Virus record (IMG/VR): IMGVR_UViG_3300023174_009216
Direction: 5' to 3' (one strand)
Length of the DNA: 64,000 bases
From: a virus
Taxonomy: Duplodnaviria > Heunggongvirae > Uroviricota > Caudoviricetes
Below are positions 1 to 64,000 of this stretch, one piece after another (position 1 is the stretch's first letter; each line of letters starts with the position of its first letter). The notes below the pieces were generated by a model. The model saw nothing but the letters and a program-made list of their open reading frames with translations, was not told the origin of the DNA and did not search any database. The translations under genes and the position numbers were made by a program.

Positions 1-142
1 GTAGGATACACTCCGCTCGGATGGTGATTCCCCGATTTCTCTTTATTCTCATACCAATTCTTGAATCCCAATACTTTCATTTATTTAGTTTTATATACCT
101 ATCTATCCTGGAATTTTTTCTATCCTAATGGTATAATATCAG

Positions 143-562
143 ATGACAAAAAAAATCTGGATAAATGGAACATTTGATGTCTTACATATAGGACATCTCC
201 ATTTAATTAAAGAAGCTGCTAATCTTGGCAGTGTTAAAGTTGGGATAGATTCAGATCAAAGAGTGAGAGAATTAAAAGGAGAATCCAGACCTATCAATTC
301 AGAGAATGACAGAAGAGATTTTTTACTAGCAATCAAAGGAGTTGATTCAGTTGAGATTTTTAACACAGAGGATGAGCTAATAGATTTGATAAAATCATAT
401 TCACCTGATTGCTTTGTTATAGGGAATGATTACACAGAGAAAAAAATTATAGGAATAGAACATGTTAAAGAAATAGTATTTATACCAAGAATAAAAAACT
501 ATTCAAGCACAGAAATAATATCAAAAATAATATCTAATGAAAAAAGTATTGGTGATAGGTGA
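143..562 (+). CDS. Cytidylyltransferase-like nucleotidyltransferase, HldE/RfaE domain II-like (heptose 1-phosphate adenylyltransferase-like)
   Basis: 139 aa ORF. N-terminal GTFDVLHIGHLHLI matches the HxGH nucleotidyltransferase signature. Size fits stand-alone RfaE domain II. 26-nt overlap with the downstream kinase ORF. Confidence 0.65.
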   Translation: MTKKIWINGTFDVLHIGHLHLIKEAANLGSVKVGIDSDQRVRELKGESRPINSENDRRDFLLAIKGVDSVEIFNTEDELIDLIKSYSPDCFVIGNDYTEKKIIGIEHVKEIVFIPRIKNYSSTEIISKIISNEKSIGDR

Positions 563-1289
563 ATTTGGTATTGATAGATTTGTTTATGGAAATATAGAAA
601 GACTAAATCCTGAAGCACCCACACCTATTTTAAACATCAAAGAGATGAAGGAGAATTGGGGAATGGCAGGTAATGTCTACAAGAATCTAGAATCACTTAA
701 TAAATTTAATCTTGGATTTGTTTCCAATTATGAGCCGGCAATAAAAACAAGATATGTTGATTCTAAATCAAACTATATTCTTCTAAGAACAGATGTGAAT
801 GATAATATAGAAAGAATTGCAAATATTGATGAAGATTATATTTCAAAATTTGATGCTGTGGTAATATCAGATTACAATAAAGGTTATTTATTAGAGGATG
901 ATATAGTTAAAATAGCTGAAGCATCTAAGATGTCTTTTATGGACACTAAAAAGCCATTAGGAAATTGGTGCAAAGGAATTAACTGGATTAAGATAAACGA
1001 GAAAGAAGCACAGAATCCTAAACATCAGGAAGGATTTTTTTATCTTCTTAAAAAATCTCTTATAGTAACACTTGGCGGAGATGGAGCTTTATACAATGAT
1101 AAAAAATATCCAGCGGATAAAACAAATGTTATGGATGTTGTTGGTGCGGGGGATACATTTATATCAGCATTTGCATGCCATATAATGGAAGGAAATAGCG
1201 TTGATGAATCCATTATGTTTGCTAACAAGTGTGCTTCTGAAGCTGTAAAGAGAAGAGGTGTAACACTATTGAGCGAAGTGTTAAAATAA
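537..1289 (+). CDS. PfkB-family sugar kinase, HldE/RfaE domain I-like (heptose 7-phosphate kinase-like)
   Basis: N-terminal VLVIGEFGIDRFVYG..ERLNPEAPTPIL resembles the RfaE-I N-terminus. C-terminal DVVGAGDTF is the PfkB signature. Confidence 0.7.
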   Translation: MKKVLVIGEFGIDRFVYGNIERLNPEAPTPILNIKEMKENWGMAGNVYKNLESLNKFNLGFVSNYEPAIKTRYVDSKSNYILLRTDVNDNIERIANIDEDYISKFDAVVISDYNKGYLLEDDIVKIAEASKMSFMDTKKPLGNWCKGINWIKINEKEAQNPKHQEGFFYLLKKSLIVTLGGDGALYNDKKYPADKTNVMDVVGAGDTFISAFACHIMEGNSVDESIMFANKCASEAVKRRGVTLLSEVLK

Positions 1290-1293
1290 AAAA

Positions 1294-1311
1294 GGTCCAA
1301 TTTCTTGGACC
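1294..1311 (-). terminator. Hairpin GGTCCAA-TTTC-TTGGACC between convergent genes, with T-run on the minus strand
   Basis: Perfect 7-bp stem with 4-nt loop directly after the stops of 537..1289(+) and 1334..1900(-). A-rich on the plus strand upstream, so a T-run follows on the minus strand. Confidence 0.55.
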
Positions 1312-1333
1312 CTTAAAAATGTATCATTACCGG

Positions 1334-1900
1334 TTAGAATAATCCCATATCGGAAACTAATTTTAGATATTCTTGATCCTTAAGACTTGGTGGTACAACT
1401 CTAAGGTTTCTAACAGACATAGGATCTTCTTCCAGCTTTCTTCTAATTATTTCAACGCCACCCTCGACATTCAATAATTCAGTCTTTGTAATAAAGCTAT
1501 CTTTGTATAATAGCTTCTTTATTAGATATTCCAATCTGTTTTCATAATCCTTCATGTCCAGACAAGCCTTATACCATTTAGGATCATGATCCCATTGTAT
1601 ATTAATTCTATAAGCCTTTCCTGAAGGAGCATCTTCCCAGATAGCTCCGTTAAGATTCATACGAATAGACATAGAGAATGAAGGATGCATAAATCTTAGA
1701 TTCCCCTGTCTTTCACCTTGGAAGGTTTCACCCTCAAGCCTTGGCTCGCCTTTAGCATTAACCTCGGTGTATCCTAAAGATATTAAGTCCGCATAAAGAG
1801 CTGATTCTCTTAGAGGTGTGAAATCTGGTATTGGGCATTTTCTAGGTTTTCTTACCTCATTTACCCCAGACCATTTCTTAAAATTTTTAACATTTCCCAT
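1334..1900 (-). CDS. hypothetical protein
   Basis: 188 aa ORF. No recognisable motif. Confidence 0.5.
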   Translation of the reverse strand: MGNVKNFKKWSGVNEVRKPRKCPIPDFTPLRESALYADLISLGYTEVNAKGEPRLEGETFQGERQGNLRFMHPSFSMSIRMNLNGAIWEDAPSGKAYRINIQWDHDPKWYKACLDMKDYENRLEYLIKKLLYKDSFITKTELLNVEGGVEIIRRKLEEDPMSVRNLRVVPPSLKDQEYLKLVSDMGLF

Positions 1901-1948
1901 TTTTTAATCTTGTTTCCTTATATATCAACGTAGCTAAAAGAAACCTTT

Positions 1949-2983
1949 TTAATCTCTGCTTCCAAATCCAATACCGCCTGATTTATTTCCTTTATTCTTA
2001 GGCTTATTCTTCATTTCTCTAAGATGTGTCAATGTTTCATCATAGGGATTGCCAAGAACCAATGTTGATATAACTAATTCTTTTAAATGAGCTAAGCTAA
2101 ATCCTTCAGAGTCCCTTATCCACTTATTGATATCTATATTCTCTAATTCCTCTTTGGGAAGCTTAGATTCCAAATATGCCCTTCTAATCTTAGAATCTGG
2201 TGGATCTATTCTATATCTTCTATCAAATCTTGATGGTCTGTTTGAAACTCTCTCTTCTAATTTTTCAGGATAATTTGTAGAGGCAAGATATATGACACCC
2301 TCTATTTGTTTTATTCCGTCCAATATGTTTAGAAGCTTTGATGTGGTATATTTGTCTTCGCCTGTTAAAGCATCAAGATCTTCCATTACCACAATTAGCG
2401 GTCTTGATGGTTCTATCTTTCTAACTGTTTGTATAAATTCATCAAAAAGTTCAACCTGATAATGATCCTTTATATTAATAACAATTCCGTCCATCTTCTC
2501 TATTACATGTTTCACACATATCTGTATGATGCCACTTTTACCTCCTCCTGGATCACCGTGTAATAAAATTCCCCTCTTATGTATGTAGTTGTATTTTTTA
2601 AATATTGATCTTCCTTCCCAGAATTTTTTGATGTCAGAAATAATATCCTTTATCTCAGGAGATGGTAGAATAAAAAGCTCTTCTGAAACAACATTGATTC
2701 TTTGTAGGTGCATTCCCTTTTGTGAATCATTTTTTATTTCATATAGGCCGGATGGCAATATATCCACCGTCTTATTGATGGGGAGAAATGCACCATTATC
2801 TAAAGTTGCCCATTGTGAATATCCGCCTTCCTTGTTTTTAACATTATTCTCATGTCCATTAGGAAAATACTCATAGTCGTCTTCAATTAGGTCCCTGATC
2901 ATTTTATTTCTCATTATATCTTGTTTAATTAAGTTTATATTTTTAGTCCTAGCCATTATTTTTTGTATTTTTAATCCCACCAA
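1949..2983 (-). CDS. AAA-family ATPase (classic AAA with SRH motif)
   Basis: Walker A GILLHGDPGGGKSG, Walker B LIVVMEDLD, and second-region-of-homology ASTNYPEKLEERVSNRPSRFDRRYRIDPPD. Confidence 0.8.
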   Translation of the reverse strand: MVGLKIQKIMARTKNINLIKQDIMRNKMIRDLIEDDYEYFPNGHENNVKNKEGGYSQWATLDNGAFLPINKTVDILPSGLYEIKNDSQKGMHLQRINVVSEELFILPSPEIKDIISDIKKFWEGRSIFKKYNYIHKRGILLHGDPGGGKSGIIQICVKHVIEKMDGIVINIKDHYQVELFDEFIQTVRKIEPSRPLIVVMEDLDALTGEDKYTTSKLLNILDGIKQIEGVIYLASTNYPEKLEERVSNRPSRFDRRYRIDPPDSKIRRAYLESKLPKEELENIDINKWIRDSEGFSLAHLKELVISTLVLGNPYDETLTHLREMKNKPKNKGNKSGGIGFGSRD

Positions 2984-3573
2984 TGTTTCATTCCGCTTCC
3001 ATCATACCATTCATCCCATTCCTTTCTTTTATGATTAAATTTTTTCATATCCTGTCCTCTGAATATTTCCCAAAGCTCATTCCATTCTTCCTCCTCTATT
3101 TCTCTGGCTCTTTGATAGACCTTTCTGTTATGTGATTTTTCTTCAGGAGTGTCATTATCAACTAATCTGAAAGATCCTGGTCTATCCTCACATTCTTCAA
3201 ATTCAATTGGATTCATGTAAAGTCCGCCTAATTCTTTCTCTGCCATTTCTATATAGGAATCCTCATTCATTCTATTTAGAATCTCAGCAGCTCTTTTCAT
3301 CTTAGCTACCTTTTTCATTCTGGGAACTGGGACCTCGTTTCCTCCATGTTCAAATTTTTCGGACATTATTTCCAAGGATTCCCTCACGAAATTTAATGAA
3401 TATCCATAGCTGTACCATTTAAATTCCCAAAGTGATTTTCTAAACAACCAGATATTCTTAAAGAATCTAGGAATATCATATCTTAATGTTTCCCATAACT
3501 TATAAGGCCATCTAGATTGCCACTTCAATCTCTTTATGCTTTTAAAAAAACTATTCGAAATACTTACTTTCAT
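2971..3573 (-). CDS. hypothetical protein
   Basis: 200 aa ORF overlapping the upstream stop by 13 nt (operon-like). Confidence 0.5.
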   Translation of the reverse strand: MKVSISNSFFKSIKRLKWQSRWPYKLWETLRYDIPRFFKNIWLFRKSLWEFKWYSYGYSLNFVRESLEIMSEKFEHGGNEVPVPRMKKVAKMKRAAEILNRMNEDSYIEMAEKELGGLYMNPIEFEECEDRPGSFRLVDNDTPEEKSHNRKVYQRAREIEEEEWNELWEIFRGQDMKKFNHKRKEWDEWYDGSGMKHWWD

Positions 3574-3577
3574 CTTC

Positions 3578-3946
3578 CTATTTTAATTTTTCCCAAAGTT
3601 CTACTAGACTATATTTAGACATAGCAGATTGTATAATTTGTGACTTTAGGCTTTCCTCTAATGTTTTTGGTTCTTCTACGTTTACAACCACCCCAGTTGA
3701 TACTGGTTCAGGAACCGCATCATGATATTTGCTATTCTTACATGATTCAAGTTCTGCATAAAGTTCCCTTATCTCTCTATTTGCCATTCCTAACATGCCC
3801 ATAAAGGATGCTATGATCTCTTTAGATTTATGCTTGAAATCCTCTGAATTAGGAAAGTTACTAGAGAGTGAAAGAAATGTGTTCGAATCTCTTTCTACTT
3901 TTTTTTGTAATTTTAGATACTCTTCGGATACGTTGTATTTTGTCAT
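3578..3946 (-). CDS. hypothetical protein
   Basis: 122 aa ORF. Confidence 0.45.
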   Translation of the reverse strand: MTKYNVSEEYLKLQKKVERDSNTFLSLSSNFPNSEDFKHKSKEIIASFMGMLGMANREIRELYAELESCKNSKYHDAVPEPVSTGVVVNVEEPKTLEESLKSQIIQSAMSKYSLVELWEKLK

Positions 3947-4082
3947 AATTTAATTTTTATTTAAGATCATAGCATTTGCCCCAACATAAATTTCAAATCA
4001 TTAATTATAAATTGTTGGATCAAATTCAGATATTCGCCGGAGTAGATTATAGAAGCTAGAGATTCACCAGTAGGTGTATTAA

Positions 4083-4292
4083 TTAAAAATTTCCTTTGCC
4101 GAAAACTTTTTCCATCCATATCGTGTCTTCCTTGGTCATTTGAACAACCTTCCATGTTTCATCGTATCGCATACGCATTTTTATACCATTGTTTACAACA
4201 GTGGTATCAGTTTCTGGTTTCTTCTTTTGGGTTTTCTTCTTTTGGGCATTAGCATTAAAGCTAAGAAATAAAAGTGCAATTAGAATTTTCAT
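4083..4292 (-). CDS. small secreted protein (N-terminal signal peptide)
   Basis: MKILIALLFLSFNANAQ signal-peptide-like N-terminus. 69 aa. Confidence 0.4.
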   Translation of the reverse strand: MKILIALLFLSFNANAQKKKTQKKKPETDTTVVNNGIKMRMRYDETWKVVQMTKEDTIWMEKVFGKGNF

Positions 4293-4295
4293 AAG

Positions 4296-4658
4296 TTATC
4301 TTTTAGGAAGTTTATACTTGTCTACTATTTTATATAGGTTATCTAGGCTTAAATAAATGAAAAGATATATGCTTGGACTGGTAAACGTGCTACTTCCTAT
4401 TTCCCCTTTTTCCTCAGCCCAATCCGCACGATGATTATATTCATATCGATCTATCACAACATTATGTGTGTTGAGAGATATATGGTTTTCTATATAATCT
4501 TCAGCAGATAATTCTTCGTGTGTTTCCCTTATCATACCTTTTAGAATATCAACATGATACGAATCGGAGAGAACTAAGGCATCTTTAAAAAGCTGTTTCA
4601 ATACTTCTATGTTCTCGATATGAGACAGATGAAAAAAACCGTTCCAATTATTTCTCAT
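4296..4658 (-). CDS. hypothetical protein
   Basis: 120 aa ORF. Confidence 0.45.
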   Translation of the reverse strand: MRNNWNGFFHLSHIENIEVLKQLFKDALVLSDSYHVDILKGMIRETHEELSAEDYIENHISLNTHNVVIDRYEYNHRADWAEEKGEIGSSTFTSPSIYLFIYLSLDNLYKIVDKYKLPKR

Positions 4659-5736
4659 TCAATAAAAATTTATTAGATATTGCTTTAAAACTAATTGATC
4701 TATCATATGAGCGTACAACTACACCCTCTCTATCAAATTCTGGGTTTAATACTGATTTACTGTCTGCATATTTAATCATATCTTCAATTGTATCGGGTAA
4801 AAGAAATTCAGTTTCAATAATAGGAACAGTTTCCGCTACTATTGCATGTTGTATAGTTGCAAGAAACATCGGTAAACCATAATAACTCCTGCTATCAATA
4901 TCAAACACATTAAAGAACTTAACAGTATGACCTTTTATTTTATATGGATTTCCCTGAATTCCTTCTCCGATAAGTTCGCCCTGCAGAGAAATATTTTTTC
5001 CATATGCTTCTAGTTTTTCTTTAATCCTCATCTCCCTTGCAACCTTCCAGAATGTATTACCTTCGGTTTCAAGTAAATCTAGGTTTCTTGAACAAACCCC
5101 AAACTCCCCATCTTTCCAATAGAAAGTAGCGGAGCTTCCATCTAGTTTTTCAGTCACATAGAACTGATGCTCTGAAGATATCTTATATTCGGCATACTCT
5201 TTAGATAAATTCTGAACTCTCTCCTCGTCTGTCTTTCTTAAGAAACTTGGGAAGCTGCCTTTAACTTTACCTGCAAGTTCTGCAGGGATTGGAGGCTCAT
5301 ATTTAACGATATGTAACCAGTCTGTAACATCTGTTCCCTCTTCAATCACCAATGCATCATCATAAGGACCAAGTTGTAATTGATCCCCCCAAGGTTGTTG
5401 GCTGATGCCTATTTTCATTTCTTCCCCTTTTTCTAATACTGAAAGTGGCAATATTAAGCCTTGTGAAATTTGTCCCCTCAAGCGGATTGTTTTAAGTCTG
5501 AATCCTTCTTGATCCCCCATTTTCTTATAAGAACTTTTTCTTAAAAATTCAAACTCTGGTTCAACAGGTAAAAAAGAGTCAATTTCACAATAGACTACTA
5601 GATCTCCAATTTCGTGTCCTACATTTTTTGCTACTACTACTTTCCAGCCATCTACAATAGCTAGATCAATAGAATCTGCGCCTTCTATAGGTTGGATATC
5701 AGAGATCCTCCTAAGGGTAGCTAATTTTCTTTCCAT
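4648..5736 (-). CDS. ATP-dependent RNA ligase-like nucleotidyltransferase
   Basis: Candidate motif I TEKLDGSSATF (KxDG lysine adenylylation motif) around residue 195, preceded by an N-terminal domain as in Rnl5/DraRnl-type ligases. Family assignment tentative. Confidence 0.5.
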   Translation of the reverse strand: MERKLATLRRISDIQPIEGADSIDLAIVDGWKVVVAKNVGHEIGDLVVYCEIDSFLPVEPEFEFLRKSSYKKMGDQEGFRLKTIRLRGQISQGLILPLSVLEKGEEMKIGISQQPWGDQLQLGPYDDALVIEEGTDVTDWLHIVKYEPPIPAELAGKVKGSFPSFLRKTDEERVQNLSKEYAEYKISSEHQFYVTEKLDGSSATFYWKDGEFGVCSRNLDLLETEGNTFWKVAREMRIKEKLEAYGKNISLQGELIGEGIQGNPYKIKGHTVKFFNVFDIDSRSYYGLPMFLATIQHAIVAETVPIIETEFLLPDTIEDMIKYADSKSVLNPEFDREGVVVRSYDRSISFKAISNKFLLNEK

Positions 5737-5737
5737 T

Positions 5738-5920
5738 TTATTTTTCTTTTGCTTTTTCTAATAAATCATTGAATGCATTCAAGTAGCATTCATTCTCTGG
5801 CATCCCTGAATGATACAGGTCTGTTGCAAGTTTATCAAGATCGTCCGAACTGATGTTTACTAGAGATAGTTCTTCGACCATCCTATTATACTCGGATTCT
5901 TGTATTACCCAACGTTCCAT
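5738..5920 (-). CDS. hypothetical small protein
   Basis: 60 aa ORF abutting the next gene. Confidence 0.35.
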   Translation of the reverse strand: MERWVIQESEYNRMVEELSLVNISSDDLDKLATDLYHSGMPENECYLNAFNDLLEKAKEK

Positions 5921-6327
5921 TAAATTCTAGATTTAAACTCGTTAATAATGTTGTTAGTGCCTACCGGGTTCATCGAATGAACAAAGATTATAGGCAAATC
6001 TTTTCCTTCTGTTTCATAAAATTCTCTCATCCAGCGTGCACAGTCTAATCCAGTTTTCTCTTTATAGTTCTGAGAATCTTGATACTCTTTGGATTTTTCA
6101 TAATCGTCCCAATATTCAGATGGAGTATAATGCTCGTCAGCAAGATCATGATCAAATGAAACGTGTGAGATCTCATTTATGTGCTTAGAAATTGCATCGA
6201 CAAATTCTTTATAGTCTCTTACAACTAGCCATTCTTCCAAATAGATGGGATTTTTGCTACCTATTCTCTGATGCATGTAAGGTATGCAATGTTCTGGATT
6301 GCGGAAATCGTCTAAAAATATTTTCAT
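5920..6327 (-). CDS. hypothetical protein
   Basis: 135 aa ORF. Confidence 0.45.
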   Translation of the reverse strand: MKIFLDDFRNPEHCIPYMHQRIGSKNPIYLEEWLVVRDYKEFVDAISKHINEISHVSFDHDLADEHYTPSEYWDDYEKSKEYQDSQNYKEKTGLDCARWMREFYETEGKDLPIIFVHSMNPVGTNNIINEFKSRI

Positions 6328-6383
6328 AATTATTTCTTTAGATCCAAATATAAGGGATCTTTGTGGGAATTAAAAATGAAAAA

Positions 6384-7559
6384 TTAACACTGGAATTTAA
6401 GTGACCAACGCGTTTGTCCAACTGGTCCAGTTACATTTATAATCAGATCATTAACTTTTTCTTTTTTATCTAAAGAGATCCTCCAATCAACCCCTTTCTC
6501 CTTGTCAAAATTCTTAACTTGATCCTTATCGAGAATATAAGGAACTATATCCTTGTTTTTATTGAACATTTTTTTATCCTGAGGATTTAATTTTTTATCA
6601 GGAAATGCATATTTGAAATCATTAGGATCTGATAAAGTACCGGACTTAGCCTCGTCCAAAATCCTTTCGGCTTCTTTTGCATCTAGCTCTTTGTATTTAA
6701 TATCTTTAAAGTACCAAGGTTTTTCTTTTTCTTTATAAACATTTCCTATAAGCGTTCCTAATGCCAATCGATAATACTCATTAGGAACACCAAGAAATCC
6801 CGTAGATTTTTTTTCTCCGTTATAATCGTATATAAACATATCAGGGACATCCACTGGATTAACTTGTATAACTATTTTACCTTCCCCGTCAGGATATACA
6901 AATTTATATTCTTCACTTAAAAAATCTGTTTCAACACCTGCAACTCCCCCTTTCTCGTCACGAAAATCTTCCTGTGTGCACGTCATTCCTTCAGGAATAA
7001 GATTTTTTATACCTTTAGATTTTGTCTCGCCCTCCGCCTTCAAAACAAATCTTACAAATTGCTCTTTCTTATATTTTTCATCATCTGGTTTATCCACACC
7101 TTTTGTGTAAGGTGTTTCTCCTATAATATAATTGACATCGATTTTTGGATCGTTGGTAAAAAGTTTTTGAGCCTTATATTCATCCAAGATTTTTCTTAGG
7201 ATTGTTCTAACAGTCTCTCCCCTTTTAGAGGATAATACACCTGGTTTTAATTCAGTTCTCTCTTCGGCCTCATTATCGAAGTTTGTAACCTTTGATTCCC
7301 CTGCCTGTACAGCAATAGAGACTGTATTATTTATATACTTCTTTAAATAATCAGTTATTGGTGCTATCTGGTCCCTTAGTGTTTTTTCTAATTCTGGATT
7401 TTTTTCAGCACTCCACATACCCTTGTCAAACTTAAACTCAAAAGGAATTGTTTGCGCCTCAGCCTTAGTTGTGGTTTCTGTTGCTCCTGTTGCACCTGCT
7501 GCTCCTTCTCCTGTTGCACCAGCTGCTTCAAATAATTTAAATGTCTTAAGATATCTCAT
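6384..7559 (-). CDS. putative capsid-targeted (CTS-like N-terminus) protein
   Basis: N-terminus MRYLKTFKLFE|AAGATGEGAAGATGATETTT shares the MKxIKxFExF + (L/I/F)xE signature with six other ORFs in the window. Gly/Ala/Thr linker follows. Confidence 0.55.
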   Translation of the reverse strand: MRYLKTFKLFEAAGATGEGAAGATGATETTTKAEAQTIPFEFKFDKGMWSAEKNPELEKTLRDQIAPITDYLKKYINNTVSIAVQAGESKVTNFDNEAEERTELKPGVLSSKRGETVRTILRKILDEYKAQKLFTNDPKIDVNYIIGETPYTKGVDKPDDEKYKKEQFVRFVLKAEGETKSKGIKNLIPEGMTCTQEDFRDEKGGVAGVETDFLSEEYKFVYPDGEGKIVIQVNPVDVPDMFIYDYNGEKKSTGFLGVPNEYYRLALGTLIGNVYKEKEKPWYFKDIKYKELDAKEAERILDEAKSGTLSDPNDFKYAFPDKKLNPQDKKMFNKNKDIVPYILDKDQVKNFDKEKGVDWRISLDKKEKVNDLIINVTGPVGQTRWSLKFQC

Positions 7560-7586
7560 TTTTTATGTGATTTATGTATATATCAA

Positions 7587-8045
7587 TTACTTTACCAGCA
7601 TGTCTGCTGCATATGTCATCACAGGGGAGTTTCCTTTATGCCTCACTTTATATCCCATCCCTGTTACAATTCCCACAGCAGTTGCTAGGGCTTGATTAGA
7701 TTTATATTTTGGATCTGGATTAATATCTATATCAATCCATGTTGCAACCAAACTAAGTTCGTTTTTAAGGACCTCTGCAACCTCAACAGATTGCCAAACC
7801 TCTGTTAGCAATCTATTTACACTATCTCTCTCCCTTTTAGTGGTGAATCTAGAATAAAGAACATGAGCTCCTTTCCCTGGTCTATACAGACCAACAACTA
7901 TTGCATAAATTGTTTCTTTATCCTTATTTTGTGAATCGCATCCTATTAGAATTTCTGTTTCTGGATGTTCTTGTAAATAGTCCCTGATGTAAGGAACTAG
8001 TTCGATGTCTTTCTTCTCTGACAGAGTTTTAAATACTTTTTTCAT
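7587..8045 (-). CDS. hypothetical protein
   Basis: 152 aa ORF. No confident motif. Confidence 0.45.
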   Translation of the reverse strand: MKKVFKTLSEKKDIELVPYIRDYLQEHPETEILIGCDSQNKDKETIYAIVVGLYRPGKGAHVLYSRFTTKRERDSVNRLLTEVWQSVEVAEVLKNELSLVATWIDIDINPDPKYKSNQALATAVGIVTGMGYKVRHKGNSPVMTYAADMLVK

Positions 8046-8176
8046 AGTCCTTTCTTTTATATATTGTTTAAATTTTATTAAATTAGTTAGGTTTAAATTT
8101 TGTTCTCATTTTCCTAACGTTGATTTACTACACTGTGGAAAAAACCTGGAATATATAATCGGAATCTTAAACCCGT

Positions 8177-8872
8177 ATGAAAACTATAACCATTGTAATA
8201 CCCTGTAAAAATGAAGGATATCTAGTTATAGACACATTAAAATTTCTTATCAATCAATCCATATCTTTTAAAATTATAATTGCAGACTCATCCGATGAAG
8301 AAAGCAGTATACTTCTTCTTAGAAAGTATCAAAAGATTTATTCCGAAAGAATCCAAATAATACCTGGAGGATTACCTGCAATAGCAAGAAATAACGGGGC
8401 AAAGCTAGCCGAAAGCGATTATCTTCTTTTTTTAGATGCAGACATACATATTTATGATAAACATCTGGTTGAGGAATGCTTAAATATAATATCCAAAAAA
8501 GATTATGATCTTGTCACATGTAAAATGAAAACATTAACAGGAGAACATAATTGGGTTTATAGAATATTTGATTTCTTCCAATGGCTAAGTTCTTTAAGCA
8601 AGCCTTTTGCTTTAGGTGGCTTTATGCTATTTAAAACAGAGACATTTAGAAAATTAAACGGATTCAATGAGAAAGACAAGATTGCTGAGGATTATCATCT
8701 TAGTTCGAAGATTAATCCCAGAAAATTTAAGATCCTTGATTTATATGTACATACTCCGAATAGAAGATTTTCTAAGAAGGGCGTGTATTATATGATTAAA
8801 CTAGCATGGAAAAGCTGGATCAATCGTAATAATGATGAATTTTTCCAAAAAGATTATAACTACTGGTCATGA
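8177..8872 (+). CDS. family 2 glycosyltransferase
   Basis: IVIPCKNEG N-terminal GT-A motif and FLDADI DxD motif. Confidence 0.65.
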   Translation: MKTITIVIPCKNEGYLVIDTLKFLINQSISFKIIIADSSDEESSILLLRKYQKIYSERIQIIPGGLPAIARNNGAKLAESDYLLFLDADIHIYDKHLVEECLNIISKKDYDLVTCKMKTLTGEHNWVYRIFDFFQWLSSLSKPFALGGFMLFKTETFRKLNGFNEKDKIAEDYHLSSKINPRKFKILDLYVHTPNRRFSKKGVYYMIKLAWKSWINRNNDEFFQKDYNYWS

Positions 8873-8963
8873 TAAAAAGAAGTAAGGTTAATATACCATT
8901 TCAAAAAATAGTATTGCTAACTCTAGCTGTACTTATTCTATTAATAGAAATAGCTATTAACAT

Positions 8964-9710
8964 ATGAAATCAGATTATAAAGCAATCATAGTTTCAGATT
9001 TACATCTTGGAACTAAAAACTCACAAGCTAAAGAGTTTATAAACTTCTTAGAGAATCATTCCACTGATCTATTGATTCTTAATGGCGACATCATAGATGG
9101 ATGGGCACTGAATAGAGGATCCAAATGGAAAAAGTCTCACACTAAAGTTATTTCTAAATTACTAAAGATCTCAAATAAAACTAAAATAATTTGGATCAGA
9201 GGCAATCATGATGAATTCATATCTGAATTTATAGGTTCAAGATTCGGAAACATAGAAATAAGAGAGGATTATGTACTAGAACTATACGAATGGTATAATG
9301 ACAAATACAATCCCAAACATTATTATGTTTTCCATGGCGATGTGATCGATGTTTTTATTACAAAATATAAATGGCTATCTAAAATAGGGTCTATGGGATA
9401 CGATCTAGCTCTATGGGTAAACAGATGGTATAATAAATACAGATTATGGAGAGGACTTCCATATCAATCAATCTCTCAAAAAATAAAATCAAAGGTCAAG
9501 ACTGCAACTAACTATATCAATGACTTTGAAAGTGCAGCTGTTAAAATGGCCAAGAAAAAAAATTGTCATGGAGCAATCTGTGGACACATTCACAATCCAA
9601 TTGATTTGTATATTGAAGATGGTCATTACCTTAATTCAGGCGACTGGATAGAAAATAGAACTGCTATTTTCCTAGACCATTCAAATAACTTTAGTATAAA
9701 GGAATTTTAG
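8964..9710 (+). CDS. calcineurin-like metallophosphoesterase (LpxH-like)
   Basis: Motifs SDLHLG, GDIIDGW, GNHD and GHIH in the canonical order for a metallophosphoesterase. Confidence 0.6.
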   Translation: MKSDYKAIIVSDLHLGTKNSQAKEFINFLENHSTDLLILNGDIIDGWALNRGSKWKKSHTKVISKLLKISNKTKIIWIRGNHDEFISEFIGSRFGNIEIREDYVLELYEWYNDKYNPKHYYVFHGDVIDVFITKYKWLSKIGSMGYDLALWVNRWYNKYRLWRGLPYQSISQKIKSKVKTATNYINDFESAAVKMAKKKNCHGAICGHIHNPIDLYIEDGHYLNSGDWIENRTAIFLDHSNNFSIKEF

Positions 9711-9910
9711 TTACACTCTTCTTTATTCTCATTCTTATTCTGAAAAAATTCACAAGTGTGTCTTCTGCTAGGAACCATTTTATAATCACTTTTTTCGTTT
9801 CCTGGTTTAACTAAAGTGCATCTTAGTCCTTGCCCTAGTGCGATTAACCAAGCTAGGTGTTTACAGTTGTAGCAAATCTTTTCTGATGGATCTATTTTAT
9901 CTTCTTTCAA
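9707..9910 (-). CDS. small Cys-rich protein
   Basis: 67 aa ORF with CxxC...C...C pattern. Confidence 0.35.
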   Translation of the reverse strand: MKEDKIDPSEKICYNCKHLAWLIALGQGLRCTLVKPGNEKSDYKMVPSRRHTCEFFQNKNENKEECN

Positions 9911-9922
9911 TTTTTATGTTTT

Positions 9923-10930
9923 TTATAAACCGAATCTTGATTTATCAGCTGTCCAGTTAGTGTCTATTCCTGATATTCCAAGATCTTTATTGTAAATACG
10001 AACTATACCTAAATCTCCTCCCCAATAATTGGGGTTGTCCCATCTTCTCATTAGACGTATTCCACCCCCAGAAGAAGATGGGAGAGAGCCACCAGTTTGG
10101 GTTGTACTGATTAATGTATTATTTAAATATGTCTTAATCATCTGGCTGGAATCAACTGTTAAAACAATTTGATACCAATTTCCTGGAGTTAAATTAAATC
10201 CTGGTGATTGATGAAATCCGTTATTATAATATCCACCAGCGAATCCCCCTATTGATCCTATAACATAATTTATAACACCGTTAGCAAATACCTCAGATAT
10301 CAAACATGGTGTATCTGCTGTATTAGTACCGCTCCATCTATGCCAAATTTCAACGGTAAAAACAGGAAGCGAAGGCAAGCTTGTGTTACACTGTGCATAT
10401 TGTTCCGTGCTTGGATTGAAAGTGAAATACTTTTCCCCTGTGCCTGTATATGAAGGACCATTATAGAAATTAAATTCCTTACTTCCTATTGAATCTATCC
10501 AAGGACCAGATCCTGCATATGTTTTAGCATTAAGATTTAAAACAAGTCCTTCTGTTACATTCGATATCGTCGAAAAGCTTGTCCAGTATCCATTTGTGTT
10601 TAGCCATTCTTTGGCATTGACCCCGTTTACAAAACTCTGAGAGAATTTTTGATTAACTAATGAAAGAAATGAGACTTCAGTTTTTTCATCAGATCTATAA
10701 AATCCAACCGATGCGGTAACATTAGGTATAGGAGTGGGCTGACTATTATCTGGAACTGATTCACCTATAACGTAACCAAGATTTTCATCTGGTCCATTCC
10801 ACCAGGTCAAGCCTGTTGCATCAAATCCATCAGATGGAAATCCAACAGCTAAGTCCCCGAATTGTTCTGTTCCCGCTATTGGTCCTCCTGTGTTGTATGC
10901 TAACGGAGTTGCTTTTATTATTGGAGGCAT
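9923..10930 (-). CDS. putative virion structural/fibre protein
   Basis: 335 aa, Gly/Ser/Thr/Asn/Trp-rich. Begins MPPIIKA like the other MP-initiated fibre ORFs. Confidence 0.45.
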   Translation of the reverse strand: MPPIIKATPLAYNTGGPIAGTEQFGDLAVGFPSDGFDATGLTWWNGPDENLGYVIGESVPDNSQPTPIPNVTASVGFYRSDEKTEVSFLSLVNQKFSQSFVNGVNAKEWLNTNGYWTSFSTISNVTEGLVLNLNAKTYAGSGPWIDSIGSKEFNFYNGPSYTGTGEKYFTFNPSTEQYAQCNTSLPSLPVFTVEIWHRWSGTNTADTPCLISEVFANGVINYVIGSIGGFAGGYYNNGFHQSPGFNLTPGNWYQIVLTVDSSQMIKTYLNNTLISTTQTGGSLPSSSGGGIRLMRRWDNPNYWGGDLGIVRIYNKDLGISGIDTNWTADKSRFGL

Positions 10931-10970
10931 ATTGTAATTCTTTTGAATTTTATATATCCAAAAATATAGG

Positions 10971-11042
10971 TAGTCCCACCTAGACTCGAACTAGGATATC
11001 AGGTTTAGAAAACCTGCGTTCTATCCCTTGAACTATGGGACC
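10971..11042 (-). tRNA. tRNA-Arg(TCT)
   Basis: Hand-folded cloverleaf. Acceptor GGTCCCA/TGGGACT, D stem GTTC/GAAC, anticodon stem CAGGT/ACCTG with loop TTTCTAA, T arm CCTAG-TTCGAGT-CTAGG. Confidence 0.75.
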
Positions 11043-11138
11043 ATTTCGACATGGAGTAGTCACGGCCACCTCTAATCCTTCCATGTCTGTTTGTAACCGA
11101 AGCAAAATGTGGCTCGACTCTAGTTACAATCTTTTTAT

Positions 11139-11795
11139 TTATCTTCTTTTTAAAAATTTGTTTCTTAAAACTGGAATTAAAAAAGCCATTAAGGTAGCTA
11201 ACGAGAATACTAGATCCACACCCTCTGTGTTTAATCCTTTTGTCCAATAGCTTGCTACCAGCCTTATACCTAATACTCCTATCACCCAATAAGCTATTTT
11301 TTCTAAAAGTGGAACTTCCTCTAGGACTTTTACGAATGCAGTCGTGGCAAATCTCATTGCAAATATACCAATGAATACACCGCCACAGATCAACCAAAGA
11401 TTATCAGTGAAAGCCACAGAAGCAAATACATTATCAATACTAAATACCAGATCCATAATCTCTATCATCACCACAGTTGACCAGAATGTGTTTAGGAAAG
11501 GTATTTTTATAGGTTTAACGTGTCCGTTCTTCTGCTCTTTAAAAAGTGAGCTATAAGCTAAATAAACAAGGTATAAACCTCCTAGAACTTTAAGCCATAG
11601 TATATTGATCAGAACAGAAGCAAACACTAGTGCCAAGCCTCTAAAGACGTATGCACCAATGATTCCATAAGTTAGAGATTTCTTTTGCTGGCTCTTAGGT
11701 AACTGCTTTACCATTGTTGCTAAGACAGCTGCATTGTCTATACTTAGGACTATTTCTAGTAATAAGATATTTAGAAAGATTATTATCTGTGTCAT
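11139..11795 (-). CDS. TerC-family integral membrane protein
   Basis: Multiple TM segments with repeated SIDNAAVLA / SIDNVFA motifs typical of TerC. Confidence 0.7.
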   Translation of the reverse strand: MTQIIIFLNILLLEIVLSIDNAAVLATMVKQLPKSQQKKSLTYGIIGAYVFRGLALVFASVLINILWLKVLGGLYLVYLAYSSLFKEQKNGHVKPIKIPFLNTFWSTVVMIEIMDLVFSIDNVFASVAFTDNLWLICGGVFIGIFAMRFATTAFVKVLEEVPLLEKIAYWVIGVLGIRLVASYWTKGLNTEGVDLVFSLATLMAFLIPVLRNKFLKRR

Positions 11796-12079
11796 AAGGA
11801 TTTATTGATTATAGAATTTTTTCCATTAAAAAATTCGATCATGGAAATTTTTCCACTAAAACAAGATTTTTGGAGAATTTTTTCCATTATACTATTTTTC
11901 TTCTATTGCTTCCCAGGGAAACTCTGTAAGCAAAAGAATTTTATGCATTATCTCTTTATCTATAGCCATTCTCAATTCCTCCACCAAAAAATTAGTTATT
12001 TTACGTTCTGCCTTCTTTTTTTTCAGATATATTCTTTCTCTTCTTTTCATATTGTTTTTTATCTAACCTAAGAATTATG

Positions 12080-12152
12080 TGGACCCAACAGGATTCGAAC
12101 CTGTGACCTCAAAATTATGAGTTTTTTGCTCTACCAGCTGAGCTATGGGTCC
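12080..12152 (-). tRNA. tRNA-Met or Ile2 (CAT)
   Basis: Acceptor GGACCCA/TGGGTCC, D arm GCTC-AGCTGGTA-GAGC, anticodon loop CTCATAA, T arm ACAGG-TTCGAAT-CCTGT. Confidence 0.8.
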
Positions 12153-12163
12153 AGTTATATTTG

Positions 12164-12242
12164 TAGCCAGGACAGGATTCGAACCTGTAATACCGGTTTG
12201 ACCACTCGACGTGGTTGCGTCTATCCATTCCGCCACCTGGCT
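12164..12242 (-). tRNA. tRNA-like gene with Leu-type D arm and atypical anticodon arm (possible TCG anticodon)
   Basis: Acceptor AGCCAGG/CCTGGCT, D arm GCGG-AATGGATAGA-CGC, T arm ACAGG-TTCGAAT-CCTGT. Anticodon region ACCAC-GTCGA-GTGGT gives a 5-nt loop or a 4-bp stem with loop CGTCGAG (G33). 79 nt. Confidence 0.45.
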
Positions 12243-12362
12243 ATTTTTCTTTACTTCTTTTTACCAGTATTAACGGCAATCACAAATAATGATAATGTAC
12301 AGAATACAGTACATACAGGATAAAGTATATGCGTTAAAAAATTTTCCATATTATTTTATTTT

Positions 12363-12458
12363 TCATATTTCTTTTTTATCTTTTCTATGTATTTTTATTC
12401 TAACTCCGAAGAATGTAAAAAACACAATAACAAAAATAAATCCTATAATTAATTTCAT
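12363..12458 (-). CDS. small hydrophobic peptide (31 aa)
   Basis: ATG preceded by the conserved upstream motif AAAACAATAGAAAGTT. Encodes MKLIIGFIFVIVFFTFFGVRIKIHRKDKKEI. Below the ORF-track length cutoff. Confidence 0.3.
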   Translation of the reverse strand: MKLIIGFIFVIVFFTFFGVRIKIHRKDKKEI

Positions 12459-12464
12459 AACTTT

Positions 12465-12674
12465 CTATTGTTTTACGTAGTCCATTGTTTCTCTCATTTT
12501 TGCAATCAATGCTTCCATGCTTTCAGTATTCAAATATAATCTACCATTGTGATAGTCGTCAGCACTTTCTTTAAATTCTATAACGATACCATCGAATTCA
12601 GGTGTAGGCTGTATTCTAATGTCCTGATCGTTTTCTGTTGTGATTTCTGTTTTTATCCAGACTTTACTTTTCAT
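12465..12674 (-). CDS. hypothetical protein
   Basis: 69 aa acidic ORF inside the tRNA region. Confidence 0.4.
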   Translation of the reverse strand: MKSKVWIKTEITTENDQDIRIQPTPEFDGIVIEFKESADDYHNGRLYLNTESMEALIAKMRETMDYVKQ

Positions 12675-12758
12675 ACTATTTAAGTTTTAAGATAGTTTAT
12701 TTTTTCTCGTATAATATTACTTATAGTAACAAAATACGAGAATTTTTAAACTAAAAAG

Positions 12759-12832
12759 CGGATCGGACGGGACTCGAACCCGTGACCTCTGCCGTGACAG
12801 GGCAGCATTCTAACCAACTGAACTACCGATCC
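12759..12832 (-). tRNA. tRNA-Asp(GTC)
   Basis: Acceptor GGATCGG/CCGATCC, D arm GTTC-AGTTGGTTA-GAAT, anticodon stem CTGCC/GGCAG with loop CTGTCAC, T arm ACGGG-TTCGAGT-CCCGT. Confidence 0.85.
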
Positions 12833-12838
12833 TAGCGG

Positions 12839-12911
12839 TACCATGTACGGGGGTCGAACCCGTAATCTTCTCCGTGAAAGGGAGACGACTTAACCATTTG
12901 TCCAACACGGC
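12839..12911 (-). tRNA. tRNA-Glu(TTC)
   Basis: Acceptor GCCGTGT/ACATGGT (two G-U pairs), anticodon stem TCTCC/GGAGA with loop CTTTCAC, T arm ACGGG-TTCGACC-CCCGT. CC encoded. Confidence 0.75.
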
Positions 12912-12997
12912 ATTTTAATTCCTTATATCAAAGAACTCGTTATTTTTATTAACGAAGCAAATATAAAGTTTACGAGGGAAAAGAAAAAATGCTTTTT

Positions 12998-13669
12998 TTA
13001 AATCACCTGTTCTCTGTTATCTATATGAAAAATAACACAGGTATAATATTCTATAAAATGTTCATTCCACAAATCCCATTTTATATTCACACCATTAAGG
13101 GAGAAAACTTCAAAATTTGGAAATTGAGGAAGTATATTATCTCTGAAGTTTCTAAATCTTTCTTTATCTACTTCTGATAAATGCCATTCTCCGACAATCT
13201 TTTTAACTTTTGATTTTATGAATTCCATATTCTCTTCACAAAATATATCATATTCTCCGCCTTCACAATCTGTCTTTAAAAAATCTATTCTTTCTATACC
13301 ATATAATTTTAAAAAAGTAGAGAATTTAATGGTTTCTATTAGTTCTCCTCCTGGTCCCTCATAGTAAACACCAGGCATAAATTTTTGACCATCAGAATTT
13401 GAGATTGCCTTGCTTATGTGTGTAACTGGATGGCCCATTGTATTTTTAACCAGGAGGGGCAAAATAGTCCTTGATGGTTCAAAACAGAAAAAATGTTTAG
13501 CACCCTTATCTAAATTATTATAAGTAAAAGGTCCCCAACTAGCTCCGATATCAACAACTAGATCTCCTGGCTCAACTTCAAAAAACCTAGAATATTGGTT
13601 TATGTCATCAATATATTGATTCACATATTGTTCTTGATCACCTCCCCATTGAAAATTAGTAAAATCCAT
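12998..13669 (-). CDS. SAM-dependent methyltransferase, FkbM family
   Basis: LVVDIGASWGPFT glycine-rich SAM-binding motif followed by FCFEPS, matching the FkbM pattern. 223 aa. Confidence 0.6.
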   Translation of the reverse strand: MDFTNFQWGGDQEQYVNQYIDDINQYSRFFEVEPGDLVVDIGASWGPFTYNNLDKGAKHFFCFEPSRTILPLLVKNTMGHPVTHISKAISNSDGQKFMPGVYYEGPGGELIETIKFSTFLKLYGIERIDFLKTDCEGGEYDIFCEENMEFIKSKVKKIVGEWHLSEVDKERFRNFRDNILPQFPNFEVFSLNGVNIKWDLWNEHFIEYYTCVIFHIDNREQVI

Positions 13670-13753
13670 AGTTTTTATTTTTATATTCTCTTTATACTAA
13701 CAGTGGTTAGGCAAAGTTTCTTCTTGGAAGGAAAAAATGCTTTTAATTTTTTG

Positions 13754-13837
13754 TCGGACAGGTGAGAGTCGAACTCACTCAGCTATAAAGCAACGGTGTT
13801 ACAGACCGTCCTGGCTCTCCAACTCCAGCGCTATCCG
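13754..13837 (-). tRNA. tRNA-Tyr(GTA), class II with long variable arm (bacterial type)
   Basis: Acceptor CGGATAG/CTGTCCG, D arm CTGG-AGTTGGAGAG-CCAG, anticodon stem ACGGT/ACCGT with loop CTGTAAC, 14-nt variable arm with GCT-TTAT-AGC hairpin, T arm GTGAG-TTCGACT-CTCAC. Confidence 0.8.
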
Positions 13838-13843
13838 AAATTG

Positions 13844-13915
13844 AGGACTGGGAGAATTACGATATCTCGACCCCGAAGTTAACAGCTTCGTGCTCTGCCT
13901 CTGAGCTACCAGTCC
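13844..13915 (-). tRNA. tRNA-Asn(GTT) with non-canonical T loop
   Basis: Acceptor GGACTGG/CCAGTCC, D arm GCTC-AGAGGCA-GAGC, anticodon stem CGAAG/CTTCG with loop CTGTTAA. T arm GAGAT-ATCGTAA-TTCTC has A54 and one mismatch. Confidence 0.65.
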
Positions 13916-13967
13916 ATTTTGCTATTATGTTGCAACCAACGTTTTCTTGATGAGGAACGACCTGGTG

Positions 13968-14041
13968 TGCTTATGGGAAGACTCGAACTTCCAACCTTCC
14001 ACGTATCAGGCGGATGCTCTAACCAATTGAGCTACATAAAC
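13968..14041 (-). tRNA. tRNA-Ile(GAT)
   Basis: Acceptor GTTTATG/CATAAGC, D arm GCTC-AATTGGTTA-GAGC, anticodon loop CTGATAC, T arm GGAAG-TTCGAGT-CTTCC. Confidence 0.85.
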
Positions 14042-14161
14042 ATTTGATACGATTGCTGTTATTGGTTCGTATCAGACCTCCCCTTGCCCGTAATATAGTC
14101 TACTCGCTACTGTTATTCGCTTTCACTATACCCTAAAGGTTTGCCGGATGCACTAGTAAGG

Positions 14162-14249
14162 CGGAAAAGGCAGGATTCGAACCTGCGCGCCAGCTTTCAC
14201 CGACGAACGGTTTAGCAAACCGCGGCAGTACCACTATGCTTACTCTTCC
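14162..14249 (-). tRNA. tRNA-Ser(GCT), class II
   Basis: Acceptor GGAAGAG/CTTTTCC, anticodon stem GCGGT/ACCGT with loop TTGCTAA, long variable arm of about 20 nt, T arm GCAGG-TTCGAAT-CCTGC. CC encoded. Confidence 0.75.
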
Positions 14250-14254
14250 TAATG

Positions 14255-14328
14255 TGTTCTGAGCGGGATTCGAACCCGCACTGTATAAATTTTAAGTCTA
14301 TCACCTCTCCCTGTTGGGTTACCAGAAC
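14255..14328 (-). tRNA. tRNA-Leu(TAA), class-I-like (short variable loop)
   Basis: Acceptor GTTCTGG/TCAGAAC, anticodon stem ATAGA/TTTAT with loop CTTAAAA, 5-nt variable loop, T arm GCGGG-TTCGAAT-CCCGC. 74 nt. Confidence 0.7.
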
Positions 14329-14333
14329 TTCTG

Positions 14334-14406
14334 TACTCTTGGTCGGATTCGAACCGACACTGAATGGCTTCTAAGACCATTGCCTCTCCCGTTGGGCTAC
14401 AAGAGC
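14334..14406 (-). tRNA. tRNA-Leu(TAG), class-I-like (short variable loop)
   Basis: Paralogous to the preceding gene. Acceptor GCTCTTG/CAAGAGT, anticodon stem ATGGT/GCCAT with loop CTTAGAA, T arm GTCGG-TTCGAAT-CCGAC. Confidence 0.7.
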
Positions 14407-14412
14407 ATTTGG

Positions 14413-14483
14413 TGTGACAGTGGGTATCGATCCCTATCTAACTGCTTCACAAACAGTCGTGCTACCATTACACTACAGTCACC
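14413..14483 (-). tRNA. tRNA-His(GTG) with encoded G-1 and aberrant T arm
   Basis: Extra 5' G before acceptor GTGACTG/CTGTCAC, D arm GTGT-AATGGTA-GCAC, anticodon stem ACTGT/GCAGT with loop TTGTGAA. T arm GGG-ATCGATA-CCC is only 3 bp and has A54. CCA encoded at 14410..14412. Confidence 0.7.
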
Positions 14484-14489
14484 ATATTA

Positions 14490-14548
14490 AAAATAGCATG
14501 TGTAGGATTGCTCACCTACTTCAGCCGTCGGACTGCGCATGCTATTTT
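14490..14548. repeat. 11-bp inverted repeat AAAATAGCATG / CATGCTATTTT with nested GTAGG/CCTAC hairpin
   Basis: Perfect 11-bp arms at 14490..14500 and 14538..14548. The spacer contains GTAGGATTGCTCACCTAC. Lies between tRNA-His and tRNA-Ser. Confidence 0.6.
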
Positions 14549-14550
14549 GG

Positions 14551-14632
14551 CGGAAAGTGACGGACTCGAACCCCCACGGCTGTTACACCCTCATAGTTTT
14601 CAAGACTACGTACCACTCCTTTGGGACCTTCC
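14551..14632 (-). tRNA. tRNA-Ser(TGA)-like, class II
   Basis: Acceptor GGAAGGT/ACTTTCC, anticodon stem GTAGT/ACTAT with loop CTTGAAA, 17-nt variable region, T arm GGGGG-TTCGAGT-CCGTC (one mismatch). D arm weak. CCA encoded. Confidence 0.6.
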
Positions 14633-14639
14633 TTTTTTG

Positions 14640-14712
14640 ATGCCACAGCTGGATTTGAACCAACACCAACTCAGTCAAAGTGAGTTATGCTAAACCGTTA
14701 CACTATATGGCA
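14640..14712 (-). tRNA. tRNA-Gln(TTG)
   Basis: Acceptor TGCCATA/TGTGGCA, anticodon stem ACTCA/TGAGT with loop CTTTGAC, T arm GTTGG-TTCAAAT-CCAGC. Confidence 0.8.
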
Positions 14713-14804
14713 ATAAAGAAATTAGAGAATTTTTAAAAAGTGTGTGTTTGGGTCAAATTTTCCTTTTGATGATGTAACACTTTCTACCGCTTCTAACTTC
14801 AGTG

Positions 14805-14876
14805 AGCGGGTAAATGGAATCAAACCATCGTCTGCTGGTTGGAAGCCAGCCATAATAATCACTATACGATACCCGC
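14805..14876 (-). tRNA. tRNA-Gly(TCC)
   Basis: Acceptor GCGGGTA/TACCCGC, anticodon stem GCTGG/CCAGC with loop CTTCCAA, T arm GATGG-TTTGATT-CCATT. Ends +/-1 nt. Confidence 0.75.
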
Positions 14877-14883
14877 TTGTTGG

Positions 14884-14956
14884 AGGCCAATCCCAGAGTC
14901 GAACTGGGGACTCATGATTACAAATCACGTATTCTCACCAACTGAACTAATCGGCC
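14884..14956 (-). tRNA. tRNA-Thr(TGT)
   Basis: Acceptor GGCCGAT/ATTGGCC, D arm GTTC-AGTTGGTGA-GAAT, anticodon stem CGTGA/TCATG with loop TTTGTAA, T arm CCCAG-TTCGACT-CTGGG. Confidence 0.8.
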
Positions 14957-15067
14957 ATACTTAAAATATTTTAATGTACCATATACTTGTGTCGATCAAG
15001 TCTAATATCGGATATGAGCCAATATTGGTCGCCGGACCATATGGTAGATAATAATATGTTTAATATT

Positions 15068-15898
15068 TTATATCTTGTCTTGAATCTTATATCTTTCTAA
15101 AAATAAATTAAATTCACTTTCAACAAATTTGGGATTGAATTTTCCCATATCTTTTATAACATAAGGAGAATATCCGCATTTTTTAATCTCCTCTATTTTA
15201 ATTTTATCCCTATTCTGGACCTGTTCTAGTGAATGCGATTTTTTTATTTTTCTATAATGCCAAACTCCATTCCACATTATAGCAATTTTCTCGTTATGTA
15301 AAATTATATCTGCATCCCATCCATTAAAAATATTTTCGTTATTGGTAACATTTTTGAATTTATCTTTACAAAGATCATAAAAAAGTTCTTCATTTTTGCT
15401 TCTCCTACCCTGAACTGAATTCCTTCCACCTACAGATCCAACGCAATTTAAACTGCAATATTTTCTACTTGATTTCTTATTACATTCAAAAACTTTATTA
15501 CAAAGTAAACAGTTTCTTTTATCTTTAAAATTCTTTGTTTTTTGTTTATTTCTATTCTCTTTATTTTTATCGTCTTTGTTTTTATTTCTGAGTGTTTTTG
15601 AAATTTTATTTTTAACTTCTTCATCCAGTATTCTAATATTAGAGCATTTATAAGAACAATTTTTTTTATATTTTCCTTCTATAAATCTTTTATTACTTAC
15701 TAATACTTCATATTCAACTCCACATTTTTCACAATTCAATATTCTTTTTTGTTTAATGTTAGGATTAGATCTCTTAACATTTTCCAAAAATTGATTTCTT
15801 TTTGGATTCATTAAACAATTTGTTTTATGAGCTCCTGGCTGTGTTCTTTTATCGAAGATAAAAGTTTCTTTACAATAATCGCAATTATAAGTATACAT
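15068..15898 (-). CDS. Zn-finger protein with C-terminal PD-(D/E)xK (Vsr/DUF559-like) endonuclease domain, putative homing endonuclease
   Basis: N-terminal half has at least four CxxC pairs and K/N-rich linkers. C-terminus WDADIILHNEKIAIMWNGVWHY fits the D..(D/E)xK nuclease motif. Sits between two tRNA sub-arrays. Confidence 0.45.
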   Translation of the reverse strand: MYTYNCDYCKETFIFDKRTQPGAHKTNCLMNPKRNQFLENVKRSNPNIKQKRILNCEKCGVEYEVLVSNKRFIEGKYKKNCSYKCSNIRILDEEVKNKISKTLRNKNKDDKNKENRNKQKTKNFKDKRNCLLCNKVFECNKKSSRKYCSLNCVGSVGGRNSVQGRRSKNEELFYDLCKDKFKNVTNNENIFNGWDADIILHNEKIAIMWNGVWHYRKIKKSHSLEQVQNRDKIKIEEIKKCGYSPYVIKDMGKFNPKFVESEFNLFLERYKIQDKI

Positions 15899-15962
15899 AG
15901 ATTATATATCATTGCGGCTAATGAAATCGAGCCTATTTAAAAAATCTTTTTATAAAAATAGT

Positions 15963-16049
15963 TGCAGGTGCCGGAATCGAACCGGACGTGTCCTTTGTTA
16001 AGAACTTTGGGTTATGAGCCCAACGAGTTTGACCTCTACTCTAACCTGC
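15963..16049 (-). tRNA. tRNA-like gene, CAT anticodon, 87 nt with 20-nt extra/variable region
   Basis: Acceptor GCAGGTT/CACCTGC (one mismatch), D arm GAGT-AGAGGTCAA-ACTC, anticodon stem TTGGG/CCCAA with loop CTCATAA, then 20 extra nt before T arm CCGG-TTCGATT-CCGG. Confidence 0.5.
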
Positions 16050-16054
16050 GATTT

Positions 16055-16143
16055 TTTCTGGGTTCCTGTTAATTCAGGTATTGATAGTCCACTGACGACT
16101 ATCTGTTTTTACTCCTCAGCAGAGATCTAAACTAAACCCATTG
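16055..16143 (-). other. degenerate tRNA-like cloverleaf / structured spacer
   Basis: Closing stem TGGGTT/AACCCA and three hairpins: CTC-TGCTGAG-GAG, GATAGTC-GTCAGTG-GACTATC (7 bp) and CCTG-AATTAA-CAGG. No canonical T loop. Confidence 0.35.
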
Positions 16144-16220
16144 TAGCCATTCCCAGAATCGAACTGGGGCAATACCCAGCTTGTAAGGCTGGAGCTCTAA
16201 ACCAACTGAGCTAAACGGCT
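16144..16220 (-). tRNA. tRNA-Val(TAC)
   Basis: Acceptor AGCCGTT/AATGGCT, D arm GCTC-AGTTGGTTTA-GAGC, anticodon stem CCAGC/GCTGG with loop CTTACAA, 7-nt variable loop, T arm CCCAG-TTCGATT-CTGGG. Confidence 0.75.
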
Positions 16221-16223
16221 GTG

Positions 16224-16295
16224 TGGACACGTGGGGAATCGAACCCTCATACGAATTGATTGCAAATCAATCGGTCTGCCATTGACTTCCGGCCC
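16224..16295 (-). tRNA. tRNA-Ala(TGC)-like, weak acceptor and D stems
   Basis: Perfect anticodon stem ATTGA/TCAAT with loop TTTGCAA and T arm GGG-TTCGATT-CCC. Acceptor GGGCCGG/CGTGTCC pairs at only 5 of 7 positions. Possible pseudogene. Confidence 0.45.
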
Positions 16296-16301
16296 ATATC
16301 G

Positions 16302-16377
16302 TAGAGTAAGCCGGGGTCGAACCGGCATGAATGTCTACATCCCAAATGTAGCGGCTTTCCAATTAGCCCATTACTCT
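16302..16377 (-). tRNA. tRNA-Pro(TGG)
   Basis: Acceptor AGAGTAA/TTACTCT, D arm GGCT-AATTGGAA-AGCC, anticodon stem CTACA/TGTAG with loop TTTGGGA, 8-nt variable loop, T arm GCCGG-TTCGACC-CCGGC. Confidence 0.75.
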
Positions 16378-16383
16378 ATAAAT

Positions 16384-16407
16384 GCTGGCTGATTAGGCTC
16401 AGCCAGC
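16384..16407. repeat. perfect 9-bp hairpin GCTGGCTGA-TTAGGC-TCAGCCAGC
   Basis: GC-rich perfect inverted repeat directly upstream (on the minus strand) of tRNA-Pro. Confidence 0.6.
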
Positions 16408-16440
16408 TAAGCCAATTTTTTCCACAATGTCAAAGATCTG

Positions 16441-16510
16441 AGGTTAGTGTTGGGATCGAACCAACTCCGTAGATTTTGCAGATCTACTGGCCTCCTAGAC
16501 CAAACTAACC
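16441..16510 (-). tRNA. tRNA-Cys(GCA)
   Basis: Acceptor GGTTAGT/ACTAACC, anticodon stem TAGAT/ATCTA with loop CTGCAAA, T arm GTTGG-TTCGATC-CCAAC. Short D arm. Confidence 0.7.
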
Positions 16511-16556
16511 ATCAATCCAGATTTTAATTATCACGCCAGATCTGGAACTGGACCTG

Positions 16557-16628
16557 TGCTCTCGAAAGGATTCGAACCCTTATTCTCTGATCCGTAGTCA
16601 GATGTTCTATCCATTAAACTACAAGAGC
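16557..16628 (-). tRNA. tRNA-Arg(ACG)
   Basis: Acceptor GCTCTTG/CGAGAGC, D arm GTTT-AATGGATA-GAAC, anticodon stem TCTGA/TCAGA with loop CTACGGA, T arm AAGGG-TTCGAAT-CCTTT. Confidence 0.8.
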
Positions 16629-16636
16629 AATTTTGG

Positions 16637-16707
16637 CGCGGGTTAGACGAATCGAACGTCTCCGGCGAGGTTTTGGAGACCTGCCCGGCTCCTTGCCTGT
16701 AACCCGC
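16637..16707 (-). tRNA. tRNA-Trp(CCA)
   Basis: Acceptor GCGGGTT/AACCCGC, anticodon stem AGGT/ACCT with loop CTCCAAA, T arm AGACG-TTCGATT-CGTCT. CCA encoded at 16634..16636. Confidence 0.7.
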
Positions 16708-16728
16708 TTATTATTTTTGTTCCCCCTA

Positions 16729-16823
16729 ACGGTACTGCCCCGTTTTCCACGAGTTAAAAGCTCGTTACTTCACTTTAAAGCTTAGAGGGATTTTTATACT
16801 CCCTTCCTGCTTTTAGTGAAGGG
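16729..16823. promoter_or_regulatory. cluster of four hairpins upstream of the tRNA array; the last two are mutually exclusive
   Basis: ACGG-TACTGCC-CCGT (16729..16743), ACGAG-TTAAAAG-CTCGT (16749..16765), AGGGA-TTTTTATAC-TCCCT (16786..16804), CCTTC-CTGCTTTTAGT-GAAGG (16801..16823). The last two share the CCCTTCC segment. Confidence 0.4.
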
Positions 16824-16987
16824 AGCTTATGTCTTTCGTTTTCGTTTCATATCTTCTTTACTTTTTTGTAATAGCTTCATAAAATCTTCAATCTCTTCTG
16901 ATCCAATTTTATACTCTTTGGATTTTGATTTTTTTAAATCATCGAATGTTGAATATTTAGTTAGCTTTTTCATTTTCATTTTTTATG

Positions 16988-17059
16988 TGGTGATGGGGAA
17001 TTCCGAGATCCCAACGCCCAGTTCTTCAAACTGGCGCTCTACCTTTGAGCTACATCACC
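16988..17059 (-). tRNA. tRNA-Phe(GAA) with non-canonical T loop
   Basis: Acceptor GGTGATG/CATCACC, D arm GCTC-AAAGGTA-GAGC, anticodon stem CCAGT/ACTGG with loop TTGAAGA. T arm GGGAT-CTCGGAA-TTCCC (C54, one mismatch). Confidence 0.65.
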
Positions 17060-17061
17060 AT

Positions 17062-17097
17062 AAAAAAACCCTGAATCTTTATGATCCAGGGTTTTTT
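17062..17097. terminator. bidirectional terminator-like hairpin (A-run, ACCCTG...CAGGGT, T-run)
   Basis: 6-bp GC-containing stem at 17068..17073 / 17087..17092 with 13-nt loop. Flanked by AAAAAAA and TTTTTT. Confidence 0.55.
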
Positions 17098-17475
17098 AAT
17101 ATTTTTAGTTATTTCTTTTTTAACTTATATCTATATCATATATTAACCCTGGATTTTCTTTCGGCTTACTTTGATCAATCGTCATTGTATTCACTGAGCA
17201 ATAGCCTGTCGATAAGAGAATTTCATTCCCTCTAAACCAACGATTTGTATGTATTGCCAAGTTTTTCATTATCGAAAATTTCTGAGTTTGTTTTTTATAT
17301 ATCTTTTCTTCTTAGAAGTTCCAAAGATAAATCAAATTTTTTTAGAAAAAAAATATTTTTTGTTTCTTTTTTAAATTATCCGAAATTGAGGACTGTGAGA
17401 ATTACACCGTCTCGAAGGAATAAAATAAAAAACCCAATCTTTAAAGATTGGGCTATGCTAGGTTCTATATGTTTT

Positions 17476-17919
17476 TTACCAATTAGGTTCCATCCCGTAT
17501 CCTTTTATAGGTAGATATTTAGATGCTATTTTATATTTTGTTTGTGGATTCATTATCAACGCAATCTCTGATAATAACCTAGCTTCTCTTTTTCCTAATT
17601 CTCGACCTTTCGTATTCCATTCGTCATTCTTCAAATCGTAGTAAATATATAAGGTTAAATCCATAGATGGTTTAATATATGTAACAATGACCCTATCTAT
17701 ACTGGATTTATCATAATTCAGTTGTATCTCTATATCTGAGAGTGTTCCATCTAGGAATGGCTTATCCATATAATTATAGAAGTGTGTTTTTAATAATTCT
17801 CCTGCTCTACCTGGCTGACCTTGCGACACAGCAACATCAGCGGCACTTTTAATTGTCTCAGATGATATCTCGTTTAATTCTCCAGGAACGAAACTTTCGA
17901 ATACTTTAATGTGCTTCAT
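17476..17919 (-). CDS. putative capsid-targeted (CTS-like N-terminus) protein
   Basis: MKHIKVFESFVPGE N-terminus. A TATAAATA octamer lies 11 nt upstream of the ATG on the coding strand (T4 late-promoter-like; may be chance). Confidence 0.55.
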   Translation of the reverse strand: MKHIKVFESFVPGELNEISSETIKSAADVAVSQGQPGRAGELLKTHFYNYMDKPFLDGTLSDIEIQLNYDKSSIDRVIVTYIKPSMDLTLYIYYDLKNDEWNTKGRELGKREARLLSEIALIMNPQTKYKIASKYLPIKGYGMEPNW

Positions 17920-17966
17920 GACTATTTTTTTATTTATATATCCAAGTTATCTTATTAAATTATTTT

Positions 17967-18890
17967 TTAGGTAAATTTAAAGGTATCTTTACCTATTTTT
18001 ATTCCTTTCGTAATTTGATCGTATAAAGCTTTATTTATACCTTTACTGATATCTCCAAAATATATAGCGTTATTACCTGTTCCTTCAGTTGCCCGCCCTG
18101 CTGTTAAAATAGCTCTTTGAGTCATGTTTCCGTAGTTTCCTGTAGCAGCAGGTATATTCAAATATTTTAATTCGATTAGTTTATTCTGAAGATCTGTTAT
18201 GTATTTGCCATCAGATCCTTTATCTGTTGTTCCTATTGGTATATAGGCTCTTTTCGGATCTTTAGTTTCATCGTTAACAAATGGACTACCCTTATATGGC
18301 TTCATCTTATACTTATTCTTAATAAAACTGTCAATGATTTTTCCATTAGAACAACTCCATGTTGAATCTATCCACTTTGCATTCTTAGAATCAGGACCCA
18401 TAGAATTACTTCCTGCCATTAAAGATTTTGATTTACCGTTAGGATAGTAACGAACAGTACCTTGTGAAGTTCTGGTTGTAAACATATCAATAATACCATC
18501 ATTATCGGTATCTTGTGGAATATATTTTTGAAAATCCTGTTTTGTTATACATTCAAATTTACCTAAAAATCCTGGATCATACTTGTATTTATCTTTAGTG
18601 ATATAGTTAGGTGTTGGTGCTTGATCTACCTTTCTATATTCACCACCAATATCTTTATAATATCTTAGAAAATTAATATCCATGAATGGCGACTTAAACC
18701 CGCTTCTGTCCATTTTATCCTCTACTTTTGGAAATCCTGCAGACCATAATTTTTCATCATCATTTCTATTTTCAGTACCATCGTAAAGGGATTTCTTCAC
18801 CATGGTCGGTAATTTATTAAAATCTATAACAGGTGCTGTTGATGCCTCTGATACTGAGCTAAAATTTTCGAAAACTTGTAAATACTTCAT
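17967..18890 (-). CDS. putative capsid-targeted protein with C-terminal peptidoglycan-binding-like domain
   Basis: MKYLQVFENFSSVSE N-terminus. C-terminal DGKYITDLQNKLIELKYLNIPAATGNYGNMTQRAILTAG matches the PG_binding_1 pattern (LQ..L..LGY...G.FG..T..A). Confidence 0.55.
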   Translation of the reverse strand: MKYLQVFENFSSVSEASTAPVIDFNKLPTMVKKSLYDGTENRNDDEKLWSAGFPKVEDKMDRSGFKSPFMDINFLRYYKDIGGEYRKVDQAPTPNYITKDKYKYDPGFLGKFECITKQDFQKYIPQDTDNDGIIDMFTTRTSQGTVRYYPNGKSKSLMAGSNSMGPDSKNAKWIDSTWSCSNGKIIDSFIKNKYKMKPYKGSPFVNDETKDPKRAYIPIGTTDKGSDGKYITDLQNKLIELKYLNIPAATGNYGNMTQRAILTAGRATEGTGNNAIYFGDISKGINKALYDQITKGIKIGKDTFKFT

Positions 18891-18906
18891 ATTGTTTAAA
18901 TATTTA

Positions 18907-19332
18907 TTATGCTATATCTTCTCTTTTATCCCCTTGAATAAGGCCTTTATCTTTTGTGTATGTGGTATTAGTAGCTAGTCTATCAATAAGTTGATCGTAT
19001 AATTTTTTATCTACTTTTTGACCCTTCTTATATATGTCGCTATTATTCATTTCTAATCCTGCATCAGTCATGGGACCAAAATAACCAGTAACTAAATTTT
19101 TACCTTTGCTACTCACAAGGCGCATTAATTCCTGTAATGCCTTAACCTTTTCGTTGTTTCTCATTCCCTTTTGGATAAACTCTGTAGATCCCCATGTAAT
19201 ACTTTTTGCGTTTTTATACAAAGAGCTTACTGAGCTTGAGAGATTTGATGTATTTATTGGATTTGATGGGGTTACTGGGCGTCCATCTTCATTCAGATCG
19301 CTCCATTTTTCGAAAACTTGTATATGCTTCAT
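18907..19332 (-). CDS. putative capsid-targeted protein with peptidoglycan-binding-like segment
   Basis: MKHIQVFEKWSDLNE N-terminus. VKALQELMRLVSSKGKNLVTGYFGPMTDAGLE resembles PG_binding_1. Confidence 0.5.
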   Translation of the reverse strand: MKHIQVFEKWSDLNEDGRPVTPSNPINTSNLSSSVSSLYKNAKSITWGSTEFIQKGMRNNEKVKALQELMRLVSSKGKNLVTGYFGPMTDAGLEMNNSDIYKKGQKVDKKLYDQLIDRLATNTTYTKDKGLIQGDKREDIA

Positions 19333-19395
19333 ATTGTTTTTATATATTCTTATATATCACCAGAATAAAAGAAAAATATAAAAAAATATTTTAAA

Positions 19396-19821
19396 TTAGC
19401 CTATTTCATCTCTATTGACTTGTCCATAGTTAAATGCTCTTTGTCTGTACATTGCTTCGTCCAATATATCCAAAGCAGCAGGTAATGCCGCTCGGTCATC
19501 TAAGAAGTGGTTACAATAAGGCTTGCTTCCTTTTTGTCCATAAGGCAATTCAATAGGAGTTTGGTTGATTGAATCTACCTTGATTCCAATCTTATCACAG
19601 TACTCCATTATATACTGGTGTCTGTCCTCGTTGCACGCGGTGTGTATCACGGTGTAGCAACCAACCCCTTGACAATCTTTAAGAAGCTTGATTGTTCTAT
19701 CAATATCTTCTTGGTTATCCAATGTGTGATAGGGCGAGATTGTTGAATCAAAGTCAACCCCTATAATAATTTTACCGTGGGATTGCCACTCATTAACTAG
19801 TCTGTCTACGTATTTTTTCAT
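19396..19821 (-). CDS. HAD-superfamily phosphatase (possible nucleotidase)
   Basis: Motif I IGVDFDSTI (DxDxT). Start chosen at the internal ATG giving MKKYVDR, because the track ORF extends upstream into the neighbouring gene. Confidence 0.55.
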   Translation of the reverse strand: MKKYVDRLVNEWQSHGKIIIGVDFDSTISPYHTLDNQEDIDRTIKLLKDCQGVGCYTVIHTACNEDRHQYIMEYCDKIGIKVDSINQTPIELPYGQKGSKPYCNHFLDDRAALPAALDILDEAMYRQRAFNYGQVNRDEIG

Positions 19822-20266
19822 GAAAGTGTTTTTTAAATTCGTCAAGTGATTCAAATAATGGAATGTTATATTTATTGCAAACGATATCAACGTTACCTTT
19901 GCGCCAGAATCCATTAGGACATACCACATATAAATTTTTATTGGATGCATGTAAACCTAATTCCATCAGGCTAATCGGAGACATCGTTTCTGGTACCAAG
20001 TATAATAAGATATGATCTGCTTTTTCAAGTGCATCCAGTTCCCAATTTACTTGTTGGTAGAATTGCGGGTTTTCAAACTCTTGAGTCCAGGAGTTATTCC
20101 AATCTTTTCTTCTTGGATTAAATGAACCTATACCCATTTCTAAAAAGTATTGTGTCATGTCTGACTGCCAATCTTCGGATTTTCCCATTTCGATCGAACC
20201 GGCCAGAAAAACATATTCTTTTGACTTGTCTCTCCGTGCAATGTTCTGTGGTGGTGTGTATATCAT
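19793..20266 (-). CDS. nucleoside 2-deoxyribosyltransferase-like (DNPH1/Rcl-like) protein
   Basis: YVFLAGSIEMG...W near the N-terminus resembles the N-deoxyribosyltransferase/Rcl family motif (YFCGSIRGG). 157 aa. Confidence 0.45.
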   Translation of the reverse strand: MIYTPPQNIARRDKSKEYVFLAGSIEMGKSEDWQSDMTQYFLEMGIGSFNPRRKDWNNSWTQEFENPQFYQQVNWELDALEKADHILLYLVPETMSPISLMELGLHASNKNLYVVCPNGFWRKGNVDIVCNKYNIPLFESLDEFKKHFHEKIRRQTS

Positions 20267-20279
20267 TGTTTATTTTAAG

Positions 20280-20819
20280 TTATCTTAAAGAATTATAAAT
20301 CGATAAAACTTTTGGAATGTATAATTTAGTATGGGCTTTAGCGTACATTTTTTCTGCAAATAGACCGTCAGCATTATATCTATCAATTATCCATCTCTCC
20401 TCCCCTATGATATCGCTTTTTACTAAAAAGTTATGACTATCTATTTGATATAACTGGACATTTTCACCTGATAGTCTAAGACTCCCATCTTTTTCATTTT
20501 GCATAAAATGAATTATATCATGGTTAAGGTCTTTAATATTTTCCCAAAGATCTGGATGAATCTCTGTATCATCATCATTAAAATATACCCATCCATCAGT
20601 TATCATGCCTATTGCATAATTTCGTTGGCCGTGTCCCACTGTACTATTTTCTACCCGGATTGCATATGCCTCGCAGTTAGTTGGAATATTTTCAGGAACT
20701 GAATCAGCATCAAATACTACGATCCATCTATATCTTTCCCTTGGGATGCTCATTATACTTTCAGAAACTTTATTCAAATTTTGGGGTCGACTGCAAGGTG
20801 TTATTATATTTAAAAACAT
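20280..20819 (-). CDS. hypothetical protein (possible glycosyltransferase-like, DxD motifs)
   Basis: 179 aa with VVFDADS and FNDDDTE acidic motifs. Confidence 0.35.
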   Translation of the reverse strand: MFLNIITPCSRPQNLNKVSESIMSIPRERYRWIVVFDADSVPENIPTNCEAYAIRVENSTVGHGQRNYAIGMITDGWVYFNDDDTEIHPDLWENIKDLNHDIIHFMQNEKDGSLRLSGENVQLYQIDSHNFLVKSDIIGEERWIIDRYNADGLFAEKMYAKAHTKLYIPKVLSIYNSLR

Positions 20820-20821
20820 AT

Positions 20822-21031
20822 TTATATTTTATTTTCTATAAATTCTTTGTAAAGCAATTCCCAATCGTCAGATAAATAATTCTTTTCACCTAGCCATTTA
20901 AAGACATCCTTGATTGTAAAACCATTAACTGATTTGGTCATTGTTTCTTTGTATTCTTGCGAACTGCCTGAAAACTCATGACCACATTGACAAGGTGTTG
21001 ACCAGCATTCTGTGCAATCTGATAGTGCCAT
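20822..21031 (-). CDS. small Cys-rich protein
   Basis: 69 aa with CTECWSTPCQCGH. Confidence 0.35.
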   Translation of the reverse strand: MALSDCTECWSTPCQCGHEFSGSSQEYKETMTKSVNGFTIKDVFKWLGEKNYLSDDWELLYKEFIENKI

Positions 21032-21041
21032 AAATATTATT

Positions 21042-21290
21042 TTAACTTTTAAATATTAAAAAATTTCCATCCCTTTGATCTGAGCGCCAAGCGACATCTC
21101 TCCAACCAGCCTTTGTGTATCTTTGATTAAGAACGCTAAAATGACTCGTGCTCATTCCATCAGGAACCTCTATAGTAACAATTCCACCATTTGCCAATTT
21201 ATGGCAGGATAGTTTTGAATCTATCTTTTTTTCATAATCTGCAACTTCCGCTAAGAAGTTTTCGTTTAATAACTTTGGTCCGATTGCCAT
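21042..21290 (-). CDS. hypothetical protein
   Basis: 82 aa ORF. Confidence 0.4.
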   Translation of the reverse strand: MAIGPKLLNENFLAEVADYEKKIDSKLSCHKLANGGIVTIEVPDGMSTSHFSVLNQRYTKAGWRDVAWRSDQRDGNFLIFKS

Positions 21291-21291
21291 A

Positions 21292-21771
21292 TTAAAGTGT
21301 TTTTAATTCTTGCTTAACTAACGTAAGTGCTTGTCCTAGAAGGTTTAATCCTAACCAAAAAGATGGATTATTAATACCTTCGGCATCTTCTGCTAATCCT
21401 ATTCCCCAGATGTGGTCCAAAGGTGATGCCTCTACAAACACCTTATCTCCTGTTTCTAGCATTTGTTCTTTAAGGTCTTGGTTCTGACTGAACTTAGCTA
21501 GATTACCTTCGTATACAATTGACAAGCAATTCTTATCCCAGGTGGTTTTGTCAAAGTTTTTAATCATTCTACCAAATCTTTTTTGTTCTCTGGGATTTGA
21601 TTCTTGCATGATTTGTTCAGCGATTTCTGTGTCGCCAAATAGCAAGGCTTTCTGATGCATCATGTATTGTTCGCATGAGTTGTATTCACGGCCATCGATG
21701 GTCATGTTAGCTTTATGCCATTGGGAATATATCCCATTCCAAAAAAATACGTAGTTGTCTGTTATTTTCAT
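21292..21771 (-). CDS. NADAR-domain protein (YbiA-like N-glycosidase)
   Basis: FFWNGIYSQWH...SCEQYMMHQKALLFGD...RFGRMIKNFD...EASPLDHIWGIGL follows the NADAR (DUF1768) pattern. Confidence 0.7.
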   Translation of the reverse strand: MKITDNYVFFWNGIYSQWHKANMTIDGREYNSCEQYMMHQKALLFGDTEIAEQIMQESNPREQKRFGRMIKNFDKTTWDKNCLSIVYEGNLAKFSQNQDLKEQMLETGDKVFVEASPLDHIWGIGLAEDAEGINNPSFWLGLNLLGQALTLVKQELKTL

Positions 21772-23273
21772 TTTAAACGATTTTTAATTTCAGTTAATGT
21801 TGTTGGATTTTCAAATTGACCATTTAAGTAGATAGCTTTTAAAATACCCTTTCCTTCTTGCTCCCATGATAACTTATCTTCAAGTCTAAGAGAATCATCA
21901 CCATTTAAGAATACACCTAATAATCCTGTTGCTGATTTCTTCATGCCATCATCTGTGATTGGATCTTTAAAGATTTCTCTAGCTTCACCATTCACTTCAA
22001 CATAAGTTGCTTTCATCGCAAAACCAAATGTGTCACGAGTATTGAATTGATAGGTGAATGAACCAACACCCAATACAATGTTGGTACTTGCAAATCCTTT
22101 AGCTTCTAATCTAGTACAGATTTCTTCTGCTCTATCAATTGTAATACTATCACCATAGATTGCTCCGATATGTGGGTCAAGAACCTTGTAACCTTGTTCG
22201 TTAACTGTACCACCGAATACATCCCAAAGTAATTCAATAACACCTTTATCATCAGGATTTAACCCTGATATTCTAGATTTATTAAAATCAAATTCCCCTT
22301 TATTTTCCCATACTATTTTACCACAAATAATATCAACTGGATTACCAGAGTCAGGGCGTATTACCAATTTGCCATCACGAGCTAGAATTTGTTCCTTAAA
22401 TCTTGGAAGATATACCGTACAAATGTCCCAAAGATTGAACGTATCTGAAACCATACTCAAAATTCCTGTTGGGTATGTTTTTAAAAGATGGGTAATATAT
22501 GAAGTTTCATCAATTTTTCCATCGACAATGTTCATATGTGCACAAGCTACACTATGTTCGGTGGCATTCACACTACCACCAACGAATCCTGTTTCACCAT
22601 AATACTTTCTAGCACCACCGATAGCTGGTAATGAATCTGTACCTGAGAATGATGTCAAGTGACCAAGCCCTGAACTTATTGTGGCATCAATTGAATCCAT
22701 ACCTCTCATTGAGAAGTCATGTCCTTGCCAGTCAACAAACCAAGCTCTTTCCTTATCAGTTTTTTCTTGCCATCTGGTAAGAACTTTACGATATTGGTGA
22801 GCAATAGTTGCAGATGTCATTGGCTTCCATAAAAGATTTGAAATGATTGTTTCAAGATAATTTGTTACCCAATAGAAATCAGGATGTGTGTTATAGATAG
22901 TCAGTACAGGAACTCTCATTGGTACTAAAGTTCCTTCTTCGATTATCTTTACATGGATGGGTAAATATCCTAAGTCATGTAGTTTTTCAAAGTGGGTGAC
23001 ATCGTAGTCTGTACCTAAGTACATTGATAATTCTCGTTTCATTTCGTCGCAAACTTCTTCCTTCTGTTTTGAGAAGAATTCATTCTGGAATGCTTCATGA
23101 ATTTGTTTCATTACCATTTGCTGACCAAATGAAACAAGCTGATCACAACCTTTAGGTGCATGTCTATTGCTACGTGGTGTGAAGTTTGAATAAACTAGTG
23201 TGGTACCTTCTGGGTACTGTTGATGGTGTCCTGTTTTGTAACCATCCGTAAGCAAAAGCGGATTTATTTTCAT
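21768..23273 (-). CDS. nicotinamide/nicotinate phosphoribosyltransferase (NAMPT/NadV-like)
   Basis: N-terminus NPLLLTDGYKTGHHQQYPEGT matches the NAMPT signature (TDSYK.TH...YP). 501 aa. Overlaps the downstream NADAR gene by 4 nt. Confidence 0.75.
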   Translation of the reverse strand: MKINPLLLTDGYKTGHHQQYPEGTTLVYSNFTPRSNRHAPKGCDQLVSFGQQMVMKQIHEAFQNEFFSKQKEEVCDEMKRELSMYLGTDYDVTHFEKLHDLGYLPIHVKIIEEGTLVPMRVPVLTIYNTHPDFYWVTNYLETIISNLLWKPMTSATIAHQYRKVLTRWQEKTDKERAWFVDWQGHDFSMRGMDSIDATISSGLGHLTSFSGTDSLPAIGGARKYYGETGFVGGSVNATEHSVACAHMNIVDGKIDETSYITHLLKTYPTGILSMVSDTFNLWDICTVYLPRFKEQILARDGKLVIRPDSGNPVDIICGKIVWENKGEFDFNKSRISGLNPDDKGVIELLWDVFGGTVNEQGYKVLDPHIGAIYGDSITIDRAEEICTRLEAKGFASTNIVLGVGSFTYQFNTRDTFGFAMKATYVEVNGEAREIFKDPITDDGMKKSATGLLGVFLNGDDSLRLEDKLSWEQEGKGILKAIYLNGQFENPTTLTEIKNRLK

Positions 23274-23277
23274 ATTA

Positions 23278-24051
23278 TTATATTTTAAAATTTTTGAATA
23301 CTTTTAAGTTAGATAATTCGTAGTTATCATACTTGCTATTGGTGCAATAGATTCTTTCGTATAAGTTTTCTAATTCTTTATTGGGATTCTGTACTGTGAT
23401 ATGACTTACTGCAAGATAAAGTTTGCCTGCGTTTTTTGTTTTAAGAAGTTTAGCCAGACCTACAAATGTTCCACCATATACACAAAGATCGTCTAGTACT
23501 AATATGTCAGCGCCTTCGAAATCTTCTTTGTCAATGGTTTGTGTTAACTTATGGGTTACCAGATCTCTAGATTTGCTAGCAGAATATACACCAGCTTCGT
23601 GATGTAATGTATCAGCAAGCTTGTTTATCCATTTGAATGAACCAGCATCTGTTGATAAAAAGATAGGTTTTGATCCAATGTCTTCAAGCACATCGACAAT
23701 AAAGACCGAATTATCTATAAGCCTGCTGTTATTTAAACCCATCAGTGTTGAATCACTATGCGGATGAAAGACGTAAACCCTTACGAAGTTACACGAGTTA
23801 ATAAAATCACAAACTAATTTTAATTCGAATGATTGGTTGGTTTCAAATCTACGATCATGTTGTTGCTGGAACATACACGGGATTCTAAGAACAACATTCT
23901 GAATTTGATTAAAATCGCATATATCTTTAAGCGACTTAATAAAGAATAAATCTTCGTATGTGTTTATTCTTTCAGTGATTACTGGATCTTTGAAATCTGT
24001 AATTTGGGCATAGACTGTGCCATCTGGGTATCTGTGTCTTGTGTATATCAT
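23278..24051 (-). CDS. type I phosphoribosyltransferase-domain protein, PRPP-synthetase-like
   Basis: ADILVLDDLCVYGGTFVGLAKLL is the PRPP-binding motif of type I PRTases. Its position in a 257-aa protein suggests ribose-phosphate pyrophosphokinase. N-terminal half not confirmed. Confidence 0.5.
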   Translation of the reverse strand: MIYTRHRYPDGTVYAQITDFKDPVITERINTYEDLFFIKSLKDICDFNQIQNVVLRIPCMFQQQHDRRFETNQSFELKLVCDFINSCNFVRVYVFHPHSDSTLMGLNNSRLIDNSVFIVDVLEDIGSKPIFLSTDAGSFKWINKLADTLHHEAGVYSASKSRDLVTHKLTQTIDKEDFEGADILVLDDLCVYGGTFVGLAKLLKTKNAGKLYLAVSHITVQNPNKELENLYERIYCTNSKYDNYELSNLKVFKNFKI

Positions 24052-24236
24052 AATGTTATTTTTTCTATTTTACCGCATTTGTTGCAAATAAGTGTTTGTC
24101 TGGTTTCAATAGGCTTGGAATCCTTAGCCCTCCAGTGGACATTCTCATATATGTCTGTTGAGCTGTGTATTCTCCAATCATGATGACATGATATTTTATT
24201 TAGTATTTCTATTAATGATTTCCACATAAATTTATT

Positions 24237-24800
24237 TTATTTCCAATTGATTATAGGACAGGTTTTAGTGTAGATTGCTTTGATCATAGCTGAAGGAATC
24301 TTAATTACATTTAGATTTCTAATTTTATCACCATACTTTAATATTCCAGATATTGTCCAAACAATAGTAGTACCAATACCTATCAAAGTGAATAGGAATC
24401 TTATTAAACTATACCATCCGTCTTTTTTAACCACAAAATATAGGGATAAAGATAAAAGTCCTAAAAGAAATAATAGGAATATACCGATTACAATCTTGCC
24501 TGTTATCTCACTCATTTTTTCTCTTCTCTTGAGATCTTCCATCTCCTTTTTAATTTCTTCCTCTGTCATCTCAGATTCTGGCTTTTTAACTGGCTCTTCT
24601 TTTCGGGAAAAAAGATCCGTCAAAAATCTCATAATAATTGAGATCAATCTAAAAGATAAAAATATTGGTGAGAAAACAACGATTGCAACCATGCTCCAAA
24701 AATAAGGACATAATGATTTTGGGGTTCTGCCTTTAAACACCATTGAATAGATTTTAAAATGCCAACTGTCTTTGTTAAGTGTAATATTCATTTTTTCCAA
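24237..24800 (-). CDS. membrane protein
   Basis: Multiple hydrophobic segments flanking a charged KKPESEMTEEEIKKEMEDLKRREK segment. Confidence 0.5.
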   Translation of the reverse strand: MEKMNITLNKDSWHFKIYSMVFKGRTPKSLCPYFWSMVAIVVFSPIFLSFRLISIIMRFLTDLFSRKEEPVKKPESEMTEEEIKKEMEDLKRREKMSEITGKIVIGIFLLFLLGLLSLSLYFVVKKDGWYSLIRFLFTLIGIGTTIVWTISGILKYGDKIRNLNVIKIPSAMIKAIYTKTCPIINWK

Positions 24801-25090
24801 TTTTTGGGATTAAATATGATGTTAATAATCTTATCAATATTTGACTTTTTATTTCGTGGAATTTCTTGCTTTTTTTCTGTGTTGTTCCATACAACAATGT
24901 TCTTGTCGTATTGATATGAAAGTGATTGTAGATACACACCATGTAAATGCTGTGGTATTTTACTAAAGTCTGCAATCACCTTGACGGGTAGGCTTGTACC
25001 AGTTCCCGCAATTTCAATGGTGTTAAGAATTACAGCATCAGTGCTCCCTTTCATTGTTAGGGAATTATTTGTGTCAAGTGATAGATTCAT
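24788..25090 (-). CDS. hypothetical protein
   Basis: 100 aa ORF. Confidence 0.35.
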   Translation of the reverse strand: MNLSLDTNNSLTMKGSTDAVILNTIEIAGTGTSLPVKVIADFSKIPQHLHGVYLQSLSYQYDKNIVVWNNTEKKQEIPRNKKSNIDKIINIIFNPKNWKK

Positions 25091-25327
25091 CTGCCTTATA
25101 TTTTAATTCTTGGCAAATATAGGTTTCATTATCGGAAAGAAAAAATGTTTAAGAGTATATTGTATAGAGCCTGCTAAATTTCCTAAATCATTCCTTTCCA
25201 TGCTAGGCTAAAAAGAAGCAGGTCTTACTTGATTGAGCATTCCATCTCTTCTCAAAGCCTATTACCAGTGGGTTAGTGGTTACTTCCTATTATTATTTAT
25301 GATAAACTTTCCCTGTGATTACTAACC

Positions 25328-27067
25328 CTATTTTATTTTTTGAGAGTCATCTATCCAAGGTTCTATCTTTTTCATAATTTCATCTTTTGCATCAATCATT
25401 GCCATCACACGTTCATAAATACCAGGACTTTCCTCATAGAGATTTCTCCAGGATGGGTCTTTATCCCATCTATTTTTAAAGTCCAGCATTCTTATAAAAT
25501 TTCTAATAGTTGCTTCTGCAACTTTTCCCATAAATTCTGAATCAGGACTAGGAAATATAGCATCAAATACTTCGATAGAAACCCTATTCATTAATCCACC
25601 AGCAATTCTTGGATTCGAATTCTCATTTCCCCTGAAAGCATCTTTAATGGCATTCATTTCTCTCTCCCCAGCATTTAATAAAATACCCTGTATAACAATT
25701 TTAAAGAATATTGATTTAATTTCATTAAAAGAATCATCACTAGTATATCGATAAGAGCTCTTAATAAAATTATTAACAGCTTGGCCTATATTACGGTTAT
25801 CCCTATAGAAATCATCAGTTACTTTCTTTAATGCGAATTCCTCCCTAAAAACCCTTTTGATCTCATCAATCATTTCCTGCGGGTATCCTAATCTCTTTAG
25901 CTGATCATAGTACTTCTCACCATTCTGTTTTATATTATCATTATTAATATCACTAGACGAATAAACACCTCCGTCTTCAGAGATTGTTACACCTATAAGA
26001 TGTAATTTATCGCTCTCAGGAACCCCAAAATTAAATATATTAAGTTGAACTCTTCCACCTGCGTATGACCAGAATCTGGTGTCATTAATACACCAGGTAC
26101 CTGCAATAGAACATAATCCTTTCTGAGCATCCTCTGATCTTATAGAAAGAGCTACATATTGACCATCCTCATATAAGATAGCAACCCCAGGTTTCAGGGA
26201 TTCTGCATCTTTCAATATTTTATTGATATTAGATCCCATGGATTCTATAAATTTTTCCCCAAATTTTATAAGGGATTTAATAGAATCATAAGAAGATACT
26301 CTACTAAGAAATCTTTTTTTGATTGTTTCCGATTCTTCAGCAGCCTCTATTTTGGTTGCTATGTTGATGATCTTTTGTTTATCTTCTGGTCCTGATTTTC
26401 TATATTCATCCTTAAGGTTAACAACTCTACCCGCCACATATAAAGGATTACGAGGATCTGAAGCTGCACTGGTTGGGAGTGCATCTACAAGCCATCTAGC
26501 ATCTCTTTCTTTACCAATCTCCCTTAATGCATCTTCGAGCATCTCAAATCCAGATCTAATCTCAGATTGTGAATTGACCTTTTCAATTTGAGATTTTATT
26601 CCCTCTATTCTATCTACATCACCTGATTTTTCAGATCTCATTAAATCAGATTCTAGTTTTTTTAAGGTCTCTGATTTTGGAAGAATCTTAGCATATTGCT
26701 CAATATTCATTGGAAGACTTCCAAGGAAAGGTGCATATGTTCCTAATTTATTTTTAAGAACCACTAGGTCAGGAAGAGAAACATCCTGATCAAAGTGAAA
26801 TCTAACAAAAGCATTTAACAATCCCTGCTGATCAGCAACTATAGAATTTTTAATTTCTAAATATTCTTTATTGGAAAGTATTGCTATTTCTTCTTCTTTT
26901 GTTACCTCCGATGGTTTCTTTTTAGAAAACTTATTTATCATGAAGGATTTAGCTGCCTGTACGTTCTCATTTAAGATTTTTAAATAATCTTGGTTTTCCC
27001 ATGAAGATCCTATTCTTTTTATATTTTCATTCAGAGAAAAACTTTTAAAATTCTTAATTCTTTTCAT
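25328..27067 (-). CDS. putative capsid-targeted (CTS-like N-terminus) large protein, paralog A
   Basis: Start set at ATG 27067 giving MKRIKNFKSFSLNE (the track begins at an upstream GTG). Long blocks shared with 27092..28888, e.g. RSGFEMLED...ARWLVDALP..AASDPRNPLYVAGRVVNLKD. Confidence 0.6.
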   Translation of the reverse strand: MKRIKNFKSFSLNENIKRIGSSWENQDYLKILNENVQAAKSFMINKFSKKKPSEVTKEEEIAILSNKEYLEIKNSIVADQQGLLNAFVRFHFDQDVSLPDLVVLKNKLGTYAPFLGSLPMNIEQYAKILPKSETLKKLESDLMRSEKSGDVDRIEGIKSQIEKVNSQSEIRSGFEMLEDALREIGKERDARWLVDALPTSAASDPRNPLYVAGRVVNLKDEYRKSGPEDKQKIINIATKIEAAEESETIKKRFLSRVSSYDSIKSLIKFGEKFIESMGSNINKILKDAESLKPGVAILYEDGQYVALSIRSEDAQKGLCSIAGTWCINDTRFWSYAGGRVQLNIFNFGVPESDKLHLIGVTISEDGGVYSSSDINNDNIKQNGEKYYDQLKRLGYPQEMIDEIKRVFREEFALKKVTDDFYRDNRNIGQAVNNFIKSSYRYTSDDSFNEIKSIFFKIVIQGILLNAGEREMNAIKDAFRGNENSNPRIAGGLMNRVSIEVFDAIFPSPDSEFMGKVAEATIRNFIRMLDFKNRWDKDPSWRNLYEESPGIYERVMAMIDAKDEIMKKIEPWIDDSQKIK

Positions 27068-27091
27068 TTTCACATTTATATTAATTTCATC

Positions 27092-28888
27092 CTACTTAGA
27101 TTTAAGGGTTTTTTTGGAAAATTTATTAGACATAAATGATGAGGAGTTTAAACTTTCTTTTATTTTGTCGCCTTCAATACTTTGATCATTACCTAGCCAT
27201 GGTTTTATCTTATCTATGATCTCATCTTTTGCTTCTATCATTGCAGATAGTTGTCCATAAAAATCTGGACTGGAATTGAACTTAGCTTTAAACCCAGGTT
27301 GAGTGTCCATTCTATCCTTAAGATTCGTCATTGCGCTAACATTTTTAAGAGTTGCTTCAGCAACCTGTTTCATAAATTCAGGCTCGGGATTAGGATATAT
27401 TGTATCAAATAATTCTATAGCAGTGGTGTTCATTATACCGCCTGCAATATTTCTTGATGGGTCTCCAGTGAAACATTTTCTAACAAGTTCCATTTCATTT
27501 TTACTCTTAAGCATGTTTAATTCTATATTTTGTTTAAGAATTTGATAGAATATAGATTTAACAGACTCAAATGCAACTTTGTTTTCGTAAATATAGGAAA
27601 CCCTAAGAAATTTATTAATAGATTCTGAGAGGCTTTTGCCATCTTTATAAAAATCATCGGTTAGTGACTTTACCTTGTGCTCTTGATCAAAGTATTTTTG
27701 AATCTCACTTATCATAATATTAGGATAGCCCATTCTAGCAAGCTGCTCGTAATACTTTTCTGAACCATTACTTATTCTGGAGTCATTAACATCATGTGAT
27801 GTTGTAACTTTTCCATCTTTAGCTATTGTTATACCTATTAAGAAAAATCTATCCGTTGGTGCCAGCTCAAAATTAAAAACAGCAAGTTGTATATTTCCTT
27901 TTGCATAACTCCAAAATGCTCCTCTATTAATACACCAGTTAGCAGCACCGCATAATTCTTTCTGAGCATCCTCTGATCTTAATGAAAGAGCTACATATTG
28001 TTCATCGCTATACATAATAGCAACCCCTGGATATAGTGCTTCAGCTTGTTTTAAAAGCTTATCAGTATTACCACCAAGTGCTTTAGAGAAAGATGATGCA
28101 GTGATAGATAGATTCTCTATAGAATCAAATGCTGATATCTTTTTTAAAAATCTCTCCTTATTTTCCTCTGCATTTTCAGATTTAGCTATTATGCTTCCTG
28201 CATTAATAATCTGATTTTTTAACTCAGGATCTGCATTTCTATATTGATCTTTAAGATTAACGACCCTACCTGCCACATATAAAGGATTACGTGGATCAGA
28301 AGCTGCATTGCTAGGAAGAGCATCTATAAGCCATCTAGCTTCTCTTTCCTTCTCGATGTATGCTAATTCATCATCTAACATTTCAAATCCTGATCTGATA
28401 TCTGTTTCTTCCTGTGCTCTAACAGATTTTATTTGATTCATTACTCCTTCTATTCTGGCTTCGTCACCAGATTCTTGCGCTTTTCTTAAAGTATTCTCTA
28501 GCTTTTTTATCTTTTCCGCTTTTGGCTCATATACAATTTTAGCATACTCGTCTATATTCTTAGGTAGACCTCCTAGAAAATTTTTATAGGTTTCTAAATT
28601 ATTCCTAAGACCTATTAAATCTTCTAAAGATTTACCTTGATCAAAATGGAATCTAACAAAAGCATTAACCCATCCTGGATATTTAGCACAGATTACATTT
28701 TTAATCTCCTGGTATTCTTTATTGGAAAGGATCTCTATCTCTTCCTCTTTTGATACAGGTGTTTTCTTAGCGAATTTTTTGAGCATGAATGCTTTAGCTG
28801 CTTGCACGTTTTCGTTTAAATTTTTTAGATAATCTTCTTTTTTTCTCTCATTAAGGAAAAAACCTTTGAAATCTTTAATTCTTTTCAT
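27092..28888 (-). CDS. putative capsid-targeted (CTS-like N-terminus) large protein, paralog B
   Basis: MKRIKDFKGFFLNE N-terminus. Tandem paralog of 25328..27067. Confidence 0.6.
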   Translation of the reverse strand: MKRIKDFKGFFLNERKKEDYLKNLNENVQAAKAFMLKKFAKKTPVSKEEEIEILSNKEYQEIKNVICAKYPGWVNAFVRFHFDQGKSLEDLIGLRNNLETYKNFLGGLPKNIDEYAKIVYEPKAEKIKKLENTLRKAQESGDEARIEGVMNQIKSVRAQEETDIRSGFEMLDDELAYIEKEREARWLIDALPSNAASDPRNPLYVAGRVVNLKDQYRNADPELKNQIINAGSIIAKSENAEENKERFLKKISAFDSIENLSITASSFSKALGGNTDKLLKQAEALYPGVAIMYSDEQYVALSLRSEDAQKELCGAANWCINRGAFWSYAKGNIQLAVFNFELAPTDRFFLIGITIAKDGKVTTSHDVNDSRISNGSEKYYEQLARMGYPNIMISEIQKYFDQEHKVKSLTDDFYKDGKSLSESINKFLRVSYIYENKVAFESVKSIFYQILKQNIELNMLKSKNEMELVRKCFTGDPSRNIAGGIMNTTAIELFDTIYPNPEPEFMKQVAEATLKNVSAMTNLKDRMDTQPGFKAKFNSSPDFYGQLSAMIEAKDEIIDKIKPWLGNDQSIEGDKIKESLNSSSFMSNKFSKKTLKSK

Positions 28889-29039
28889 TCTTAAATTTTA
28901 ATTCTTTTTGCAGATGCCTGCTAAAACTATAAGTTATATATCCAAGCAAAAAAGATAAAACAATTAAAGCTTAAGATACAATATGCTTTTAGCTTATTCA
29001 AAAGAATCATCGGGATTTTTCGGATTAGAAATGAGATTT

Positions 29040-29170
29040 TTAAATTGTTGTACAGGAGGTAGGGCTTGCACCTACATGGTTCGGTTACCCTATACCGGCC
29101 CCTTGACAGGGCTACGTCTTTCTATTGTCTGGTGTCGACCCCAGTCTCTTTCGCCACTCCTGTATGTTTA
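29040..29170. ncRNA. GC-rich island in an intergenic gap, candidate structured RNA
   Basis: About 55% GC over 130 nt versus about 30% for the surroundings. No credible ORF. Hairpins GTAGG-GCTTGCA-CCTAC and GCCCC-TTGAC-AGGGC. Confidence 0.3.
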
Positions 29171-29313
29171 GGAAAGCAGAAGATGGGTGAGTGGACAACT
29201 GCTTTTATGATTGGCATTACTGTGTATTTCAAGGATTATCTCCTATTACCCCTCCGATTAATAACTGTTTCTAATGTTACCACCATTATTAATCTATTCC
29301 CCAATCAACCTTT

Positions 29314-29661
29314 TTATTCATCTGTGATCCCATAAAAATCTTTATAGGTACCACTATTATTTTCCACCGCAGCCATAAAGTCTCCCCATGACCTAACAGT
29401 AAAAGACATTGAAAACTTATCGTCAAAAAGAAAGAAATAGACCTCACAAAATCTAATGGATCTAAAATCTTCTTCCATCTCATCACGAAAAACATATACA
29501 AGCTCTTTGATAGATTCAAGTCTTTCATGTAGATCTTTATCAAATCCAGTAAGATAATAATTCCAGGTCATTTGCCCCTTAAATCCACCATAAACTATCT
29601 TACGGTCTTTGTAGAAATCTTCCTTAAGATATTCTTTTCTTTTTACAAGATCTACATTCAT
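29314..29661 (-). CDS. hypothetical protein
   Basis: 115 aa ORF. Confidence 0.45.
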   Translation of the reverse strand: MNVDLVKRKEYLKEDFYKDRKIVYGGFKGQMTWNYYLTGFDKDLHERLESIKELVYVFRDEMEEDFRSIRFCEVYFFLFDDKFSMSFTVRSWGDFMAAVENNSGTYKDFYGITDE

Positions 29662-29663
29662 TT

Positions 29664-30365
29664 TTACCTAATTAATTTAAGACCTTTTGCTCTGTTTTCC
29701 AATTCGTAACTTTCCAGATCCTTTAGGAGATCAAAGATTTCAGTTAGGGAATAGGGTCTGAATTCAGGATGCCCGCACATCCCTACATCCATTCTTTTAC
29801 CATTTCCAAATCTTTGATCTCCCTTAAGATGCTGGTGTCCATGTAACATATATGAGCCTTTGCGCATATTGTTCCAAGATACTATTGGGTAATGACAAAG
29901 AATTAACTTCGATGTCGATGTTTTTTCTTTGCTGTTGCTATCTTTAATTGTCACTTCAAGATATGAATTAACAGAGGAAAAATATCTTCTAATACCATCT
30001 TTATTAGATTCTATATGATGATCGTGGTTTCCCGTGATAAGATGTATATTTTTACAATTAATTCTGTATCTAAATTCTGTGATATTCTCTATTCCCCCGA
30101 AACTCCAATCCCCCATATGAAAAAGTATATCATTCTCTTTAACATGCAGATTAATATTATTGATCATGGCCTCATTCATGTCCTCAATAGTATCGAAATC
30201 TCTAACAGCATCTAAAGGTATAAAGAGATTACCCTCACTATCTTTTGCTCTCCAGTGTGTTGTTCCCCTACAAATTCCACCATGTGAGTAATGCGTATCT
30301 GATGTAAGCCATATGCTTACTCCATCTTTTTTAAAATCTTCGTTTATTTCTATTTTTAAATTCAT
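29664..30365 (-). CDS. metallophosphoesterase
   Basis: Motifs DTHYSHGG, GDWSFGG, GNHDHH, LHGHQH. Confidence 0.65.
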   Translation of the reverse strand: MNLKIEINEDFKKDGVSIWLTSDTHYSHGGICRGTTHWRAKDSEGNLFIPLDAVRDFDTIEDMNEAMINNINLHVKENDILFHMGDWSFGGIENITEFRYRINCKNIHLITGNHDHHIESNKDGIRRYFSSVNSYLEVTIKDSNSKEKTSTSKLILCHYPIVSWNNMRKGSYMLHGHQHLKGDQRFGNGKRMDVGMCGHPEFRPYSLTEIFDLLKDLESYELENRAKGLKLIR

Positions 30366-30481
30366 CTATTTCTTGTGTGTAAATATAAGACTCAATAACG
30401 GATTAAAAAAATGCTACAACACATTTAATATCCACTATTTATACATTTGAGTGAATAAATGTTTCTTCCAAATATTAAAAA

Positions 30482-32413
30482 TTAGACAGCAGTGCAATCA
30501 AAAAACACACTGCCATTTGTTAAAGCCTGTATCTGATATCTTCCTGCTGGGCTAGATGTCCAGGTGAAAGATGCTGTTGTTCCTATAGTATTGTTTAAAT
30601 ATATTACAATTCCTGTATTAAGATCACATATCTGAACCATGAATGCCGTTTTTACGCCGCTAGTTCTACTTATATTAAAAGTGTATGAATTAGAGGTACT
30701 TGATATGCTAGGCACATTTATATTGGAAGAACCCAATGCCCATGATGCCAGTGTGCCAGTTGTGGCTGTAAGCGATGCCGTTCCCACAATTGCCGCCCCA
30801 ATGTATTGGAAACTTATAATTGTAGGAGAGCATCCTAGTGGTGTGCTAACTATTGTTTGGCAAAGGCCAGTAGCGGGATTATAGGAGTAATTAGTAGGAC
30901 ATGTAAAATTTGTACAGTAAGGAGATGCAGCATTAACACCCCCTGTTCTATATGTGCTAGTACTAAATAGTATACTTAGACCAGCGTTTGAAGTTGCCGC
31001 AGATAATTGTGCTAAGGTGTTATCATAAATTTCCGCACCAAATGCACCATCAGATCCTACATTATTATTTGAAAGAGTTAATATATTACTACCCGCTTGG
31101 AGATAAACAGGATAAATATGCCAATATTGAAAATTTTGGCCTAATCCAGAATTAGCAGTCTGGGAGACTATAGTTTGATTGATACCTGGACCATTAATGG
31201 CTATGGATATACCATTATCTCCTGCTGTTCCAACATAATATATTTTACTCGTAGGCACATTAACAACAGCGCAGAGCGAAAGTATACCTACATATTGGGG
31301 GTTGGCTGGATTCCATATCCCACTCGTAACTCCTAGTTTGCTAGCCCAATATGTTCTTACTGCTGCATTAGGAAAACTGGCATCACCAAGTACAGCATAA
31401 GATCCAGAGGGTGTAGGATTACCTATAGAGTCATATCCATTTATATTATAGATTAAAAATCCAAGTGACCCATATGCACCGTTATTAGGAGAGCTCCCAG
31501 TAAAAATAGTTTGTCCTGATCCTGTTGGAGCTTGTGTTAAGGTTTGAACGCATAATGTGTTATCTGGATTAGGTACAGCTGGAGCGGTACAAGTAGATCC
31601 GATACAAAAAACTGCATATATTCTGTTGTATGCTGTTAGCTGTGTGTCAGTATAATTTATTTGTAGGGGATTGGATGTGCTATATACAGATCCTTGAGAT
31701 GATTCAAGCACCCATTGGGAAAAAGCAAATCCGGAAGAAGGGATAGCTTCAATCTGCTTAGATGCGATACTACTTGGTATGTACAGTGGCTTAAGTGATG
31801 TTGCTGGACCTATATTATAGGGATATGTCATTTTTACCGTTCCCCCTGTTGTGGCATACACATCAAACTTGTAAAAAAATTGTCCCGTTGATCCCCCGTA
31901 TTGGCTTGTCTGATACCAGGAGAATGGTGAATATTTTTTGGTATCAACTGCAAGCATCGATATAGGGGCAGATATAGGATCAAGTTGTACTGTAGGACAT
32001 GCAGTAAAAGCTGTATTAGATCCTATTAAAATCTGTAATCTATATGTTTTTCTTGCAGCAAATGTTATTGGAATATCAGATGCAGTAATGTTTATTCCAG
32101 AAGACACTGTACCTCCTGTGCTAGAATCACATAGATTATATGCAAGGATTCCAGTAGTACCTGTTCTTGTTAATGAAATAGAATATGTTCCTGCAATAAG
32201 ATAAAATGAATCAGTGATTGAAGAACTAAGTGGCACATAAGCAGATGGGTTAGACTGGTCAGAAGCTGTGCTAATCACCAATGTTCCTGTAGCTGCAGCA
32301 ACAAATATAACCTCCAGATTAAGTGTAAATTTACTAGGGTCATTTAATGCCCATGGATAAAAATCTGTAAACTTTATCCCTGTATTAGATCCTGGTACTA
32401 GATATTTAGGCAT
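30482..32413 (-). CDS. fibre/structural protein, Ser/Thr/Gly-rich
   Basis: 643 aa. MPKYLVPGS N-terminus shared with the next ORF. Low-complexity S/T/G/Y composition with conserved Cys. Confidence 0.55.
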   Translation of the reverse strand: MPKYLVPGSNTGIKFTDFYPWALNDPSKFTLNLEVIFVAAATGTLVISTASDQSNPSAYVPLSSSITDSFYLIAGTYSISLTRTGTTGILAYNLCDSSTGGTVSSGINITASDIPITFAARKTYRLQILIGSNTAFTACPTVQLDPISAPISMLAVDTKKYSPFSWYQTSQYGGSTGQFFYKFDVYATTGGTVKMTYPYNIGPATSLKPLYIPSSIASKQIEAIPSSGFAFSQWVLESSQGSVYSTSNPLQINYTDTQLTAYNRIYAVFCIGSTCTAPAVPNPDNTLCVQTLTQAPTGSGQTIFTGSSPNNGAYGSLGFLIYNINGYDSIGNPTPSGSYAVLGDASFPNAAVRTYWASKLGVTSGIWNPANPQYVGILSLCAVVNVPTSKIYYVGTAGDNGISIAINGPGINQTIVSQTANSGLGQNFQYWHIYPVYLQAGSNILTLSNNNVGSDGAFGAEIYDNTLAQLSAATSNAGLSILFSTSTYRTGGVNAASPYCTNFTCPTNYSYNPATGLCQTIVSTPLGCSPTIISFQYIGAAIVGTASLTATTGTLASWALGSSNINVPSISSTSNSYTFNISRTSGVKTAFMVQICDLNTGIVIYLNNTIGTTASFTWTSSPAGRYQIQALTNGSVFFDCTAV

Positions 32414-32435
32414 ACTCTCTTATATATAAAAATTT

Positions 32436-35285
32436 TTAAACACCGCATATTGGTATATTAGCCCCAGCTGGACCTAATCCTAATGAATACCCAGGTCCTA
32501 CAGTTGCATTGAAAGGTACAGATACCTCCCCTGTCAAATTGGGATTACCACTAATCTGAGTTGATGCGTTAATATCACAAAACTGATAAGTTAAACTACC
32601 ATCAATTGATGAAACATGGGTTATTTTTAAAGTATACTGGCCTGGTATTAAATAATACTCTCTTGTTAAATAGAGTCCATCCTCTAGATTCTCAAGAATT
32701 TTCCATTCCCCTGTATCTGTGTTTGTCAGAAGTACCCTGCAATAAAAATTTACTGTTGCTGTAGTCCTAAAAAATATAGTGAATGGTATAGATCCCTCAG
32801 TGTCTTTTACGCATCTAACGGCAGCACCCGCTGTGGGATTAATTATTACCCCCTTGGATAATGTAGTTGTATTATAAGCAAGCGAGTATCCTGTCCAGCC
32901 TATATTAGGAGTGAGATCCACTGGCCAATAAGTACTAGTCCAGTATAGTGCATTTGTTCCTATATTTGAAAATGCCCCTGCTGCAGATATACCTCCGCTG
33001 GGTATAGAATCGAATCCATAAGCATCAGTGGCTCCTGTATTTGGTGTGGTCCAATGTGTGGTACCAATTTCTTTTAATTTGTATCCGTTTGAACTACCCC
33101 CTATATAGGTTGAGAGTTTTTGCCATTCATAATCTGATGGTATATGCCATCCAAGTGGGGCCAATCCCCTAGGATCAGTTATAGCATAGTTGTTATATAG
33201 CTTTCCATAGACTGTTCCATATGAAGCATAATTAAATCCATACCAGCACCAAGCTCCTGTTGTTGCAGCTGCCCATGCTGTTGCATTTGTTATCTGGAGT
33301 ATACTATCTCCGTTTCTATACTGTGTTACATCCAGATTTGTTGCCATCCATGTTTGTGTTCCTATTGTAGATACGGGCATAACATATCTCACACTCATCC
33401 CAGCATTCTTACCACCTACGTTTCCTGGGTATTGCTTGGATATCTGTCCACAGGGGGGATCTGCAGCGTGCGATAGTTTCCATCCTGTATTAAAAGATCC
33501 AGCACGTGAATCTGTAAGGACTGGTGTTACTGTAAGGCTGGATCCCCCTGTGCTATATGCAGCAACAGTTCCTGTAACTTGTCTATAGAAAGACACAGAT
33601 ACAGTATCTCCAGGGGCTACCCCTGATATTACCCCATTTATTGTTAATGTCAGATTGGATCCTAAAGTGGGAGGAAATGTAATAGCTGTTGTAGAAGATC
33701 CTGTATATGATGGTCCTATAGATACAGACCAGGGGAGGGATCTAGCCCCCGATATATTTGAAGCATTGGTGTATGAATTAATAGTAAATGTAAAAGCATT
33801 AGTTATGGAAGAAACAAGTGTTCCTGTAAGTGAAAAATCTGCTATAATGTTTATGTTTTGTCCAACTTGCCACGACTGACCTGCAGCTGAAGTGAAGGAA
33901 AAATTAACACCAGACGTCACAGGGAAAGTTACTGTTGTATTTAATTCATAAAAAAATCCAGGTGGTAACGGCCAGTATGGTTCAGTGTGTCCAGTCGCCC
34001 TATAGAATTTAACAGTTCCTGATGTTGGAGGGGTTGTCACTACAGTTCGGGGACTTACCCCTGTACCGTCGCTTAAAGTGACCCATGGCCCAGAAACTGA
34101 TGTTGATGTTTCTATAGTTACCCTATTAAGATTGCTAGGACTGAAAGTCCAGCTAAACGACAATGATGTTGAGTTATTTGGAGAAACCGTAAATGAATTA
34201 AGAGATCCATTTGTGCAACCTCCTAGATTATCAGTAGGGGTTATTCTTTGGGAATAAACAGAGGATCCAAGAGAATCTATAGTTTTAAAAAGTGCTTGTG
34301 TTGGATCTGTGGGATCTTCTGTGGAGCTCCACCAATATCCACTAACTGTGGAATCCAAATAAGATCCCTCCGAAGTTCTATATCCACCTCCCCTAGCATT
34401 AAAACCACTAGAATTATCCGCTCCTGTATTATTTACGTTCCATAAAATCTGAGTTACATCTTCCTTCATTCTATTTCCTGCAGATGAAGTTCCGCCCAGA
34501 CAATTAATTAAAACATCCCAGTCGCTAGATAATGCTGGTGGATCCGCTGCTGTCGGTATCCGGCATCCAACAGGTGCCAATCCCCTAACATCATTTACAG
34601 CGGACCAATTATATAATGCACCAAATAGTTTTGTTTGTTTTAGAGTATTACCATAGTATGTATATGAACCTGTAGTTGCTGCTTGCCATGATGATGCAAG
34701 GGTCACTAATGGAATTGATGTATAATCCCTGTATGTGTTAGTTCTTAAATTTTCTAAAGACCAAGCATATGTGCAAGGTCTATATGTAGATATGGATGGT
34801 AAAGAATCAGGAACAAATACCGCATATAAAATAGATGAGTCTGTTACAGAATTAGCATAATTCACACTCGTGTTTGCATTACTAGAATACGATAAACCGT
34901 CTGGTGTTTGTATTGCCCAGTGATCAAATACATATCCTAAAGTAGCAGTGGCAGTGATTGAAAATGATGAGAAAAGACCGCTAGGAAACCACAGTGGTGT
35001 AAAATCAGTTGCAGTTGCAGCTATAGAGTATGGAAAAGTCATGGATACAGTTCCTTCACCAATAACTGCAATTTTTAATCTATAAAAATATTGGCCAGGA
35101 GCAGTTGTTGATCCATATAGACCTAATCCATACCAGTTCGTAGAGACCCCTGAATATTTTTGTGTGTTAACAAAGTTCATGGAAACATTAACCTGGGGCT
35201 GTCCCTCATAAGCCCATGCAGACAATTCTGAGAACTTAGTTCCTCCCGCTCCTGATAATGCTTGTGTTACTAGGTATTTAGGCAT
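32436..35285 (-). CDS. large fibre protein with two Fibrobacter succinogenes major paralogous (FISUMP)-like domains
   Basis: 949 aa. MPKYLVTQ N-terminus. Segments GALYNWSAVNDVRGLAPVGCRIPTAADPPALS and GKLYNNYAITDPRGLAPLGWHIPSDYEWQKL match the FISUMP motif. Confidence 0.55.
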   Translation of the reverse strand: MPKYLVTQALSGAGGTKFSELSAWAYEGQPQVNVSMNFVNTQKYSGVSTNWYGLGLYGSTTAPGQYFYRLKIAVIGEGTVSMTFPYSIAATATDFTPLWFPSGLFSSFSITATATLGYVFDHWAIQTPDGLSYSSNANTSVNYANSVTDSSILYAVFVPDSLPSISTYRPCTYAWSLENLRTNTYRDYTSIPLVTLASSWQAATTGSYTYYGNTLKQTKLFGALYNWSAVNDVRGLAPVGCRIPTAADPPALSSDWDVLINCLGGTSSAGNRMKEDVTQILWNVNNTGADNSSGFNARGGGYRTSEGSYLDSTVSGYWWSSTEDPTDPTQALFKTIDSLGSSVYSQRITPTDNLGGCTNGSLNSFTVSPNNSTSLSFSWTFSPSNLNRVTIETSTSVSGPWVTLSDGTGVSPRTVVTTPPTSGTVKFYRATGHTEPYWPLPPGFFYELNTTVTFPVTSGVNFSFTSAAGQSWQVGQNINIIADFSLTGTLVSSITNAFTFTINSYTNASNISGARSLPWSVSIGPSYTGSSTTAITFPPTLGSNLTLTINGVISGVAPGDTVSVSFYRQVTGTVAAYSTGGSSLTVTPVLTDSRAGSFNTGWKLSHAADPPCGQISKQYPGNVGGKNAGMSVRYVMPVSTIGTQTWMATNLDVTQYRNGDSILQITNATAWAAATTGAWCWYGFNYASYGTVYGKLYNNYAITDPRGLAPLGWHIPSDYEWQKLSTYIGGSSNGYKLKEIGTTHWTTPNTGATDAYGFDSIPSGGISAAGAFSNIGTNALYWTSTYWPVDLTPNIGWTGYSLAYNTTTLSKGVIINPTAGAAVRCVKDTEGSIPFTIFFRTTATVNFYCRVLLTNTDTGEWKILENLEDGLYLTREYYLIPGQYTLKITHVSSIDGSLTYQFCDINASTQISGNPNLTGEVSVPFNATVGPGYSLGLGPAGANIPICGV

Positions 35286-35657
35286 TTATATCTCATCCGT
35301 TATATTATTCAAACCAAATATCTCAGAAAATCTCTCTCTAACTAATGAATATGAATATCCATAAAGATCTTCAAAATTGGTTTGTCTATCTATCACAGAT
35401 TCTATAATAACTGGATAATTCATAACTGCACCATTATAAATTATTTCCACCCCGATAACCCCTGAAAATTGTGACCCTATAAGATCATCATAAATTGGGA
35501 AACTTAGTTTAGCATCATCCCACGAGGGATAAGCAGCCACGACTATAGTGATAGAATTAGATCTCCTATCAAAAATAAGATTCTCTATCCGGACATAAAA
35601 TTCATGTAATGATCCTTGATTTGTTGTGCCTATTGGCTGAGATATTTTTAAACCCAT
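35286..35657 (-). CDS. hypothetical protein
   Basis: 123 aa ORF. Confidence 0.45.
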   Translation of the reverse strand: MGLKISQPIGTTNQGSLHEFYVRIENLIFDRRSNSITIVVAAYPSWDDAKLSFPIYDDLIGSQFSGVIGVEIIYNGAVMNYPVIIESVIDRQTNFEDLYGYSYSLVRERFSEIFGLNNITDEI

Positions 35658-35677
35658 GATTTATATATCAAACTAAA

Positions 35678-36061
35678 TTACGGCTGTATAAACAGTTCAT
35701 ATACGCTATTCTCTGTGTTGAATTTAATATATCCATCGCCCTTCTCTAGAATTTCTGTGATTGATGTGGTCATCCAGACATAGTTACCATATGCGAAATC
35801 TAGAACTAGGCTTCTTCCAATTTCAGGTTCTTCATGCTTTTCTTTGAATAGGCCTTTTTTATTCCATTCTAGCCAAAGAGCAGTATTGCCTCTCTTTTCT
35901 AATCCATCCCTTTCTCTAACTAATCTGTATTTATGTAATGAATCGCCTCCGCATTTCCCGCATAGGAGATCCTCAGTGATGCCTTCTGAGATTATAGAAC
36001 TACATTTGGTGCAAAGTGTTGCACCATTTCCACCGTTAAATTTATGTATTGGTTTTTTCAT
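35678..36061 (-). CDS. zinc-ribbon protein
   Basis: CTKCSSII...LCGKCGG double CxxC. Confidence 0.4.
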   Translation of the reverse strand: MKKPIHKFNGGNGATLCTKCSSIISEGITEDLLCGKCGGDSLHKYRLVRERDGLEKRGNTALWLEWNKKGLFKEKHEEPEIGRSLVLDFAYGNYVWMTTSITEILEKGDGYIKFNTENSVYELFIQP

Positions 36062-36062
36062 A

Positions 36063-36362
36063 CTATTCTGTTTGACTCATTATTAGATCAAGCTGGTCTC
36101 TGCAATTTCCTGTCAGTTCTTCTTCCGCCCTTTCAAATATATATACATATCTCATTAAATCAATGTCTCTAACAAAGATCTCCGATTTTAATGAGTCGCA
36201 TTCTTTTCTTTCTTGATAAAGTGAATCTCTAAGTCTTACGACCTCATTGCTAGGTTTTTTTAAATCCTTTATAGTCTCATTCTGTGTATAGAGAGAATAG
36301 ACTAATGAAATCATAGCAATCATAACAAGAACAATTGCAAAAGTGAGCCTGGTGTTTTTCAT
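36063..36362 (-). CDS. small membrane protein
   Basis: N-terminal TM helix LTFAIVLVMIAMISLVYSL. Confidence 0.4.
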   Translation of the reverse strand: MKNTRLTFAIVLVMIAMISLVYSLYTQNETIKDLKKPSNEVVRLRDSLYQERKECDSLKSEIFVRDIDLMRYVYIFERAEEELTGNCRDQLDLIMSQTE

Positions 36363-36384
36363 AAATGTATTTTTAAATTAAATC

Positions 36385-36615
36385 TTATTGTGGGTTATTT
36401 TGATAGATCCAAAAATGAAAATAAACATTCAATATAGTTAATTCTATAGTGAATGCTGGGCTATGATCATCTTTGTATCTATCCCAATTTACATTACAAC
36501 AAAAGAATCTAATCCCATCTTTATAGGATCTGATCAGGGCAAATAGCTGAGCCTCCCAATAAATTCTTTTCCTTTTTGAAATCGTTCCGTGTGGTGTGAA
36601 TCCTATAAAACTCAT
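36385..36615 (-). CDS. hypothetical protein
   Basis: 76 aa ORF. Confidence 0.35.
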   Translation of the reverse strand: MSFIGFTPHGTISKRKRIYWEAQLFALIRSYKDGIRFFCCNVNWDRYKDDHSPAFTIELTILNVYFHFWIYQNNPQ

Positions 36616-36778
36616 GCTTCTTCTTTTATGATTAATTCTGGATTTTTTTCCATGATATCTGCTATCATATCAACTATCTCTTCCGGACCAAAGTGTGTGA
36701 CCCAATCACATTCTTCTGTGATAAAATCAACCCTTGCCATATAAAGGTCGTATAATTTTTTTCTTTCTATTTTCATAA

Positions 36779-37051
36779 TTAGTCCTTTTTTATTCTTAGA
36801 CCTTCTTTTTCAAAATCAGTGGAGTCTTTTTGAGTTGGTAAATGATCATAGGTTTTTCTGCTCATGTAAACATTACCAACCGAATCATAGCACGGTATTG
36901 ACTCTATTGTATATGATTGTTTTTTAGCAGGAGGTGTGTCTTCTCTACATAATGCTATGCAATAACCAATACCTATTATAAATGGAGTTGCTAAGAATAG
37001 CAATATTAGAACTTTTGCAATTGGTGAAGATTTTTCTGGTATTCCGTACAT
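36779..37051 (-). CDS. small membrane protein
   Basis: TM helix VLILLFLATPFIIGIGYCIALC. Confidence 0.4.
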   Translation of the reverse strand: MYGIPEKSSPIAKVLILLFLATPFIIGIGYCIALCREDTPPAKKQSYTIESIPCYDSVGNVYMSRKTYDHLPTQKDSTDFEKEGLRIKKD

Positions 37052-37056
37052 ATTGT

Positions 37057-37284
37057 TTATTTATTTTGTGCTAGTACTTTAATTTGAATTCTACTTGGTG
37101 GGTTGGTGTGGTATTCGTACCATGTATTTGCCTCCTTTTTATTATAAAAGGTTGCGCTATCATGGAAATGTTCTTCGAAGTATTTTGACCACCATAACCC
37201 TAAGATTAGTTTTTCAACTCTCCAGTATGGTTTGCCTTTGTTGTCTAACTTGTCTTTAACTTCTAATAATCTATATCTTGCCAT
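37057..37284 (-). CDS. hypothetical protein
   Basis: Start moved to the internal ATG (MARYRL) to remove a 77-nt overlap with the upstream gene. Confidence 0.35.
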   Translation of the reverse strand: MARYRLLEVKDKLDNKGKPYWRVEKLILGLWWSKYFEEHFHDSATFYNKKEANTWYEYHTNPPSRIQIKVLAQNK

Positions 37285-37285
37285 A

Positions 37286-38002
37286 TCAATTAAATTTTCT
37301 TTCTCTTTCCATTCTACGCAAACATTCCAAAGGAGTTTCATTTGGCAATAAATCATATCCACATCCTAGTGTTCCCCCTTTCCAACTGCCTGCTCTTTCA
37401 CCAACCTCATCATTGAAATCCACATTGATGGTTTTTCTTTTTTTAGCAAATAGAGATGTCCATTTAAACCATCTAGGTCTCCACTCTCGTTCTTCCACTC
37501 TAATAGTAGCAGTTCTCGCCTGAACTGTTCCATTCTTTAGTGTATATGTATAGGGATAGGTCCAGCTCCAAAGTATGCCATCCCACTTCTCCTTGTTATA
37601 AAATTCTTTATTTCTTCTTCCTAATTTTTCTGCTAGGAATTCATGCTCCCATTCTCCGTCCATTCTCATGCATGATGTTCTGACCCATGTTAAATCCCAT
37701 GGCATATAGATGAATTTAGTTTTCTTTCCCAGACAAAAAACAAGGGAAGTTGGAAACCATGAATCATTTGAATAAAGATAAAAACCATATTGAGGTGGAT
37801 CACACTCGTCATATTTGCTTCTAATAAACGGAATGTGAATGTAAAATTGTCCCCAACCAAGGCTGAAGGATAGCATTGCCCTGTTATCGAAATAACCCGC
37901 TGGAGCTACCTTGAAATTTAATTTCTTCCATCCTGTACAAAACTCAAACCAGTCGTTCCTATAAATTGTGTTCTCTCTGTATTTTTCTTTTCTTAGTTTC
38001 AT
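37286..38002 (-). CDS. hypothetical protein
   Basis: About 238 aa Trp/Tyr-rich ORF. Start at the second ATG to avoid overlap. Confidence 0.45.
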   Translation of the reverse strand: MKLRKEKYRENTIYRNDWFEFCTGWKKLNFKVAPAGYFDNRAMLSFSLGWGQFYIHIPFIRSKYDECDPPQYGFYLYSNDSWFPTSLVFCLGKKTKFIYMPWDLTWVRTSCMRMDGEWEHEFLAEKLGRRNKEFYNKEKWDGILWSWTYPYTYTLKNGTVQARTATIRVEEREWRPRWFKWTSLFAKKRKTINVDFNDEVGERAGSWKGGTLGCGYDLLPNETPLECLRRMERERKFN

Positions 38003-38003
38003 C

Positions 38004-38333
38004 TTAGTATAAATCTTCACTAAATAATCTGGTTTCAAAATCTATTGTGTGTCCATTTGCTTGATGAATTTGTGCTCCTTCTTCTCTATCTACAAAACGA
38101 TTCTTACTGGTAAGAAATCCCTGTACGTGTTCACCGGAACAGTCTTCACCAATTTCGCAAGTTCGTAAACCTGTTAATGAACTCATGGTCCACATACACT
38201 GTCCATGACGATGTCCTAAGATTACTAATCCTTTATCACAATTCTTTGGAAGCACCCCATCTATAATTTTCTTTAGAGGTATTTCTTTATACCATATCGC
38301 TGCGCAAAGGATGTATTCGTCTTTTGTTTTCAT
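38004..38333 (-). CDS. hypothetical protein
   Basis: 109 aa ORF. Confidence 0.4.
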   Translation of the reverse strand: MKTKDEYILCAAIWYKEIPLKKIIDGVLPKNCDKGLVILGHRHGQCMWTMSSLTGLRTCEIGEDCSGEHVQGFLTSKNRFVDREEGAQIHQANGHTIDFETRLFSEDLY

Positions 38334-38563
38334 AATTTTTCTATTTCTTTTTTAACTTCTATCCAATAATATACCCATTTTGAATTAGCATTACTTGCAG
38401 TTTCAGTATACTCATCATCCATTTTCATAAATTCCATTATCTCATCAACTGCTTTTGATGCACATTTTTTAGCATTCCTATTTTTCATGCTATCACTCAA
38501 AAATGACATTATTGTATTTCTGTATTCATCAACTAACTTTTGAGCTTTTTCTTTTGGCGTCAT
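38330..38563 (-). CDS. hypothetical protein
   Basis: 77 aa ORF with 4-nt overlaps on both sides. Confidence 0.4.
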   Translation of the reverse strand: MTPKEKAQKLVDEYRNTIMSFLSDSMKNRNAKKCASKAVDEIMEFMKMDDEYTETASNANSKWVYYWIEVKKEIEKL

Positions 38564-39399
38564 ATCTTCTCTTTATAGTAGTGATCTAGAATTTGATTCA
38601 TGGTTGCCTCGTTACCCATAGAGTCCGCCCATCCAAAGAATTGGCCATCATTGGTGGTAGAGTAATGTTTAGTAAACCAGCGTAAGAATAAAGCAAACTC
38701 TCTCTTTTCATCTTCCTTGTCTATTGGTTTTTCATTCAAAGATTCAAATGGAGATGTATATGTGGAAACTTCTTTAATTGCTTGTTTGTAAAATTCCACA
38801 TCAATTTGTGTTTTTTGTATCATTTCGTCTTCATCTTTAAATGGATATAATCCTAAATCCTCCATAATCATCTGCATAACTCTTTCATTTGGAGTTTCCC
38901 ATTTCCAATCTCCATAAAACCAACTCTTTGCCAGTAATTTTGCTAAAGCCTCTAGATTCTCAATCTTACCTAATGTTCCATTGTTTGCTCTTATTAAAAA
39001 TTCTTTAAAAAGATTGTTTACCTCACCAGCATCATTGATTACCTTCCCCTTATAGCTAAATCCATTTTCATTCATAACAATCATCTCTTCTCCTTTGATT
39101 TTGAAAATAATTGAGTTATCTTGATTCTGATTCTGTGCTATTTTCAACACATAATTGTCAGGGATATCTATTGGTTCTCCCTGTGTAATCAGCTTAGCAT
39201 ATTCTTTTATTCCAGGAACGTTTTGATAATCAACATAATCCCTTACGGCTTCAAACTCCACCTGTTCTCCATAAACTAAATCATCATTCACATCATCAGG
39301 ATGTAATGGAAGTTCTGTTTCATGAAATCCAAAATCGTCATGGGTAAACGCAATGTACCAACCGCTCGGCTGTGTTTTTTTGTATAGGTATCCTTTCAT
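38560..39399 (-). CDS. hypothetical protein
   Basis: 279 aa ORF. Confidence 0.5.
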   Translation of the reverse strand: MKGYLYKKTQPSGWYIAFTHDDFGFHETELPLHPDDVNDDLVYGEQVEFEAVRDYVDYQNVPGIKEYAKLITQGEPIDIPDNYVLKIAQNQNQDNSIIFKIKGEEMIVMNENGFSYKGKVINDAGEVNNLFKEFLIRANNGTLGKIENLEALAKLLAKSWFYGDWKWETPNERVMQMIMEDLGLYPFKDEDEMIQKTQIDVEFYKQAIKEVSTYTSPFESLNEKPIDKEDEKREFALFLRWFTKHYSTTNDGQFFGWADSMGNEATMNQILDHYYKEKI

Positions 39400-39636
39400 T
39401 TAATAAGTTTTTATAGTTGGATATTCTGTTACGGAAACAAATCTTTTGTCGATTTTATAATGGTGTTCAAGAACTTCTTTTAATAGCTCTTCTTTTGAGT
39501 CTTTACGATAGATATAATTTATCGATCCATATCCTGTGTCTACCCAATATCTAATATACTTCCAGCCATACCATGTTTTGCGTTGAAGTATGAAATCCTT
39601 TTCACGTTGGATGAATCGTATTTTAATTTTTTTCAC
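39400..39636 (-). CDS. hypothetical protein
   Basis: 78 aa ORF. Confidence 0.4.
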   Translation of the reverse strand: MKKIKIRFIQREKDFILQRKTWYGWKYIRYWVDTGYGSINYIYRKDSKEELLKEVLEHHYKIDKRFVSVTEYPTIKTY

Positions 39637-39647
39637 AATGCCTACTT

Positions 39648-39998
39648 TTATTTTGTTTTAACAACTTTAAATAGTCCTTTTTCTATTGTATAACCATTGT
39701 TAATAAAATGTTTCAGACTATCAACATTACAATGGGCATATACTGTTTTATCTGTGTCTTTTATCTTTGAGTCTCGATAGTTCCATAAGAGTTTATAAAT
39801 ACCTTTACTTCTATGTTCTTCCTTGACATACGCATGACATAAGTAGATCACAGATTCGTGTTCCACGTAAGACACAACGCCAACCAATTCATTTTTAATT
39901 AAACATCCGTAGTAAGTGGCATGTTTATCTAATAGGTCAGGTTTGAGTTCTTTAAACTCATTCTCAACGTCATTATATGGGATCTTTTTAATTTCCAT
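39648..39998 (-). CDS. GNAT-family N-acetyltransferase
   Basis: VGVVSY...YLCHAYVKEEHRSKGIYKLLW resembles GNAT motif A. Confidence 0.45.
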   Translation of the reverse strand: MEIKKIPYNDVENEFKELKPDLLDKHATYYGCLIKNELVGVVSYVEHESVIYLCHAYVKEEHRSKGIYKLLWNYRDSKIKDTDKTVYAHCNVDSLKHFINNGYTIEKGLFKVVKTK

Positions 39999-40001
39999 TG
40001 G

Positions 40002-40890
40002 TTAATTACTTAGAGGTGCTTTGATTGCTGGATGTGATTGATAGTTTTCTAATTGAAAATCTTTTGGATCTAGGTGACCATATAGAGATTGGTTTTCTGA
40101 TAGAGATTTGTAAAACTCATCTGTCTTCATGTGTTTTAATGTAGGTAATTCAAAAGGCTGTCTTGTTCTTTTCGGAATGTTAGCTTCCATAAATTCTTGA
40201 CGTTTACCATCAACCAATGCGTCCATGCCAGTTTTTTGCAGAAACTCTATTCTTTCTTCTTCCGTGTATTCTCTACCTATCTGCTCTTTAGCCTGCTCAA
40301 TGTGGTTGCTATAAAGGTGTACATCACCCAAGTTACCAATCAATTCATCAGGAACCATGTTGACTTCTTTGGCTATGATTTCAAGTAGTAATCCATAAGA
40401 TGCTATGTTGAATGGTAAACCAAGGAAGGTATCTACTGAGCGTTGATTCCACATTAATGAGATTGCTCTGGTTGGAACTCTACTTGCTCTCATATCATCT
40501 TCTTCATTTTCTAACCCTGCTTCTAAACGTTCTAAAACTACATTATTCTTTTTACACCAGTCTCTTCTTTCTTCCAAACTCAACTCTCTCGTATATACTT
40601 GAAATCCATAATGACAGGGTGGCAAAACCATTGAATCCAAATCTGAACAGTTCCAGCTATTAACCATTAATCGTCTTGAGTCAGGATTTGTTTTGAGTTC
40701 AGAGATTAGGTTTGCGATTTGGTCTATTCTATATGTTGACATTCTCATCTCTGACCTATCAATACCTCTCCAATTTCTCCACTGCTTTCCGTATATTGGT
40801 CCAAGGTCTCCAAATCGATCAGAAAATTCTTTGTTTGTTTTAATTTTTTCTACAAACTCTTCTTTAGTATAAGGCCTTCCTTCTGGGTGT
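40002..40890 (-). CDS. thyA: thymidylate synthase, 3' exon / C-terminal portion (5' boundary approximate)
   Basis: GDLGPIYGKQWRNW, MVNSWNCSDLDSMVLPPCHYGFQVY (active-site PPCH) and GDVHLYSNHIEQ match ThyA. The N-terminal ThyA region is absent from this ORF and found at 41571..41831. Confidence 0.7.
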
Positions 40891-41570
40891 AAATGTTCTT
40901 TATTCATAAGTTTATTTTTTATATTCCCATTTGTAATTTCCTGATGATTTTCTTTTTCCTTTACACACATTACATATATTACTAGCCGCTAATTTTAATT
41001 CCCTTTGTATATCTGCTAAGCTATCCCATGTTTTAATATATTCATCATTTAAAGTGTATTGGTTTATTTTAATACTAGAAAAATGCAATACCCCAATTTT
41101 TTCAAACATACCATGATTCTCTCCAGATATTAAATAACCCTTGCCAAACATCGGATTGTTTTTACCGATCCTTTTACCTTTCCTGTTTTTCCTCATCAAT
41201 GATTTTGTATCTTCTGAGTGTTTACCGTTGCTACCTGGATCTTTTATATTCAACATTTCAAATTCACAATCTTTATATTGTTGCCAATAATATATCTCAT
41301 AATCATTTAGAATGGTTTGTGATACATCTTTTGGAAGTATTGTAAGAATTTGAAATTTATGATTTTCCCATCCGTATTTAATTATTGAATTATATAGCTT
41401 TTTTTGGCGACTGCAATGAGTTTTTTCATATTGATTAATTCTCCTTCTAATACACCAACTTTGGCCTATATAAATTTTATTTGTTGGGCTAACGATTTTG
41501 TATATTGCTATCATCAATCCTTATTTTGTTTCTCTAATCTTTCGCACTCTTTCAAATAAGCTTGATAACA
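40891..41570 (-). mobile_element. putative group I intron (or intervening mobile insertion) carrying a GIY-YIG homing endonuclease ORF within thyA
   Basis: ThyA N-terminal and C-terminal coding parts are separated by about 680 nt that encode a GIY-YIG/NUMOD protein. Architecture mirrors the T4 td intron with I-TevI. Splice sites not determined. Confidence 0.5.
40912..41514 (-). CDS. GIY-YIG homing endonuclease with NUMOD3-like motifs
   Basis: AIYKIVSPTNKIYIGQSWCIRRR...H (GIY-YIG core) plus GKRIGKNNPMFGKG and GENHGMFEK repeats. ATG at 41514 overlaps the TGA of the upstream thyA reading frame. Confidence 0.75.
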   Translation of the reverse strand: MIAIYKIVSPTNKIYIGQSWCIRRRINQYEKTHCSRQKKLYNSIIKYGWENHKFQILTILPKDVSQTILNDYEIYYWQQYKDCEFEMLNIKDPGSNGKHSEDTKSLMRKNRKGKRIGKNNPMFGKGYLISGENHGMFEKIGVLHFSSIKINQYTLNDEYIKTWDSLADIQRELKLAASNICNVCKGKRKSSGNYKWEYKK

Positions 41571-41831
41571 GTCCCCAGTCCAGATGTTGCAATCGTTATC
41601 CAGCAAATACTTCAAATCAGACCGTCCTTGCAAAAACCACAATAGTTCTGTTACAACTCCTTTAAAATAAAGTTTTTTGGTGGTTAAAGCAGGAAACCCG
41701 GTTTTCATATCATGTCTTATGGTTATTCCAAAGACACTTAAAGTACCGGTTCCTGTTCGGTCTTTCTTTTCAACTCCATTATCAAGAATATCTTGTAAAA
41801 GAGCTTGATAATCTAAATCTAATTTATTCAT
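41571..41831 (-). CDS. thyA: thymidylate synthase, 5' exon / N-terminal portion (3' boundary approximate)
   Basis: [12 protein letters not shown]...GFPALTTKK...ELLWFLQG...NIW is the conserved ThyA N-terminus. The frame runs on to a stop at 41514 inside the insertion. Confidence 0.7.
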
Positions 41832-41847
41832 AACTTTCTATTGTTTT
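41832..41847 (-). promoter_or_regulatory. conserved translation-initiation-region motif AAAACAATAGAAAGTT immediately 5' of ATG
   Basis: Same 16-mer (coding-strand sense) abuts the ATG of seven small minus-strand genes: 12459, 41832, 42196, 42463, 42691, 43602, 44107. Confidence 0.5.
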
Positions 41848-41988
41848 ATTTGATTAACTACACTTACTATACTCTTCATCCAAGCACCCATAATATCTCT
41901 TCTTCCGAACAATACATTCCATATTGACATATCAGCATCCCAGATTTCTTTTGGCACTTCTACTTTAATAACTTGTCTATTCTTCATA

Positions 41989-42195
41989 TTATTTATTTTT
42001 TATTTTTGTAGTTAATAAATGATATTTTTGACAATGACAACATTTATATGCGACTAATTTAGTATCGGGTTTTGGGTCTTTCCCATTCACTATTTTAGCC
42101 GCGGCTATTGCGGCATTGTCAGTATCATAGGATTTCTTTGGTATTCCATTTCTTGATATACAAGTAAATTTACCTTTATCAACACATTTAACCAT
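41989..42195 (-). CDS. small zinc-ribbon protein
   Basis: CxxxxC...CCHC pattern. 68 aa. Conserved upstream motif. Confidence 0.4.
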   Translation of the reverse strand: MVKCVDKGKFTCISRNGIPKKSYDTDNAAIAAAKIVNGKDPKPDTKLVAYKCCHCQKYHLLTTKIKNK

Positions 42196-42210
42196 AACTT
42201 TCTATTTTTA
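42196..42210 (-). promoter_or_regulatory. conserved upstream motif instance (AAAAATAGAAAGTT-ATG)
   Basis: Variant of the 16-mer directly 5' of the 41989..42195 ATG. Confidence 0.45.
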
Positions 42211-42462
42211 ATCTAATCTTGTTAGTTTATCGTGTATTTTTGAAATCATTTCAATTTGTTCACCTCTCAAAAATTTAATTTCACCTGTTTCGTCATTTCT
42301 GATAAAAACACCAGCACCCAAACCTCTCTTACTTATTCTTTCATCCACCGCTAGATAATAAGTTTCGGTGTTCCGAAATGCATCAAGTGTAACTTGGCCA
42401 ACGGGAGTTAATAAGATTTCTCCTAAGAACGGATCTTTATGTTTTATGGGTTCTTTATTCAT
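42208..42462 (-). CDS. hypothetical protein
   Basis: 84 aa ORF. Conserved upstream motif at 42463..42480. Confidence 0.45.
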   Translation of the reverse strand: MNKEPIKHKDPFLGEILLTPVGQVTLDAFRNTETYYLAVDERISKRGLGAGVFIRNDETGEIKFLRGEQIEMISKIHDKLTRLD

Positions 42463-42468
42463 AACTTT

Positions 42469-42690
42469 CTATTGTTTGTTTAAAATATAACCTCTATAGT
42501 ATTTGGTGCCATATCCTTTATAGTCTTTATAGACATAAAGAATAGCATCGTCTTTTATTTCAGAAAACCCTCGGGGATATGTTTGTACGGTAATCATCTT
42601 CCAATTACCATCCATCGGTACATAGCTAACTTCTGTTGGGTTATCTAAGTTAATTAAAAATGTTGGTTGGGCTACTTCTATTTTATTCAT
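42469..42690 (-). CDS. hypothetical protein
   Basis: 73 aa ORF. Conserved upstream motif variant at 42691..42710. Confidence 0.45.
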   Translation of the reverse strand: MNKIEVAQPTFLINLDNPTEVSYVPMDGNWKMITVQTYPRGFSEIKDDAILYVYKDYKGYGTKYYRGYILNKQ

Positions 42691-43001
42691 AACTTACTAT
42701 TATTGTTTATCTGTTCGTATAACTCTTTTAGTTTGTCCTTGAAAGCGGTCATCACTATGTCTACTGCTATGAGATGTCCATGTGGGCTAAACATATCTTC
42801 ACAGAGTTGGCATCCTAAGAAAACATTCTCTTCAAGGCCTAGCATGGTCATTTTAGTTGAAACGCCAAGTTGCCCAATTGGATAATGTTCTGATGGTTCT
42901 GTTCTCGTCATTTCACCTATGAACTCTACTTCCAAACCATCATTAACTCGTTTCATTAAGTCAACGGCTGCAATGATGATAGGACTGATTTCGTTATTCA
43001 T
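42687..43001 (-). CDS. hypothetical protein
   Basis: 104 aa ORF. Confidence 0.45.
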   Translation of the reverse strand: MNNEISPIIIAAVDLMKRVNDGLEVEFIGEMTRTEPSEHYPIGQLGVSTKMTMLGLEENVFLGCQLCEDMFSPHGHLIAVDIVMTAFKDKLKELYEQINNNSKL

Positions 43002-43007
43002 AATCTT

Positions 43008-43601
43008 TTAATTTAATCTTTTTGATATGTTTTCATTTATTTTCTCACCCAGCTTCCAACCTTCTATCTCATCCTCTTTAATCTGTATGTTTATATCATT
43101 ATTAAGAAATCTATATGCCTTGTTGGTGTATTGATAATAAACATATCCATGTTTTTCAAAATCAAGGGGTCTTCCGTAAGATACAGTAAATTCAAATTCT
43201 TTGCCATTAGTGTCAACTGTTTTAAATGTGCCGCCATAAAAATCTTCAACAATTTCAGGTAATTCAAATTCTTTATGAATTGTCAAATAACAATCCAAAT
43301 AGGTGTCATGTGAGAACGCCCACCACGATTCTTCATATTTTATATGACCAAGATACTTTTGCATAAGGTTCGGTTTCTTTGAATTCAAATCCCCTCCATA
43401 TAAACTAACCAATGTGATTGTTGCAATTTCTTCGTTATTTACAATCAATGGAAAAGAATAAACAAAATAAGGATAATCACGCTTTTCCAAATCAAGTGGT
43501 GTATTCGCTTTTTTGTTATTCCAATCTAAAAGAATTTGTTCTGGATTTTTGTCAGTACATTGTTTTATTATATCTAAAACTTCGGGTTCATTATAATTCA
43601 T
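43008..43601 (-). CDS. hypothetical protein
   Basis: 197 aa ORF. Conserved upstream motif at 43602..43620. Confidence 0.5.
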   Translation of the reverse strand: MNYNEPEVLDIIKQCTDKNPEQILLDWNNKKANTPLDLEKRDYPYFVYSFPLIVNNEEIATITLVSLYGGDLNSKKPNLMQKYLGHIKYEESWWAFSHDTYLDCYLTIHKEFELPEIVEDFYGGTFKTVDTNGKEFEFTVSYGRPLDFEKHGYVYYQYTNKAYRFLNNDINIQIKEDEIEGWKLGEKINENISKRLN

Positions 43602-44106
43602 AACTTTCTATTGTTTTGTTGGTTGGGATGTTATTATCATCCATAACTTTAATATGTCCTGATGGATAATGTAACATAGCAGATTCAGCTTCTAATTTTT
43701 TTCTTAGTTCTAAATTTTTGTAAGCAATCTTAAACCGTTCATCATAGCTCAACTCTCTAGTTATTGTGATTAGTTTGGTTGGGATATCATTTTCATCATA
43801 TTGATTATGTGTATAGATATTACCGACAGGATTATGTGTATTATTCCATATTGTTGCTCTTTCTTCCAAACTCAACTCCCTTTCCTCAATCTTTAATCCC
43901 CACCTTTCACTGAACTCCGGGTCAGTTTTACATTTGATGATAAACTCTTCTTGTGAGTAATGAACATAATTAGGATATCCGCTATTAAATTCAAGTCCAT
44001 CTGATTTGAAATGTTTACCTCTATCACTAAAAGTAATTGAACCTATTAAAGTGGTGCAGTAATTCTCATACGCCTCACTCAATAATTCTTGTTGTTCGTT
44101 ACTCAT
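43591..44106 (-). CDS. hypothetical protein
   Basis: 171 aa. N-terminus MSNEQQELL is shared with the next small ORF. Conserved upstream motif at 44107..44122. Confidence 0.5.
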   Translation of the reverse strand: MSNEQQELLSEAYENYCTTLIGSITFSDRGKHFKSDGLEFNSGYPNYVHYSQEEFIIKCKTDPEFSERWGLKIEERELSLEERATIWNNTHNPVGNIYTHNQYDENDIPTKLITITRELSYDERFKIAYKNLELRKKLEAESAMLHYPSGHIKVMDDNNIPTNKTIESYEL

Positions 44107-44112
44107 AACTTG

Positions 44113-44244
44113 TTATTGTTTTATTAAATCCTCAACCATTTTATCAAAAGGACATTTAACACCTTGCTGTCCTTCGACACAACTGTGTGGGCATTGATGG
44201 CAAGGTTTGAATTCAAATAATAATTCTTGTTGTTCGTTATTCAT
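44113..44244 (-). CDS. small Cys-rich protein (43 aa)
   Basis: Below the ORF-track cutoff. MNNEQQELLFEFKPCHQCPHSCVEGQQGVKCPFDKMVEDLIKQ. Same N-terminal heptapeptide as the 43591..44106 product. Confidence 0.3.
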   Translation of the reverse strand: MNNEQQELLFEFKPCHQCPHSCVEGQQGVKCPFDKMVEDLIKQ

Positions 44245-44500
44245 TTTCTGCTATGTTTTCAATGTAATGTTTAACAATATAATCAGGAGCTGGAAGTATA
44301 TCAAGTCTGTGAGCCGTCTCAGTAAGTCCAAAACTTTCATCAGTCATTAGCTCTTCTCTTAAACTGTCTGCATCTGTTTTTGTTGGCTTGTTCCAATATC
44401 CACAGAAATGCAGTATGTCCAGCATTTCGCCTTCTTGCAGTGGATCGATAACGATCAATCCATATTTTATGTCTTTTGGGTTGTGTTGCTCATTAGCCAT
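44237..44500 (-). CDS. hypothetical protein
   Basis: 87 aa acidic ORF. Confidence 0.4.
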   Translation of the reverse strand: MANEQHNPKDIKYGLIVIDPLQEGEMLDILHFCGYWNKPTKTDADSLREELMTDESFGLTETAHRLDILPAPDYIVKHYIENIAENE

Positions 44501-44625
44501 TGATGATAGCTTTAAGACGTTTAATCTCTGAGATTACATCATCTCCAAGTTCAATCTTGGACATCATTGACAAGTCCACTATTTGGTTTTCTAAGATTTC
44601 AATTAATTGTGTTTTTGCTTCTTCT

Positions 44626-45210
44626 TTATTCATGATTTTCTATTTTATCTTCTAATTCTTCTAAACGTTTTTCTAGACTGCTAATCGTAGTATTGACTAT
44701 TTTAGCTTCTGGATCTAATTCTTTGATTCTCTGTATCAAATCATCTCTGTGTCCCTCTTCGTAGAATTTACCTGCTATAGCACTTTTAAGAGATTCCATT
44801 TGTTGAGTTCCGCTTATTGATATTCTGAGATCATAATCGCTCCATTTAGTTTTATAATCCCAGATAAGGAATCCTCCAGTGATTCTATTTTGTAAATCAT
44901 GAAGCCATCTATTTCTAACTCTCACTATGCTTTTATCGGACCCAAACAAATGTAAAAATCTAAGAAACCATCTTGGACACCACCACGGCTTAGCTTTATA
45001 ATCCATAAAGATAACTAGTGGCTCCATTGCTTTAAAAATATTTCCTCCTTCATTCCATGGCACTGAACCAAGATATCCATATTTTTCATTAAAGTCTTTA
45101 GGAAAAAATATCTCCCTGATATCATCTAAGACTATATTCCTTGTGTGTACTGGTCCGCTCTTTGCCTTCTTACCTTTAAAGATAACTATATCCTTTATTT
45201 TTTTACTCAT
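44626..45210 (-). CDS. hypothetical protein
   Basis: 194 aa ORF. Confidence 0.45.
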   Translation of the reverse strand: MSKKIKDIVIFKGKKAKSGPVHTRNIVLDDIREIFFPKDFNEKYGYLGSVPWNEGGNIFKAMEPLVIFMDYKAKPWWCPRWFLRFLHLFGSDKSIVRVRNRWLHDLQNRITGGFLIWDYKTKWSDYDLRISISGTQQMESLKSAIAGKFYEEGHRDDLIQRIKELDPEAKIVNTTISSLEKRLEELEDKIENHE

Positions 45211-45212
45211 AG

Positions 45213-45425
45213 CTAATTCTCCATATTTTTTATAAAGTGATTATTAATTTCCTGTTCTTCCCCTTCTGTCAATTCATCTTCACCATCACACTCTATACTA
45301 TCTACTGACCATCCATCCCAATCGTTCCATTCTGCAATAAGAGTGAACGTTCTTCCATCTTCCATGCTTCCGTTGAATTTCTTAGTGACACTAAATGTCT
45401 CTGGGGTTTCAAAATTAATTTCCAT
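45213..45425 (-). CDS. hypothetical acidic protein
   Basis: 70 aa ORF. Confidence 0.35.
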   Translation of the reverse strand: MEINFETPETFSVTKKFNGSMEDGRTFTLIAEWNDWDGWSVDSIECDGEDELTEGEEQEINNHFIKNMEN

Positions 45426-45436
45426 GATTTTATCTT

Positions 45437-46384
45437 TTAGTCCTTATTTGGCATATTCATAATAACTCCTTGTCCGTTACCCATCATGTAGTTAGGTAAT
45501 TTACCGTCCCATTTATTAATCCACTCCAATTGAATAATTTTTGGATTAGAAGCAATAGATGAACCTTTGATTTGTAGGGATTTAGCTTCACCCTCTGCTT
45601 TTTGAATTGCGATATCCTTATCAATCATTGCTTGCTTTAATGCTTCATCTTTCTGACGAGTGATCTGAACCATTGTTAGAACTTTTTGTTCTTCTAGTTT
45701 TTTCTGATTTATGCTAGCTTCATACGCTGGATTATAAAAAACTTCTCTAATTTGAGCAACCTCTACGATAAGATGATTACTCTGTAATTCTTTTCTAAGA
45801 GCTGCTTGTACCTTGGCCTGGATCTCAGAACGCTTATCTGAATAACATTCAATAGGAGTGTACTTTGAAACAGTAAGCGGCATGATAGATTTGATGGCTG
45901 GTCGAATAATATTTTCTTCTATCCAGTGGTATTTGCCTTCCCCGTCTTGATCTGCAGATATATTTGCAAAGATCCAAGATGCCTGATTGGGATCAATACG
46001 CCAATTCACTGAGATATCAAATCCCATTTTGATACCATCCGATGTTGGTGCCCAGATAGCGTCGTCAGTTGGTTTAGCACCTTCTTTAGGATTAGAGGTT
46101 AGGGTGTAGACCCAAACTGTTTTGTCCATTATCTTAACCGTGTTCCACGGTGCAACAAAATTCCAACCGGTTGTTAATTCCGTTTCGTTCACCCCTCTTG
46201 GTGTTACTACCACACCTACCTCTTGTGCATCGATCTTGTAGAGGGTTATATTAAAGATGAAAAAGAAAATAAAAGAAAAAATTGCGGGAATTAAAATACC
46301 TTTGAAAGGTAATTCACCATTGATCTTAGCAACTACTCCATAGACTAGAGCTAAGAAAGATAAGACTGTTAAAACTGTGATCAT
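45437..46384 (-). CDS. SPFH/band-7 (prohibitin/HflK-like) membrane protein
   Basis: N-terminal TM helix, a central band-7-like region, and a C-terminal coiled-coil QKKLEEQKVLTMVQITRQKDEALKQAMIDKDIAIQKAEGEAKSLQ. Confidence 0.45.
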   Translation of the reverse strand: MITVLTVLSFLALVYGVVAKINGELPFKGILIPAIFSFIFFFIFNITLYKIDAQEVGVVVTPRGVNETELTTGWNFVAPWNTVKIMDKTVWVYTLTSNPKEGAKPTDDAIWAPTSDGIKMGFDISVNWRIDPNQASWIFANISADQDGEGKYHWIEENIIRPAIKSIMPLTVSKYTPIECYSDKRSEIQAKVQAALRKELQSNHLIVEVAQIREVFYNPAYEASINQKKLEEQKVLTMVQITRQKDEALKQAMIDKDIAIQKAEGEAKSLQIKGSSIASNPKIIQLEWINKWDGKLPNYMMGNGQGVIMNMPNKD

Positions 46385-46411
46385 TTTTTTTAGATTTAAA
46401 TTGTTTATTAA

Positions 46412-46813
46412 TTATTGATTATCGATTATATAGATATACATAAAGCTGTCATAAATAACAGCTATACTTGAATTCATTGTTTTGTCCCTGTATGACATAA
46501 GGGCTACTATACATTTTCTATTTTTCTCATCCAGACATGACGCACTGGTTGTTTCTTTATTACGATCCTTTTTAGTTGGAAGATCTTCTATGATTCTATA
46601 GATAGAATGACTTTGATCATCCACTGAAATATAATCATCTTTGAATGTAAATGTGATTCCAGCATAGGCATAGTCCTGGAAATCATATTGCTCAGAAGAA
46701 GAGTTCCAATAGCCCAAACAATTCTTAAATGTTTTAAGTCTAACGGTATTATCCTGGGAATATGAGATTACTCCAGATAATAAGAATGCAAGAAGAATGG
46801 TGATTTTTTTCAT
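46412..46813 (-). CDS. putative lipoprotein
   Basis: MKKITILLAFLLSGVISYSQ signal peptide of the type common in Bacteroidetes secreted/lipoproteins. Confidence 0.4.
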   Translation of the reverse strand: MKKITILLAFLLSGVISYSQDNTVRLKTFKNCLGYWNSSSEQYDFQDYAYAGITFTFKDDYISVDDQSHSIYRIIEDLPTKKDRNKETTSASCLDEKNRKCIVALMSYRDKTMNSSIAVIYDSFMYIYIIDNQ

Positions 46814-46827
46814 TTTTAATTTTTATA

Positions 46828-47082
46828 TTATACTACTAATTTATCCGGGCTAATATCATGTTCATTTAGAATTTCCCAGAATTTGTCATATATTTTATCG
46901 AGTAATTCATACTCAGCAGCTATTGTGCTATCTTTGGCTTGAAGATCCCATACCATACTCTTTCTAGAGTTATATACAAACTCCCAGATAGACATTGCCA
47001 TGCCATATGACTTGGCTGCACGTTCAAATTCCAAGAGATCGTCAGGATCGGTTAGATCAAATTCCAGTATTGCTTTTGCCAT
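46828..47082 (-). CDS. hypothetical protein
   Basis: 84 aa ORF. Confidence 0.4.
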   Translation of the reverse strand: MAKAILEFDLTDPDDLLEFERAAKSYGMAMSIWEFVYNSRKSMVWDLQAKDSTIAAEYELLDKIYDKFWEILNEHDISPDKLVV

Positions 47083-47146
47083 TTTAATTTATTTAAACAA
47101 ATGTAATAATTTTTAAGGGGAATAAAAAATGTAAAATATTATCTTT

Positions 47147-48157
47147 CTATTCCGCTATTTGTAAATTATGATATTTTATAACATAATACTTACTAACAAA
47201 CGTACATAATGTAGCATCTGTATCGATAGAATAAGAATTTGAAAAATTAACTTCCCCTATTTTTACATTAATTTTTTTTCCTGAGATTATAAAATCAGTT
47301 ACATCTATAACATTTACTGAATAGTTTGGCCTAATAGAATGAATTCTCTTCTCGTCATCAATTTGTATTTCCAAAATATAATCCTTAGATTTATTGGTAA
47401 AAACTGAGACGAAGTAATTTTCAAGCCCCTGTTCTTTAGTAAGATAAATTATAATTTCTCCATTTATTATATTTGTATCAAATTTATGAAAATCTATAAC
47501 ATTATCAGAGTTTAATAGTAATGATCTGTCATCGCTTTTTATTTTTAAACCATTTTTATCAGAGAAATATTTATGTATAAAACTTTCTAGAACCGGCTCA
47601 TTCTCTACTAGAAAATCTTTTTTAGATTTTATATTCTTAGAGCAATTTAAAAAAGGATCAATTCTGGCTGAAAAAATTCCGCAATCTAAAGATCTCATAT
47701 TAGCATCATAAGAAAGATCATGATAACCAAATATGTCACAGGATTCAAGCATGTATGAATGTTTCTTCAAAAGTGATTCCTCATTTATTATATAATCGTA
47801 ATTGACAAAATGAGAAATCGAATATCCGTTAGCCCAAGCTATAGCTAAAGCATTTGTGTATAATCTTAGTATAGAGTATGAATGATATTTTATTGCCTGT
47901 GATGATTGATAATAATCTCCGTTAGTAAAATAAAAAGAATAAGACTTATCAAACTCATCTTCCCCAAAGATTATAGGCAAATTCGTAGAGTCGTAAACAA
48001 AATAATTTACAGTATTTACTATATTTTCGGGAATTGGTATATGACTACTTAAAATAATATCAAATCCCTGCTTATTAATTTGGGATATACAATTAGATAA
48101 GGTTAATATTTTTTCTTCACTATCAGCATGAGACGATATTATTACTATTTCTTTCAT
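47147..48157 (-). CDS. hypothetical protein
   Basis: 336 aa ORF. Confidence 0.5.
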   Translation of the reverse strand: MKEIVIISSHADSEEKILTLSNCISQINKQGFDIILSSHIPIPENIVNTVNYFVYDSTNLPIIFGEDEFDKSYSFYFTNGDYYQSSQAIKYHSYSILRLYTNALAIAWANGYSISHFVNYDYIINEESLLKKHSYMLESCDIFGYHDLSYDANMRSLDCGIFSARIDPFLNCSKNIKSKKDFLVENEPVLESFIHKYFSDKNGLKIKSDDRSLLLNSDNVIDFHKFDTNIINGEIIIYLTKEQGLENYFVSVFTNKSKDYILEIQIDDEKRIHSIRPNYSVNVIDVTDFIISGKKINVKIGEVNFSNSYSIDTDATLCTFVSKYYVIKYHNLQIAE

Positions 48158-48173
48158 CCTATATTTTTAATAT

Positions 48174-48830
48174 TTATATTATATCATAATAGCCGCCTAT
48201 CTCAAAAACCGTTTTTTCGTTTTTAGTTTTTCTTTGGCTGCTTTTAAAATTTGATTCGCTAGAAATTCTAAAGTCCATGCTAATCCTAGTGTCTTCTGTG
48301 ATGTTTATTTTGTTTCCATGTCTTAAATTAGTTCCGTCCCATCTAACAATTTCGCCGTAGTTGCAATTCATAGGTATGTAATCTCCTTTATCCTCCTGTG
48401 TTTCAAACCATATTGTATTGGTATCATATGCATCGGTAAATGGCAAATAATAGTTATCTTCTTTTATTGATTGATGCCAATCGCTTTCTCTTAAATCCTT
48501 ATCTTTATGAAACATCCCTACTGAAAGCCCATTTGGAAAATGTATTCTAAATGTTGGTATCTTTTGGTAAACAATTCTTTCACCATCATATAAGGGTTTT
48601 ATTACTTTCTGAATTAAATCTTTATAGATAGAGCTAATTGATTCAAAGTTGCTGTAATACTTTTGATGATATTTGGATTGCTGAAAATTATGAGTGTCTT
48701 CGACTGATTTTTTTATAAGATCTGTAAAATTTTCTGATAAATGAATTTTTGATAGATCACCATATTCTAATACTTGAGAAATCCTATCCCTGAATGGATA
48801 TAGATCTTTATCGTAAATTATTTTTTTCAT
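48174..48830 (-). CDS. hypothetical protein
   Basis: 218 aa ORF. Confidence 0.5.
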   Translation of the reverse strand: MKKIIYDKDLYPFRDRISQVLEYGDLSKIHLSENFTDLIKKSVEDTHNFQQSKYHQKYYSNFESISSIYKDLIQKVIKPLYDGERIVYQKIPTFRIHFPNGLSVGMFHKDKDLRESDWHQSIKEDNYYLPFTDAYDTNTIWFETQEDKGDYIPMNCNYGEIVRWDGTNLRHGNKINITEDTRISMDFRISSESNFKSSQRKTKNEKTVFEIGGYYDII

Positions 48831-48833
48831 TTT

Positions 48834-49427
48834 CTATTTTTTAATTCCCCAGAAATATAGATCGCAATGGTTAGGCTCAACAGAGAATTCATAGGAAGAA
48901 AATATTAGATCAACATCTATACATTCTCTTATGTCTTTTTCTGTCACATTTCTATAGTATTCATTATCCCACTCCCTTCTAAAAACATTAGGCATTGTGA
49001 TCCAAGAATTTGCAGGATTTCCTTGAGCTGTTTTTAAATTTTTTCTATCTATAGAATCTTGTGTTTTAGTCCCATGAACAGGTCTTCCTGTTGTTGCACA
49101 TGTGAAAATAAAAAATCCTCCAGATTTTAGCATTCTTACTGAATTCTGAATACTCTCCTTGTAAAATGGATTATGCTCCCAACACTCACAAGATATTATA
49201 GTATCAAACGTTTCATCAGGGGCATCGTATTCATTTGCAGGACAAACAACATCTACTCCTTTCCCGGGACCTATGTCTAGTCCGATAAAATCACATTCAT
49301 CAAACCATGGTTTTTCGTTACCATTAACATCAAAAGACCCTATATCCAAAACTTTCTTACATTTAAAAGCCTCTGGAAATTTATTTTTCATTAAATCAAG
49401 AAAATCTTTCTGCTCTTTGTGCGCCAT
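48834..49427 (-). CDS. class I SAM-dependent methyltransferase
   Basis: VLDIGSFDVNG / GLDIGPGKG motif I and LKSGGFFIF motif. Confidence 0.55.
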   Translation of the reverse strand: MAHKEQKDFLDLMKNKFPEAFKCKKVLDIGSFDVNGNEKPWFDECDFIGLDIGPGKGVDVVCPANEYDAPDETFDTIISCECWEHNPFYKESIQNSVRMLKSGGFFIFTCATTGRPVHGTKTQDSIDRKNLKTAQGNPANSWITMPNVFRREWDNEYYRNVTEKDIRECIDVDLIFSSYEFSVEPNHCDLYFWGIKK

Positions 49428-49461
49428 TCTTTCTAATTAAGGTTGTTACCTCTATTATAGA

Positions 49462-49674
49462 TTAAAGGCCCATTAAATGTTTCCCGAAATCAGTCCAATC
49501 GAGTCCGCCTGTTTTTTTATCAATGAAAAGTATTTTCTTTTCAAAGACACAATGCTTCAGAAATTTTTCGCCAAATTTTTCTGAAGCAACTTCCATTGTG
49601 CAAAGATCCGTCATAATTTTTTTGTCCTTCACAAAGCACATTAAATTGAACTCTTTGCTAAATATCTCTAGCAT
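49462..49674 (-). CDS. hypothetical protein
   Basis: 70 aa ORF. Confidence 0.35.
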   Translation of the reverse strand: MLEIFSKEFNLMCFVKDKKIMTDLCTMEVASEKFGEKFLKHCVFEKKILFIDKKTGGLDWTDFGKHLMGL

Positions 49675-49697
49675 TTTTATTTTTTATAGTATGGGTT

Positions 49698-49895
49698 TCA
49701 GATGTTATCTTCGCCTTGATGTGTTTCTAGCTCCTTAATGATATCGTCTATCTTCTGTACATCTGTTTTAAGAAGAGACATGAGTTTATCTATCTGTTCT
49801 TGAGAGAGAACAAGAGGTAACTTATCTGCGTTCTCTAGCAGATAGTTTATTTTTTCCTCATCAAAATTTAAAAGTGATTCTAGATTATTCTCCAT
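49698..49895 (-). CDS. hypothetical protein
   Basis: 65 aa ORF. Confidence 0.35.
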   Translation of the reverse strand: MENNLESLLNFDEEKINYLLENADKLPLVLSQEQIDKLMSLLKTDVQKIDDIIKELETHQGEDNI

Positions 49896-50142
49896 CTAAA
49901 ATAATTGATTTGTTTTCTAATAATGAATCCGGAATTCCTTTTATCTTAGATGCAACAAATTCTGGAATTTTTCCACATTCCTGACATGCAACAAGATCTA
50001 TAGGAGCATGTTCTTCTTTCCCTGTTGGTGATTCAAATTGGGAGATTTTTTTAACCATCGTAACAGGCTTAAATAAATAAGAGCCACATTTACAATTTAT
50101 CCACGGAGCATCTGAAATGCTAAAAGGAACTTGATTTTCCAT
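49885..50142 (-). CDS. zinc-ribbon protein
   Basis: CKCGSYLF...CQECGKIPEF. Confidence 0.4.
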   Translation of the reverse strand: MENQVPFSISDAPWINCKCGSYLFKPVTMVKKISQFESPTGKEEHAPIDLVACQECGKIPEFVASKIKGIPDSLLENKSIILDGE

Positions 50143-50149
50143 ATTTAAT

Positions 50150-50542
50150 TTATATTATTTTTTTCTTTAGGGTTGATACTATACTGTAAACATCATCAGA
50201 AGGACATTCAGGATGTTCTTTAGACATATTAATTAGAAGATCGAAAAAATTTCGTGTTGATTCTTCGTGTTCAGGAGTGTTCATCCTATTATTTACTATA
50301 CTCCATGATTTAGAAACTGCCTTAATTATGTTGCTCTTATTTTCGTAATTGGAGTTTATAATTCTCCAGATATTTTCTCTTATCTCTTTCTCCGAGAAAT
50401 AAAAATCGTGTATAGCGGGAGCGTATTCTCCCTCGTTAACATAACAATCAGATTTGGTCATGTAATGATTAAATGATTCAAAGTTTTTTGAACCAACCAT
50501 TAATAGGGATTCGTCGGAAATAAATCTTTTATTCAAGCCCAT
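50150..50542 (-). CDS. hypothetical protein
   Basis: 130 aa ORF. Confidence 0.45.
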   Translation of the reverse strand: MGLNKRFISDESLLMVGSKNFESFNHYMTKSDCYVNEGEYAPAIHDFYFSEKEIRENIWRIINSNYENKSNIIKAVSKSWSIVNNRMNTPEHEESTRNFFDLLINMSKEHPECPSDDVYSIVSTLKKKII

Positions 50543-50925
50543 TATTTTTTATTATTAGAAAATAGATTTTTTATTTGCTGAAGTCTTTCCCCATCAGTCA
50601 TTTCTTTTTTTGGAACATACTCCTCGAAATCATCTGCTACTCTTAATTTTTCAACGCAGTCCCAAAGTGAAGGAATATCATAGCAAATTGGTGTGCCATC
50701 CTCGTCCCATGCTTGATCCCCGCCTTCATCTGACCTTTCATATAAAAACCAAGATATCCAATCCTCCCCAGCTTCTCCGTAATAGACCTTTAATAAATGA
50801 CTTATTATTTTATGATAGGGATCTGAGATAGATTGTATATCCAATCCCATCTTGTAAAATTTACTATCAGTCTCTGAAGCAGATTTTATCTCACTAATTA
50901 AATATTGGAATGTCTCTATCTTCAT
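50542..50925 (-). CDS. hypothetical protein
   Basis: 127 aa ORF. Confidence 0.45.
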   Translation of the reverse strand: MKIETFQYLISEIKSASETDSKFYKMGLDIQSISDPYHKIISHLLKVYYGEAGEDWISWFLYERSDEGGDQAWDEDGTPICYDIPSLWDCVEKLRVADDFEEYVPKKEMTDGERLQQIKNLFSNNKK

Positions 50926-50968
50926 ATCTTTATTCTATTCTTAAGATCCTTAAATGTTTCTTAGATGA

Positions 50969-51433
50969 TTATATATCGGAATTTTTAGAAAATATTGGTT
51001 CCGAAATCTTTATGACTGGTCTAGATCTTAATGATTCTTCTGGGTCTATTATTTTTTCTTCCATCTCTTCAGGATCAGTTTCAAGCTTAACATTCACACC
51101 AAAATAATTAAAAGTGTTTCTTATGTGGTCAACAGTTATTATAGGTTCATCCTCTGTCTTTGATTTCTCGATTCCATTAACCTTTATAATTATCTTTTTA
51201 AACTTCTCCCTCTTTTCCTTTTCTACTTTCTTTTCTATCTTTTTATCTATCCAATCCAATGGATCTCTTTCAGGCATAAATCCACCACCCCCACCTCCAA
51301 TAGCTTCTCCTACCTCTATAATGATAAAGACCTCGCTCCAGATAAAATCTATAGTTCCCTCTGGACCCGCATTTGGTCCATTCCACCAAACCCTATCATC
51401 ACTCCAATCAAGGTAAATTTTTTGTTGTGCCAT
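50969..51433 (-). CDS. hypothetical protein
   Basis: 154 aa ORF with a GGGGGF tract. Confidence 0.45.
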   Translation of the reverse strand: MAQQKIYLDWSDDRVWWNGPNAGPEGTIDFIWSEVFIIIEVGEAIGGGGGGFMPERDPLDWIDKKIEKKVEKEKREKFKKIIIKVNGIEKSKTEDEPIITVDHIRNTFNYFGVNVKLETDPEEMEEKIIDPEESLRSRPVIKISEPIFSKNSDI

Positions 51434-51448
51434 ATTTTATAAGTGTAT

Positions 51449-54046
51449 CTATCCTACACCACCTGAACTTAAGAGAGATTGTGAACTAGGTGGAATAGTA
51501 AATATCCACCCAGAACCAACCGTAGCTACAGCCTGGTTATTAGTGCTATTAGCTCCCGCATACCATGTTGATGCTGGGGATGCAACACTATGTTGAATAT
51601 TAAGATAATCACAATTTACGATTCCCCTTCCTTGTCTGCTCAATGAATGGGCTGCTGTTGTTGTACTATTGATAGTTATTAGAGCACCAGCGCTCCCTCT
51701 CACATTAAATCTAACAAAATTATTTACACTAGCTGCAGTGAATATTAAAGAATGAGCTGCAGTAGATGTGGTGTCTATAAAGTTTACAAATGTATTGTTT
51801 CCACTAAGGGTAAGAGTTCCTCCACCCCCACCTCTAGCATATTCTAATGTATAATAAACAATAGATCCCCCCGCAAAAGTAACAGCAGTAGCTGATGTAT
51901 CAGTAATAACTATTCTACTCTTTTGAGGATCAAGTCCCATGTTAGTGGAAGTAGCTAAATTCCAAACTGTACCTGTACCTGTAAGGGTCCAAGTCCCACT
52001 GCCCATATATAATACCCGGGTATTTGTGTTAGCGCTAGAAAATATTCCACAAGTTATATTAGCACCATTGTAAACATAGATCGAGCTATTAATATTGCTT
52101 GAAGTAAAAGTAAATGTTCCTGTACCAATATTAAAATTACCATTAATAAGAAATAATCCAGCTCCCGTAATAGTAACAGCAGCATTGGTTAAAGTAAATG
52201 TGCTATTAATATTGACTGTTCCCGCTGAAGATACTGCTAAAAGGGCATTAGAGTTAAATGCATCCACAAATGTAAATGTACCATTCAAAATCCCTGGTCC
52301 TAGTGTATCATTTAATGTTATGTTACCAGTAACAAGACTTTTACCGGCAAGAGTTATTCTTGAGTTGTTTAATAATGCATATCCAAGTCCTCTAAATATA
52401 AACGAAGGAGTAAGTGTCGGATTACCCATTGTGGAAACAAGTGTAAGATCCCCGTCTATAGTTATTACTTGGGAGCCTCCATTAGACCAAACCACGTTTG
52501 TTCCCCCGCTAAAAATAAGTTCAGCAACATTCCCTGTACTAAAAGAAACAACAGCTCCCCCAGTATTTGTTACATAAACTCTAGGATCACCTGTAGTACC
52601 TGGTGCAAGAGTAATAGATCCTGAACCGGTTCCACCTAATTCGCAGTATCCGTTACCAGGATACACCACAGTATTGAAACTGAGCGTTCTAGCAGATGTT
52701 TGAGCCCCTGTTACAATTATTGAATTGGTATTCCAGCCTAATCCTGTAACTGTAGTAGCTGTTATTAATGTACCAAGTCCGGTTAAATACAGGGTTCCTC
52801 CAATTTGAAAAGTTCTACTATTAGAATTAGATGTTGTAATCTGACCTATATAAGCATCAGTAGAAGTTACAAATAAACCTGCGGTTAAGGTAAAAAGGGC
52901 TGAAGTTGTAAAAGTTGCGCTAGCTGTAGCACCATTAATAAGTCCGCTATTTGTAATTGTTACAGGGCCACTAGTTGTAAAAGCATCAGCAAATGTATAT
53001 GCAACATTGTTTCCCACATCAGATATAGTTATTGTTCCTGTTACAAAACTTTTACCAGCACTTGTGATAGTTTGAGAATTTGCTCCTGCACCATTTAATG
53101 TTATAGACGGGGTAAGGACAGGAGCTCCCTGTGTAGATGTCAATGTAACATTACCTATACAAGTGAGTGTTTGAGATGCTGCATTAGACCACACAGCATT
53201 TGTTCCTGATTGAAATGTAATATTATTATAAAGTCCTGTTCCAAGACTTATAGCAGCTCCACCTGTATTAGTAACTATAATATTACAATAAACACCAGTG
53301 GCAGTAGTGGATGTAAATGTCATATTTCCAGATCCTGAACCAGCTAAATAAACATTTGTATTAAAAGGATAAAAAAATCCTGTTATAGCTAAAGATCTAG
53401 CTGAAGCTTGTGCTCCTGTTATATAAAAATCATTAACGTTAAATGAAAGATTTGTTTGTGTAGCTCCTATAGTTGCAAGAGTTCCTGCTCCTGTAAAGCT
53501 CATAGAATTAAAACTAATATTTCTAGTTAATGAATTACTAGTTATTGTAAAAGTACCAACACTTATAGTGGATCCATTTATACCACCTTGTGTCATAGTC
53601 AATATTCCTGATGTAGCAAATGCATCTGTACAGCTAAGATTTAAATTTGAACCACTAATAGTTATGTTACTACCTGGCCATGTTACACCATTAGATGTTA
53701 TATTAAAACCTGTTGTACCATTAAATGTTATAGCTCCTGCATATGTATATGTAGTAGATGCACTAAGAATTAACCCTCCAGATATAAAAACAGCTCCTGT
53801 ACCACTTTGAGCAAAAGTCCCTGTATAGTCTGATGTACCTGATAAGCCTCTAAAGCTAAGGCTTAAACATACTCTGTTAGATGTATTCACTGTAACTGTA
53901 CCACCACCTGAGTTAGCATCAAAATAAACATCATCAGCAGCTGTAGGTATAGAAGCTCCTCCTGTTCCACCAGATGTAGCAGACCATTTAGTACCTACAG
54001 TAGCATCCCAGGTACCAGTTCCTCCTACCCAAAATCTGTTTGCCAT
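51449..54046 (-). CDS. large fibre/structural protein, Gly/Thr/Ser/Asn-rich repeats (beta-helix-like)
   Basis: 865 aa with recurring GxG, TFT and NxT short repeats typical of tail-fibre-like proteins. Confidence 0.55.
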   Translation of the reverse strand: MANRFWVGGTGTWDATVGTKWSATSGGTGGASIPTAADDVYFDANSGGGTVTVNTSNRVCLSLSFRGLSGTSDYTGTFAQSGTGAVFISGGLILSASTTYTYAGAITFNGTTGFNITSNGVTWPGSNITISGSNLNLSCTDAFATSGILTMTQGGINGSTISVGTFTITSNSLTRNISFNSMSFTGAGTLATIGATQTNLSFNVNDFYITGAQASARSLAITGFFYPFNTNVYLAGSGSGNMTFTSTTATGVYCNIIVTNTGGAAISLGTGLYNNITFQSGTNAVWSNAASQTLTCIGNVTLTSTQGAPVLTPSITLNGAGANSQTITSAGKSFVTGTITISDVGNNVAYTFADAFTTSGPVTITNSGLINGATASATFTTSALFTLTAGLFVTSTDAYIGQITTSNSNSRTFQIGGTLYLTGLGTLITATTVTGLGWNTNSIIVTGAQTSARTLSFNTVVYPGNGYCELGGTGSGSITLAPGTTGDPRVYVTNTGGAVVSFSTGNVAELIFSGGTNVVWSNGGSQVITIDGDLTLVSTMGNPTLTPSFIFRGLGYALLNNSRITLAGKSLVTGNITLNDTLGPGILNGTFTFVDAFNSNALLAVSSAGTVNINSTFTLTNAAVTITGAGLFLINGNFNIGTGTFTFTSSNINSSIYVYNGANITCGIFSSANTNTRVLYMGSGTWTLTGTGTVWNLATSTNMGLDPQKSRIVITDTSATAVTFAGGSIVYYTLEYARGGGGGTLTLSGNNTFVNFIDTTSTAAHSLIFTAASVNNFVRFNVRGSAGALITINSTTTAAHSLSRQGRGIVNCDYLNIQHSVASPASTWYAGANSTNNQAVATVGSGWIFTIPPSSQSLLSSGGVG

Positions 54047-54047
54047 A

Positions 54048-54296
54048 TTAGATAGCTTCTGTTAAATTAAGTTGTTGTAATACGTAGTTTTTAACTACGT
54101 TATCATCTGTTCCCCATGTATCTATAATAGACTGAGGTAATATCATAGTGCCTTCTTTAGAAATACCATTACCACTCACTTTCCAAAATACATTTACAGA
54201 TGTAGGGAATAAAGGAAATGGTTGCACTATAATTTCAAGTGTGTCAGCTGTACCATCTAATGGTAATTGGACAAAATTTGTAGGAACAATTTGCAT
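54048..54296 (-). CDS. hypothetical structural-module protein
   Basis: 82 aa ORF in tight array with the fibre genes. Confidence 0.4.
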   Translation of the reverse strand: MQIVPTNFVQLPLDGTADTLEIIVQPFPLFPTSVNVFWKVSGNGISKEGTMILPQSIIDTWGTDDNVVKNYVLQQLNLTEAI

Positions 54297-54302
54297 ATTA
54301 GT

Positions 54303-54764
54303 TTATTTATAAAATATATTAATAATAAGATCATTAAGAGCAACTGCTGTATTATCAGCATTAGTTAAACCTGTAACTGTTGTGATTGCTATACCTGTGC
54401 TAAAATCTATTCCATCAGGAAATGATACGTTAGCTGCTGCAAGACCTGGAATAACTATAGATAGATACACTGCAGATCCAGCTGTTGGTGTACCTGCTGT
54501 ATTATGAAAAGCTACCTTTCTAGCAGAAGCATTTGAATTGTATATATACCACCCTGTTACTTTACCTGCACTAGCTTTTATAGATATCGGATTAGTAGTA
54601 GCAGCACTAACAATTGCTTGTGAACTTACTGCAGATACAGAATCACCACCTGTTGCTCCCGCTTGTATAGTTACAGGAACGGCTGTTTGGTTATTAGCTA
54701 TTGCTACGGGCAATGAGCCCGACATTGATGTTTGGCCTAAAGCTGGTTGCGGATTATATGCCAT
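54303..54764 (-). CDS. hypothetical Ala/Thr/Gly-rich structural protein
   Basis: 153 aa ORF. Confidence 0.45.
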   Translation of the reverse strand: MAYNPQPALGQTSMSGSLPVAIANNQTAVPVTIQAGATGGDSVSAVSSQAIVSAATTNPISIKASAGKVTGWYIYNSNASARKVAFHNTAGTPTAGSAVYLSIVIPGLAAANVSFPDGIDFSTGIAITTVTGLTNADNTAVALNDLIINIFYK

Positions 54765-54782
54765 GTTTTTATACTAATTTAT

Positions 54783-57293
54783 TTATACTATATACCAGTT
54801 TGCGTTATTAGATACTAAAGAGATTGCTGCATATTGAACTAAAAGTGTTGCTGTTGTTCCGTCATCTATTTTTTCAGTACCGCTTCCGTCTACTATTACT
54901 GAGTTAGCACCAGAGTCAGTTTTTTTAATTGTAAACTTAGCGGTGTTTCCCACAGCAGTTGGCAAGTTAATTGTTACTGTACCTCCTGCAGTTGCAGCAT
55001 CAACTAATATAATAATTTCACCAGAAGTTTGAGATGCATTATAAGTGGTGGAACTTTGTGATACTATTGTGTATGATCCACCAATACCAGATGTACCGGA
55101 AGATCCACTTGTTCCGGTAGATCCAGATGTACCAGAAGAACCAGAGCTTCCAGTTGATCCTGAAGAACCAGAAGAACCTGATGTCCCAGAAGAACCATTA
55201 GCACCTGATGTTCCAGAGGATCCAGATGTACCAGAAGAACCAGAGCTTCCAGTTGATCCTGAAGAACCAGAAGAACCTGATGTACCTGAAGAACCAGAAG
55301 AACCTGATGTACCAGAAGAACCATTAGCACCTGATGTTCCAGAGGATCCAGATGTACCAGAAGAACCAGAGCTTCCAGTTGATCCTGAAGAACCAGAAGA
55401 ACCTGATGTCCCAGAAGAACCATTAGCACCTGATGTCCCAGAGGATCCAGATGTACCTGAAGAACCAGATGTCCCAGAAGAACCATTAGCACCTGATGTT
55501 CCAGAGGATCCAGATGTACCAGAGGAACCAGAGCTTCCAGTTGATCCTGAAGAACCTGATGTACCAGAAGAACCATTAGCTCCTGATGTTCCAGAGGATC
55601 CAGATGTACCAGAAGAACCAGAGCTTCCAGTTGATCCTGAAGAACCAGAAGAACCTGATGTACCAGAAGAACCATTAGCACCTGATGTTCCGGAAGAACC
55701 AGAAGAACCTGTTGATCCTGAAGAACCAGATATACCAGATGTTCCGGAAGAACCTGAAGAACCTGTTGATCCTGAAGAACCTGATGTACCAGAAGAACCA
55801 CTAGCGCCTGAAGTACCGGATGTACCAGAAGAACCATTAGCACCTGATGTTCCAGAGGATCCAGATGTACCTGAAGAACCTGATGTACCAGAAGAACCAT
55901 TAGCTCCTGATGTTCCGGAGGATCCAGATGTACCAGAGGAGCCAGAGCTTCCAGTTGATCCTGAAGAACCTGATGTACCAGAAGAACCATTAGCTCCTGA
56001 TGTTCCGGAGGATCCAGATGTACCAGAAGAACCATTAGCTCCTGATGTTCCGGAGGATCCAGATGTACCAGAAGAACCATTAGCACCTGATGTTCCGGAG
56101 GATCCAGATGTACCAGAGGAACCAGAGCTTCCAGTTGATCCTGAAGAACCTGATGTACCAGAAGAACCATTAGCACCTGATGTTCCGGAAGAACCAGAAG
56201 AACCTGTTGATCCTGAAGAACCAGATATACCAGATGTTCCGGAAGAACCTGAAGAACCTGAAGAACCTGAAGATCCGCTTGTTCCAGAAGAGCCATTAGC
56301 ACCTGATGTACCTGAAGAACCTGTTGATCCGGAAGAACCTGTTGATCCGGAAGATCCTGATGTTCCTGTAGATCCTGAACTACCTGTTGAACCAGATGAT
56401 CCTGATGTACCTGTAGATCCTGATGTACCGCTTGAGCCAGAAGAACCTGATGTACCAGAGGAGCCTGTTGATCCTGATGTACCCGATATACCAGATGATC
56501 CAGAAGTTCCTGATGAACCATTAGCTCCTGAAGTTCCTGATGAACCATTAGCTCCTGATATTCCAGATGTCCCTGATGTACCAGGTGATCCTGTTCCTGA
56601 CGTTCCAGAAGAACCTGAATTTCCAGAAGATCCTGATGATCCATTAGATCCAAGAAACATCCAGGATATGGAATATTCTTTTCCTACTTGTAAACTTCCA
56701 TTGTATGATAATGCACTAAATAATGTATATTCAACAGTATTAACATCACTTAATGCCACATCGCTAACAATATAAATCCCACCAACTGTGTGATCATTAA
56801 CTTCAACTAGTTGGAGTATTAATTTTTGATTGTTGTTATCCTCCCAATTCTTAGCTGCATTATGCCAGTTATCTATAACTGACCCATAGACATCAAAATC
56901 ATAGCTAATTCCAAATTTAGTAACAGAAGATAATGTAGAGCTATTAGCTTGGAAGCTCCCATCGCTAACAGATCCAACTAAAGGTCCTTCATATTGAAAT
57001 CTTAAAGAATTACCTCCATCATTTCCTGTTTGTCCTGATGATCCCGATGTTCCACTAATTCCAGAGGATCCTGATGATCCGCTTTCCCCCGATGTTCCAG
57101 ATGTGCCATATGTTGCTCCAGATGTACCAGAAACACCAGAAGATCCCGATGTTCCTGTACCACCTCCTGAAATTTGTATCTCATCCCCTAGGCCATTATA
57201 AAATGTCCCATCATCTGATCTCTGGACAACGTGTTGAAATGTCTCAGAAATCTTTTGATTGGTAAGATTAAAATTCGGATTATTTCCAGGCAT
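54783..57293 (-). CDS. collagen-like (Gly-X-Y triplet repeat) fibre protein
   Basis: 836 aa. Central region of about 530 aa is uninterrupted G-S/T/A/N-S/T triplets (GSS GTS GSS GST ... GAN GSS GTS). Globular N- and C-terminal domains. Confidence 0.65.
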   Translation of the reverse strand: MPGNNPNFNLTNQKISETFQHVVQRSDDGTFYNGLGDEIQISGGGTGTSGSSGVSGTSGATYGTSGTSGESGSSGSSGISGTSGSSGQTGNDGGNSLRFQYEGPLVGSVSDGSFQANSSTLSSVTKFGISYDFDVYGSVIDNWHNAAKNWEDNNNQKLILQLVEVNDHTVGGIYIVSDVALSDVNTVEYTLFSALSYNGSLQVGKEYSISWMFLGSNGSSGSSGNSGSSGTSGTGSPGTSGTSGISGANGSSGTSGANGSSGTSGSSGISGTSGSTGSSGTSGSSGSSGTSGSTGTSGSSGSTGSSGSTGTSGSSGSTGSSGSTGSSGTSGANGSSGTSGSSGSSGSSGSSGTSGISGSSGSTGSSGSSGTSGANGSSGTSGSSGSTGSSGSSGTSGSSGTSGANGSSGTSGSSGTSGANGSSGTSGSSGTSGANGSSGTSGSSGSTGSSGSSGTSGSSGTSGANGSSGTSGSSGTSGSSGTSGANGSSGTSGTSGASGSSGTSGSSGSTGSSGSSGTSGISGSSGSTGSSGSSGTSGANGSSGTSGSSGSSGSTGSSGSSGTSGSSGTSGANGSSGTSGSSGSTGSSGSSGTSGSSGTSGANGSSGTSGSSGTSGSSGTSGANGSSGTSGSSGSSGSTGSSGSSGTSGSSGTSGANGSSGTSGSSGSSGTSGSSGSSGSTGSSGSSGTSGSSGTSGANGSSGTSGSSGSSGSTGSSGSSGTSGSTGTSGSSGTSGIGGSYTIVSQSSTTYNASQTSGEIIILVDAATAGGTVTINLPTAVGNTAKFTIKKTDSGANSVIVDGSGTEKIDDGTTATLLVQYAAISLVSNNANWYIV
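55060..56660. repeat. nucleotide tandem repeats encoding the Gly-X-Y region
   Basis: Near-identical 9/27/45/63-nt periodic units, e.g. ggatccagatgtaccagaagaaccattagcacctgatgttccagag recurring many times. Confidence 0.8.
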
Positions 57294-57295
57294 CT

Positions 57296-58105
57296 TTATC
57301 TCCTATTTAGTGATGGCATTACCTGTACCGATACTTTCTTAGCCGATGAGACTTTGAAAGGACTTTCCCAAGGAATAAAAATGATGTCATCTACTATTAT
57401 TTCTAGACAAGCTTCACCAATTGTTCCATCAGGAAATACGGACAGTTTTTTTAATGGGACCACGCAGGTTCCATCTTTTCTTACTGTGCCATCAAAAACT
57501 AAATTCCAGAGATCTGTTTTTAATACTAATCTTGCAATGGTATTTTCGGGATTACCCCCTTCTACTGTTACTTTACATTCGAATGTTTCATCCGAATCTC
57601 TATGAAAAATATATTCTTTCTTTCTTCTGATCAACTCGGGCATCGGTTCATCTTCGTAGAAATAGTCAGATTCTTTTATGGGTTGTATCTTTGATGGCGA
57701 TTTTTTTTGAGCAGACTCAGTGTTTTTAATTTTCTTCTTTTTAGGAGCTTCTTCTTTAGATTCTGTAATGCCCTTTTTACTTTCTAAAAGGAATTCCTCA
57801 AAGGGTGATAGCTCTTTCTCTTTTATTTTATTTGATTCTTCTGCTTGATTTTTTTCTTTCCTTTCAGGCGAAAATTTTTTCTTTATGCTATTTAGTGTTT
57901 CATTTACACTATTTAATGTTTCTTCTATAGAATTAGATGGTGCTAATGTAGGCGGGGGAAGAGCAGGTCTGTTAGATTCGTTTAGATCTGGATTTTCTTT
58001 AAATCTGTTACCTAGCGTTGATCTAATAAGATCCTCAACAGATCCATGTATCTGTACAGAATTTTGTTGATTAAGTCCCTGAAGAATTCCACCTATTAAG
58101 CTCAT
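57296..58105 (-). CDS. hypothetical Lys/Glu-rich protein
   Basis: 269 aa ORF. Confidence 0.45.
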   Translation of the reverse strand: MSLIGGILQGLNQQNSVQIHGSVEDLIRSTLGNRFKENPDLNESNRPALPPPTLAPSNSIEETLNSVNETLNSIKKKFSPERKEKNQAEESNKIKEKELSPFEEFLLESKKGITESKEEAPKKKKIKNTESAQKKSPSKIQPIKESDYFYEDEPMPELIRRKKEYIFHRDSDETFECKVTVEGGNPENTIARLVLKTDLWNLVFDGTVRKDGTCVVPLKKLSVFPDGTIGEACLEIIVDDIIFIPWESPFKVSSAKKVSVQVMPSLNRR

Positions 58106-58147
58106 TGTAAAATTATCTATTCTTTAGTACTCTATGTATCCCTTTTT

Positions 58148-58681
58148 TTACTTAAGAGTTAATAGGTACTTAAATTTGGAAACTGCTCCAAGTAATTCAT
58201 CCATTATGTTTAAAAGATCGCTAGATCCTTTAAATACCCTTTCAGTACTTTCCCTTAATTGCTCAATAACATTTATTACCCCAGATAGCCACTCCTCAGT
58301 GTTAACATCTTCATAATCAAGAATATTAAGTTGTCCTCCAAATCTTAATCTTTCATCTTTCATATATCCCTGATAAGCTTCAACCAATGTATCTAGAATA
58401 TCGTCTACAGAATCATAGGTGGCACCAGCACCTGAATGTTCAGAGAAAGATTTTGTTTGCCAATGAAATGCTTTTAATTGTACATGAAATTCAACTAGGC
58501 TTCTAAAGAGAGCATTCATATCAAGGATCCCCATTGTTGGCTCATCAGAATCAGTATTTTTCTGGTCGCGAGAATCAACAGGTTCTACTTCTAGATCATT
58601 AGTGGTATCGATTTCATCGCTGTTTACCTCCATATCATCCTGTTCGTTCACTCTTTTTCTAAAATCCATAAAATTCCTCAT
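58148..58681 (-). CDS. hypothetical acidic protein
   Basis: 177 aa ORF. Confidence 0.45.
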   Translation of the reverse strand: MRNFMDFRKRVNEQDDMEVNSDEIDTTNDLEVEPVDSRDQKNTDSDEPTMGILDMNALFRSLVEFHVQLKAFHWQTKSFSEHSGAGATYDSVDDILDTLVEAYQGYMKDERLRFGGQLNILDYEDVNTEEWLSGVINVIEQLRESTERVFKGSSDLLNIMDELLGAVSKFKYLLTLK

Positions 58682-58715
58682 AGTATTTTTTTATTTATAT
58701 ATCTATGAGAAAGAA

Positions 58716-59873
58716 TTAAAAAAGTGCTTTAACTAAAAGTAAATTAGGGGAGAGCGGTTGATATCCCATAACTTCTATAAATCTATTGATGGGATCTAAG
58801 ATGGTACGGTTAAATTGTGCATCAAAATCTATAGGAGGTGCAAGTTCGTATGGATAAGCTCCGTTTAAATAGCCGAAGACATTGTTTTCTTGCTCGCTAT
58901 TGACCGCTACAAAGTAATACTTGATTTTCTCTGATGAACGAATTAGCGAGTATTTTGCCTTGTATTTTGAGTTATTAAGGATATAGTTATGATACCCAGA
59001 TGCTCTAACATGCATAGGGCATCCTTTTGCTACCTCAAATCCTGTTGTATCGTTTAGAATAAATTTTTCTATATTATTAACACCAACACCTATAGAGATA
59101 GCATCAGGCTTCTGAATCTTAAATTCAGATTTAATTTCCCTTAGCATTTTTACAAACGTCCTTAGATCAAAATTTTTACCTGTTTGGAAGATATGCTTAA
59201 GTAAAAGAATAAGTTTTTCTCTTGCAAATGGAGGGGTTCCTCCTTGAACTATTTCAATACCTGTGGGCTTAATTCTTGAAAGATCAGCATAATGTTTTCC
59301 TGGTGCTTCGTATGTTAGATTAACAATGTACTTTTTCTTACCTAAGAAAACCGCATTTCTTGATATGGTTTCCAGTTCAAAGTCTTGGTGATTATCAGTG
59401 CTCCATTTCTTAGCATAAACATTAAAACAATTGTTTAAATATTCAGCTAATCTGTTCTTGTTTATATTTAAAATAAGATCAAGAGGTTCACAATCAAATT
59501 CACATGAAGCTATAATATTTCCAAAGTTAACATAGTTAGAATCTGTGTCTGCATAAATTATCATTTCTGCTGTTACAGGTCTAACATTTCTAGCACCTAT
59601 TTTTTCATGAAGCTCTGTGTCTAAATGCCAATGCTCATGAAAATACCTATTGATTACTTTCTCTGCAAACTTAACAAGATCCTGTCCCTGAAGGGTTACG
59701 CTTTCTGCAACATCAGAATTGAAGCATGCAAAGTAGGCGTTTCCCGTTGCTCCGTAGATACTATTAAGTGTTAGCTTAATTCCTTGTTCTTCGTTTTTAT
59801 AATCCGCAGACATCTTTTTAAGCCTGCTGATTTCCTTCTTGATTTCTTCAACACTTAATTCTTCGTAATTCAC
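58716..59873 (-). CDS. DNA polymerase B family, C-terminal fragment (T4 gp43-like, motifs B and C only)
   Basis: EEQGIKLTLNSIYGATGNAYFACF...TLQGQ...YADTDSNYV aligns with T4 gp43 ERQGRKILINSLYGALGNIHFRYY...GDTDSVYV. Lacks motif A and the exonuclease domain. 385 aa. Confidence 0.75.
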   Translation of the reverse strand: MNYEELSVEEIKKEISRLKKMSADYKNEEQGIKLTLNSIYGATGNAYFACFNSDVAESVTLQGQDLVKFAEKVINRYFHEHWHLDTELHEKIGARNVRPVTAEMIIYADTDSNYVNFGNIIASCEFDCEPLDLILNINKNRLAEYLNNCFNVYAKKWSTDNHQDFELETISRNAVFLGKKKYIVNLTYEAPGKHYADLSRIKPTGIEIVQGGTPPFAREKLILLLKHIFQTGKNFDLRTFVKMLREIKSEFKIQKPDAISIGVGVNNIEKFILNDTTGFEVAKGCPMHVRASGYHNYILNNSKYKAKYSLIRSSEKIKYYFVAVNSEQENNVFGYLNGAYPYELAPPIDFDAQFNRTILDPINRFIEVMGYQPLSPNLLLVKALF

Positions 59874-59885
59874 TATTTTTATTTT

Positions 59886-60650
59886 TTAAACTTCAACTAA
59901 TCCTATTGCAATGATTGAATTGCTTTCTTCTGAGATAACTACTATTCTATTTTCTTGAACATGAAAAGATGAATTTTCCTGATCAATAAAATTAAATTGA
60001 TTCTTGTAGATTGTATAATTTGAATCCTCTTTGTATTCAGGCAAAGGACCATCTTTAACTATATTGTACTGAAAAGAATTACCTTTAACTGAAAGTCCAT
60101 TTGCATGAACCTGGAAATTAAGAAGTTCCTCTGAATTACTTTCTATGGTTGTTAAAGAGCTTATCTTAGAAAATGAGTCTTTAGAAACATTAAATGATAT
60201 AATTGCTCCTTCGCTGGTGTGTATGGTTTTTTGTATTTTATCTTCTATATAAGATAGCAAAGAAATATCTGCACATTTAAATTTGATATTAATACTTGGG
60301 GAATACACTCTAAATCCTGTAGCAATCAAAGCAGAATCCATCGTCTGTGCAGTGAACTCAATATATGTTTCTTCCTCCGGTCCAAAATATTTAAAAACGT
60401 CTATAAGTTTTCCTATCTCTAGTATTCCTATTTTTACTCTGCTAGGGCTAGAATCACCATCAAAAAAATCATCTATTGTCGATCCAACAAATTTAATGAC
60501 AGATTTATCTGGTGTTCTCACTTTAGCAAAAAATTCTCTGCCTTCTAATTCTAATATAATAGATCTGTCTACCATTTTCAATTTCTTCAAAAAAGTAATT
60601 AGATTCCCCGAATTAGTAATTCTAAAATTTAATTTTAATTCTTTTTTCAT
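59886..60650 (-). CDS. sliding clamp-like protein (T4 gp45-like)
   Basis: 254 aa. N-terminal LKLNFRITNSGNLITF resembles T4 gp45 LLKNFATINSGIMLKS. Adjacent to the polymerase fragment. Moderate confidence. Confidence 0.45.
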   Translation of the reverse strand: MKKELKLNFRITNSGNLITFLKKLKMVDRSIILELEGREFFAKVRTPDKSVIKFVGSTIDDFFDGDSSPSRVKIGILEIGKLIDVFKYFGPEEETYIEFTAQTMDSALIATGFRVYSPSINIKFKCADISLLSYIEDKIQKTIHTSEGAIISFNVSKDSFSKISSLTTIESNSEELLNFQVHANGLSVKGNSFQYNIVKDGPLPEYKEDSNYTIYKNQFNFIDQENSSFHVQENRIVVISEESNSIIAIGLVEV

Positions 60651-60689
60651 TCTCTTTTAATTATAAGATTTATATTCTTTAGCTTGCAT

Positions 60690-62123
60690 TTAGTTATTTG
60701 TTTCCTCTTCTCCGTCTACTTCCCCGTTTATGATTATTTCCTCCTCTATGTGATCTTCTGGGTTCCAAACCTGTATTCCATTAAAAGTGTCACTAACAGA
60801 ATTCATAATGAGTGAGGATTGTTTGATAGTATTTTTAGAAAGTCTATTCCATTCCTTAATTACTTTTTTCACAATAATTTCTTGCTCCTTTATGGCGCTC
60901 TTGATTTCTTTACCACTCTTCTTGGTTTCCTCTATTTTTTGTTTTGTTATCTCTATCTCGTTAGATGATAATTTTATCAAGGGTATAGCTTCTAATCTAT
61001 TTTTAATCCATGTTTGAAATTGTTTTAAGAATTCTATAATTTCATCATTATCTCTTTTATTAGCAGACATGAATACTAAGAACTTAAGTTTAGCTTCTAA
61101 AAATTCTAATTCTCTGTCATTATAAAATGAATCTCTCACTAATCTTTTTAAAAGAACCTCCTCCTTATGAACCCTGAATTGATCAAGGTATTCCTCAACA
61201 GATGTGTATTCAAGGACTGCCCCGTCTCTAACAAGCACTATGTTTTCTGTAACTATCTGCTGGGTCTCTTTTTTTATCCTATCGCTTATCTCCTTAAATT
61301 GATCATCACTGCATTTAAATTTCAAAGAGAATTCAACCTCCTCTTTAGATCTGTTATCCATTCTATAATCTATTCCTGATATCTCTAAAATCCTATTAAT
61401 TCTTTCTAGAAAAGAAGCATATCTTGTTAACGGTGAAAGACTAAGTACCCCAATGGTTTTTGTTTTAGGATCTGAAGAAAACTGGCCCTCTATTAACCAG
61501 GCAGATCTTATTCCATCCACTCTTGAGATCTTTCCTTTAAAACCCTTAAAATAAGGCTTTATTTTTCTTGTCACGTCACCATTAAGATATGCAACAATAT
61601 CATCATGCTTTCGTGGAAGTATATTAGATCTATATCCAACTGCTATACCAACTATATGCGTGGACAATCCTATTGGATATGTAACATGCAACCAGTCATA
61701 TCCACCCTCCTCATTCTCGATGTTTAGATCCTTATGCTCATCTATAATTGATTTATATCTACTAGATATCCTAACAGAGGTGTATCTAGGAGCGGACGGG
61801 GTGGGATTAACAGGGGTTCCAAAAAATCCATCTCCCTCCATTATCAAATCACCACATCCAAAAGGCCTAGCAAGTTTTGAAATTGCGGAGGAAAGTGAAG
61901 AATCTCCGTGGTGGTATAGCTGAGTTCTAAATACCTCGCCTACAACACCTATGGTCTTATTAAATGATGTTGGGGACTTCTGTAGAATTAATCTTTGAAC
62001 AGGTGTAAGACAGTCATAAAAATTAGGAATCCCCCTACTCTGTATAACATAAAGGGCGTATTTTCTATAATCTTGATCTATTTGATCTGGTATACTAATT
62101 GTGTTTTTATTCTGACCGCTCAT
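60690..62123 (-). CDS. type II DNA topoisomerase subunit with catalytic Tyr region (T4 gp52 / GyrA N-terminal-like)
   Basis: DCLTPVQRLILQK, YHHGDSSLSSAI, GDGFFGT and APRYTSVRIS correspond to the GyrA/ParC/gp52 motifs LKPVQRRIL, YHPHGD, GNFGS, AARYTE. 477 aa. Confidence 0.7.
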   Translation of the reverse strand: MSGQNKNTISIPDQIDQDYRKYALYVIQSRGIPNFYDCLTPVQRLILQKSPTSFNKTIGVVGEVFRTQLYHHGDSSLSSAISKLARPFGCGDLIMEGDGFFGTPVNPTPSAPRYTSVRISSRYKSIIDEHKDLNIENEEGGYDWLHVTYPIGLSTHIVGIAVGYRSNILPRKHDDIVAYLNGDVTRKIKPYFKGFKGKISRVDGIRSAWLIEGQFSSDPKTKTIGVLSLSPLTRYASFLERINRILEISGIDYRMDNRSKEEVEFSLKFKCSDDQFKEISDRIKKETQQIVTENIVLVRDGAVLEYTSVEEYLDQFRVHKEEVLLKRLVRDSFYNDRELEFLEAKLKFLVFMSANKRDNDEIIEFLKQFQTWIKNRLEAIPLIKLSSNEIEITKQKIEETKKSGKEIKSAIKEQEIIVKKVIKEWNRLSKNTIKQSSLIMNSVSDTFNGIQVWNPEDHIEEEIIINGEVDGEEETNN

Positions 62124-62170
62124 CTAATTTATTGTTTACTATCTTTTTATCATAAAAATAAATAAAATTC

Positions 62171-62198
62171 CATAAAAAAGAGGCTTTAAAAGCCTCTT
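62171..62198 (-). terminator. rho-independent terminator-like hairpin (AAGAGGC...GCCTCTT) with T-run on the minus strand
   Basis: 7 to 10-bp GC-containing stem immediately 3' of the 62230..63591 stop, followed on the minus strand by TTTTTTATG. Confidence 0.6.
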
Positions 62199-62229
62199 TA
62201 GAAAATTATCGATTTAATATTATTTTTTA

Positions 62230-63591
62230 TTATGATTCATCGTCATCTTTAGACTTACTTTTAGAACCTGATGTTGCAGTAAGCTTTTTAAGTTCTGATC
62301 CTGATAATGCTCTATCCAGGTCTTCTATCACATCCACCTTATATTTGCTTTTATACAAATTCTTAAATTTCTTTGCTGTGCTGCTATTAGTAACAACCGA
62401 ATTATAAAGATCTATAAGCTTATCCTCGTCAGAAAAAGTTTTATCTAATTCATTTCTAATCTCATCTGCCACGTCATCCATTTCATCTTCCGCTCTTTCT
62501 TCTGATGCTTCTTTTTTAGCCTTTTTAGCAGAGCTTAATTTTTCATCCTCCTCAGATTTTTTTTCCTCCTCCTCAGATTTTTTAGCGGCAATACCGTCTG
62601 CATCCTTTTTTTCTATGTCTCCTAATTCATCATTCTCTATCAAAGCGTAGAGATAATTTCCACCGTTCTGTGATGCTTCTTTAAGTGCAGTCATAAATTT
62701 ATTAAAATCTTCGCCATTTGCAAATACCTGGCATCCTGCAGAATATGGTCCTACACAAACACCTGGTCCTTTAGATCCTCTATGAATATTAATTCCATAT
62801 CCGTCACCCTTATCTGGATTTCCTGGTTCGTATGTATCTATATCGCTACTACCTGGTTTGTATCTTTCTATTTGCATTGGACCCGCTTGAAGTAATGCTT
62901 CATGCTCTGTTGGGCTTCCTTTTTTATGTATGCCTATTTTATATTGATATACGCCAGGCTGCATTATAGCAACCCCTGCTGCATTTAAGGATCTGCTAGG
63001 ACTTCCATAATAAGAAACCGAAGGAGTTGTTGTTACTGCATAAGTTTCTGGTGTTTCATTAGGCTTAGAAGGATCTATGATCAATAATTTATCTATAAAT
63101 TTATCACCCTCTCTTTTTTTAATCTCTAGCTTTTCTCTAATTCCCAATATAAATACTTTATTGCTTCCCGCATAAGGCTTAGACGCTCCAGTTGCTCCTG
63201 TTGCACCTGTCGCTCCAGTTGCTCCTGTTCCACCAGCTCCGTAATTAGAACCGGTTAACTCTTTAGATATTTCAATATACGCATCTTTTTTAGATAATGC
63301 ACCATCAGGATATACAAAAAGATCTATGATCCATTTATTGGTTTTGTTGACAGGAGAAATTTGATAAGCGCTGCTACCACATGCGGTGTAAGGTAATCCA
63401 CCTTTAGTCTCTTTTGTGTCTGCAATTTTGGAATAATCCTTGTCTTCAAATCCTAACTTAGATAATGCTTGCTGTACAAGAGCTGTTCCTATTCCGCCTG
63501 CGCTAAGATCCATTCCTAATCCTGAATCTTTTTTGTCCTTCTCCTCTTGCTCGAAAATGAACTGTTTAAAAGAAAATATTCTTCTATGCAT
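62230..63591 (-). CDS. putative capsid-targeted (CTS-like N-terminus) protein with Gly/Ala/Thr linker
   Basis: MHRRIFSFKQFIFE N-terminus. GAGGTGATGATGATGATGAS linker (compare GATGEGAAGATGATETTT in 6384..7559). Early segment GIGTALVQQALSKLGFEDKDY is PG-binding-like. Highly charged C-terminus. Confidence 0.55.
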   Translation of the reverse strand: MHRRIFSFKQFIFEQEEKDKKDSGLGMDLSAGGIGTALVQQALSKLGFEDKDYSKIADTKETKGGLPYTACGSSAYQISPVNKTNKWIIDLFVYPDGALSKKDAYIEISKELTGSNYGAGGTGATGATGATGATGASKPYAGSNKVFILGIREKLEIKKREGDKFIDKLLIIDPSKPNETPETYAVTTTPSVSYYGSPSRSLNAAGVAIMQPGVYQYKIGIHKKGSPTEHEALLQAGPMQIERYKPGSSDIDTYEPGNPDKGDGYGINIHRGSKGPGVCVGPYSAGCQVFANGEDFNKFMTALKEASQNGGNYLYALIENDELGDIEKKDADGIAAKKSEEEEKKSEEDEKLSSAKKAKKEASEERAEDEMDDVADEIRNELDKTFSDEDKLIDLYNSVVTNSSTAKKFKNLYKSKYKVDVIEDLDRALSGSELKKLTATSGSKSKSKDDDES

Positions 63592-63620
63592 TTGTATATT
63601 TAAATATTACTTCTATTTAT

Positions 63621-63920
63621 CTATTTCCCTCCTGAAAAAAGGAAATATATTAATCCATTCATAAAAGCATTGAATCCAGAGGATATAAATCCCCAGAAAA
63701 GAAATCCTATATAAGGATGAAAATATTGAGGAAGATCTCTAAAACAGAGAAATAATAACATCCCTGCCCAGAATCCACAGCATTGATGACATGTGAGAAC
63801 GCCCTGCATAAATCCGCTTTTGATCATTAACCAATTTCTTGGCTTATCAAAAATACTTCCTTTTACTAAAATGTGAGTCAGTCCCCAAGATGTTAGGAGA
63901 AAAATTAAAATTGTTGTCAT
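63621..63920 (-). CDS. small membrane protein
   Basis: 99 aa with three or four hydrophobic helices. Confidence 0.45.
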   Translation of the reverse strand: MTTILIFLLTSWGLTHILVKGSIFDKPRNWLMIKSGFMQGVLTCHQCCGFWAGMLLFLCFRDLPQYFHPYIGFLFWGFISSGFNAFMNGLIYFLFSGGK

Positions 63921-64000
63921 AATATAAAAAGTTCTTTTTCTTTTATTTCTTCTAGCATAGATATATCCTCTTGGTTTCTAGGTTTAGGAACTCTAATATG

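What the first reader, a model, noticed from the sequence alone, without database searches (positions are those of the whole stretch)
41832..44122. Identical 16-nt motif AAAACAATAGAAAGTT abutting the ATG of seven small genes (block of early-type ORFs)
On the coding (minus) strand the sequence (A/C)AAACAATAGAAAGTT-ATG, or a 1 to 3 mismatch variant, directly precedes the start codons of seven genes: 12363..12458, 41571..41831 (thyA exon 1), 41989..42195, 42208..42462, 42469..42690, 43008..43601 and 43591..44106. The motif overlaps the 3' end of each preceding gene and contains no GGAGG Shine-Dalgarno. A conserved element this close to the ATG suggests a shared translation-initiation/enhancer element, a leaderless-type promoter, or an RNA-binding-protein (RegA-like translational repressor) operator governing a regulon of small early proteins.
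Basis: seen in the sequence. Interest (0 to 1): 0.65.

Follow-up and report, generated by a model that had tools for sequence, protein, structure and literature searches.

The report
Stop-start linker between phage gene cassettes
A roughly 25-base sequence that ends one small gene in any reading frame and starts the next is repeated between swappable genes of unknown function in a group of uncultured large freshwater phages, and it most likely serves as a portable gene joint rather than the switch of a gene regulon.

Summary
Seven copies of AAAACAATAGAAAGTT-ATG (0-3 mismatches) lie on the minus strand, each abutting a start codon, against 0.15 expected by chance. Two decayed copies sit in the same block.

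The element runs from about -16 to +8/+9: A-rich tract, TAG, AAAGTT, ATG, A-R-TAA. It acts at the nucleic-acid level, because upstream genes end inside it in all three frames.

It is specific to one uncultured phage clade. It occurs in more than 120 viral and more than 119 metagenome contigs. No isolated phage has it, and bacterial genomes show only chance-level single hits.

It marks junctions in hypervariable arrays of unannotated small genes, built around a 4,200-member protein family whose 3' end encodes it. Its presence depends on context, not on the gene: orthologues, including thyA, occur with and without it. It is confined to one or two regions per genome.

My best reading (about 0.45) is a portable three-frame-stop plus restart linker. 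It would couple translation in a host that lacks Shine-Dalgarno sites and would provide homology for cassette shuffling.

A RegA-like operator or a leaderless promoter is not excluded, but neither gained support. No RegA, phage RNA polymerase or sigma factor was found in the sequence available.

The parts
44104..44122 (-). Linker copy AAAACAATAACAAGTT-ATG (2 mismatches). Its TAA at -9 is the stop of the upstream gene 44113-44244. The ATG starts the family gene 43591-44106.
43599..43617 (-). Exact linker copy. The upstream family gene reads through it as KTIESYEL and stops at +9..+11. The ATG starts 43008-43601.
42688..42706 (-). Linker copy ACAATAATAGTAAGTT-ATG (3 mismatches). The upstream gene 42687-43001 stops at the overlapping ATGA. 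The ATG starts 42469-42690.
42460..42478 (-). Linker copy CAAACAATAGAAAGTT-ATG (1 mismatch). Its TAG is the stop of 42469-42690. The ATG starts 42208-42462.
42193..42211 (-). Linker copy TTAAAAATAGAAAGTT-ATG (3 mismatches). The upstream gene 42208-42462 stops at a TAA inside the A-rich part. The ATG starts 41989-42195.
41829..41847 (-). Exact linker copy. Its TAG is the stop of 41838-41987. The ATG starts the N-terminal part of thyA.
12456..12474 (-). Exact linker copy outside the block, inside the tRNA region. Its TAG is the stop of 12465-12674. The ATG starts a 31-aa hydrophobic ORF at 12363-12458.
42999..43017 (-). Decayed copy ATTAAATTAAAAGATT-ATG-AATAA. It keeps a stop at -9 (TAA, used by 43008-43601), the TGA at +2 and the TAA at +6. 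It starts 42687-43001.
   Evidence: repeat family D5
44242..44260 (-). Decayed copy GAAAACATAGCAGAAA-ATG-AATAA. It has TAG at -9 and TGA at +2. The TAA at +6 is used by the upstream gene 44237-44500. It starts 44113-44244.
   Evidence: repeat family D4
43591..44106 (-). Member of the multicopy family (N-terminus MxNEQQELL, core EEFIxKCKTDPEFSERWGLKIEERELSLEER, C-terminus IPTxKTIESYE). The last codons of this family are the linker.
41838..43601 (-). Six cassette genes with no recognised family, joined by linkers: 43008-43601, 42687-43001, 42469-42690, 42208-42462, 41989-42195 and 41838-41987. Each is found in only 0-10 of about 190 related loci. Five of the six have no Pfam or PHROG match; 41989-42195 has one weak match to an unannotated PHROG.
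44113..44244 (-). 43-aa chimera: the family N-terminus MNNEQQELL fused to a small unrelated CxxC protein. This is consistent with recombination in the conserved 5' part of the junction.
41514..41831 (-). N-terminal part of thymidylate synthase, the last gene served by a linker in the block. The end of the exon was not determined.
47098..47105 (-). TACATTTG, a Bacteroidota-type -7 promoter box (TAnnTTTG) with a T-rich stretch upstream. It lies in the 64-nt gap before 46828-47082. It is the likely start of the transcript that runs through the block, since no gap or terminator follows it.

Best explanation
The element is a portable stop/start linker for gene cassettes. In about 25 nt it holds an unstructured A-rich tract, a stop codon in each reading frame (TAG at -9, TGA inside ATGA, TAA at +6) and an ATG.

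Any upstream ORF, in whatever frame, therefore terminates within 9 nt of the next start. A ribosome that terminates there can restart on the next cassette without a Shine-Dalgarno site. This suits a Bacteroidota-type host, whose ribosomes ignore SD sequences.

Because the same sequence flanks many unrelated cassettes, it also offers a patch of identity where phage recombination can swap, insert or delete cassettes without breaking ORFs. Those exchanges would in turn keep the copies alike. It probably arose from the overlap between tandem copies of the multicopy family (...KTIESYE* / MNKEQQ...).

Shown here: the anatomy, independence from reading frame, use of all three stops, sharp borders, restriction to one phage clade and to arrays, presence that depends on context, and mosaic flanks.

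Inferred, not shown: restart of translation at the ATG, and recombination within the element.
For: 1. Frame independence. Upstream genes stop at -9 (TAG or TAA), at +2 (ATGA) or at +6 (TAA). All three frames are used within the window.

2. Three-frame closure. The test set was chosen without reference to the motif: 72 loci, 1.13 Mb, 142 distinct copies. Stops are present at -9 in 83%, at +2 in 94% and at +6 in 76% of copies. All three are present in 99 of 142. Other gene starts show 9%, 61% and 13%.

3. Unused stops are kept. The +6 stop is present in 20 of 26 copies whose upstream gene uses -9. The -9 stop is present in 79 of 87 copies whose upstream gene uses +6.

4. Positions +4 to +8 are conserved as nucleotides, not as amino acids. 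The second codon is AAT in 58% and AGT in 23%, against 7% and 5% in the background. AAC is only 3%.

5. A discrete unit. When the upstream gene is not a family member, similarity to the consensus drops to background exactly upstream of -16 (69 cases, few intermediates).

6. Presence follows context, not gene. Of 40 protein clusters, 0 always carry it, 11 are mixed and 29 never do. About 15 of 57 thyA starts carry it.

7. Local distribution. Copies sit in runs of 2-6 consecutive genes. Each long contig has them in one region. The 20 kb flanking the window holds no further copies.

8. Mosaic flanks. Among pairs of copies that share one flank at 80% identity or more, 62 of 68 are unrelated on the other side. 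At junctions without the motif the figure is 96 of 139. A chimeric gene starts at 44244.

9. Expression context. The region is unstructured (mean MFE -2.2 kcal/mol for -30..+30, against -7.6 for random 60-mers). The window lacks SD sites. A host-type promoter lies upstream, and there are no gaps or terminators within the block.

10. Not a host signal. Bacterial and archaeal genomes give only 119 single hits, at chance level.
Against: - Stops plus a start do not explain why -16..-10 and -6..-1 are nearly invariant across phages whose thyA genes share only 65-80% identity. That degree of identity is more typical of a site read by a specific protein. Otherwise it needs frequent recombination or gene conversion, which was not shown.
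- A 28-nt AT-rich stretch closes all three frames by chance about 14% of the time (my own estimate), so the three-frame property could be incidental.
- G at -3 departs from the A at -3 that favours initiation in Flavobacterium (PMC7797042, citing Baez 2019).
- The excess of mosaic flanks over other junctions is modest. It rests on non-independent pairs and ungapped comparison, and part of it may reflect paralogy.
- Nineteen to 28 nt is short for homologous recombination.
- No expression data exist.
Confidence: 0.45

Rival explanations
1. The element is the operator of a phage-encoded RNA-binding protein that represses or activates translation, working like T4 RegA on initiation regions. The protein would bind the unstructured A-rich sequence across the AUG and switch the cassettes off or on together.
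For: - The element spans -16..+9 around the AUG, is unstructured and has a 5' A-tract. These are the hallmarks of RegA sites (PMC3014915).
- It shares GUUAUG with the RegA SELEX consensus aaAAUUGUUAUGUAA.
- Near-invariance of about 19 nt across diverged phages fits sequence-specific recognition.
- One lineage has its own variant, ATAGAAGTTT-ATG, in all its copies, as expected if site and factor co-evolve.
- G at -3 makes the site unlike ordinary starts.
Against: - There is no RegA homologue in the window (best E-value 0.94) or in 2.59 Mb of clade loci. The query was confirmed 100% identical to T4 RegA, and RegA is readily found at 42% identity or more across T4-like phages.
- The sites are not spread over unlinked genes, as they would be in a regulon. 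They lie in one or two arrays.
- Orthologues do without the site.
- 87 of 142 copies are just the 3' end of one family gene.
Confidence: 0.2
2. The element is a promoter for a phage-modified or phage-encoded RNA polymerase that starts at or just before the ATG. Each cassette would then be its own leaderless or near-leaderless transcription unit.
For: - The fixed zero spacing to the ATG is what leaderless promoters show.
- An extent of -16..+9 resembles single-subunit polymerase promoters, which span about -17 to +6 (my own knowledge).
- AACA and TATG recall the AR9 (AACA-6N-TA/G) and phiKZ (TATG) non-virion polymerase promoters (PMC5312081).
- Small early phage genes often each have their own promoter, as in the PeSL cassettes (PMC2839356).
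- In L013 a host-type -7 box lies 2 nt upstream of the element, so at least there the element would be the whole 5' leader.
Against: - No RNA polymerase or sigma gene was found in 84 kb of this genome.
- The element is not distributed like a temporal promoter class: 7 copies in 84 kb, 6 of them adjacent.
- It does not fit the host box TAnnTTTG or a sigma-70 type -10.
- With AR9 spacing, AACA-6N is followed by AG, not TA or TG.
- The phage has another, better-distributed promoter-like motif, GATATATAA.
- The conserved stops in unused frames have no role in a promoter.
- Contig ends in metagenome data show no fixed relation to the motif.
Confidence: 0.12
3. The element has no function of its own. 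It is the conserved 3' end of the multicopy family gene, carried along by tandem duplication and deletion. The ATG abuts it only because family genes overlap their neighbour by ATGAATAA.
For: - 87 of 142 copies have a family gene upstream in the KTIESYE* frame.
- Upstream of -16 these copies vary most at third codon positions, as expected for protein-level selection.
- When no gene follows, the ATG decays to ACG or ATA while the SYE*/SYK* reading is kept.
- thyA naturally begins ATGAATAA.
Against: - Five of the seven window copies, and about a quarter to a third of copies in the unbiased set, lie between two non-family genes in other frames.
- Those copies have a sharp border at -16 rather than remnants of variable length.
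- Within the element the third codon positions are as conserved as the others.
- The element is far better conserved than the coding sequence around it.
Confidence: 0.13
4. The element is an RNA processing site. A host or phage endoribonuclease would cut upstream of each cistron, either inactivating it (as T4 RegB does) or creating short-leader mRNAs.
For: - It lies in the initiation regions of probable early genes, as RegB sites do (PMC3014915).
- It is long and single-stranded.
- The phage carries RNA-repair-type genes: an RNA ligase and a cyclic-phosphate processing domain.
Against: No nuclease candidate is linked to the arrays. The same objections about local distribution and context-dependent presence apply as for the operator. 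There are no 5'-end data.
Confidence: 0.05
5. The element is an alternative Shine-Dalgarno-like site. UAGAAAG would pair with the extreme 3' end of 16S rRNA (...CCUCCUUUCUA).
For: There is a 7-nt complementarity to the 3' tail as I recall it for Firmicutes and Bacteroidota. This is a recollection, not a test.
Against: - The pairing would end 2 nt from the AUG, about 9 nt too close for normal SD geometry.
- The 3' tail is sequestered in Bacteroidota ribosomes (PMC7797042).
- G at -7 is the least conserved core position, with TAA and TTG variants.
- Host genomes do not use the motif.
Confidence: 0.03

Closest known systems
PeSL cassettes (promoter-early stem-loop) of T4-type phages (Arbiol et al. 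2010, PMC2839356; Comeau et al. 2014, PMC4122927)
   Same: Both are short conserved sequences repeated between small unannotated genes in hypervariable regions of large virulent phages. Both combine an expression signal with a homology patch for modular shuffling. In both, flanks are mosaic at the repeat.
   Different: A PeSL is intergenic and consists of a host sigma-70 promoter plus a GC-rich stem-loop terminator. The element here overlaps both neighbouring ORFs, is unstructured, has no host-type promoter boxes, spans the start codon and closes all three frames. It works at the level of translation and ORF junctions, if it works at all. PeSL recombination was shown experimentally through mini-circles; here recombination is only inferred.
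T4 RegA translational operators (Uzan and Miller 2010, PMC3014915)
   Same: Both overlap the AUG of early-type genes, are A+U-rich with a 5' A-tract and are unstructured. They share GUUAUG with the RegA SELEX consensus.
   Different: RegA sites are poorly conserved and spread over about 30 unlinked mRNAs, including replication genes. This element is nearly invariant, clustered in cassette arrays and dispensable for orthologues. No RegA homologue was found.
Translational coupling by overlapping stop/start signals (ATGA, TAATG) and termination-reinitiation in bacteria and phages (general knowledge; scanning-reinitiation model of Adhin and van Duin 1990, recalled from memory)
   Same: The stop of the upstream gene lies within a few nucleotides of the next start. 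ATGA is part of the element.
   Different: Ordinary overlaps are 4-5 nt and specific to one frame. This is a conserved unit of about 25 nt that provides a stop in every frame and is reused between unrelated genes across hundreds of contigs.
Phage polymerase promoters with conserved start regions (T7-like -17..+6; AR9 non-virion polymerase AACA-6N-TA/G; phiKZ TATG; PMC5312081)
   Same: The length and degree of conservation are similar, and AACA and TATG substrings are present.
   Different: The spacing does not fit. No phage polymerase was found. The copies are not distributed over operons.
Integron attC gene cassettes
   Same: Both are arrays of promoterless small cassettes separated by a repeated junction sequence.
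   Different: attC sites are imperfect palindromes recombined by an integrase. Here there is no inverted repeat or predicted structure, and no integrase appears in the neighbourhoods examined.

Membership tests
T4 RegA operator / RegA regulon | A RegA protein (Pfam Translat_reg) is encoded by the phage | tested here: inconclusive
   tblastn with T4 RegA (the query was shown to be 100% identical to X00769) gave nothing in the window (best E-value 0.94) and nothing at E<=1 in 2.59 Mb of clade loci. No strong Pfam hit appeared among the window ORFs. However, only about 84 kb of a genome of 200 kb or more could be read.
T4 RegA operator / RegA regulon | The site overlaps or abuts the AUG, is A+U-rich with a 5' A-tract, and is unstructured | tested here: met
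   The element spans -16..+9. Mean MFE for -30..+30 is -2.2 kcal/mol, against -7.6 for random 60-mers. Criteria were taken from PMC3014915.
T4 RegA operator / RegA regulon | Sites lie on many unlinked early mRNAs and are loosely conserved | tested here: not met
   Copies are clustered in one or two arrays per genome and are nearly invariant. Presence is not tied to particular genes.
T4 RegA operator / RegA regulon | Protein binding represses translation | not testable with these tools
   This needs binding and reporter assays.
PeSL mobile regulatory cassette | Lies in hyperplastic regions and flanks unannotated genes (ORFans) | tested here: met
   Five of the six cassette genes have no Pfam or PHROG match; 41989-42195 has one weak match (E 2.4e-4) to an unannotated PHROG. 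Each occurs in only 0-10 of about 190 related loci. The arrays lie within long runs of small genes.
PeSL mobile regulatory cassette | Contains a host-type early promoter consensus | tested here: not met
   There is no TAnnTTTG or -33 box in the element, and no sigma-70 type match above background in the block.
PeSL mobile regulatory cassette | Contains a stable stem-loop terminator and is intergenic | tested here: not met
   The element is unstructured and has no inverted repeat at the junctions. It overlaps both neighbouring ORFs.
PeSL mobile regulatory cassette | Recombination between copies shuffles cassettes | tested here: inconclusive
   Flanks are mosaic in 62 of 68 pairs, against 96 of 139 at other junctions, and there is a chimeric gene. 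These are indirect signs. No mini-circle or breakpoint data exist.
Phage RNA polymerase or sigma-factor promoter class (leaderless type) | The phage encodes its own polymerase or sigma factor | tested here: inconclusive
   None appears among the Pfam hits for 84 kb. The rest of the genome could not be read.
Phage RNA polymerase or sigma-factor promoter class (leaderless type) | Copies precede many operons of one temporal class across the genome | tested here: not met
   There are seven copies in 84 kb, six of them adjacent. Long contigs have them in a single region.
Phage RNA polymerase or sigma-factor promoter class (leaderless type) | Primary transcripts start at a fixed position in the motif | not testable with these tools
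   No transcript data were available. Metagenome contig ends show no fixed offset from the motif, which is weak evidence.
Shine-Dalgarno site | [quoted passage not shown] | tested here: not met
   The element has no GGAG, GAGG or AGGA. Only 4 of 86 window genes have one.
Bacteroidota Kozak-like start context (A at -3, -6, -12, -13; Baez 2019 via PMC7797042) | Adenines at -3, -6, -12 and -13 | tested here: not met
   The element has G at -3 and C at -12, with A at -6 and -13. Other window genes have A at -3 in 50 of 72 cases.
Integron attC cassette array | An imperfect palindromic recombination site and a nearby integrase | tested here: not met
   No inverted repeats or predicted structure. No integrase or recombinase domains appear in the neighbourhoods listed.

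The most novel reading that the evidence does not exclude
The element is the recognition site of an undescribed phage-encoded system, unrelated to RegA, that reads a sequence of about 25 nt spanning the start codon. The system could be an RNA-binding repressor or activator, or a factor that modifies the ribosome. It would give phages of Shine-Dalgarno-blind Bacteroidota a sequence-specific way to drive or shut off initiation on a swappable set of cassettes.
Probability: 0.2. Interest if true: 0.75.

Novelty: new variant of a known kind. Interest (0 to 1): 0.5.

Why it matters
How large phages gain, lose and express their many small unannotated genes is an open problem. So is how genes inside operons are translated in hosts that do not use Shine-Dalgarno pairing.

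This element would be a compact solution to both. It terminates any upstream frame, restarts translation, and offers homology for cassette exchange. It is abundant in freshwater metagenomes and has not been described in the literature I could search.

It also gives a simple handle for three tasks:
- finding hypervariable accessory arrays, which are possible anti-defence or host-takeover genes, in uncultured Bacteroidota phages;
- correcting start-codon calls in those arrays;
- testing termination-reinitiation in Flavobacterium with defined constructs.

If a dedicated factor reads the element instead, it would be a new kind of translational control.

Tried and rejected
1. Protein-coding explanation. 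Rejected, because upstream genes use all three frames, and third codon positions inside the element are conserved.

2. Host signal or mimic of a host regulatory site. Rejected. The scan of 185,579 species genomes gave 119 single hits at chance level. The few loci with several near-matches are in-frame repeats of leucine-rich-repeat type.

3. Known phage. Megablast and blastn against 50,697 phage records found nothing. Protein hits are only remote, to jumbo phages.

4. Using the band-7 gene to fetch relatives. This brought in unrelated phages that share only that gene, with no motif.

5. Antisense RNA. There are no reverse-complement copies: 149 on the gene strand against 0 on the other.

6. 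RNA structure or Rfam family. The region is unstructured, and the window holds only tRNA hits.

7. Function of the multicopy family. It has 4,202 homologues and no Pfam or PHROG match. The AlphaFold model has pLDDT 71, and there is no PDB fold match with E<=0.001.

8. Literature search by sequence strings found nothing relevant. The paper on bS21-encoding Bacteroidota phages mentions no such motif.

9. TAG read-through producing fusion proteins. No suppressor tRNA is among the 22 tRNAs, and the frames vary.

10. Contig-end enrichment as a proxy for transcript starts. No fixed offset was seen.

11. Persistence of the three-frame stop layout in decayed copies. It fades together with the sequence: all three stops are present in 70% of good copies, 21% of degenerate copies and about 1% of other starts. 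The layout is therefore not preserved separately from the sequence.


Full report
**Observation.** On the minus strand, AAAACAATAGAAAGTT or a variant with 1-3 mismatches lies directly before the ATG of seven ORFs. These ORFs start at 44106, 43601, 42690, 42462, 42195, 41831 and 12458. Taken as a 19-mer with the ATG, there are 7 matches at up to 3 mismatches. Dinucleotide-preserving shuffles give 0.15 on average, and none of 100 reach 7. The repeat finder recovers the family independently as a 28-nt repeat. It also adds two decayed copies, before the genes that start at 43001 and 44244. So eight of the nine consecutive gene starts from 44244 down to 41831 carry a version of the element.

**Anatomy.** To avoid circularity, I fetched 72 further loci (1.13 Mb) by the conserved core of a protein family found in the block, not by the motif.
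- Among 2,445 predicted gene starts, TAGAAAGTT is by far the commonest 9-mer at -9..-1, with 150 cases. Mismatches to the 16-mer are bimodal: 182 starts have 3 or fewer, while the background peaks at 9. All 182 are on the strand of the family gene.
- The 5' border is sharp. When the upstream gene is not a family member, similarity falls to background upstream of -16.
- The 3' border lies at about +8/+9. The second codon is AAT (58%) or AGT (23%), against 7% and 5% at other starts, while AAC is only 3%. The third codon is AAA in 52%. This is conservation of nucleotides (A-R-T-A-A), not of amino acids.
- The region is unstructured. Mean MFE for -30..+30 is -2.2 kcal/mol, against -7.6 for random 60-mers. 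It has no inverted repeats.

**Not a coding artefact.** Upstream genes end in the element in all three frames: at TAG or TAA at -9, at the TGA of ATGA, or at TAA at +6. Within the window the split is five, one and one. The element therefore carries a stop in every frame.
- In the unbiased set the three stops are present in 83%, 94% and 76% of 142 distinct copies. All three are present in 99 copies. Other starts show 9%, 61% and 13%.
- Stops that the upstream gene does not use are kept almost as often as those it does.

**Distribution.**
Allowing mismatches, 81 of 120 loci have two or more copies.
- No isolated phage has it.
- One genome from each of 185,579 bacterial and archaeal species gave only 119 single hits, about the chance rate. 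The few loci with several near-matches are in-frame protein repeats.
- The signal is therefore specific to a phage clade, not a host signal.

**The phage and its likely host.** The phage is an uncultured large virus, only remotely related to jumbo phages. Two contigs from the same sample abut inside the window, which suggests a genome of 200 kb or more. A host that does not use Shine-Dalgarno sites, probably Bacteroidota, is indicated by three things: SD-like 4-mers before only 4 of 86 genes, A at -3 in 50 of 72 ordinary starts, and TAnnTTTG boxes with T-rich upstream tracts in intergenic gaps.

**Genomic context.**
- The motif marks runs of 2-6 consecutive small genes inside much longer runs of small genes that lack it. 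It sits in a single region of each long contig. The 20 kb flanking the window adds no copies.
- The arrays are built around a family with 4,202 metagenomic homologues and no annotation or recognisable fold. The family's last codons, AAA ACA ATA GAA AGT TAT GAA TAA (KTIESYE*), are the element. In 87 of 142 copies this family gene is the upstream neighbour.
- The remainder, including five of the seven window copies, lie between unrelated genes in other frames.
- The cassette genes have no recognised family (only one weak match to an unannotated PHROG) and are patchily distributed.
- Presence of the motif depends on context. Among 40 protein clusters with five or more members, none always has it, 11 are mixed and 29 never have it. 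Only about 15 of 57 distinct thyA starts have it.
- Flanks are mosaic. Among pairs of copies that share one flank at 80% identity or more, 62 of 68 are unrelated on the other side, against 96 of 139 at other junctions. The gene at 44113-44244 is a chimera that begins with the family N-terminus.

**Mechanism.** The block lies downstream of a host-type promoter box at 47105, with no gaps or terminator-like sites in between. Its genes are therefore probably internal cistrons of an early transcript. This is an inference.

I propose that the element is a portable junction. It terminates the upstream ORF in whatever frame it arrives, within 9 nt of an ATG set in an unstructured A-rich context, so that the ribosome can restart without a Shine-Dalgarno site. 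Its identity across cassettes would provide the homology for insertion, deletion and exchange of cassettes, which in turn would homogenise the copies. The anatomy and distribution are shown. Restart of translation and recombination are inferred.

The main weakness is that stops plus a start do not by themselves explain near-invariance of -16..-10 and -6..-1 across phages whose thyA genes share only 65-80% identity. That level of conservation would fit a sequence-specific reader.

**Rival explanations.**
- *RegA-like operator.* This fits the position, composition and lack of structure, and even shares GUUAUG with the RegA SELEX consensus (PMC3014915). One lineage carries its own variant, ATAGAAGTTT, in all its copies. 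Against it, no RegA homologue is present in the window or in 2.59 Mb of related loci, and the sites are clustered and dispensable, not a regulon.
- *Leaderless or short-leader promoter.* This fits the fixed spacing and the length of the element. AACA and TATG recall the AR9 and phiKZ promoters (PMC5312081). Against it, the spacing does not fit, no polymerase or sigma gene is seen in 84 kb, the distribution is not that of a promoter class, and the phage has another, better-distributed candidate motif, GATATATAA.
- *Pure hitch-hiking of the family 3' end.* This is contradicted by the copies that lie between non-family genes and have a sharp border.
- *A processing site, or pairing with the 16S 3' tail.* Both remain possible, but nothing supports them.

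**Comparison with known systems.** The closest analogue is the PeSL of T4-type phages (PMC2839356, PMC4122927): a conserved regulatory sequence that flanks unannotated genes in hyperplastic regions and mediates shuffling. This element fails the defining PeSL features, since it has no host promoter, no stem-loop and is not intergenic. It is a different device with a similar evolutionary role. It also goes beyond ordinary ATGA/TAATG coupling, because it is a reusable unit of about 25 nt that closes every frame.

**Verdict.** The reading that the motif is tied to translation starts is supported, but the regulon reading is not. The element is a new variant of a known kind, and the finding is of moderate interest.

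**Caveats.** ORFs were called by a simple first-ATG rule. Some loci overlap or come from near-identical phages. The pair counts are not independent. No expression data were available.

Noticed in passing
window minus strand at 58703, 50977, 35669, 28942, 19358/19348, 17942, 17303, 15910, 10958, 8065, 7584, 1926; plus strand at 8150, 17644: A second repeated motif, GATATATAA (or AATATATAA, GATATATAC), lies 3-45 nt upstream of many start codons. It is probably a phage-specific promoter class, comparable to T4 late promoters. In two cases it sits only 3 nt from the ATG.
   Followed up: partly
window minus strand at 47105, 25121, 17329, 12965, 6352: Intergenic gaps hold a T-rich tract followed by TAnnTTTG, the Bacteroidota primary-sigma -7 box. 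Together with the near absence of SD-like sequences (4 of 86 genes), this points to a Bacteroidota host and to host-dependent early transcription.
   Followed up: partly
window 40002-41831 (-): Thymidylate synthase is split. The N-terminal part is 41514-41831 and the C-terminal part lies within 40002-40970. A 201-aa ORF of GIY-YIG homing-endonuclease type (40912-41517; judged by eye from IYIGQS and related motifs, not checked with a domain search) lies between them. Rfam finds no group I intron, so whether this is an intron or a split gene remains open.
   Followed up: partly
window 43591-44106 (-) and loci L262-L333: A small protein family (MNKEQQELL..., EEFINKCKTDPEFSERWGLKIEERELSLEER, ...IPTKLITITYNDKTIESYE) has 4,202 homologues in metagenomes. 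It is often present in several tandem copies per phage. It has no Pfam or PHROG match and no PDB fold match (model pLDDT 71). Its function is unknown.
   Followed up: partly
window 10969-17059 (-): A cluster of 22-23 tRNA genes includes three with a CAT anticodon, one of them 90 nt long. One linker copy and a 31-aa hydrophobic ORF are embedded in the cluster.
   Followed up: no
window about 55200-56000 (collagen-repeat gene 54783-57293): Two contigs from the same sample, of 117.7 kb and 88 kb, both end here. The genome is therefore probably 200 kb or more, and assemblies break at the collagen-like repeats. A related contig (L334) carries a different gene on the opposite strand at this place.
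   Followed up: partly
window 25328-27067 and 27092-28888 (-): Two adjacent ORFs of 579 and 598 aa both begin MKRI (ATGAAAAGAATT) and have no Pfam match. They appear to be tandem paralogues.
   Followed up: no
loci L303-L307, L317, L322, L332, L333: A lineage-specific variant of the linker, ATAGAAGTTT-ATG, changes the family C-terminus to KTIEVYE. In those contigs it replaces the canonical form in nearly all copies. This indicates concerted evolution or co-evolution with a reader.
   Followed up: partly
window 21768-23273 (-), 58716-59813 (-) and other ORFs whose positions were not resolved: The window encodes a NAMPT-type NAD salvage enzyme, a ribose-phosphate pyrophosphokinase (PHROG match), a NADAR domain, an Acb3-like CBASS inhibitor, an RNA ligase with a cyclic-phosphate-processing domain, TerC, and glycosyltransferases. 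This is an accessory and anti-defence repertoire. The family B DNA polymerase ORF is short (365-385 aa) and follows a 254-aa ORF, so the polymerase may be split.
   Followed up: no
window 44493-44633 (-): A 46-aa helical protein just upstream of the array is the most widely shared gene of the region. It is found in 36 of about 190 related loci. Its function is unknown.
   Followed up: no

Follow-up and report, generated by a model that had tools for sequence, protein, structure and literature searches.

We report that a tailed phage (Caudoviricetes; IMG/VR record IMGVR_UViG_3300023174_009216) very probably replicates its DNA with a heterodimeric family B polymerase of the T4/RB69 gp43 type, encoded by two separate genes whose products most likely assemble non-covalently. 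The 64,000-nucleotide stretch analyzed here, referred to as the window, carries the gene for the C-terminal half of the enzyme (C-half), directly downstream of a predicted sliding clamp gene. The N-terminal half (N-half) is a protein of the same lineage, P0282, which is encoded outside the window. As motif A and exonuclease motifs I to III are found on P0282 and not on the C-half polypeptide, the enzyme belongs to the gp43-type family B polymerases only as a two-protein set. Breaks at the tip of the fingers domain have been described before in T4-related phages; here the two halves are scattered, and this holds across a very large group of uncultured giant phages. The elements of the window that bear on this finding are the following.

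60690..62123, minus strand: gene for a gp52-like topoisomerase II subunit, first of the block (Pfam DNA_topoisoIV, E 1e-40; phrog_551)
59886..60650, minus strand: predicted sliding clamp gene, 254 aa, PCNA-like two-domain fold (AlphaFold2 and Foldseek)
59874..59885, minus strand: 12-nt A-rich spacer AAAATAAAAATA, separating the stop codon of the clamp gene from the C-half's GTG start codon
58716..59873, minus strand: polymerase C-half gene, 385 aa (Pfam, PHROG, RB69 alignment, dN/dS)
59778..59873, minus strand: N-terminal head of the C-half, residues 1-32, the start of the second finger helix and this gene's side of the break
59751..59777, minus strand: motif B, KLTLNSIYG, C-half residues 33-41 (kept in 119 of 120 family members)
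59538..59549, minus strand: motif C, DTDS, C-half residues 109-112, the catalytic aspartates (120 of 120 members)
59328..59339, minus strand: KKKY, a KKRY-type primer-binding motif, C-half residues 179-182 (116 of 120 members)
58719..58742, minus strand: C-terminal tail, LLLVKALF, C-half residues 378-385, a putative clamp-binding peptide
58148..58681, minus strand: DUF5856 gene, directly downstream of the C-half and last of the block (Pfam DUF5856; phrog_858)

The C-half corresponds to the last 45% of a family B polymerase of the T4/RB69 type and comprises the second finger helix with motif B, the palm with motif C, the KKKY motif, the thumb, and a C-terminal tail. Pfam DNA_pol_B matches it over profile positions 134-450 of 453 (E 1e-14), and phrog_1918, a 382-position PHROG profile annotated as 'DNA polymerase', matches it from end to end (E 1e-62). 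The alignment with RB69 gp43 covers residues 532-813 of that protein, and the C-half aligns to residues 479-821 only of the gp43 of cyanophage S-SM1; identity of the lineage's polymerase sequences to T4-type gp43 is ~30%. The Pfam, PHROG and RB69 alignments agree with an initial annotation of this DNA, which had described the gene as a gp43-like C-terminal fragment with motif C and the thumb. That annotation set its start about 40 residues ahead of motif B; the ORF does begin before the motif, at a distance of 32 residues. The head was placed by alignment with the contiguous gp43 proteins of S-SM1 and T4 and with gp43B of phage 25, and homologues share the start position. Motif C is uninterrupted (YADTDSNY), KKKY aligns to GKKRY of RB69, and motif inspection of the ORF found no motif A and no exonuclease motifs, as had been claimed. 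The tail is hydrophobic, conserved across the family as LLLV-x-AL[F/Y], and resembles the end of T4 gp43, SLDFLFG; by analogy, it may bind the clamp.

The gene immediately upstream had been called clamp-like. This label is right for a predicted two-domain beta-alpha-beta clamp fold, since Foldseek ranks PCNA and bacterial beta clamps first among the PDB matches of the modeled ORF (prob 1.00, TM 0.62-0.70). The AlphaFold2 model was computed from a 99-sequence alignment built from homologues of a representative search and has a mean pLDDT of 96.7 and a pTM of 0.92, against a pLDDT of only 36 for the single-sequence model. When a profile of the clamp family was compared with the PDB, the top five matches were all PCNA (E 0.05-0.1). 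The ORF itself had no match in Pfam, PHROG or PDB sequences (phmmer) and none in phages by tblastn even at E 1; an 8-sequence profile likewise gave no identification, and hhalign gave a probability of 1.4% against T4 gp45. No clamp loader was identified in the window, where the AAA ORF at 1949..2983 matches generic ATPase families only. Synteny in relatives reveals a conserved block of topoisomerase, clamp, polymerase C-half and DUF5856 genes, and in every freshwater-lineage relative examined the C-half directly follows the clamp gene. The 12-nt spacer contains no Shine-Dalgarno sequence, and promoter and terminator scans around the genes returned sites no more numerous than in shuffled sequence.

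An ORF with motif A and the exonuclease motifs, which the initial annotation had proposed to seek elsewhere, was found in P0282. This 469-aa protein runs from the N-terminal domain through the 3'-5' exonuclease and motif A of the palm to the first finger helix. It matches Pfam DNA_pol_B_exo1 and positions 16-145 of DNA_pol_B, and it aligns with residues 177-433 of RB69 gp43. The DNA_pol_B ranges of the two halves (16-145 and 134-450) abut, with nothing missing. Exo I to III read DIE, NWFGYD and YNAID, and the exonuclease domain is complete; motif A reads DFASLYP. The finger helix carries RKSAK and has an Arg/Lys pair that matches R482 and K486 of RB69. The protein ends in the tail sequence QECENKIIQLEEILKNK, the stop codon of its ORF is conserved among homologues, and its gene adjoins a dUTPase/MazG-like gene.

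Alignment with phage 25 43A/43B and with the gp43 proteins of T4 and S-SM1 locates the break at the fingertip, with the R..K pair on its N-terminal side and motif B on its C-terminal side. The earlier placement of the break between motifs A and B, now on P0282 and the C-half respectively, thus holds and is refined. With motif A on the N-half and motifs B, C and KKKY on the C-half, the active-site residues are divided between two proteins. Because the site is that of Aeromonas phage 25 gp43A/43B, this is the known fingertip split and not a new break point. Each half is an ORF in its own right, with separate start and stop codons, and there is no intein at the break. Their 469 + 385 aa come near the 833 aa of the contiguous S-SM1 gp43, and their ends at the break add only ~15 residues relative to a contiguous gp43.

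The initial annotation had placed the missing part far off, beyond the window, and this was borne out. Searches of the 64-kb window by tblastn, with full-length S-SM1 gp43 and the N-half of LR756500 as queries, detected no N-terminal polymerase sequence, and a Pfam scan of the ten largest other ORFs of the window returned no polymerase. ORF 25328..27073 gave a weak tblastn match (E 0.58) to a polymerase query and was dismissed after reading. A contig 100% identical to the window likewise shows no N-half over the 14 kb that lie upstream of its C-half, and a megablast comparison of window positions 56-64 kb with the phage collection gave no match. The exact C-half is carried by NODE_556 of ENA assembly ERZ2680843, which shares 8,028 nt with the window at 100% identity; the longest contig with P0282, 87,983 bp, is of the same size as this C-half-bearing contig. 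Logan run SRR7812574 contains both exact proteins. A 10-kb stretch downstream of the N-half does not overlap the 14-kb stretch that precedes the C-half, and the gap in the window's lineage is therefore >24 kb; it is at most ~83 kb, both values being bounds and not read coordinates. Six related contigs carry both halves on the same strand, the N-half upstream, with gaps of 16.3 to 22.0 kb. Pairwise divergences of the N- and C-halves co-vary (r = 0.98; seven genomes, 21 non-independent pairs), and the dN/dS values of both halves fall within 0.03-0.06.

The analysis shows the domain content, the break point, the absence of an intein, a partner within this lineage, and purifying selection acting on each half; a two-subunit polymerase is the most likely reading. 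Translation of each half begins at a start codon of its own, and the two proteins most likely associate without a covalent join. In the complex, an antiparallel hairpin would form from the two finger helices and the palm segments would together make up a single active site, so that neither half alone could polymerise. We infer the physical association, the catalytic activity and the binding to the clamp from phage 25 gp43A/43B, an engineered split Pfu polymerase, and the two-gene polymerase of PhiKZ. According to a passage of PMC2988022 that cites Petrov 2006, the phage 25 halves co-purify and are active, and Pfu polymerase split at the fingertip retains full activity (PMC3061061).

The two proteins could cooperate and also act apart, the N-half as a proofreading or repair exonuclease and the C-half pre-loaded on the clamp, with polymerase activity switched on through the separate expression of both genes. 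The completeness of the exonuclease domain would suit such roles, as would the distance between the halves and their different neighborhoods, the dUTPase/MazG-like gene on one side and the clamp gene on the other. One arrives at this by inference, however; gene order is no proof of regulation, and T4-type gp43 needs no such mechanism. We regard it as quite unlikely. Also unlikely is that the scattering is non-neutral, in that the C-half, with its thumb and putative clamp-binding tail, and the clamp, its constant gene neighbor, would form a DNA-bound processivity module and the N-half, whose gene lies beside nucleotide-sanitising genes, a separately regulated or exchangeable catalytic and proofreading module. 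If that were true, huge phages would control replication or repair through the supply or exchange of subunits and not through one fixed polymerase.

It is very unlikely that the C-half is a decaying remnant or duplicate while a full-length polymerase elsewhere does the work, an alternative the initial annotation had itself named. The dN/dS of the C-half is 0.03-0.05 (against relatives at 84-90% identity), its catalytic motifs are all kept in 116-120 of 120 homologues, and 116 of the 120 closest homologues, at identities as low as 63%, measure 381-392 aa. All three speak against decay, as does an equally conserved partner that is always without motif B: among the best 240 relatives of the N-half, motif A occurs in 240, motif B in 0, and a DTDS string in 2. 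No full-length family B polymerase was found in the best 120 C-half clusters (<=392 aa) or the best 240 N-half clusters (<=495 aa), and the complete, closed genome LR756500 has no copy besides the split one.

A split intein might join the halves post-translationally by protein trans-splicing, as in Nanoarchaeum PolB or in 'fractured genes', where split inteins occur with free-standing endonucleases (Dassa et al. 2009, PMC2677866). Relatives do have this arrangement in the same polymerase: the C-part of LR756500 and Lak-A2 is broken at motif C, between DTD and S, Pfam Intein_splicing matches both pieces, and in LR756500 a free-standing endonuclease ORF lies between them. That site is motif C, however, and not the fingertip, and motif C is intact in the window's C-half. 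The same scan that finds intein fragments in LR756500 and Lak-A2, which serve as a positive control, gave no Intein_splicing match in the window's C-half or in P0282, and the break in this lineage has no endonuclease gene beside either half. Relative to the position at which a contiguous gp43 runs on, the N-half stops ~15 residues later, while the start of the C-half lies inside the finger helix; this N-half end and C-half start are too short to leave room for intein fragments. The C-half N-terminus also lacks a His-Asn followed by Cys/Ser/Thr junction. We consider covalent joining of this kind extremely improbable.

Just as hard to credit is a trans-splicing group I or group II intron that joins the coding parts at the RNA level, even though related huge phages commonly carry group I introns (PMC12880540) and gene 43B of phage 25 contains a group IA2 intron, per its annotation. 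Intron families gave no match in 56000..64000 at E up to 1. The C-half start, 12 nt past the clamp stop codon, is conserved in homologues, as is the N-half stop codon, and in complete huge-phage genomes the halves are on opposite strands, 101-281 kb apart (618 kb in LR756501; linear record coordinates). With no Intein_splicing match in either half, only ~15 extra residues and no intron-like RNA nearby, the intein or trans-splicing option of the initial annotation finds no support. Finally, the window is metagenome-derived and a nearby repeat gene does break assemblies, but the chance that the split is an assembly or frameshift artefact, which an assembly correction would remove, is negligible: identical ORF boundaries and neighbors occur in independent ENA, JGI, Logan and IMG/VR assemblies, and a stand-alone C-half is also found in curated complete genomes and in the cultured phage PAU.

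Petrov et al. (2006 and 2010), cited in PMC2988022 and PMC3061061, reportedly described bicistronic, fingertip-split gp43A/43B in T4-related phages, namely Aeromonas phages 25, 31, 44RR and 65 and Acinetobacter phage 133. The two T4-type genes are neighbors separated by 2 bp to 3 kb, and a homing endonuclease frequently occupies the interval (PMC3061061); that such halves are adjacent was correctly stated in the initial annotation. The two-subunit polymerase proposed here resembles phage 25 43A (498 aa)/43B in polymerase family, in a break between the finger helices without an intein, and in the distribution of the motifs, with A in the N-terminal partner and B and C in the C-terminal one. It differs from phage 25-type halves in the distance between the genes, >24 kb in the window's lineage and 16-22 kb in close relatives, and in a C-half fixed directly downstream of the clamp gene. 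Given the ~30% identity to T4-type gp43, the split is probably independent or much older.

Sphingomonas phage PAU, a cultured jumbo phage (NC_019521), has separate polymerase halves in gp105 and gp110. Its stand-alone N-half (487 aa) precedes a dUTPase gene, an arrangement shared with the window's lineage, and a stand-alone C-half (404 aa) begins at the same fingertip position; the PAU halves, however, are just 2.4 kb apart with four genes between them, and are ~29% identical to the window's proteins. In Chryseobacterium phage MA9V-2, ORF 193, which lies beside that phage's N-half, was tested as an adjacent C-half and is not one. The chimallivirus PhiKZ encodes a two-gene family B polymerase, DNAP-N gp82 and DNAP-C gp50, from non-adjacent genes, and its subunits form a stable 1:1 complex by cryo-EM and activity assays (PMC13648687). 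In PhiKZ, too, the N protein carries motif A and the C protein motif C, whereas the break lies inside a large palm-insertion domain and not at the fingertip, the total is 1369 aa compared with 854 aa in the window's lineage, and a clamp-derived monomeric subunit (Rhc) stands in contrast to the PCNA-like clamp gene of the window phage. For Methanobacterium thermoautotrophicum, a passage of PMC3061061 cites Kelman et al. 1999 for split family B polymerase genes 85 kb apart. This enzyme is likewise a two-subunit family B polymerase with distant genes and no intein; unlike ours it is archaeal, with a break in the palm, ~83 residues C-terminal to the fingertip position.

The rarity implied by the initial annotation does not stand. 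Separated halves also occur in PAU, with the same break, in Lak megaphages, and in phages of 460-735 kb. The stand-alone halves form large families, all of the best 120 C-half and 240 N-half clusters being stand-alone, and half-length polymerase profiles, matched by both halves, are already present in PHROGs. Dispersed family B halves are also documented in PhiKZ (PMC13648687) and, within the cited passage of PMC3061061, in Methanobacterium. In the literature we found no explicit description of a dispersed fingertip split in huge phages, which is not proof of absence.

The finding leaves the understanding of how such polymerases work unchanged. It means that half-length 'DNA polymerase' genes in jumbo and huge phages are not to be read as fragments or pseudogenes, and that the halves need to be paired before the family B polymerase serves as a phylogenetic or completeness marker. 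Over evolutionary time, family B polymerases withstand a permanent break at the fingertip, with both halves under strong purifying selection. Once separate, the two genes can drift apart. The distance is >24 kb here; in Lak phages and those of 630-735 kb, where the halves occupy opposite strands, it is 101-281 kb (LR756501, 618 kb). For T4-type phages a span of 2 bp to 3 kb had been reported, and these distances extend it. The comparison suggests an ordered set of states, from adjacent halves (phage 25) through 2.4 kb (PAU) and ~10-20 kb (this clade and LR756500) to >100 kb (Lak and 630-735 kb phages), and suggests that the series includes a further, split-intein break at motif C (LR756500 and Lak-A2). 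Such a series could serve the study of how essential multi-domain enzymes are dismantled by mobile elements and genome rearrangement.

The polymerase ORF of the window and the gene upstream of it are as follows.

58716..59873, minus strand, C-terminal half of a family B DNA polymerase (C-half; GTG start, 385 aa)
59886..60650, minus strand, predicted sliding clamp gene (254 aa), ending 12 nt ahead of the C-half GTG codon

All genes around the C-half lie on the minus strand. The C-half matched only positions 134-450 of the 453-position Pfam DNA_pol_B profile (E 1e-14) and matched phrog_1918 ("DNA polymerase", 382 positions) end to end in PHROG (E 1e-62). It aligned with residues 532-813 of RB69 gp43 and, in cyanophage S-SM1 gp43 (833 aa), with residues 479-821. 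Motif B (KLTLNSIYG, residues 33-41), an intact, unbroken motif C (DTDS, residues 109-112) and KKKY (residues 179-182) were identified, and the protein ends in a conserved hydrophobic tail, LLLVKALF, similar to the end of T4 gp43 (SLDFLFG). A motif check of the ORF revealed neither motif A nor exonuclease motifs. Given this motif and domain content, the initial annotation had described the ORF accurately; the N-terminal lead that it placed before motif B exists, but comprises 32 residues, not about 40.

N-terminal polymerase sequence was absent from all 64 kb of the window. It was likewise absent from 14 kb of sequence preceding the C-half on NODE_556, a contig of ENA ERZ2680843 (87,983 bp) that encodes the exact C-half and matches 8,028 nt of the window at 100% identity. 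The complete huge-phage genome LR756500 (462 kb) encodes a stand-alone 472-aa N-half; its C-part lies approximately 10 kb further downstream, and no second PolB copy was found in that genome. Used as a query, this N-half retrieved a large family of 465-473-aa N-halves with Pfam DNA_pol_B_exo1 and a partial DNA_pol_B. A clade-specific member, from an IMG/VR contig that also bears a 68%-identical C-half, led in turn to P0282, the 469-aa N-half of the window's lineage, which was therefore reached indirectly. P0282 and the exact C-half are both present in Logan run SRR7812574. P0282 matched DNA_pol_B_exo1 and DNA_pol_B positions 16-145, abutting the region matched by the C-half, and the N-half matched phrog_2062 (502 positions), which like phrog_1918 is a half-length "DNA polymerase" PHROG.

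The distance between the two genes in the window's lineage is known as bounds only. Sequence reaching 10 kb downstream from a 100%-identical N-half and sequence reaching 14 kb upstream from the C-half do not overlap, which puts the gap above 24 kb and bears out the expectation that the motif-A-bearing part lies far from the C-half and outside the window. The longest contig of P0282 equals NODE_556 in size (87,983 bp), suggesting that P0282 lies on it, in which case the gap is at most ~83 kb. In six related contigs the halves are on the same strand, with the N-half upstream and a gap of 16.3 to 22.0 kb.

The N-half ends in ...LYAMRKSAKKKYQECENKIIQLEEILKNK and the C-half starts with MNYEELSVEEIKKEISRLKKMSADYKNEEQGIKLTLNSIYG. 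[quoted passage not shown] The N-half holds the Arg/Lys pair equivalent to R482 and K486 of RB69, which are triphosphate ligands (PMC3061061), while the C-half supplies the motif B lysine. The catalytic aspartates are likewise divided, motif A on the N-half and motif C on the C-half. Because ligand residues and catalytic aspartates are shared out in this way, one active site must combine both proteins.

The split itself is real, and a two-subunit polymerase, the main proposal of the initial annotation, is its best explanation and very probably correct. We infer that the halves associate, that the enzyme is catalytically active and that the clamp is bound. The same annotation also allowed for joining by an intein or by trans-splicing, and neither option found support. 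Intein_splicing matched neither half in a Pfam scan that did pick up intein fragments in both LR756500 and Lak-A2, and the two ends together add only ~15 residues relative to contiguous gp43. Joining by RNA splicing is countered by the lack of intron families in 56-64 kb of the window, by the conserved start and stop positions of the halves among homologues, and by genomes in which opposite strands carry them. A pseudogene or duplicate is countered by dN/dS values of 0.03-0.05 (C-half) and 0.03-0.06 (N-half), by catalytic motifs retained in 116-120 of the 120 C-halves and in 239-240 of the 240 N-halves, by the absence of motif B from all 240 N-halves, and by pairwise divergences of the two halves that co-vary across seven genomes (r = 0.98, 21 non-independent pairs). 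An artefact is countered by ORF boundaries and neighbours that repeat across ENA, JGI, Logan and IMG/VR assemblies, which are independent of each other, and across curated complete genomes.

The nearest 120 C-half clusters (63-96% identity) are nearly all 381-392 aa long, and the nearest 240 N-half clusters do not exceed 495 aa. Contigs bearing these clusters reach 474 kb; equal sizes of cluster contigs suggest that contigs of 473,921, 277,518 and 262,772 bp hold both halves. The gene block topoisomerase II subunit, clamp, C-half and DUF5856 was found in all freshwater-lineage relatives examined, and a dUTPase/MazG-like gene follows the N-half. In distant genomes a stand-alone C-half starts at the fingertip and the N-half match is far off, on the opposite strand.

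Distances separating the best matches to the two halves in complete genomes (541-735 kb)
LR745206, ~101 kb apart, opposite strands
LR756502, ~132 kb apart, opposite strands
Lak-A2, ~221 kb apart, opposite strands
LR756504, ~281 kb apart, opposite strands
LR756501, ~618 kb apart in linear record coordinates, opposite strands

Some relatives carry further breaks. In LR756500 (L011, LR756500.1, 3783-7183) and Lak-A2 (L193 11914-14065) a split intein interrupts the C-part a further time, at motif C (DTD|S), and Intein_splicing matches both pieces in each genome. The LR756500 polymerase, with its stand-alone N-half, is therefore encoded in three pieces. Between its C-part pieces lies a free-standing 567-aa ORF (DUF7487 and REase_MTES_1575), and a 647-aa paralogue of this endonuclease-like ORF sits directly downstream of the N-half. 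Beyond the paralogue, the gene for the large subunit of ribonucleotide reductase (614 aa) has an intein N-fragment at its end and looks like another fractured gene (paralogue and reductase gene, L011 13686-17488).

The ORF upstream of the C-half had no match in Pfam, PHROG or PDB sequence searches. A library-wide search returned a family of 141 representatives, 99 of which were used for an AlphaFold2 model (mean pLDDT 96.7, pTM 0.92). In the PDB the model comes closest to PCNA and to bacterial beta clamps (prob 1.00, TM 0.62-0.70); with the family profile, five PCNA chains rank first, at only E 0.05-0.1. The protein is thus a clamp by predicted fold, without being recognised as belonging to a curated sequence family. 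Its LR756500 homologue lies just upstream of the C-part, with one 169-aa ORF in between.

Elsewhere in the window, an 836-aa ORF (54783-57293) consists mostly of Gly/Ser/Thr triplet repeats (GSSGTSGANGSSGTSG...); NODE_556 stops inside it and k141_436321 is ~720 nt shorter at the same place, reflecting either repeat-length polymorphism or assembly collapse. An 865-aa ORF rich in Thr/Ser/Gly/Asn with repeated internal segments (51449-54046) may be a fibre or surface protein. Tandem paralogous ORFs of 581 and 598 aa (25328-27073 and 27092-28888) share long identical stretches, neither with a Pfam family. A 949-aa ORF (32436-35285) has two Fibrobacter succinogenes major domain copies (Pfam Fib_succ_major, E 1e-59) and adjoins a 643-aa ORF without a family (30482-32413). 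Auxiliary genes typical of large T4-like phages (21768-23273, 4648-5736 and 40002-40970) encode a nicotinamide/nicotinate phosphoribosyltransferase, an RNA ligase that contains a PHA02142 OB domain, and a thymidylate synthase. Upstream of the polymerase locus, the DnaJ-like gene is called as 348 aa on one contig (L003 4911-5957) and as just 176 aa, covering the C-terminal domain, on NODE_556 (L004 5427-5957), although the two contigs are otherwise nearly identical.

Fingertip-split gp43 is established in Aeromonas phages 25, 31, 44RR and 65 and Acinetobacter phage 133, whose halves are encoded 2 bp to 3 kb apart, co-purify and are active, according to passages of PMC2988022 and PMC3061061 citing Petrov 2006 and 2010. 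Pfu polymerase cut at the fingertip behaves as wild type (PMC3061061). Aeromonas phage 25 shares the break point of the window's lineage but not its gene distance (>24 kb). In the cultured jumbo phage PAU (NC_019521; L201 3001-7230) the break is also the same and the halves are 2.4 kb apart, in the order gp105 (487 aa), dUTPase, three genes and gp110 (404 aa); PAU and the window's lineage both pair the N-half with a dUTPase-like gene. Distant genes are known from the Methanobacterium family B polymerase (85 kb apart; a passage of PMC3061061 citing Kelman 1999) and from gp82 and gp50 of PhiKZ, a stable 1:1 complex by cryo-EM (PMC13648687), but these break in the palm and a palm insertion, respectively, rather than the fingertip. 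The 101-281 kb separations (618 kb linear in LR756501) exceed the 85 kb of Methanobacterium, the largest found in the literature searched. That literature yielded no description of the dispersed fingertip split in the huge-phage lineage, which is not proof of absence. The present case is distinguished from known split polymerases by its gene distance, by a C-half fixed behind the clamp gene and by its occurrence in a very large uncultured clade. The split is mechanistically unsurprising but helps annotation and PolB-based phylogeny and offers an evolutionary series.
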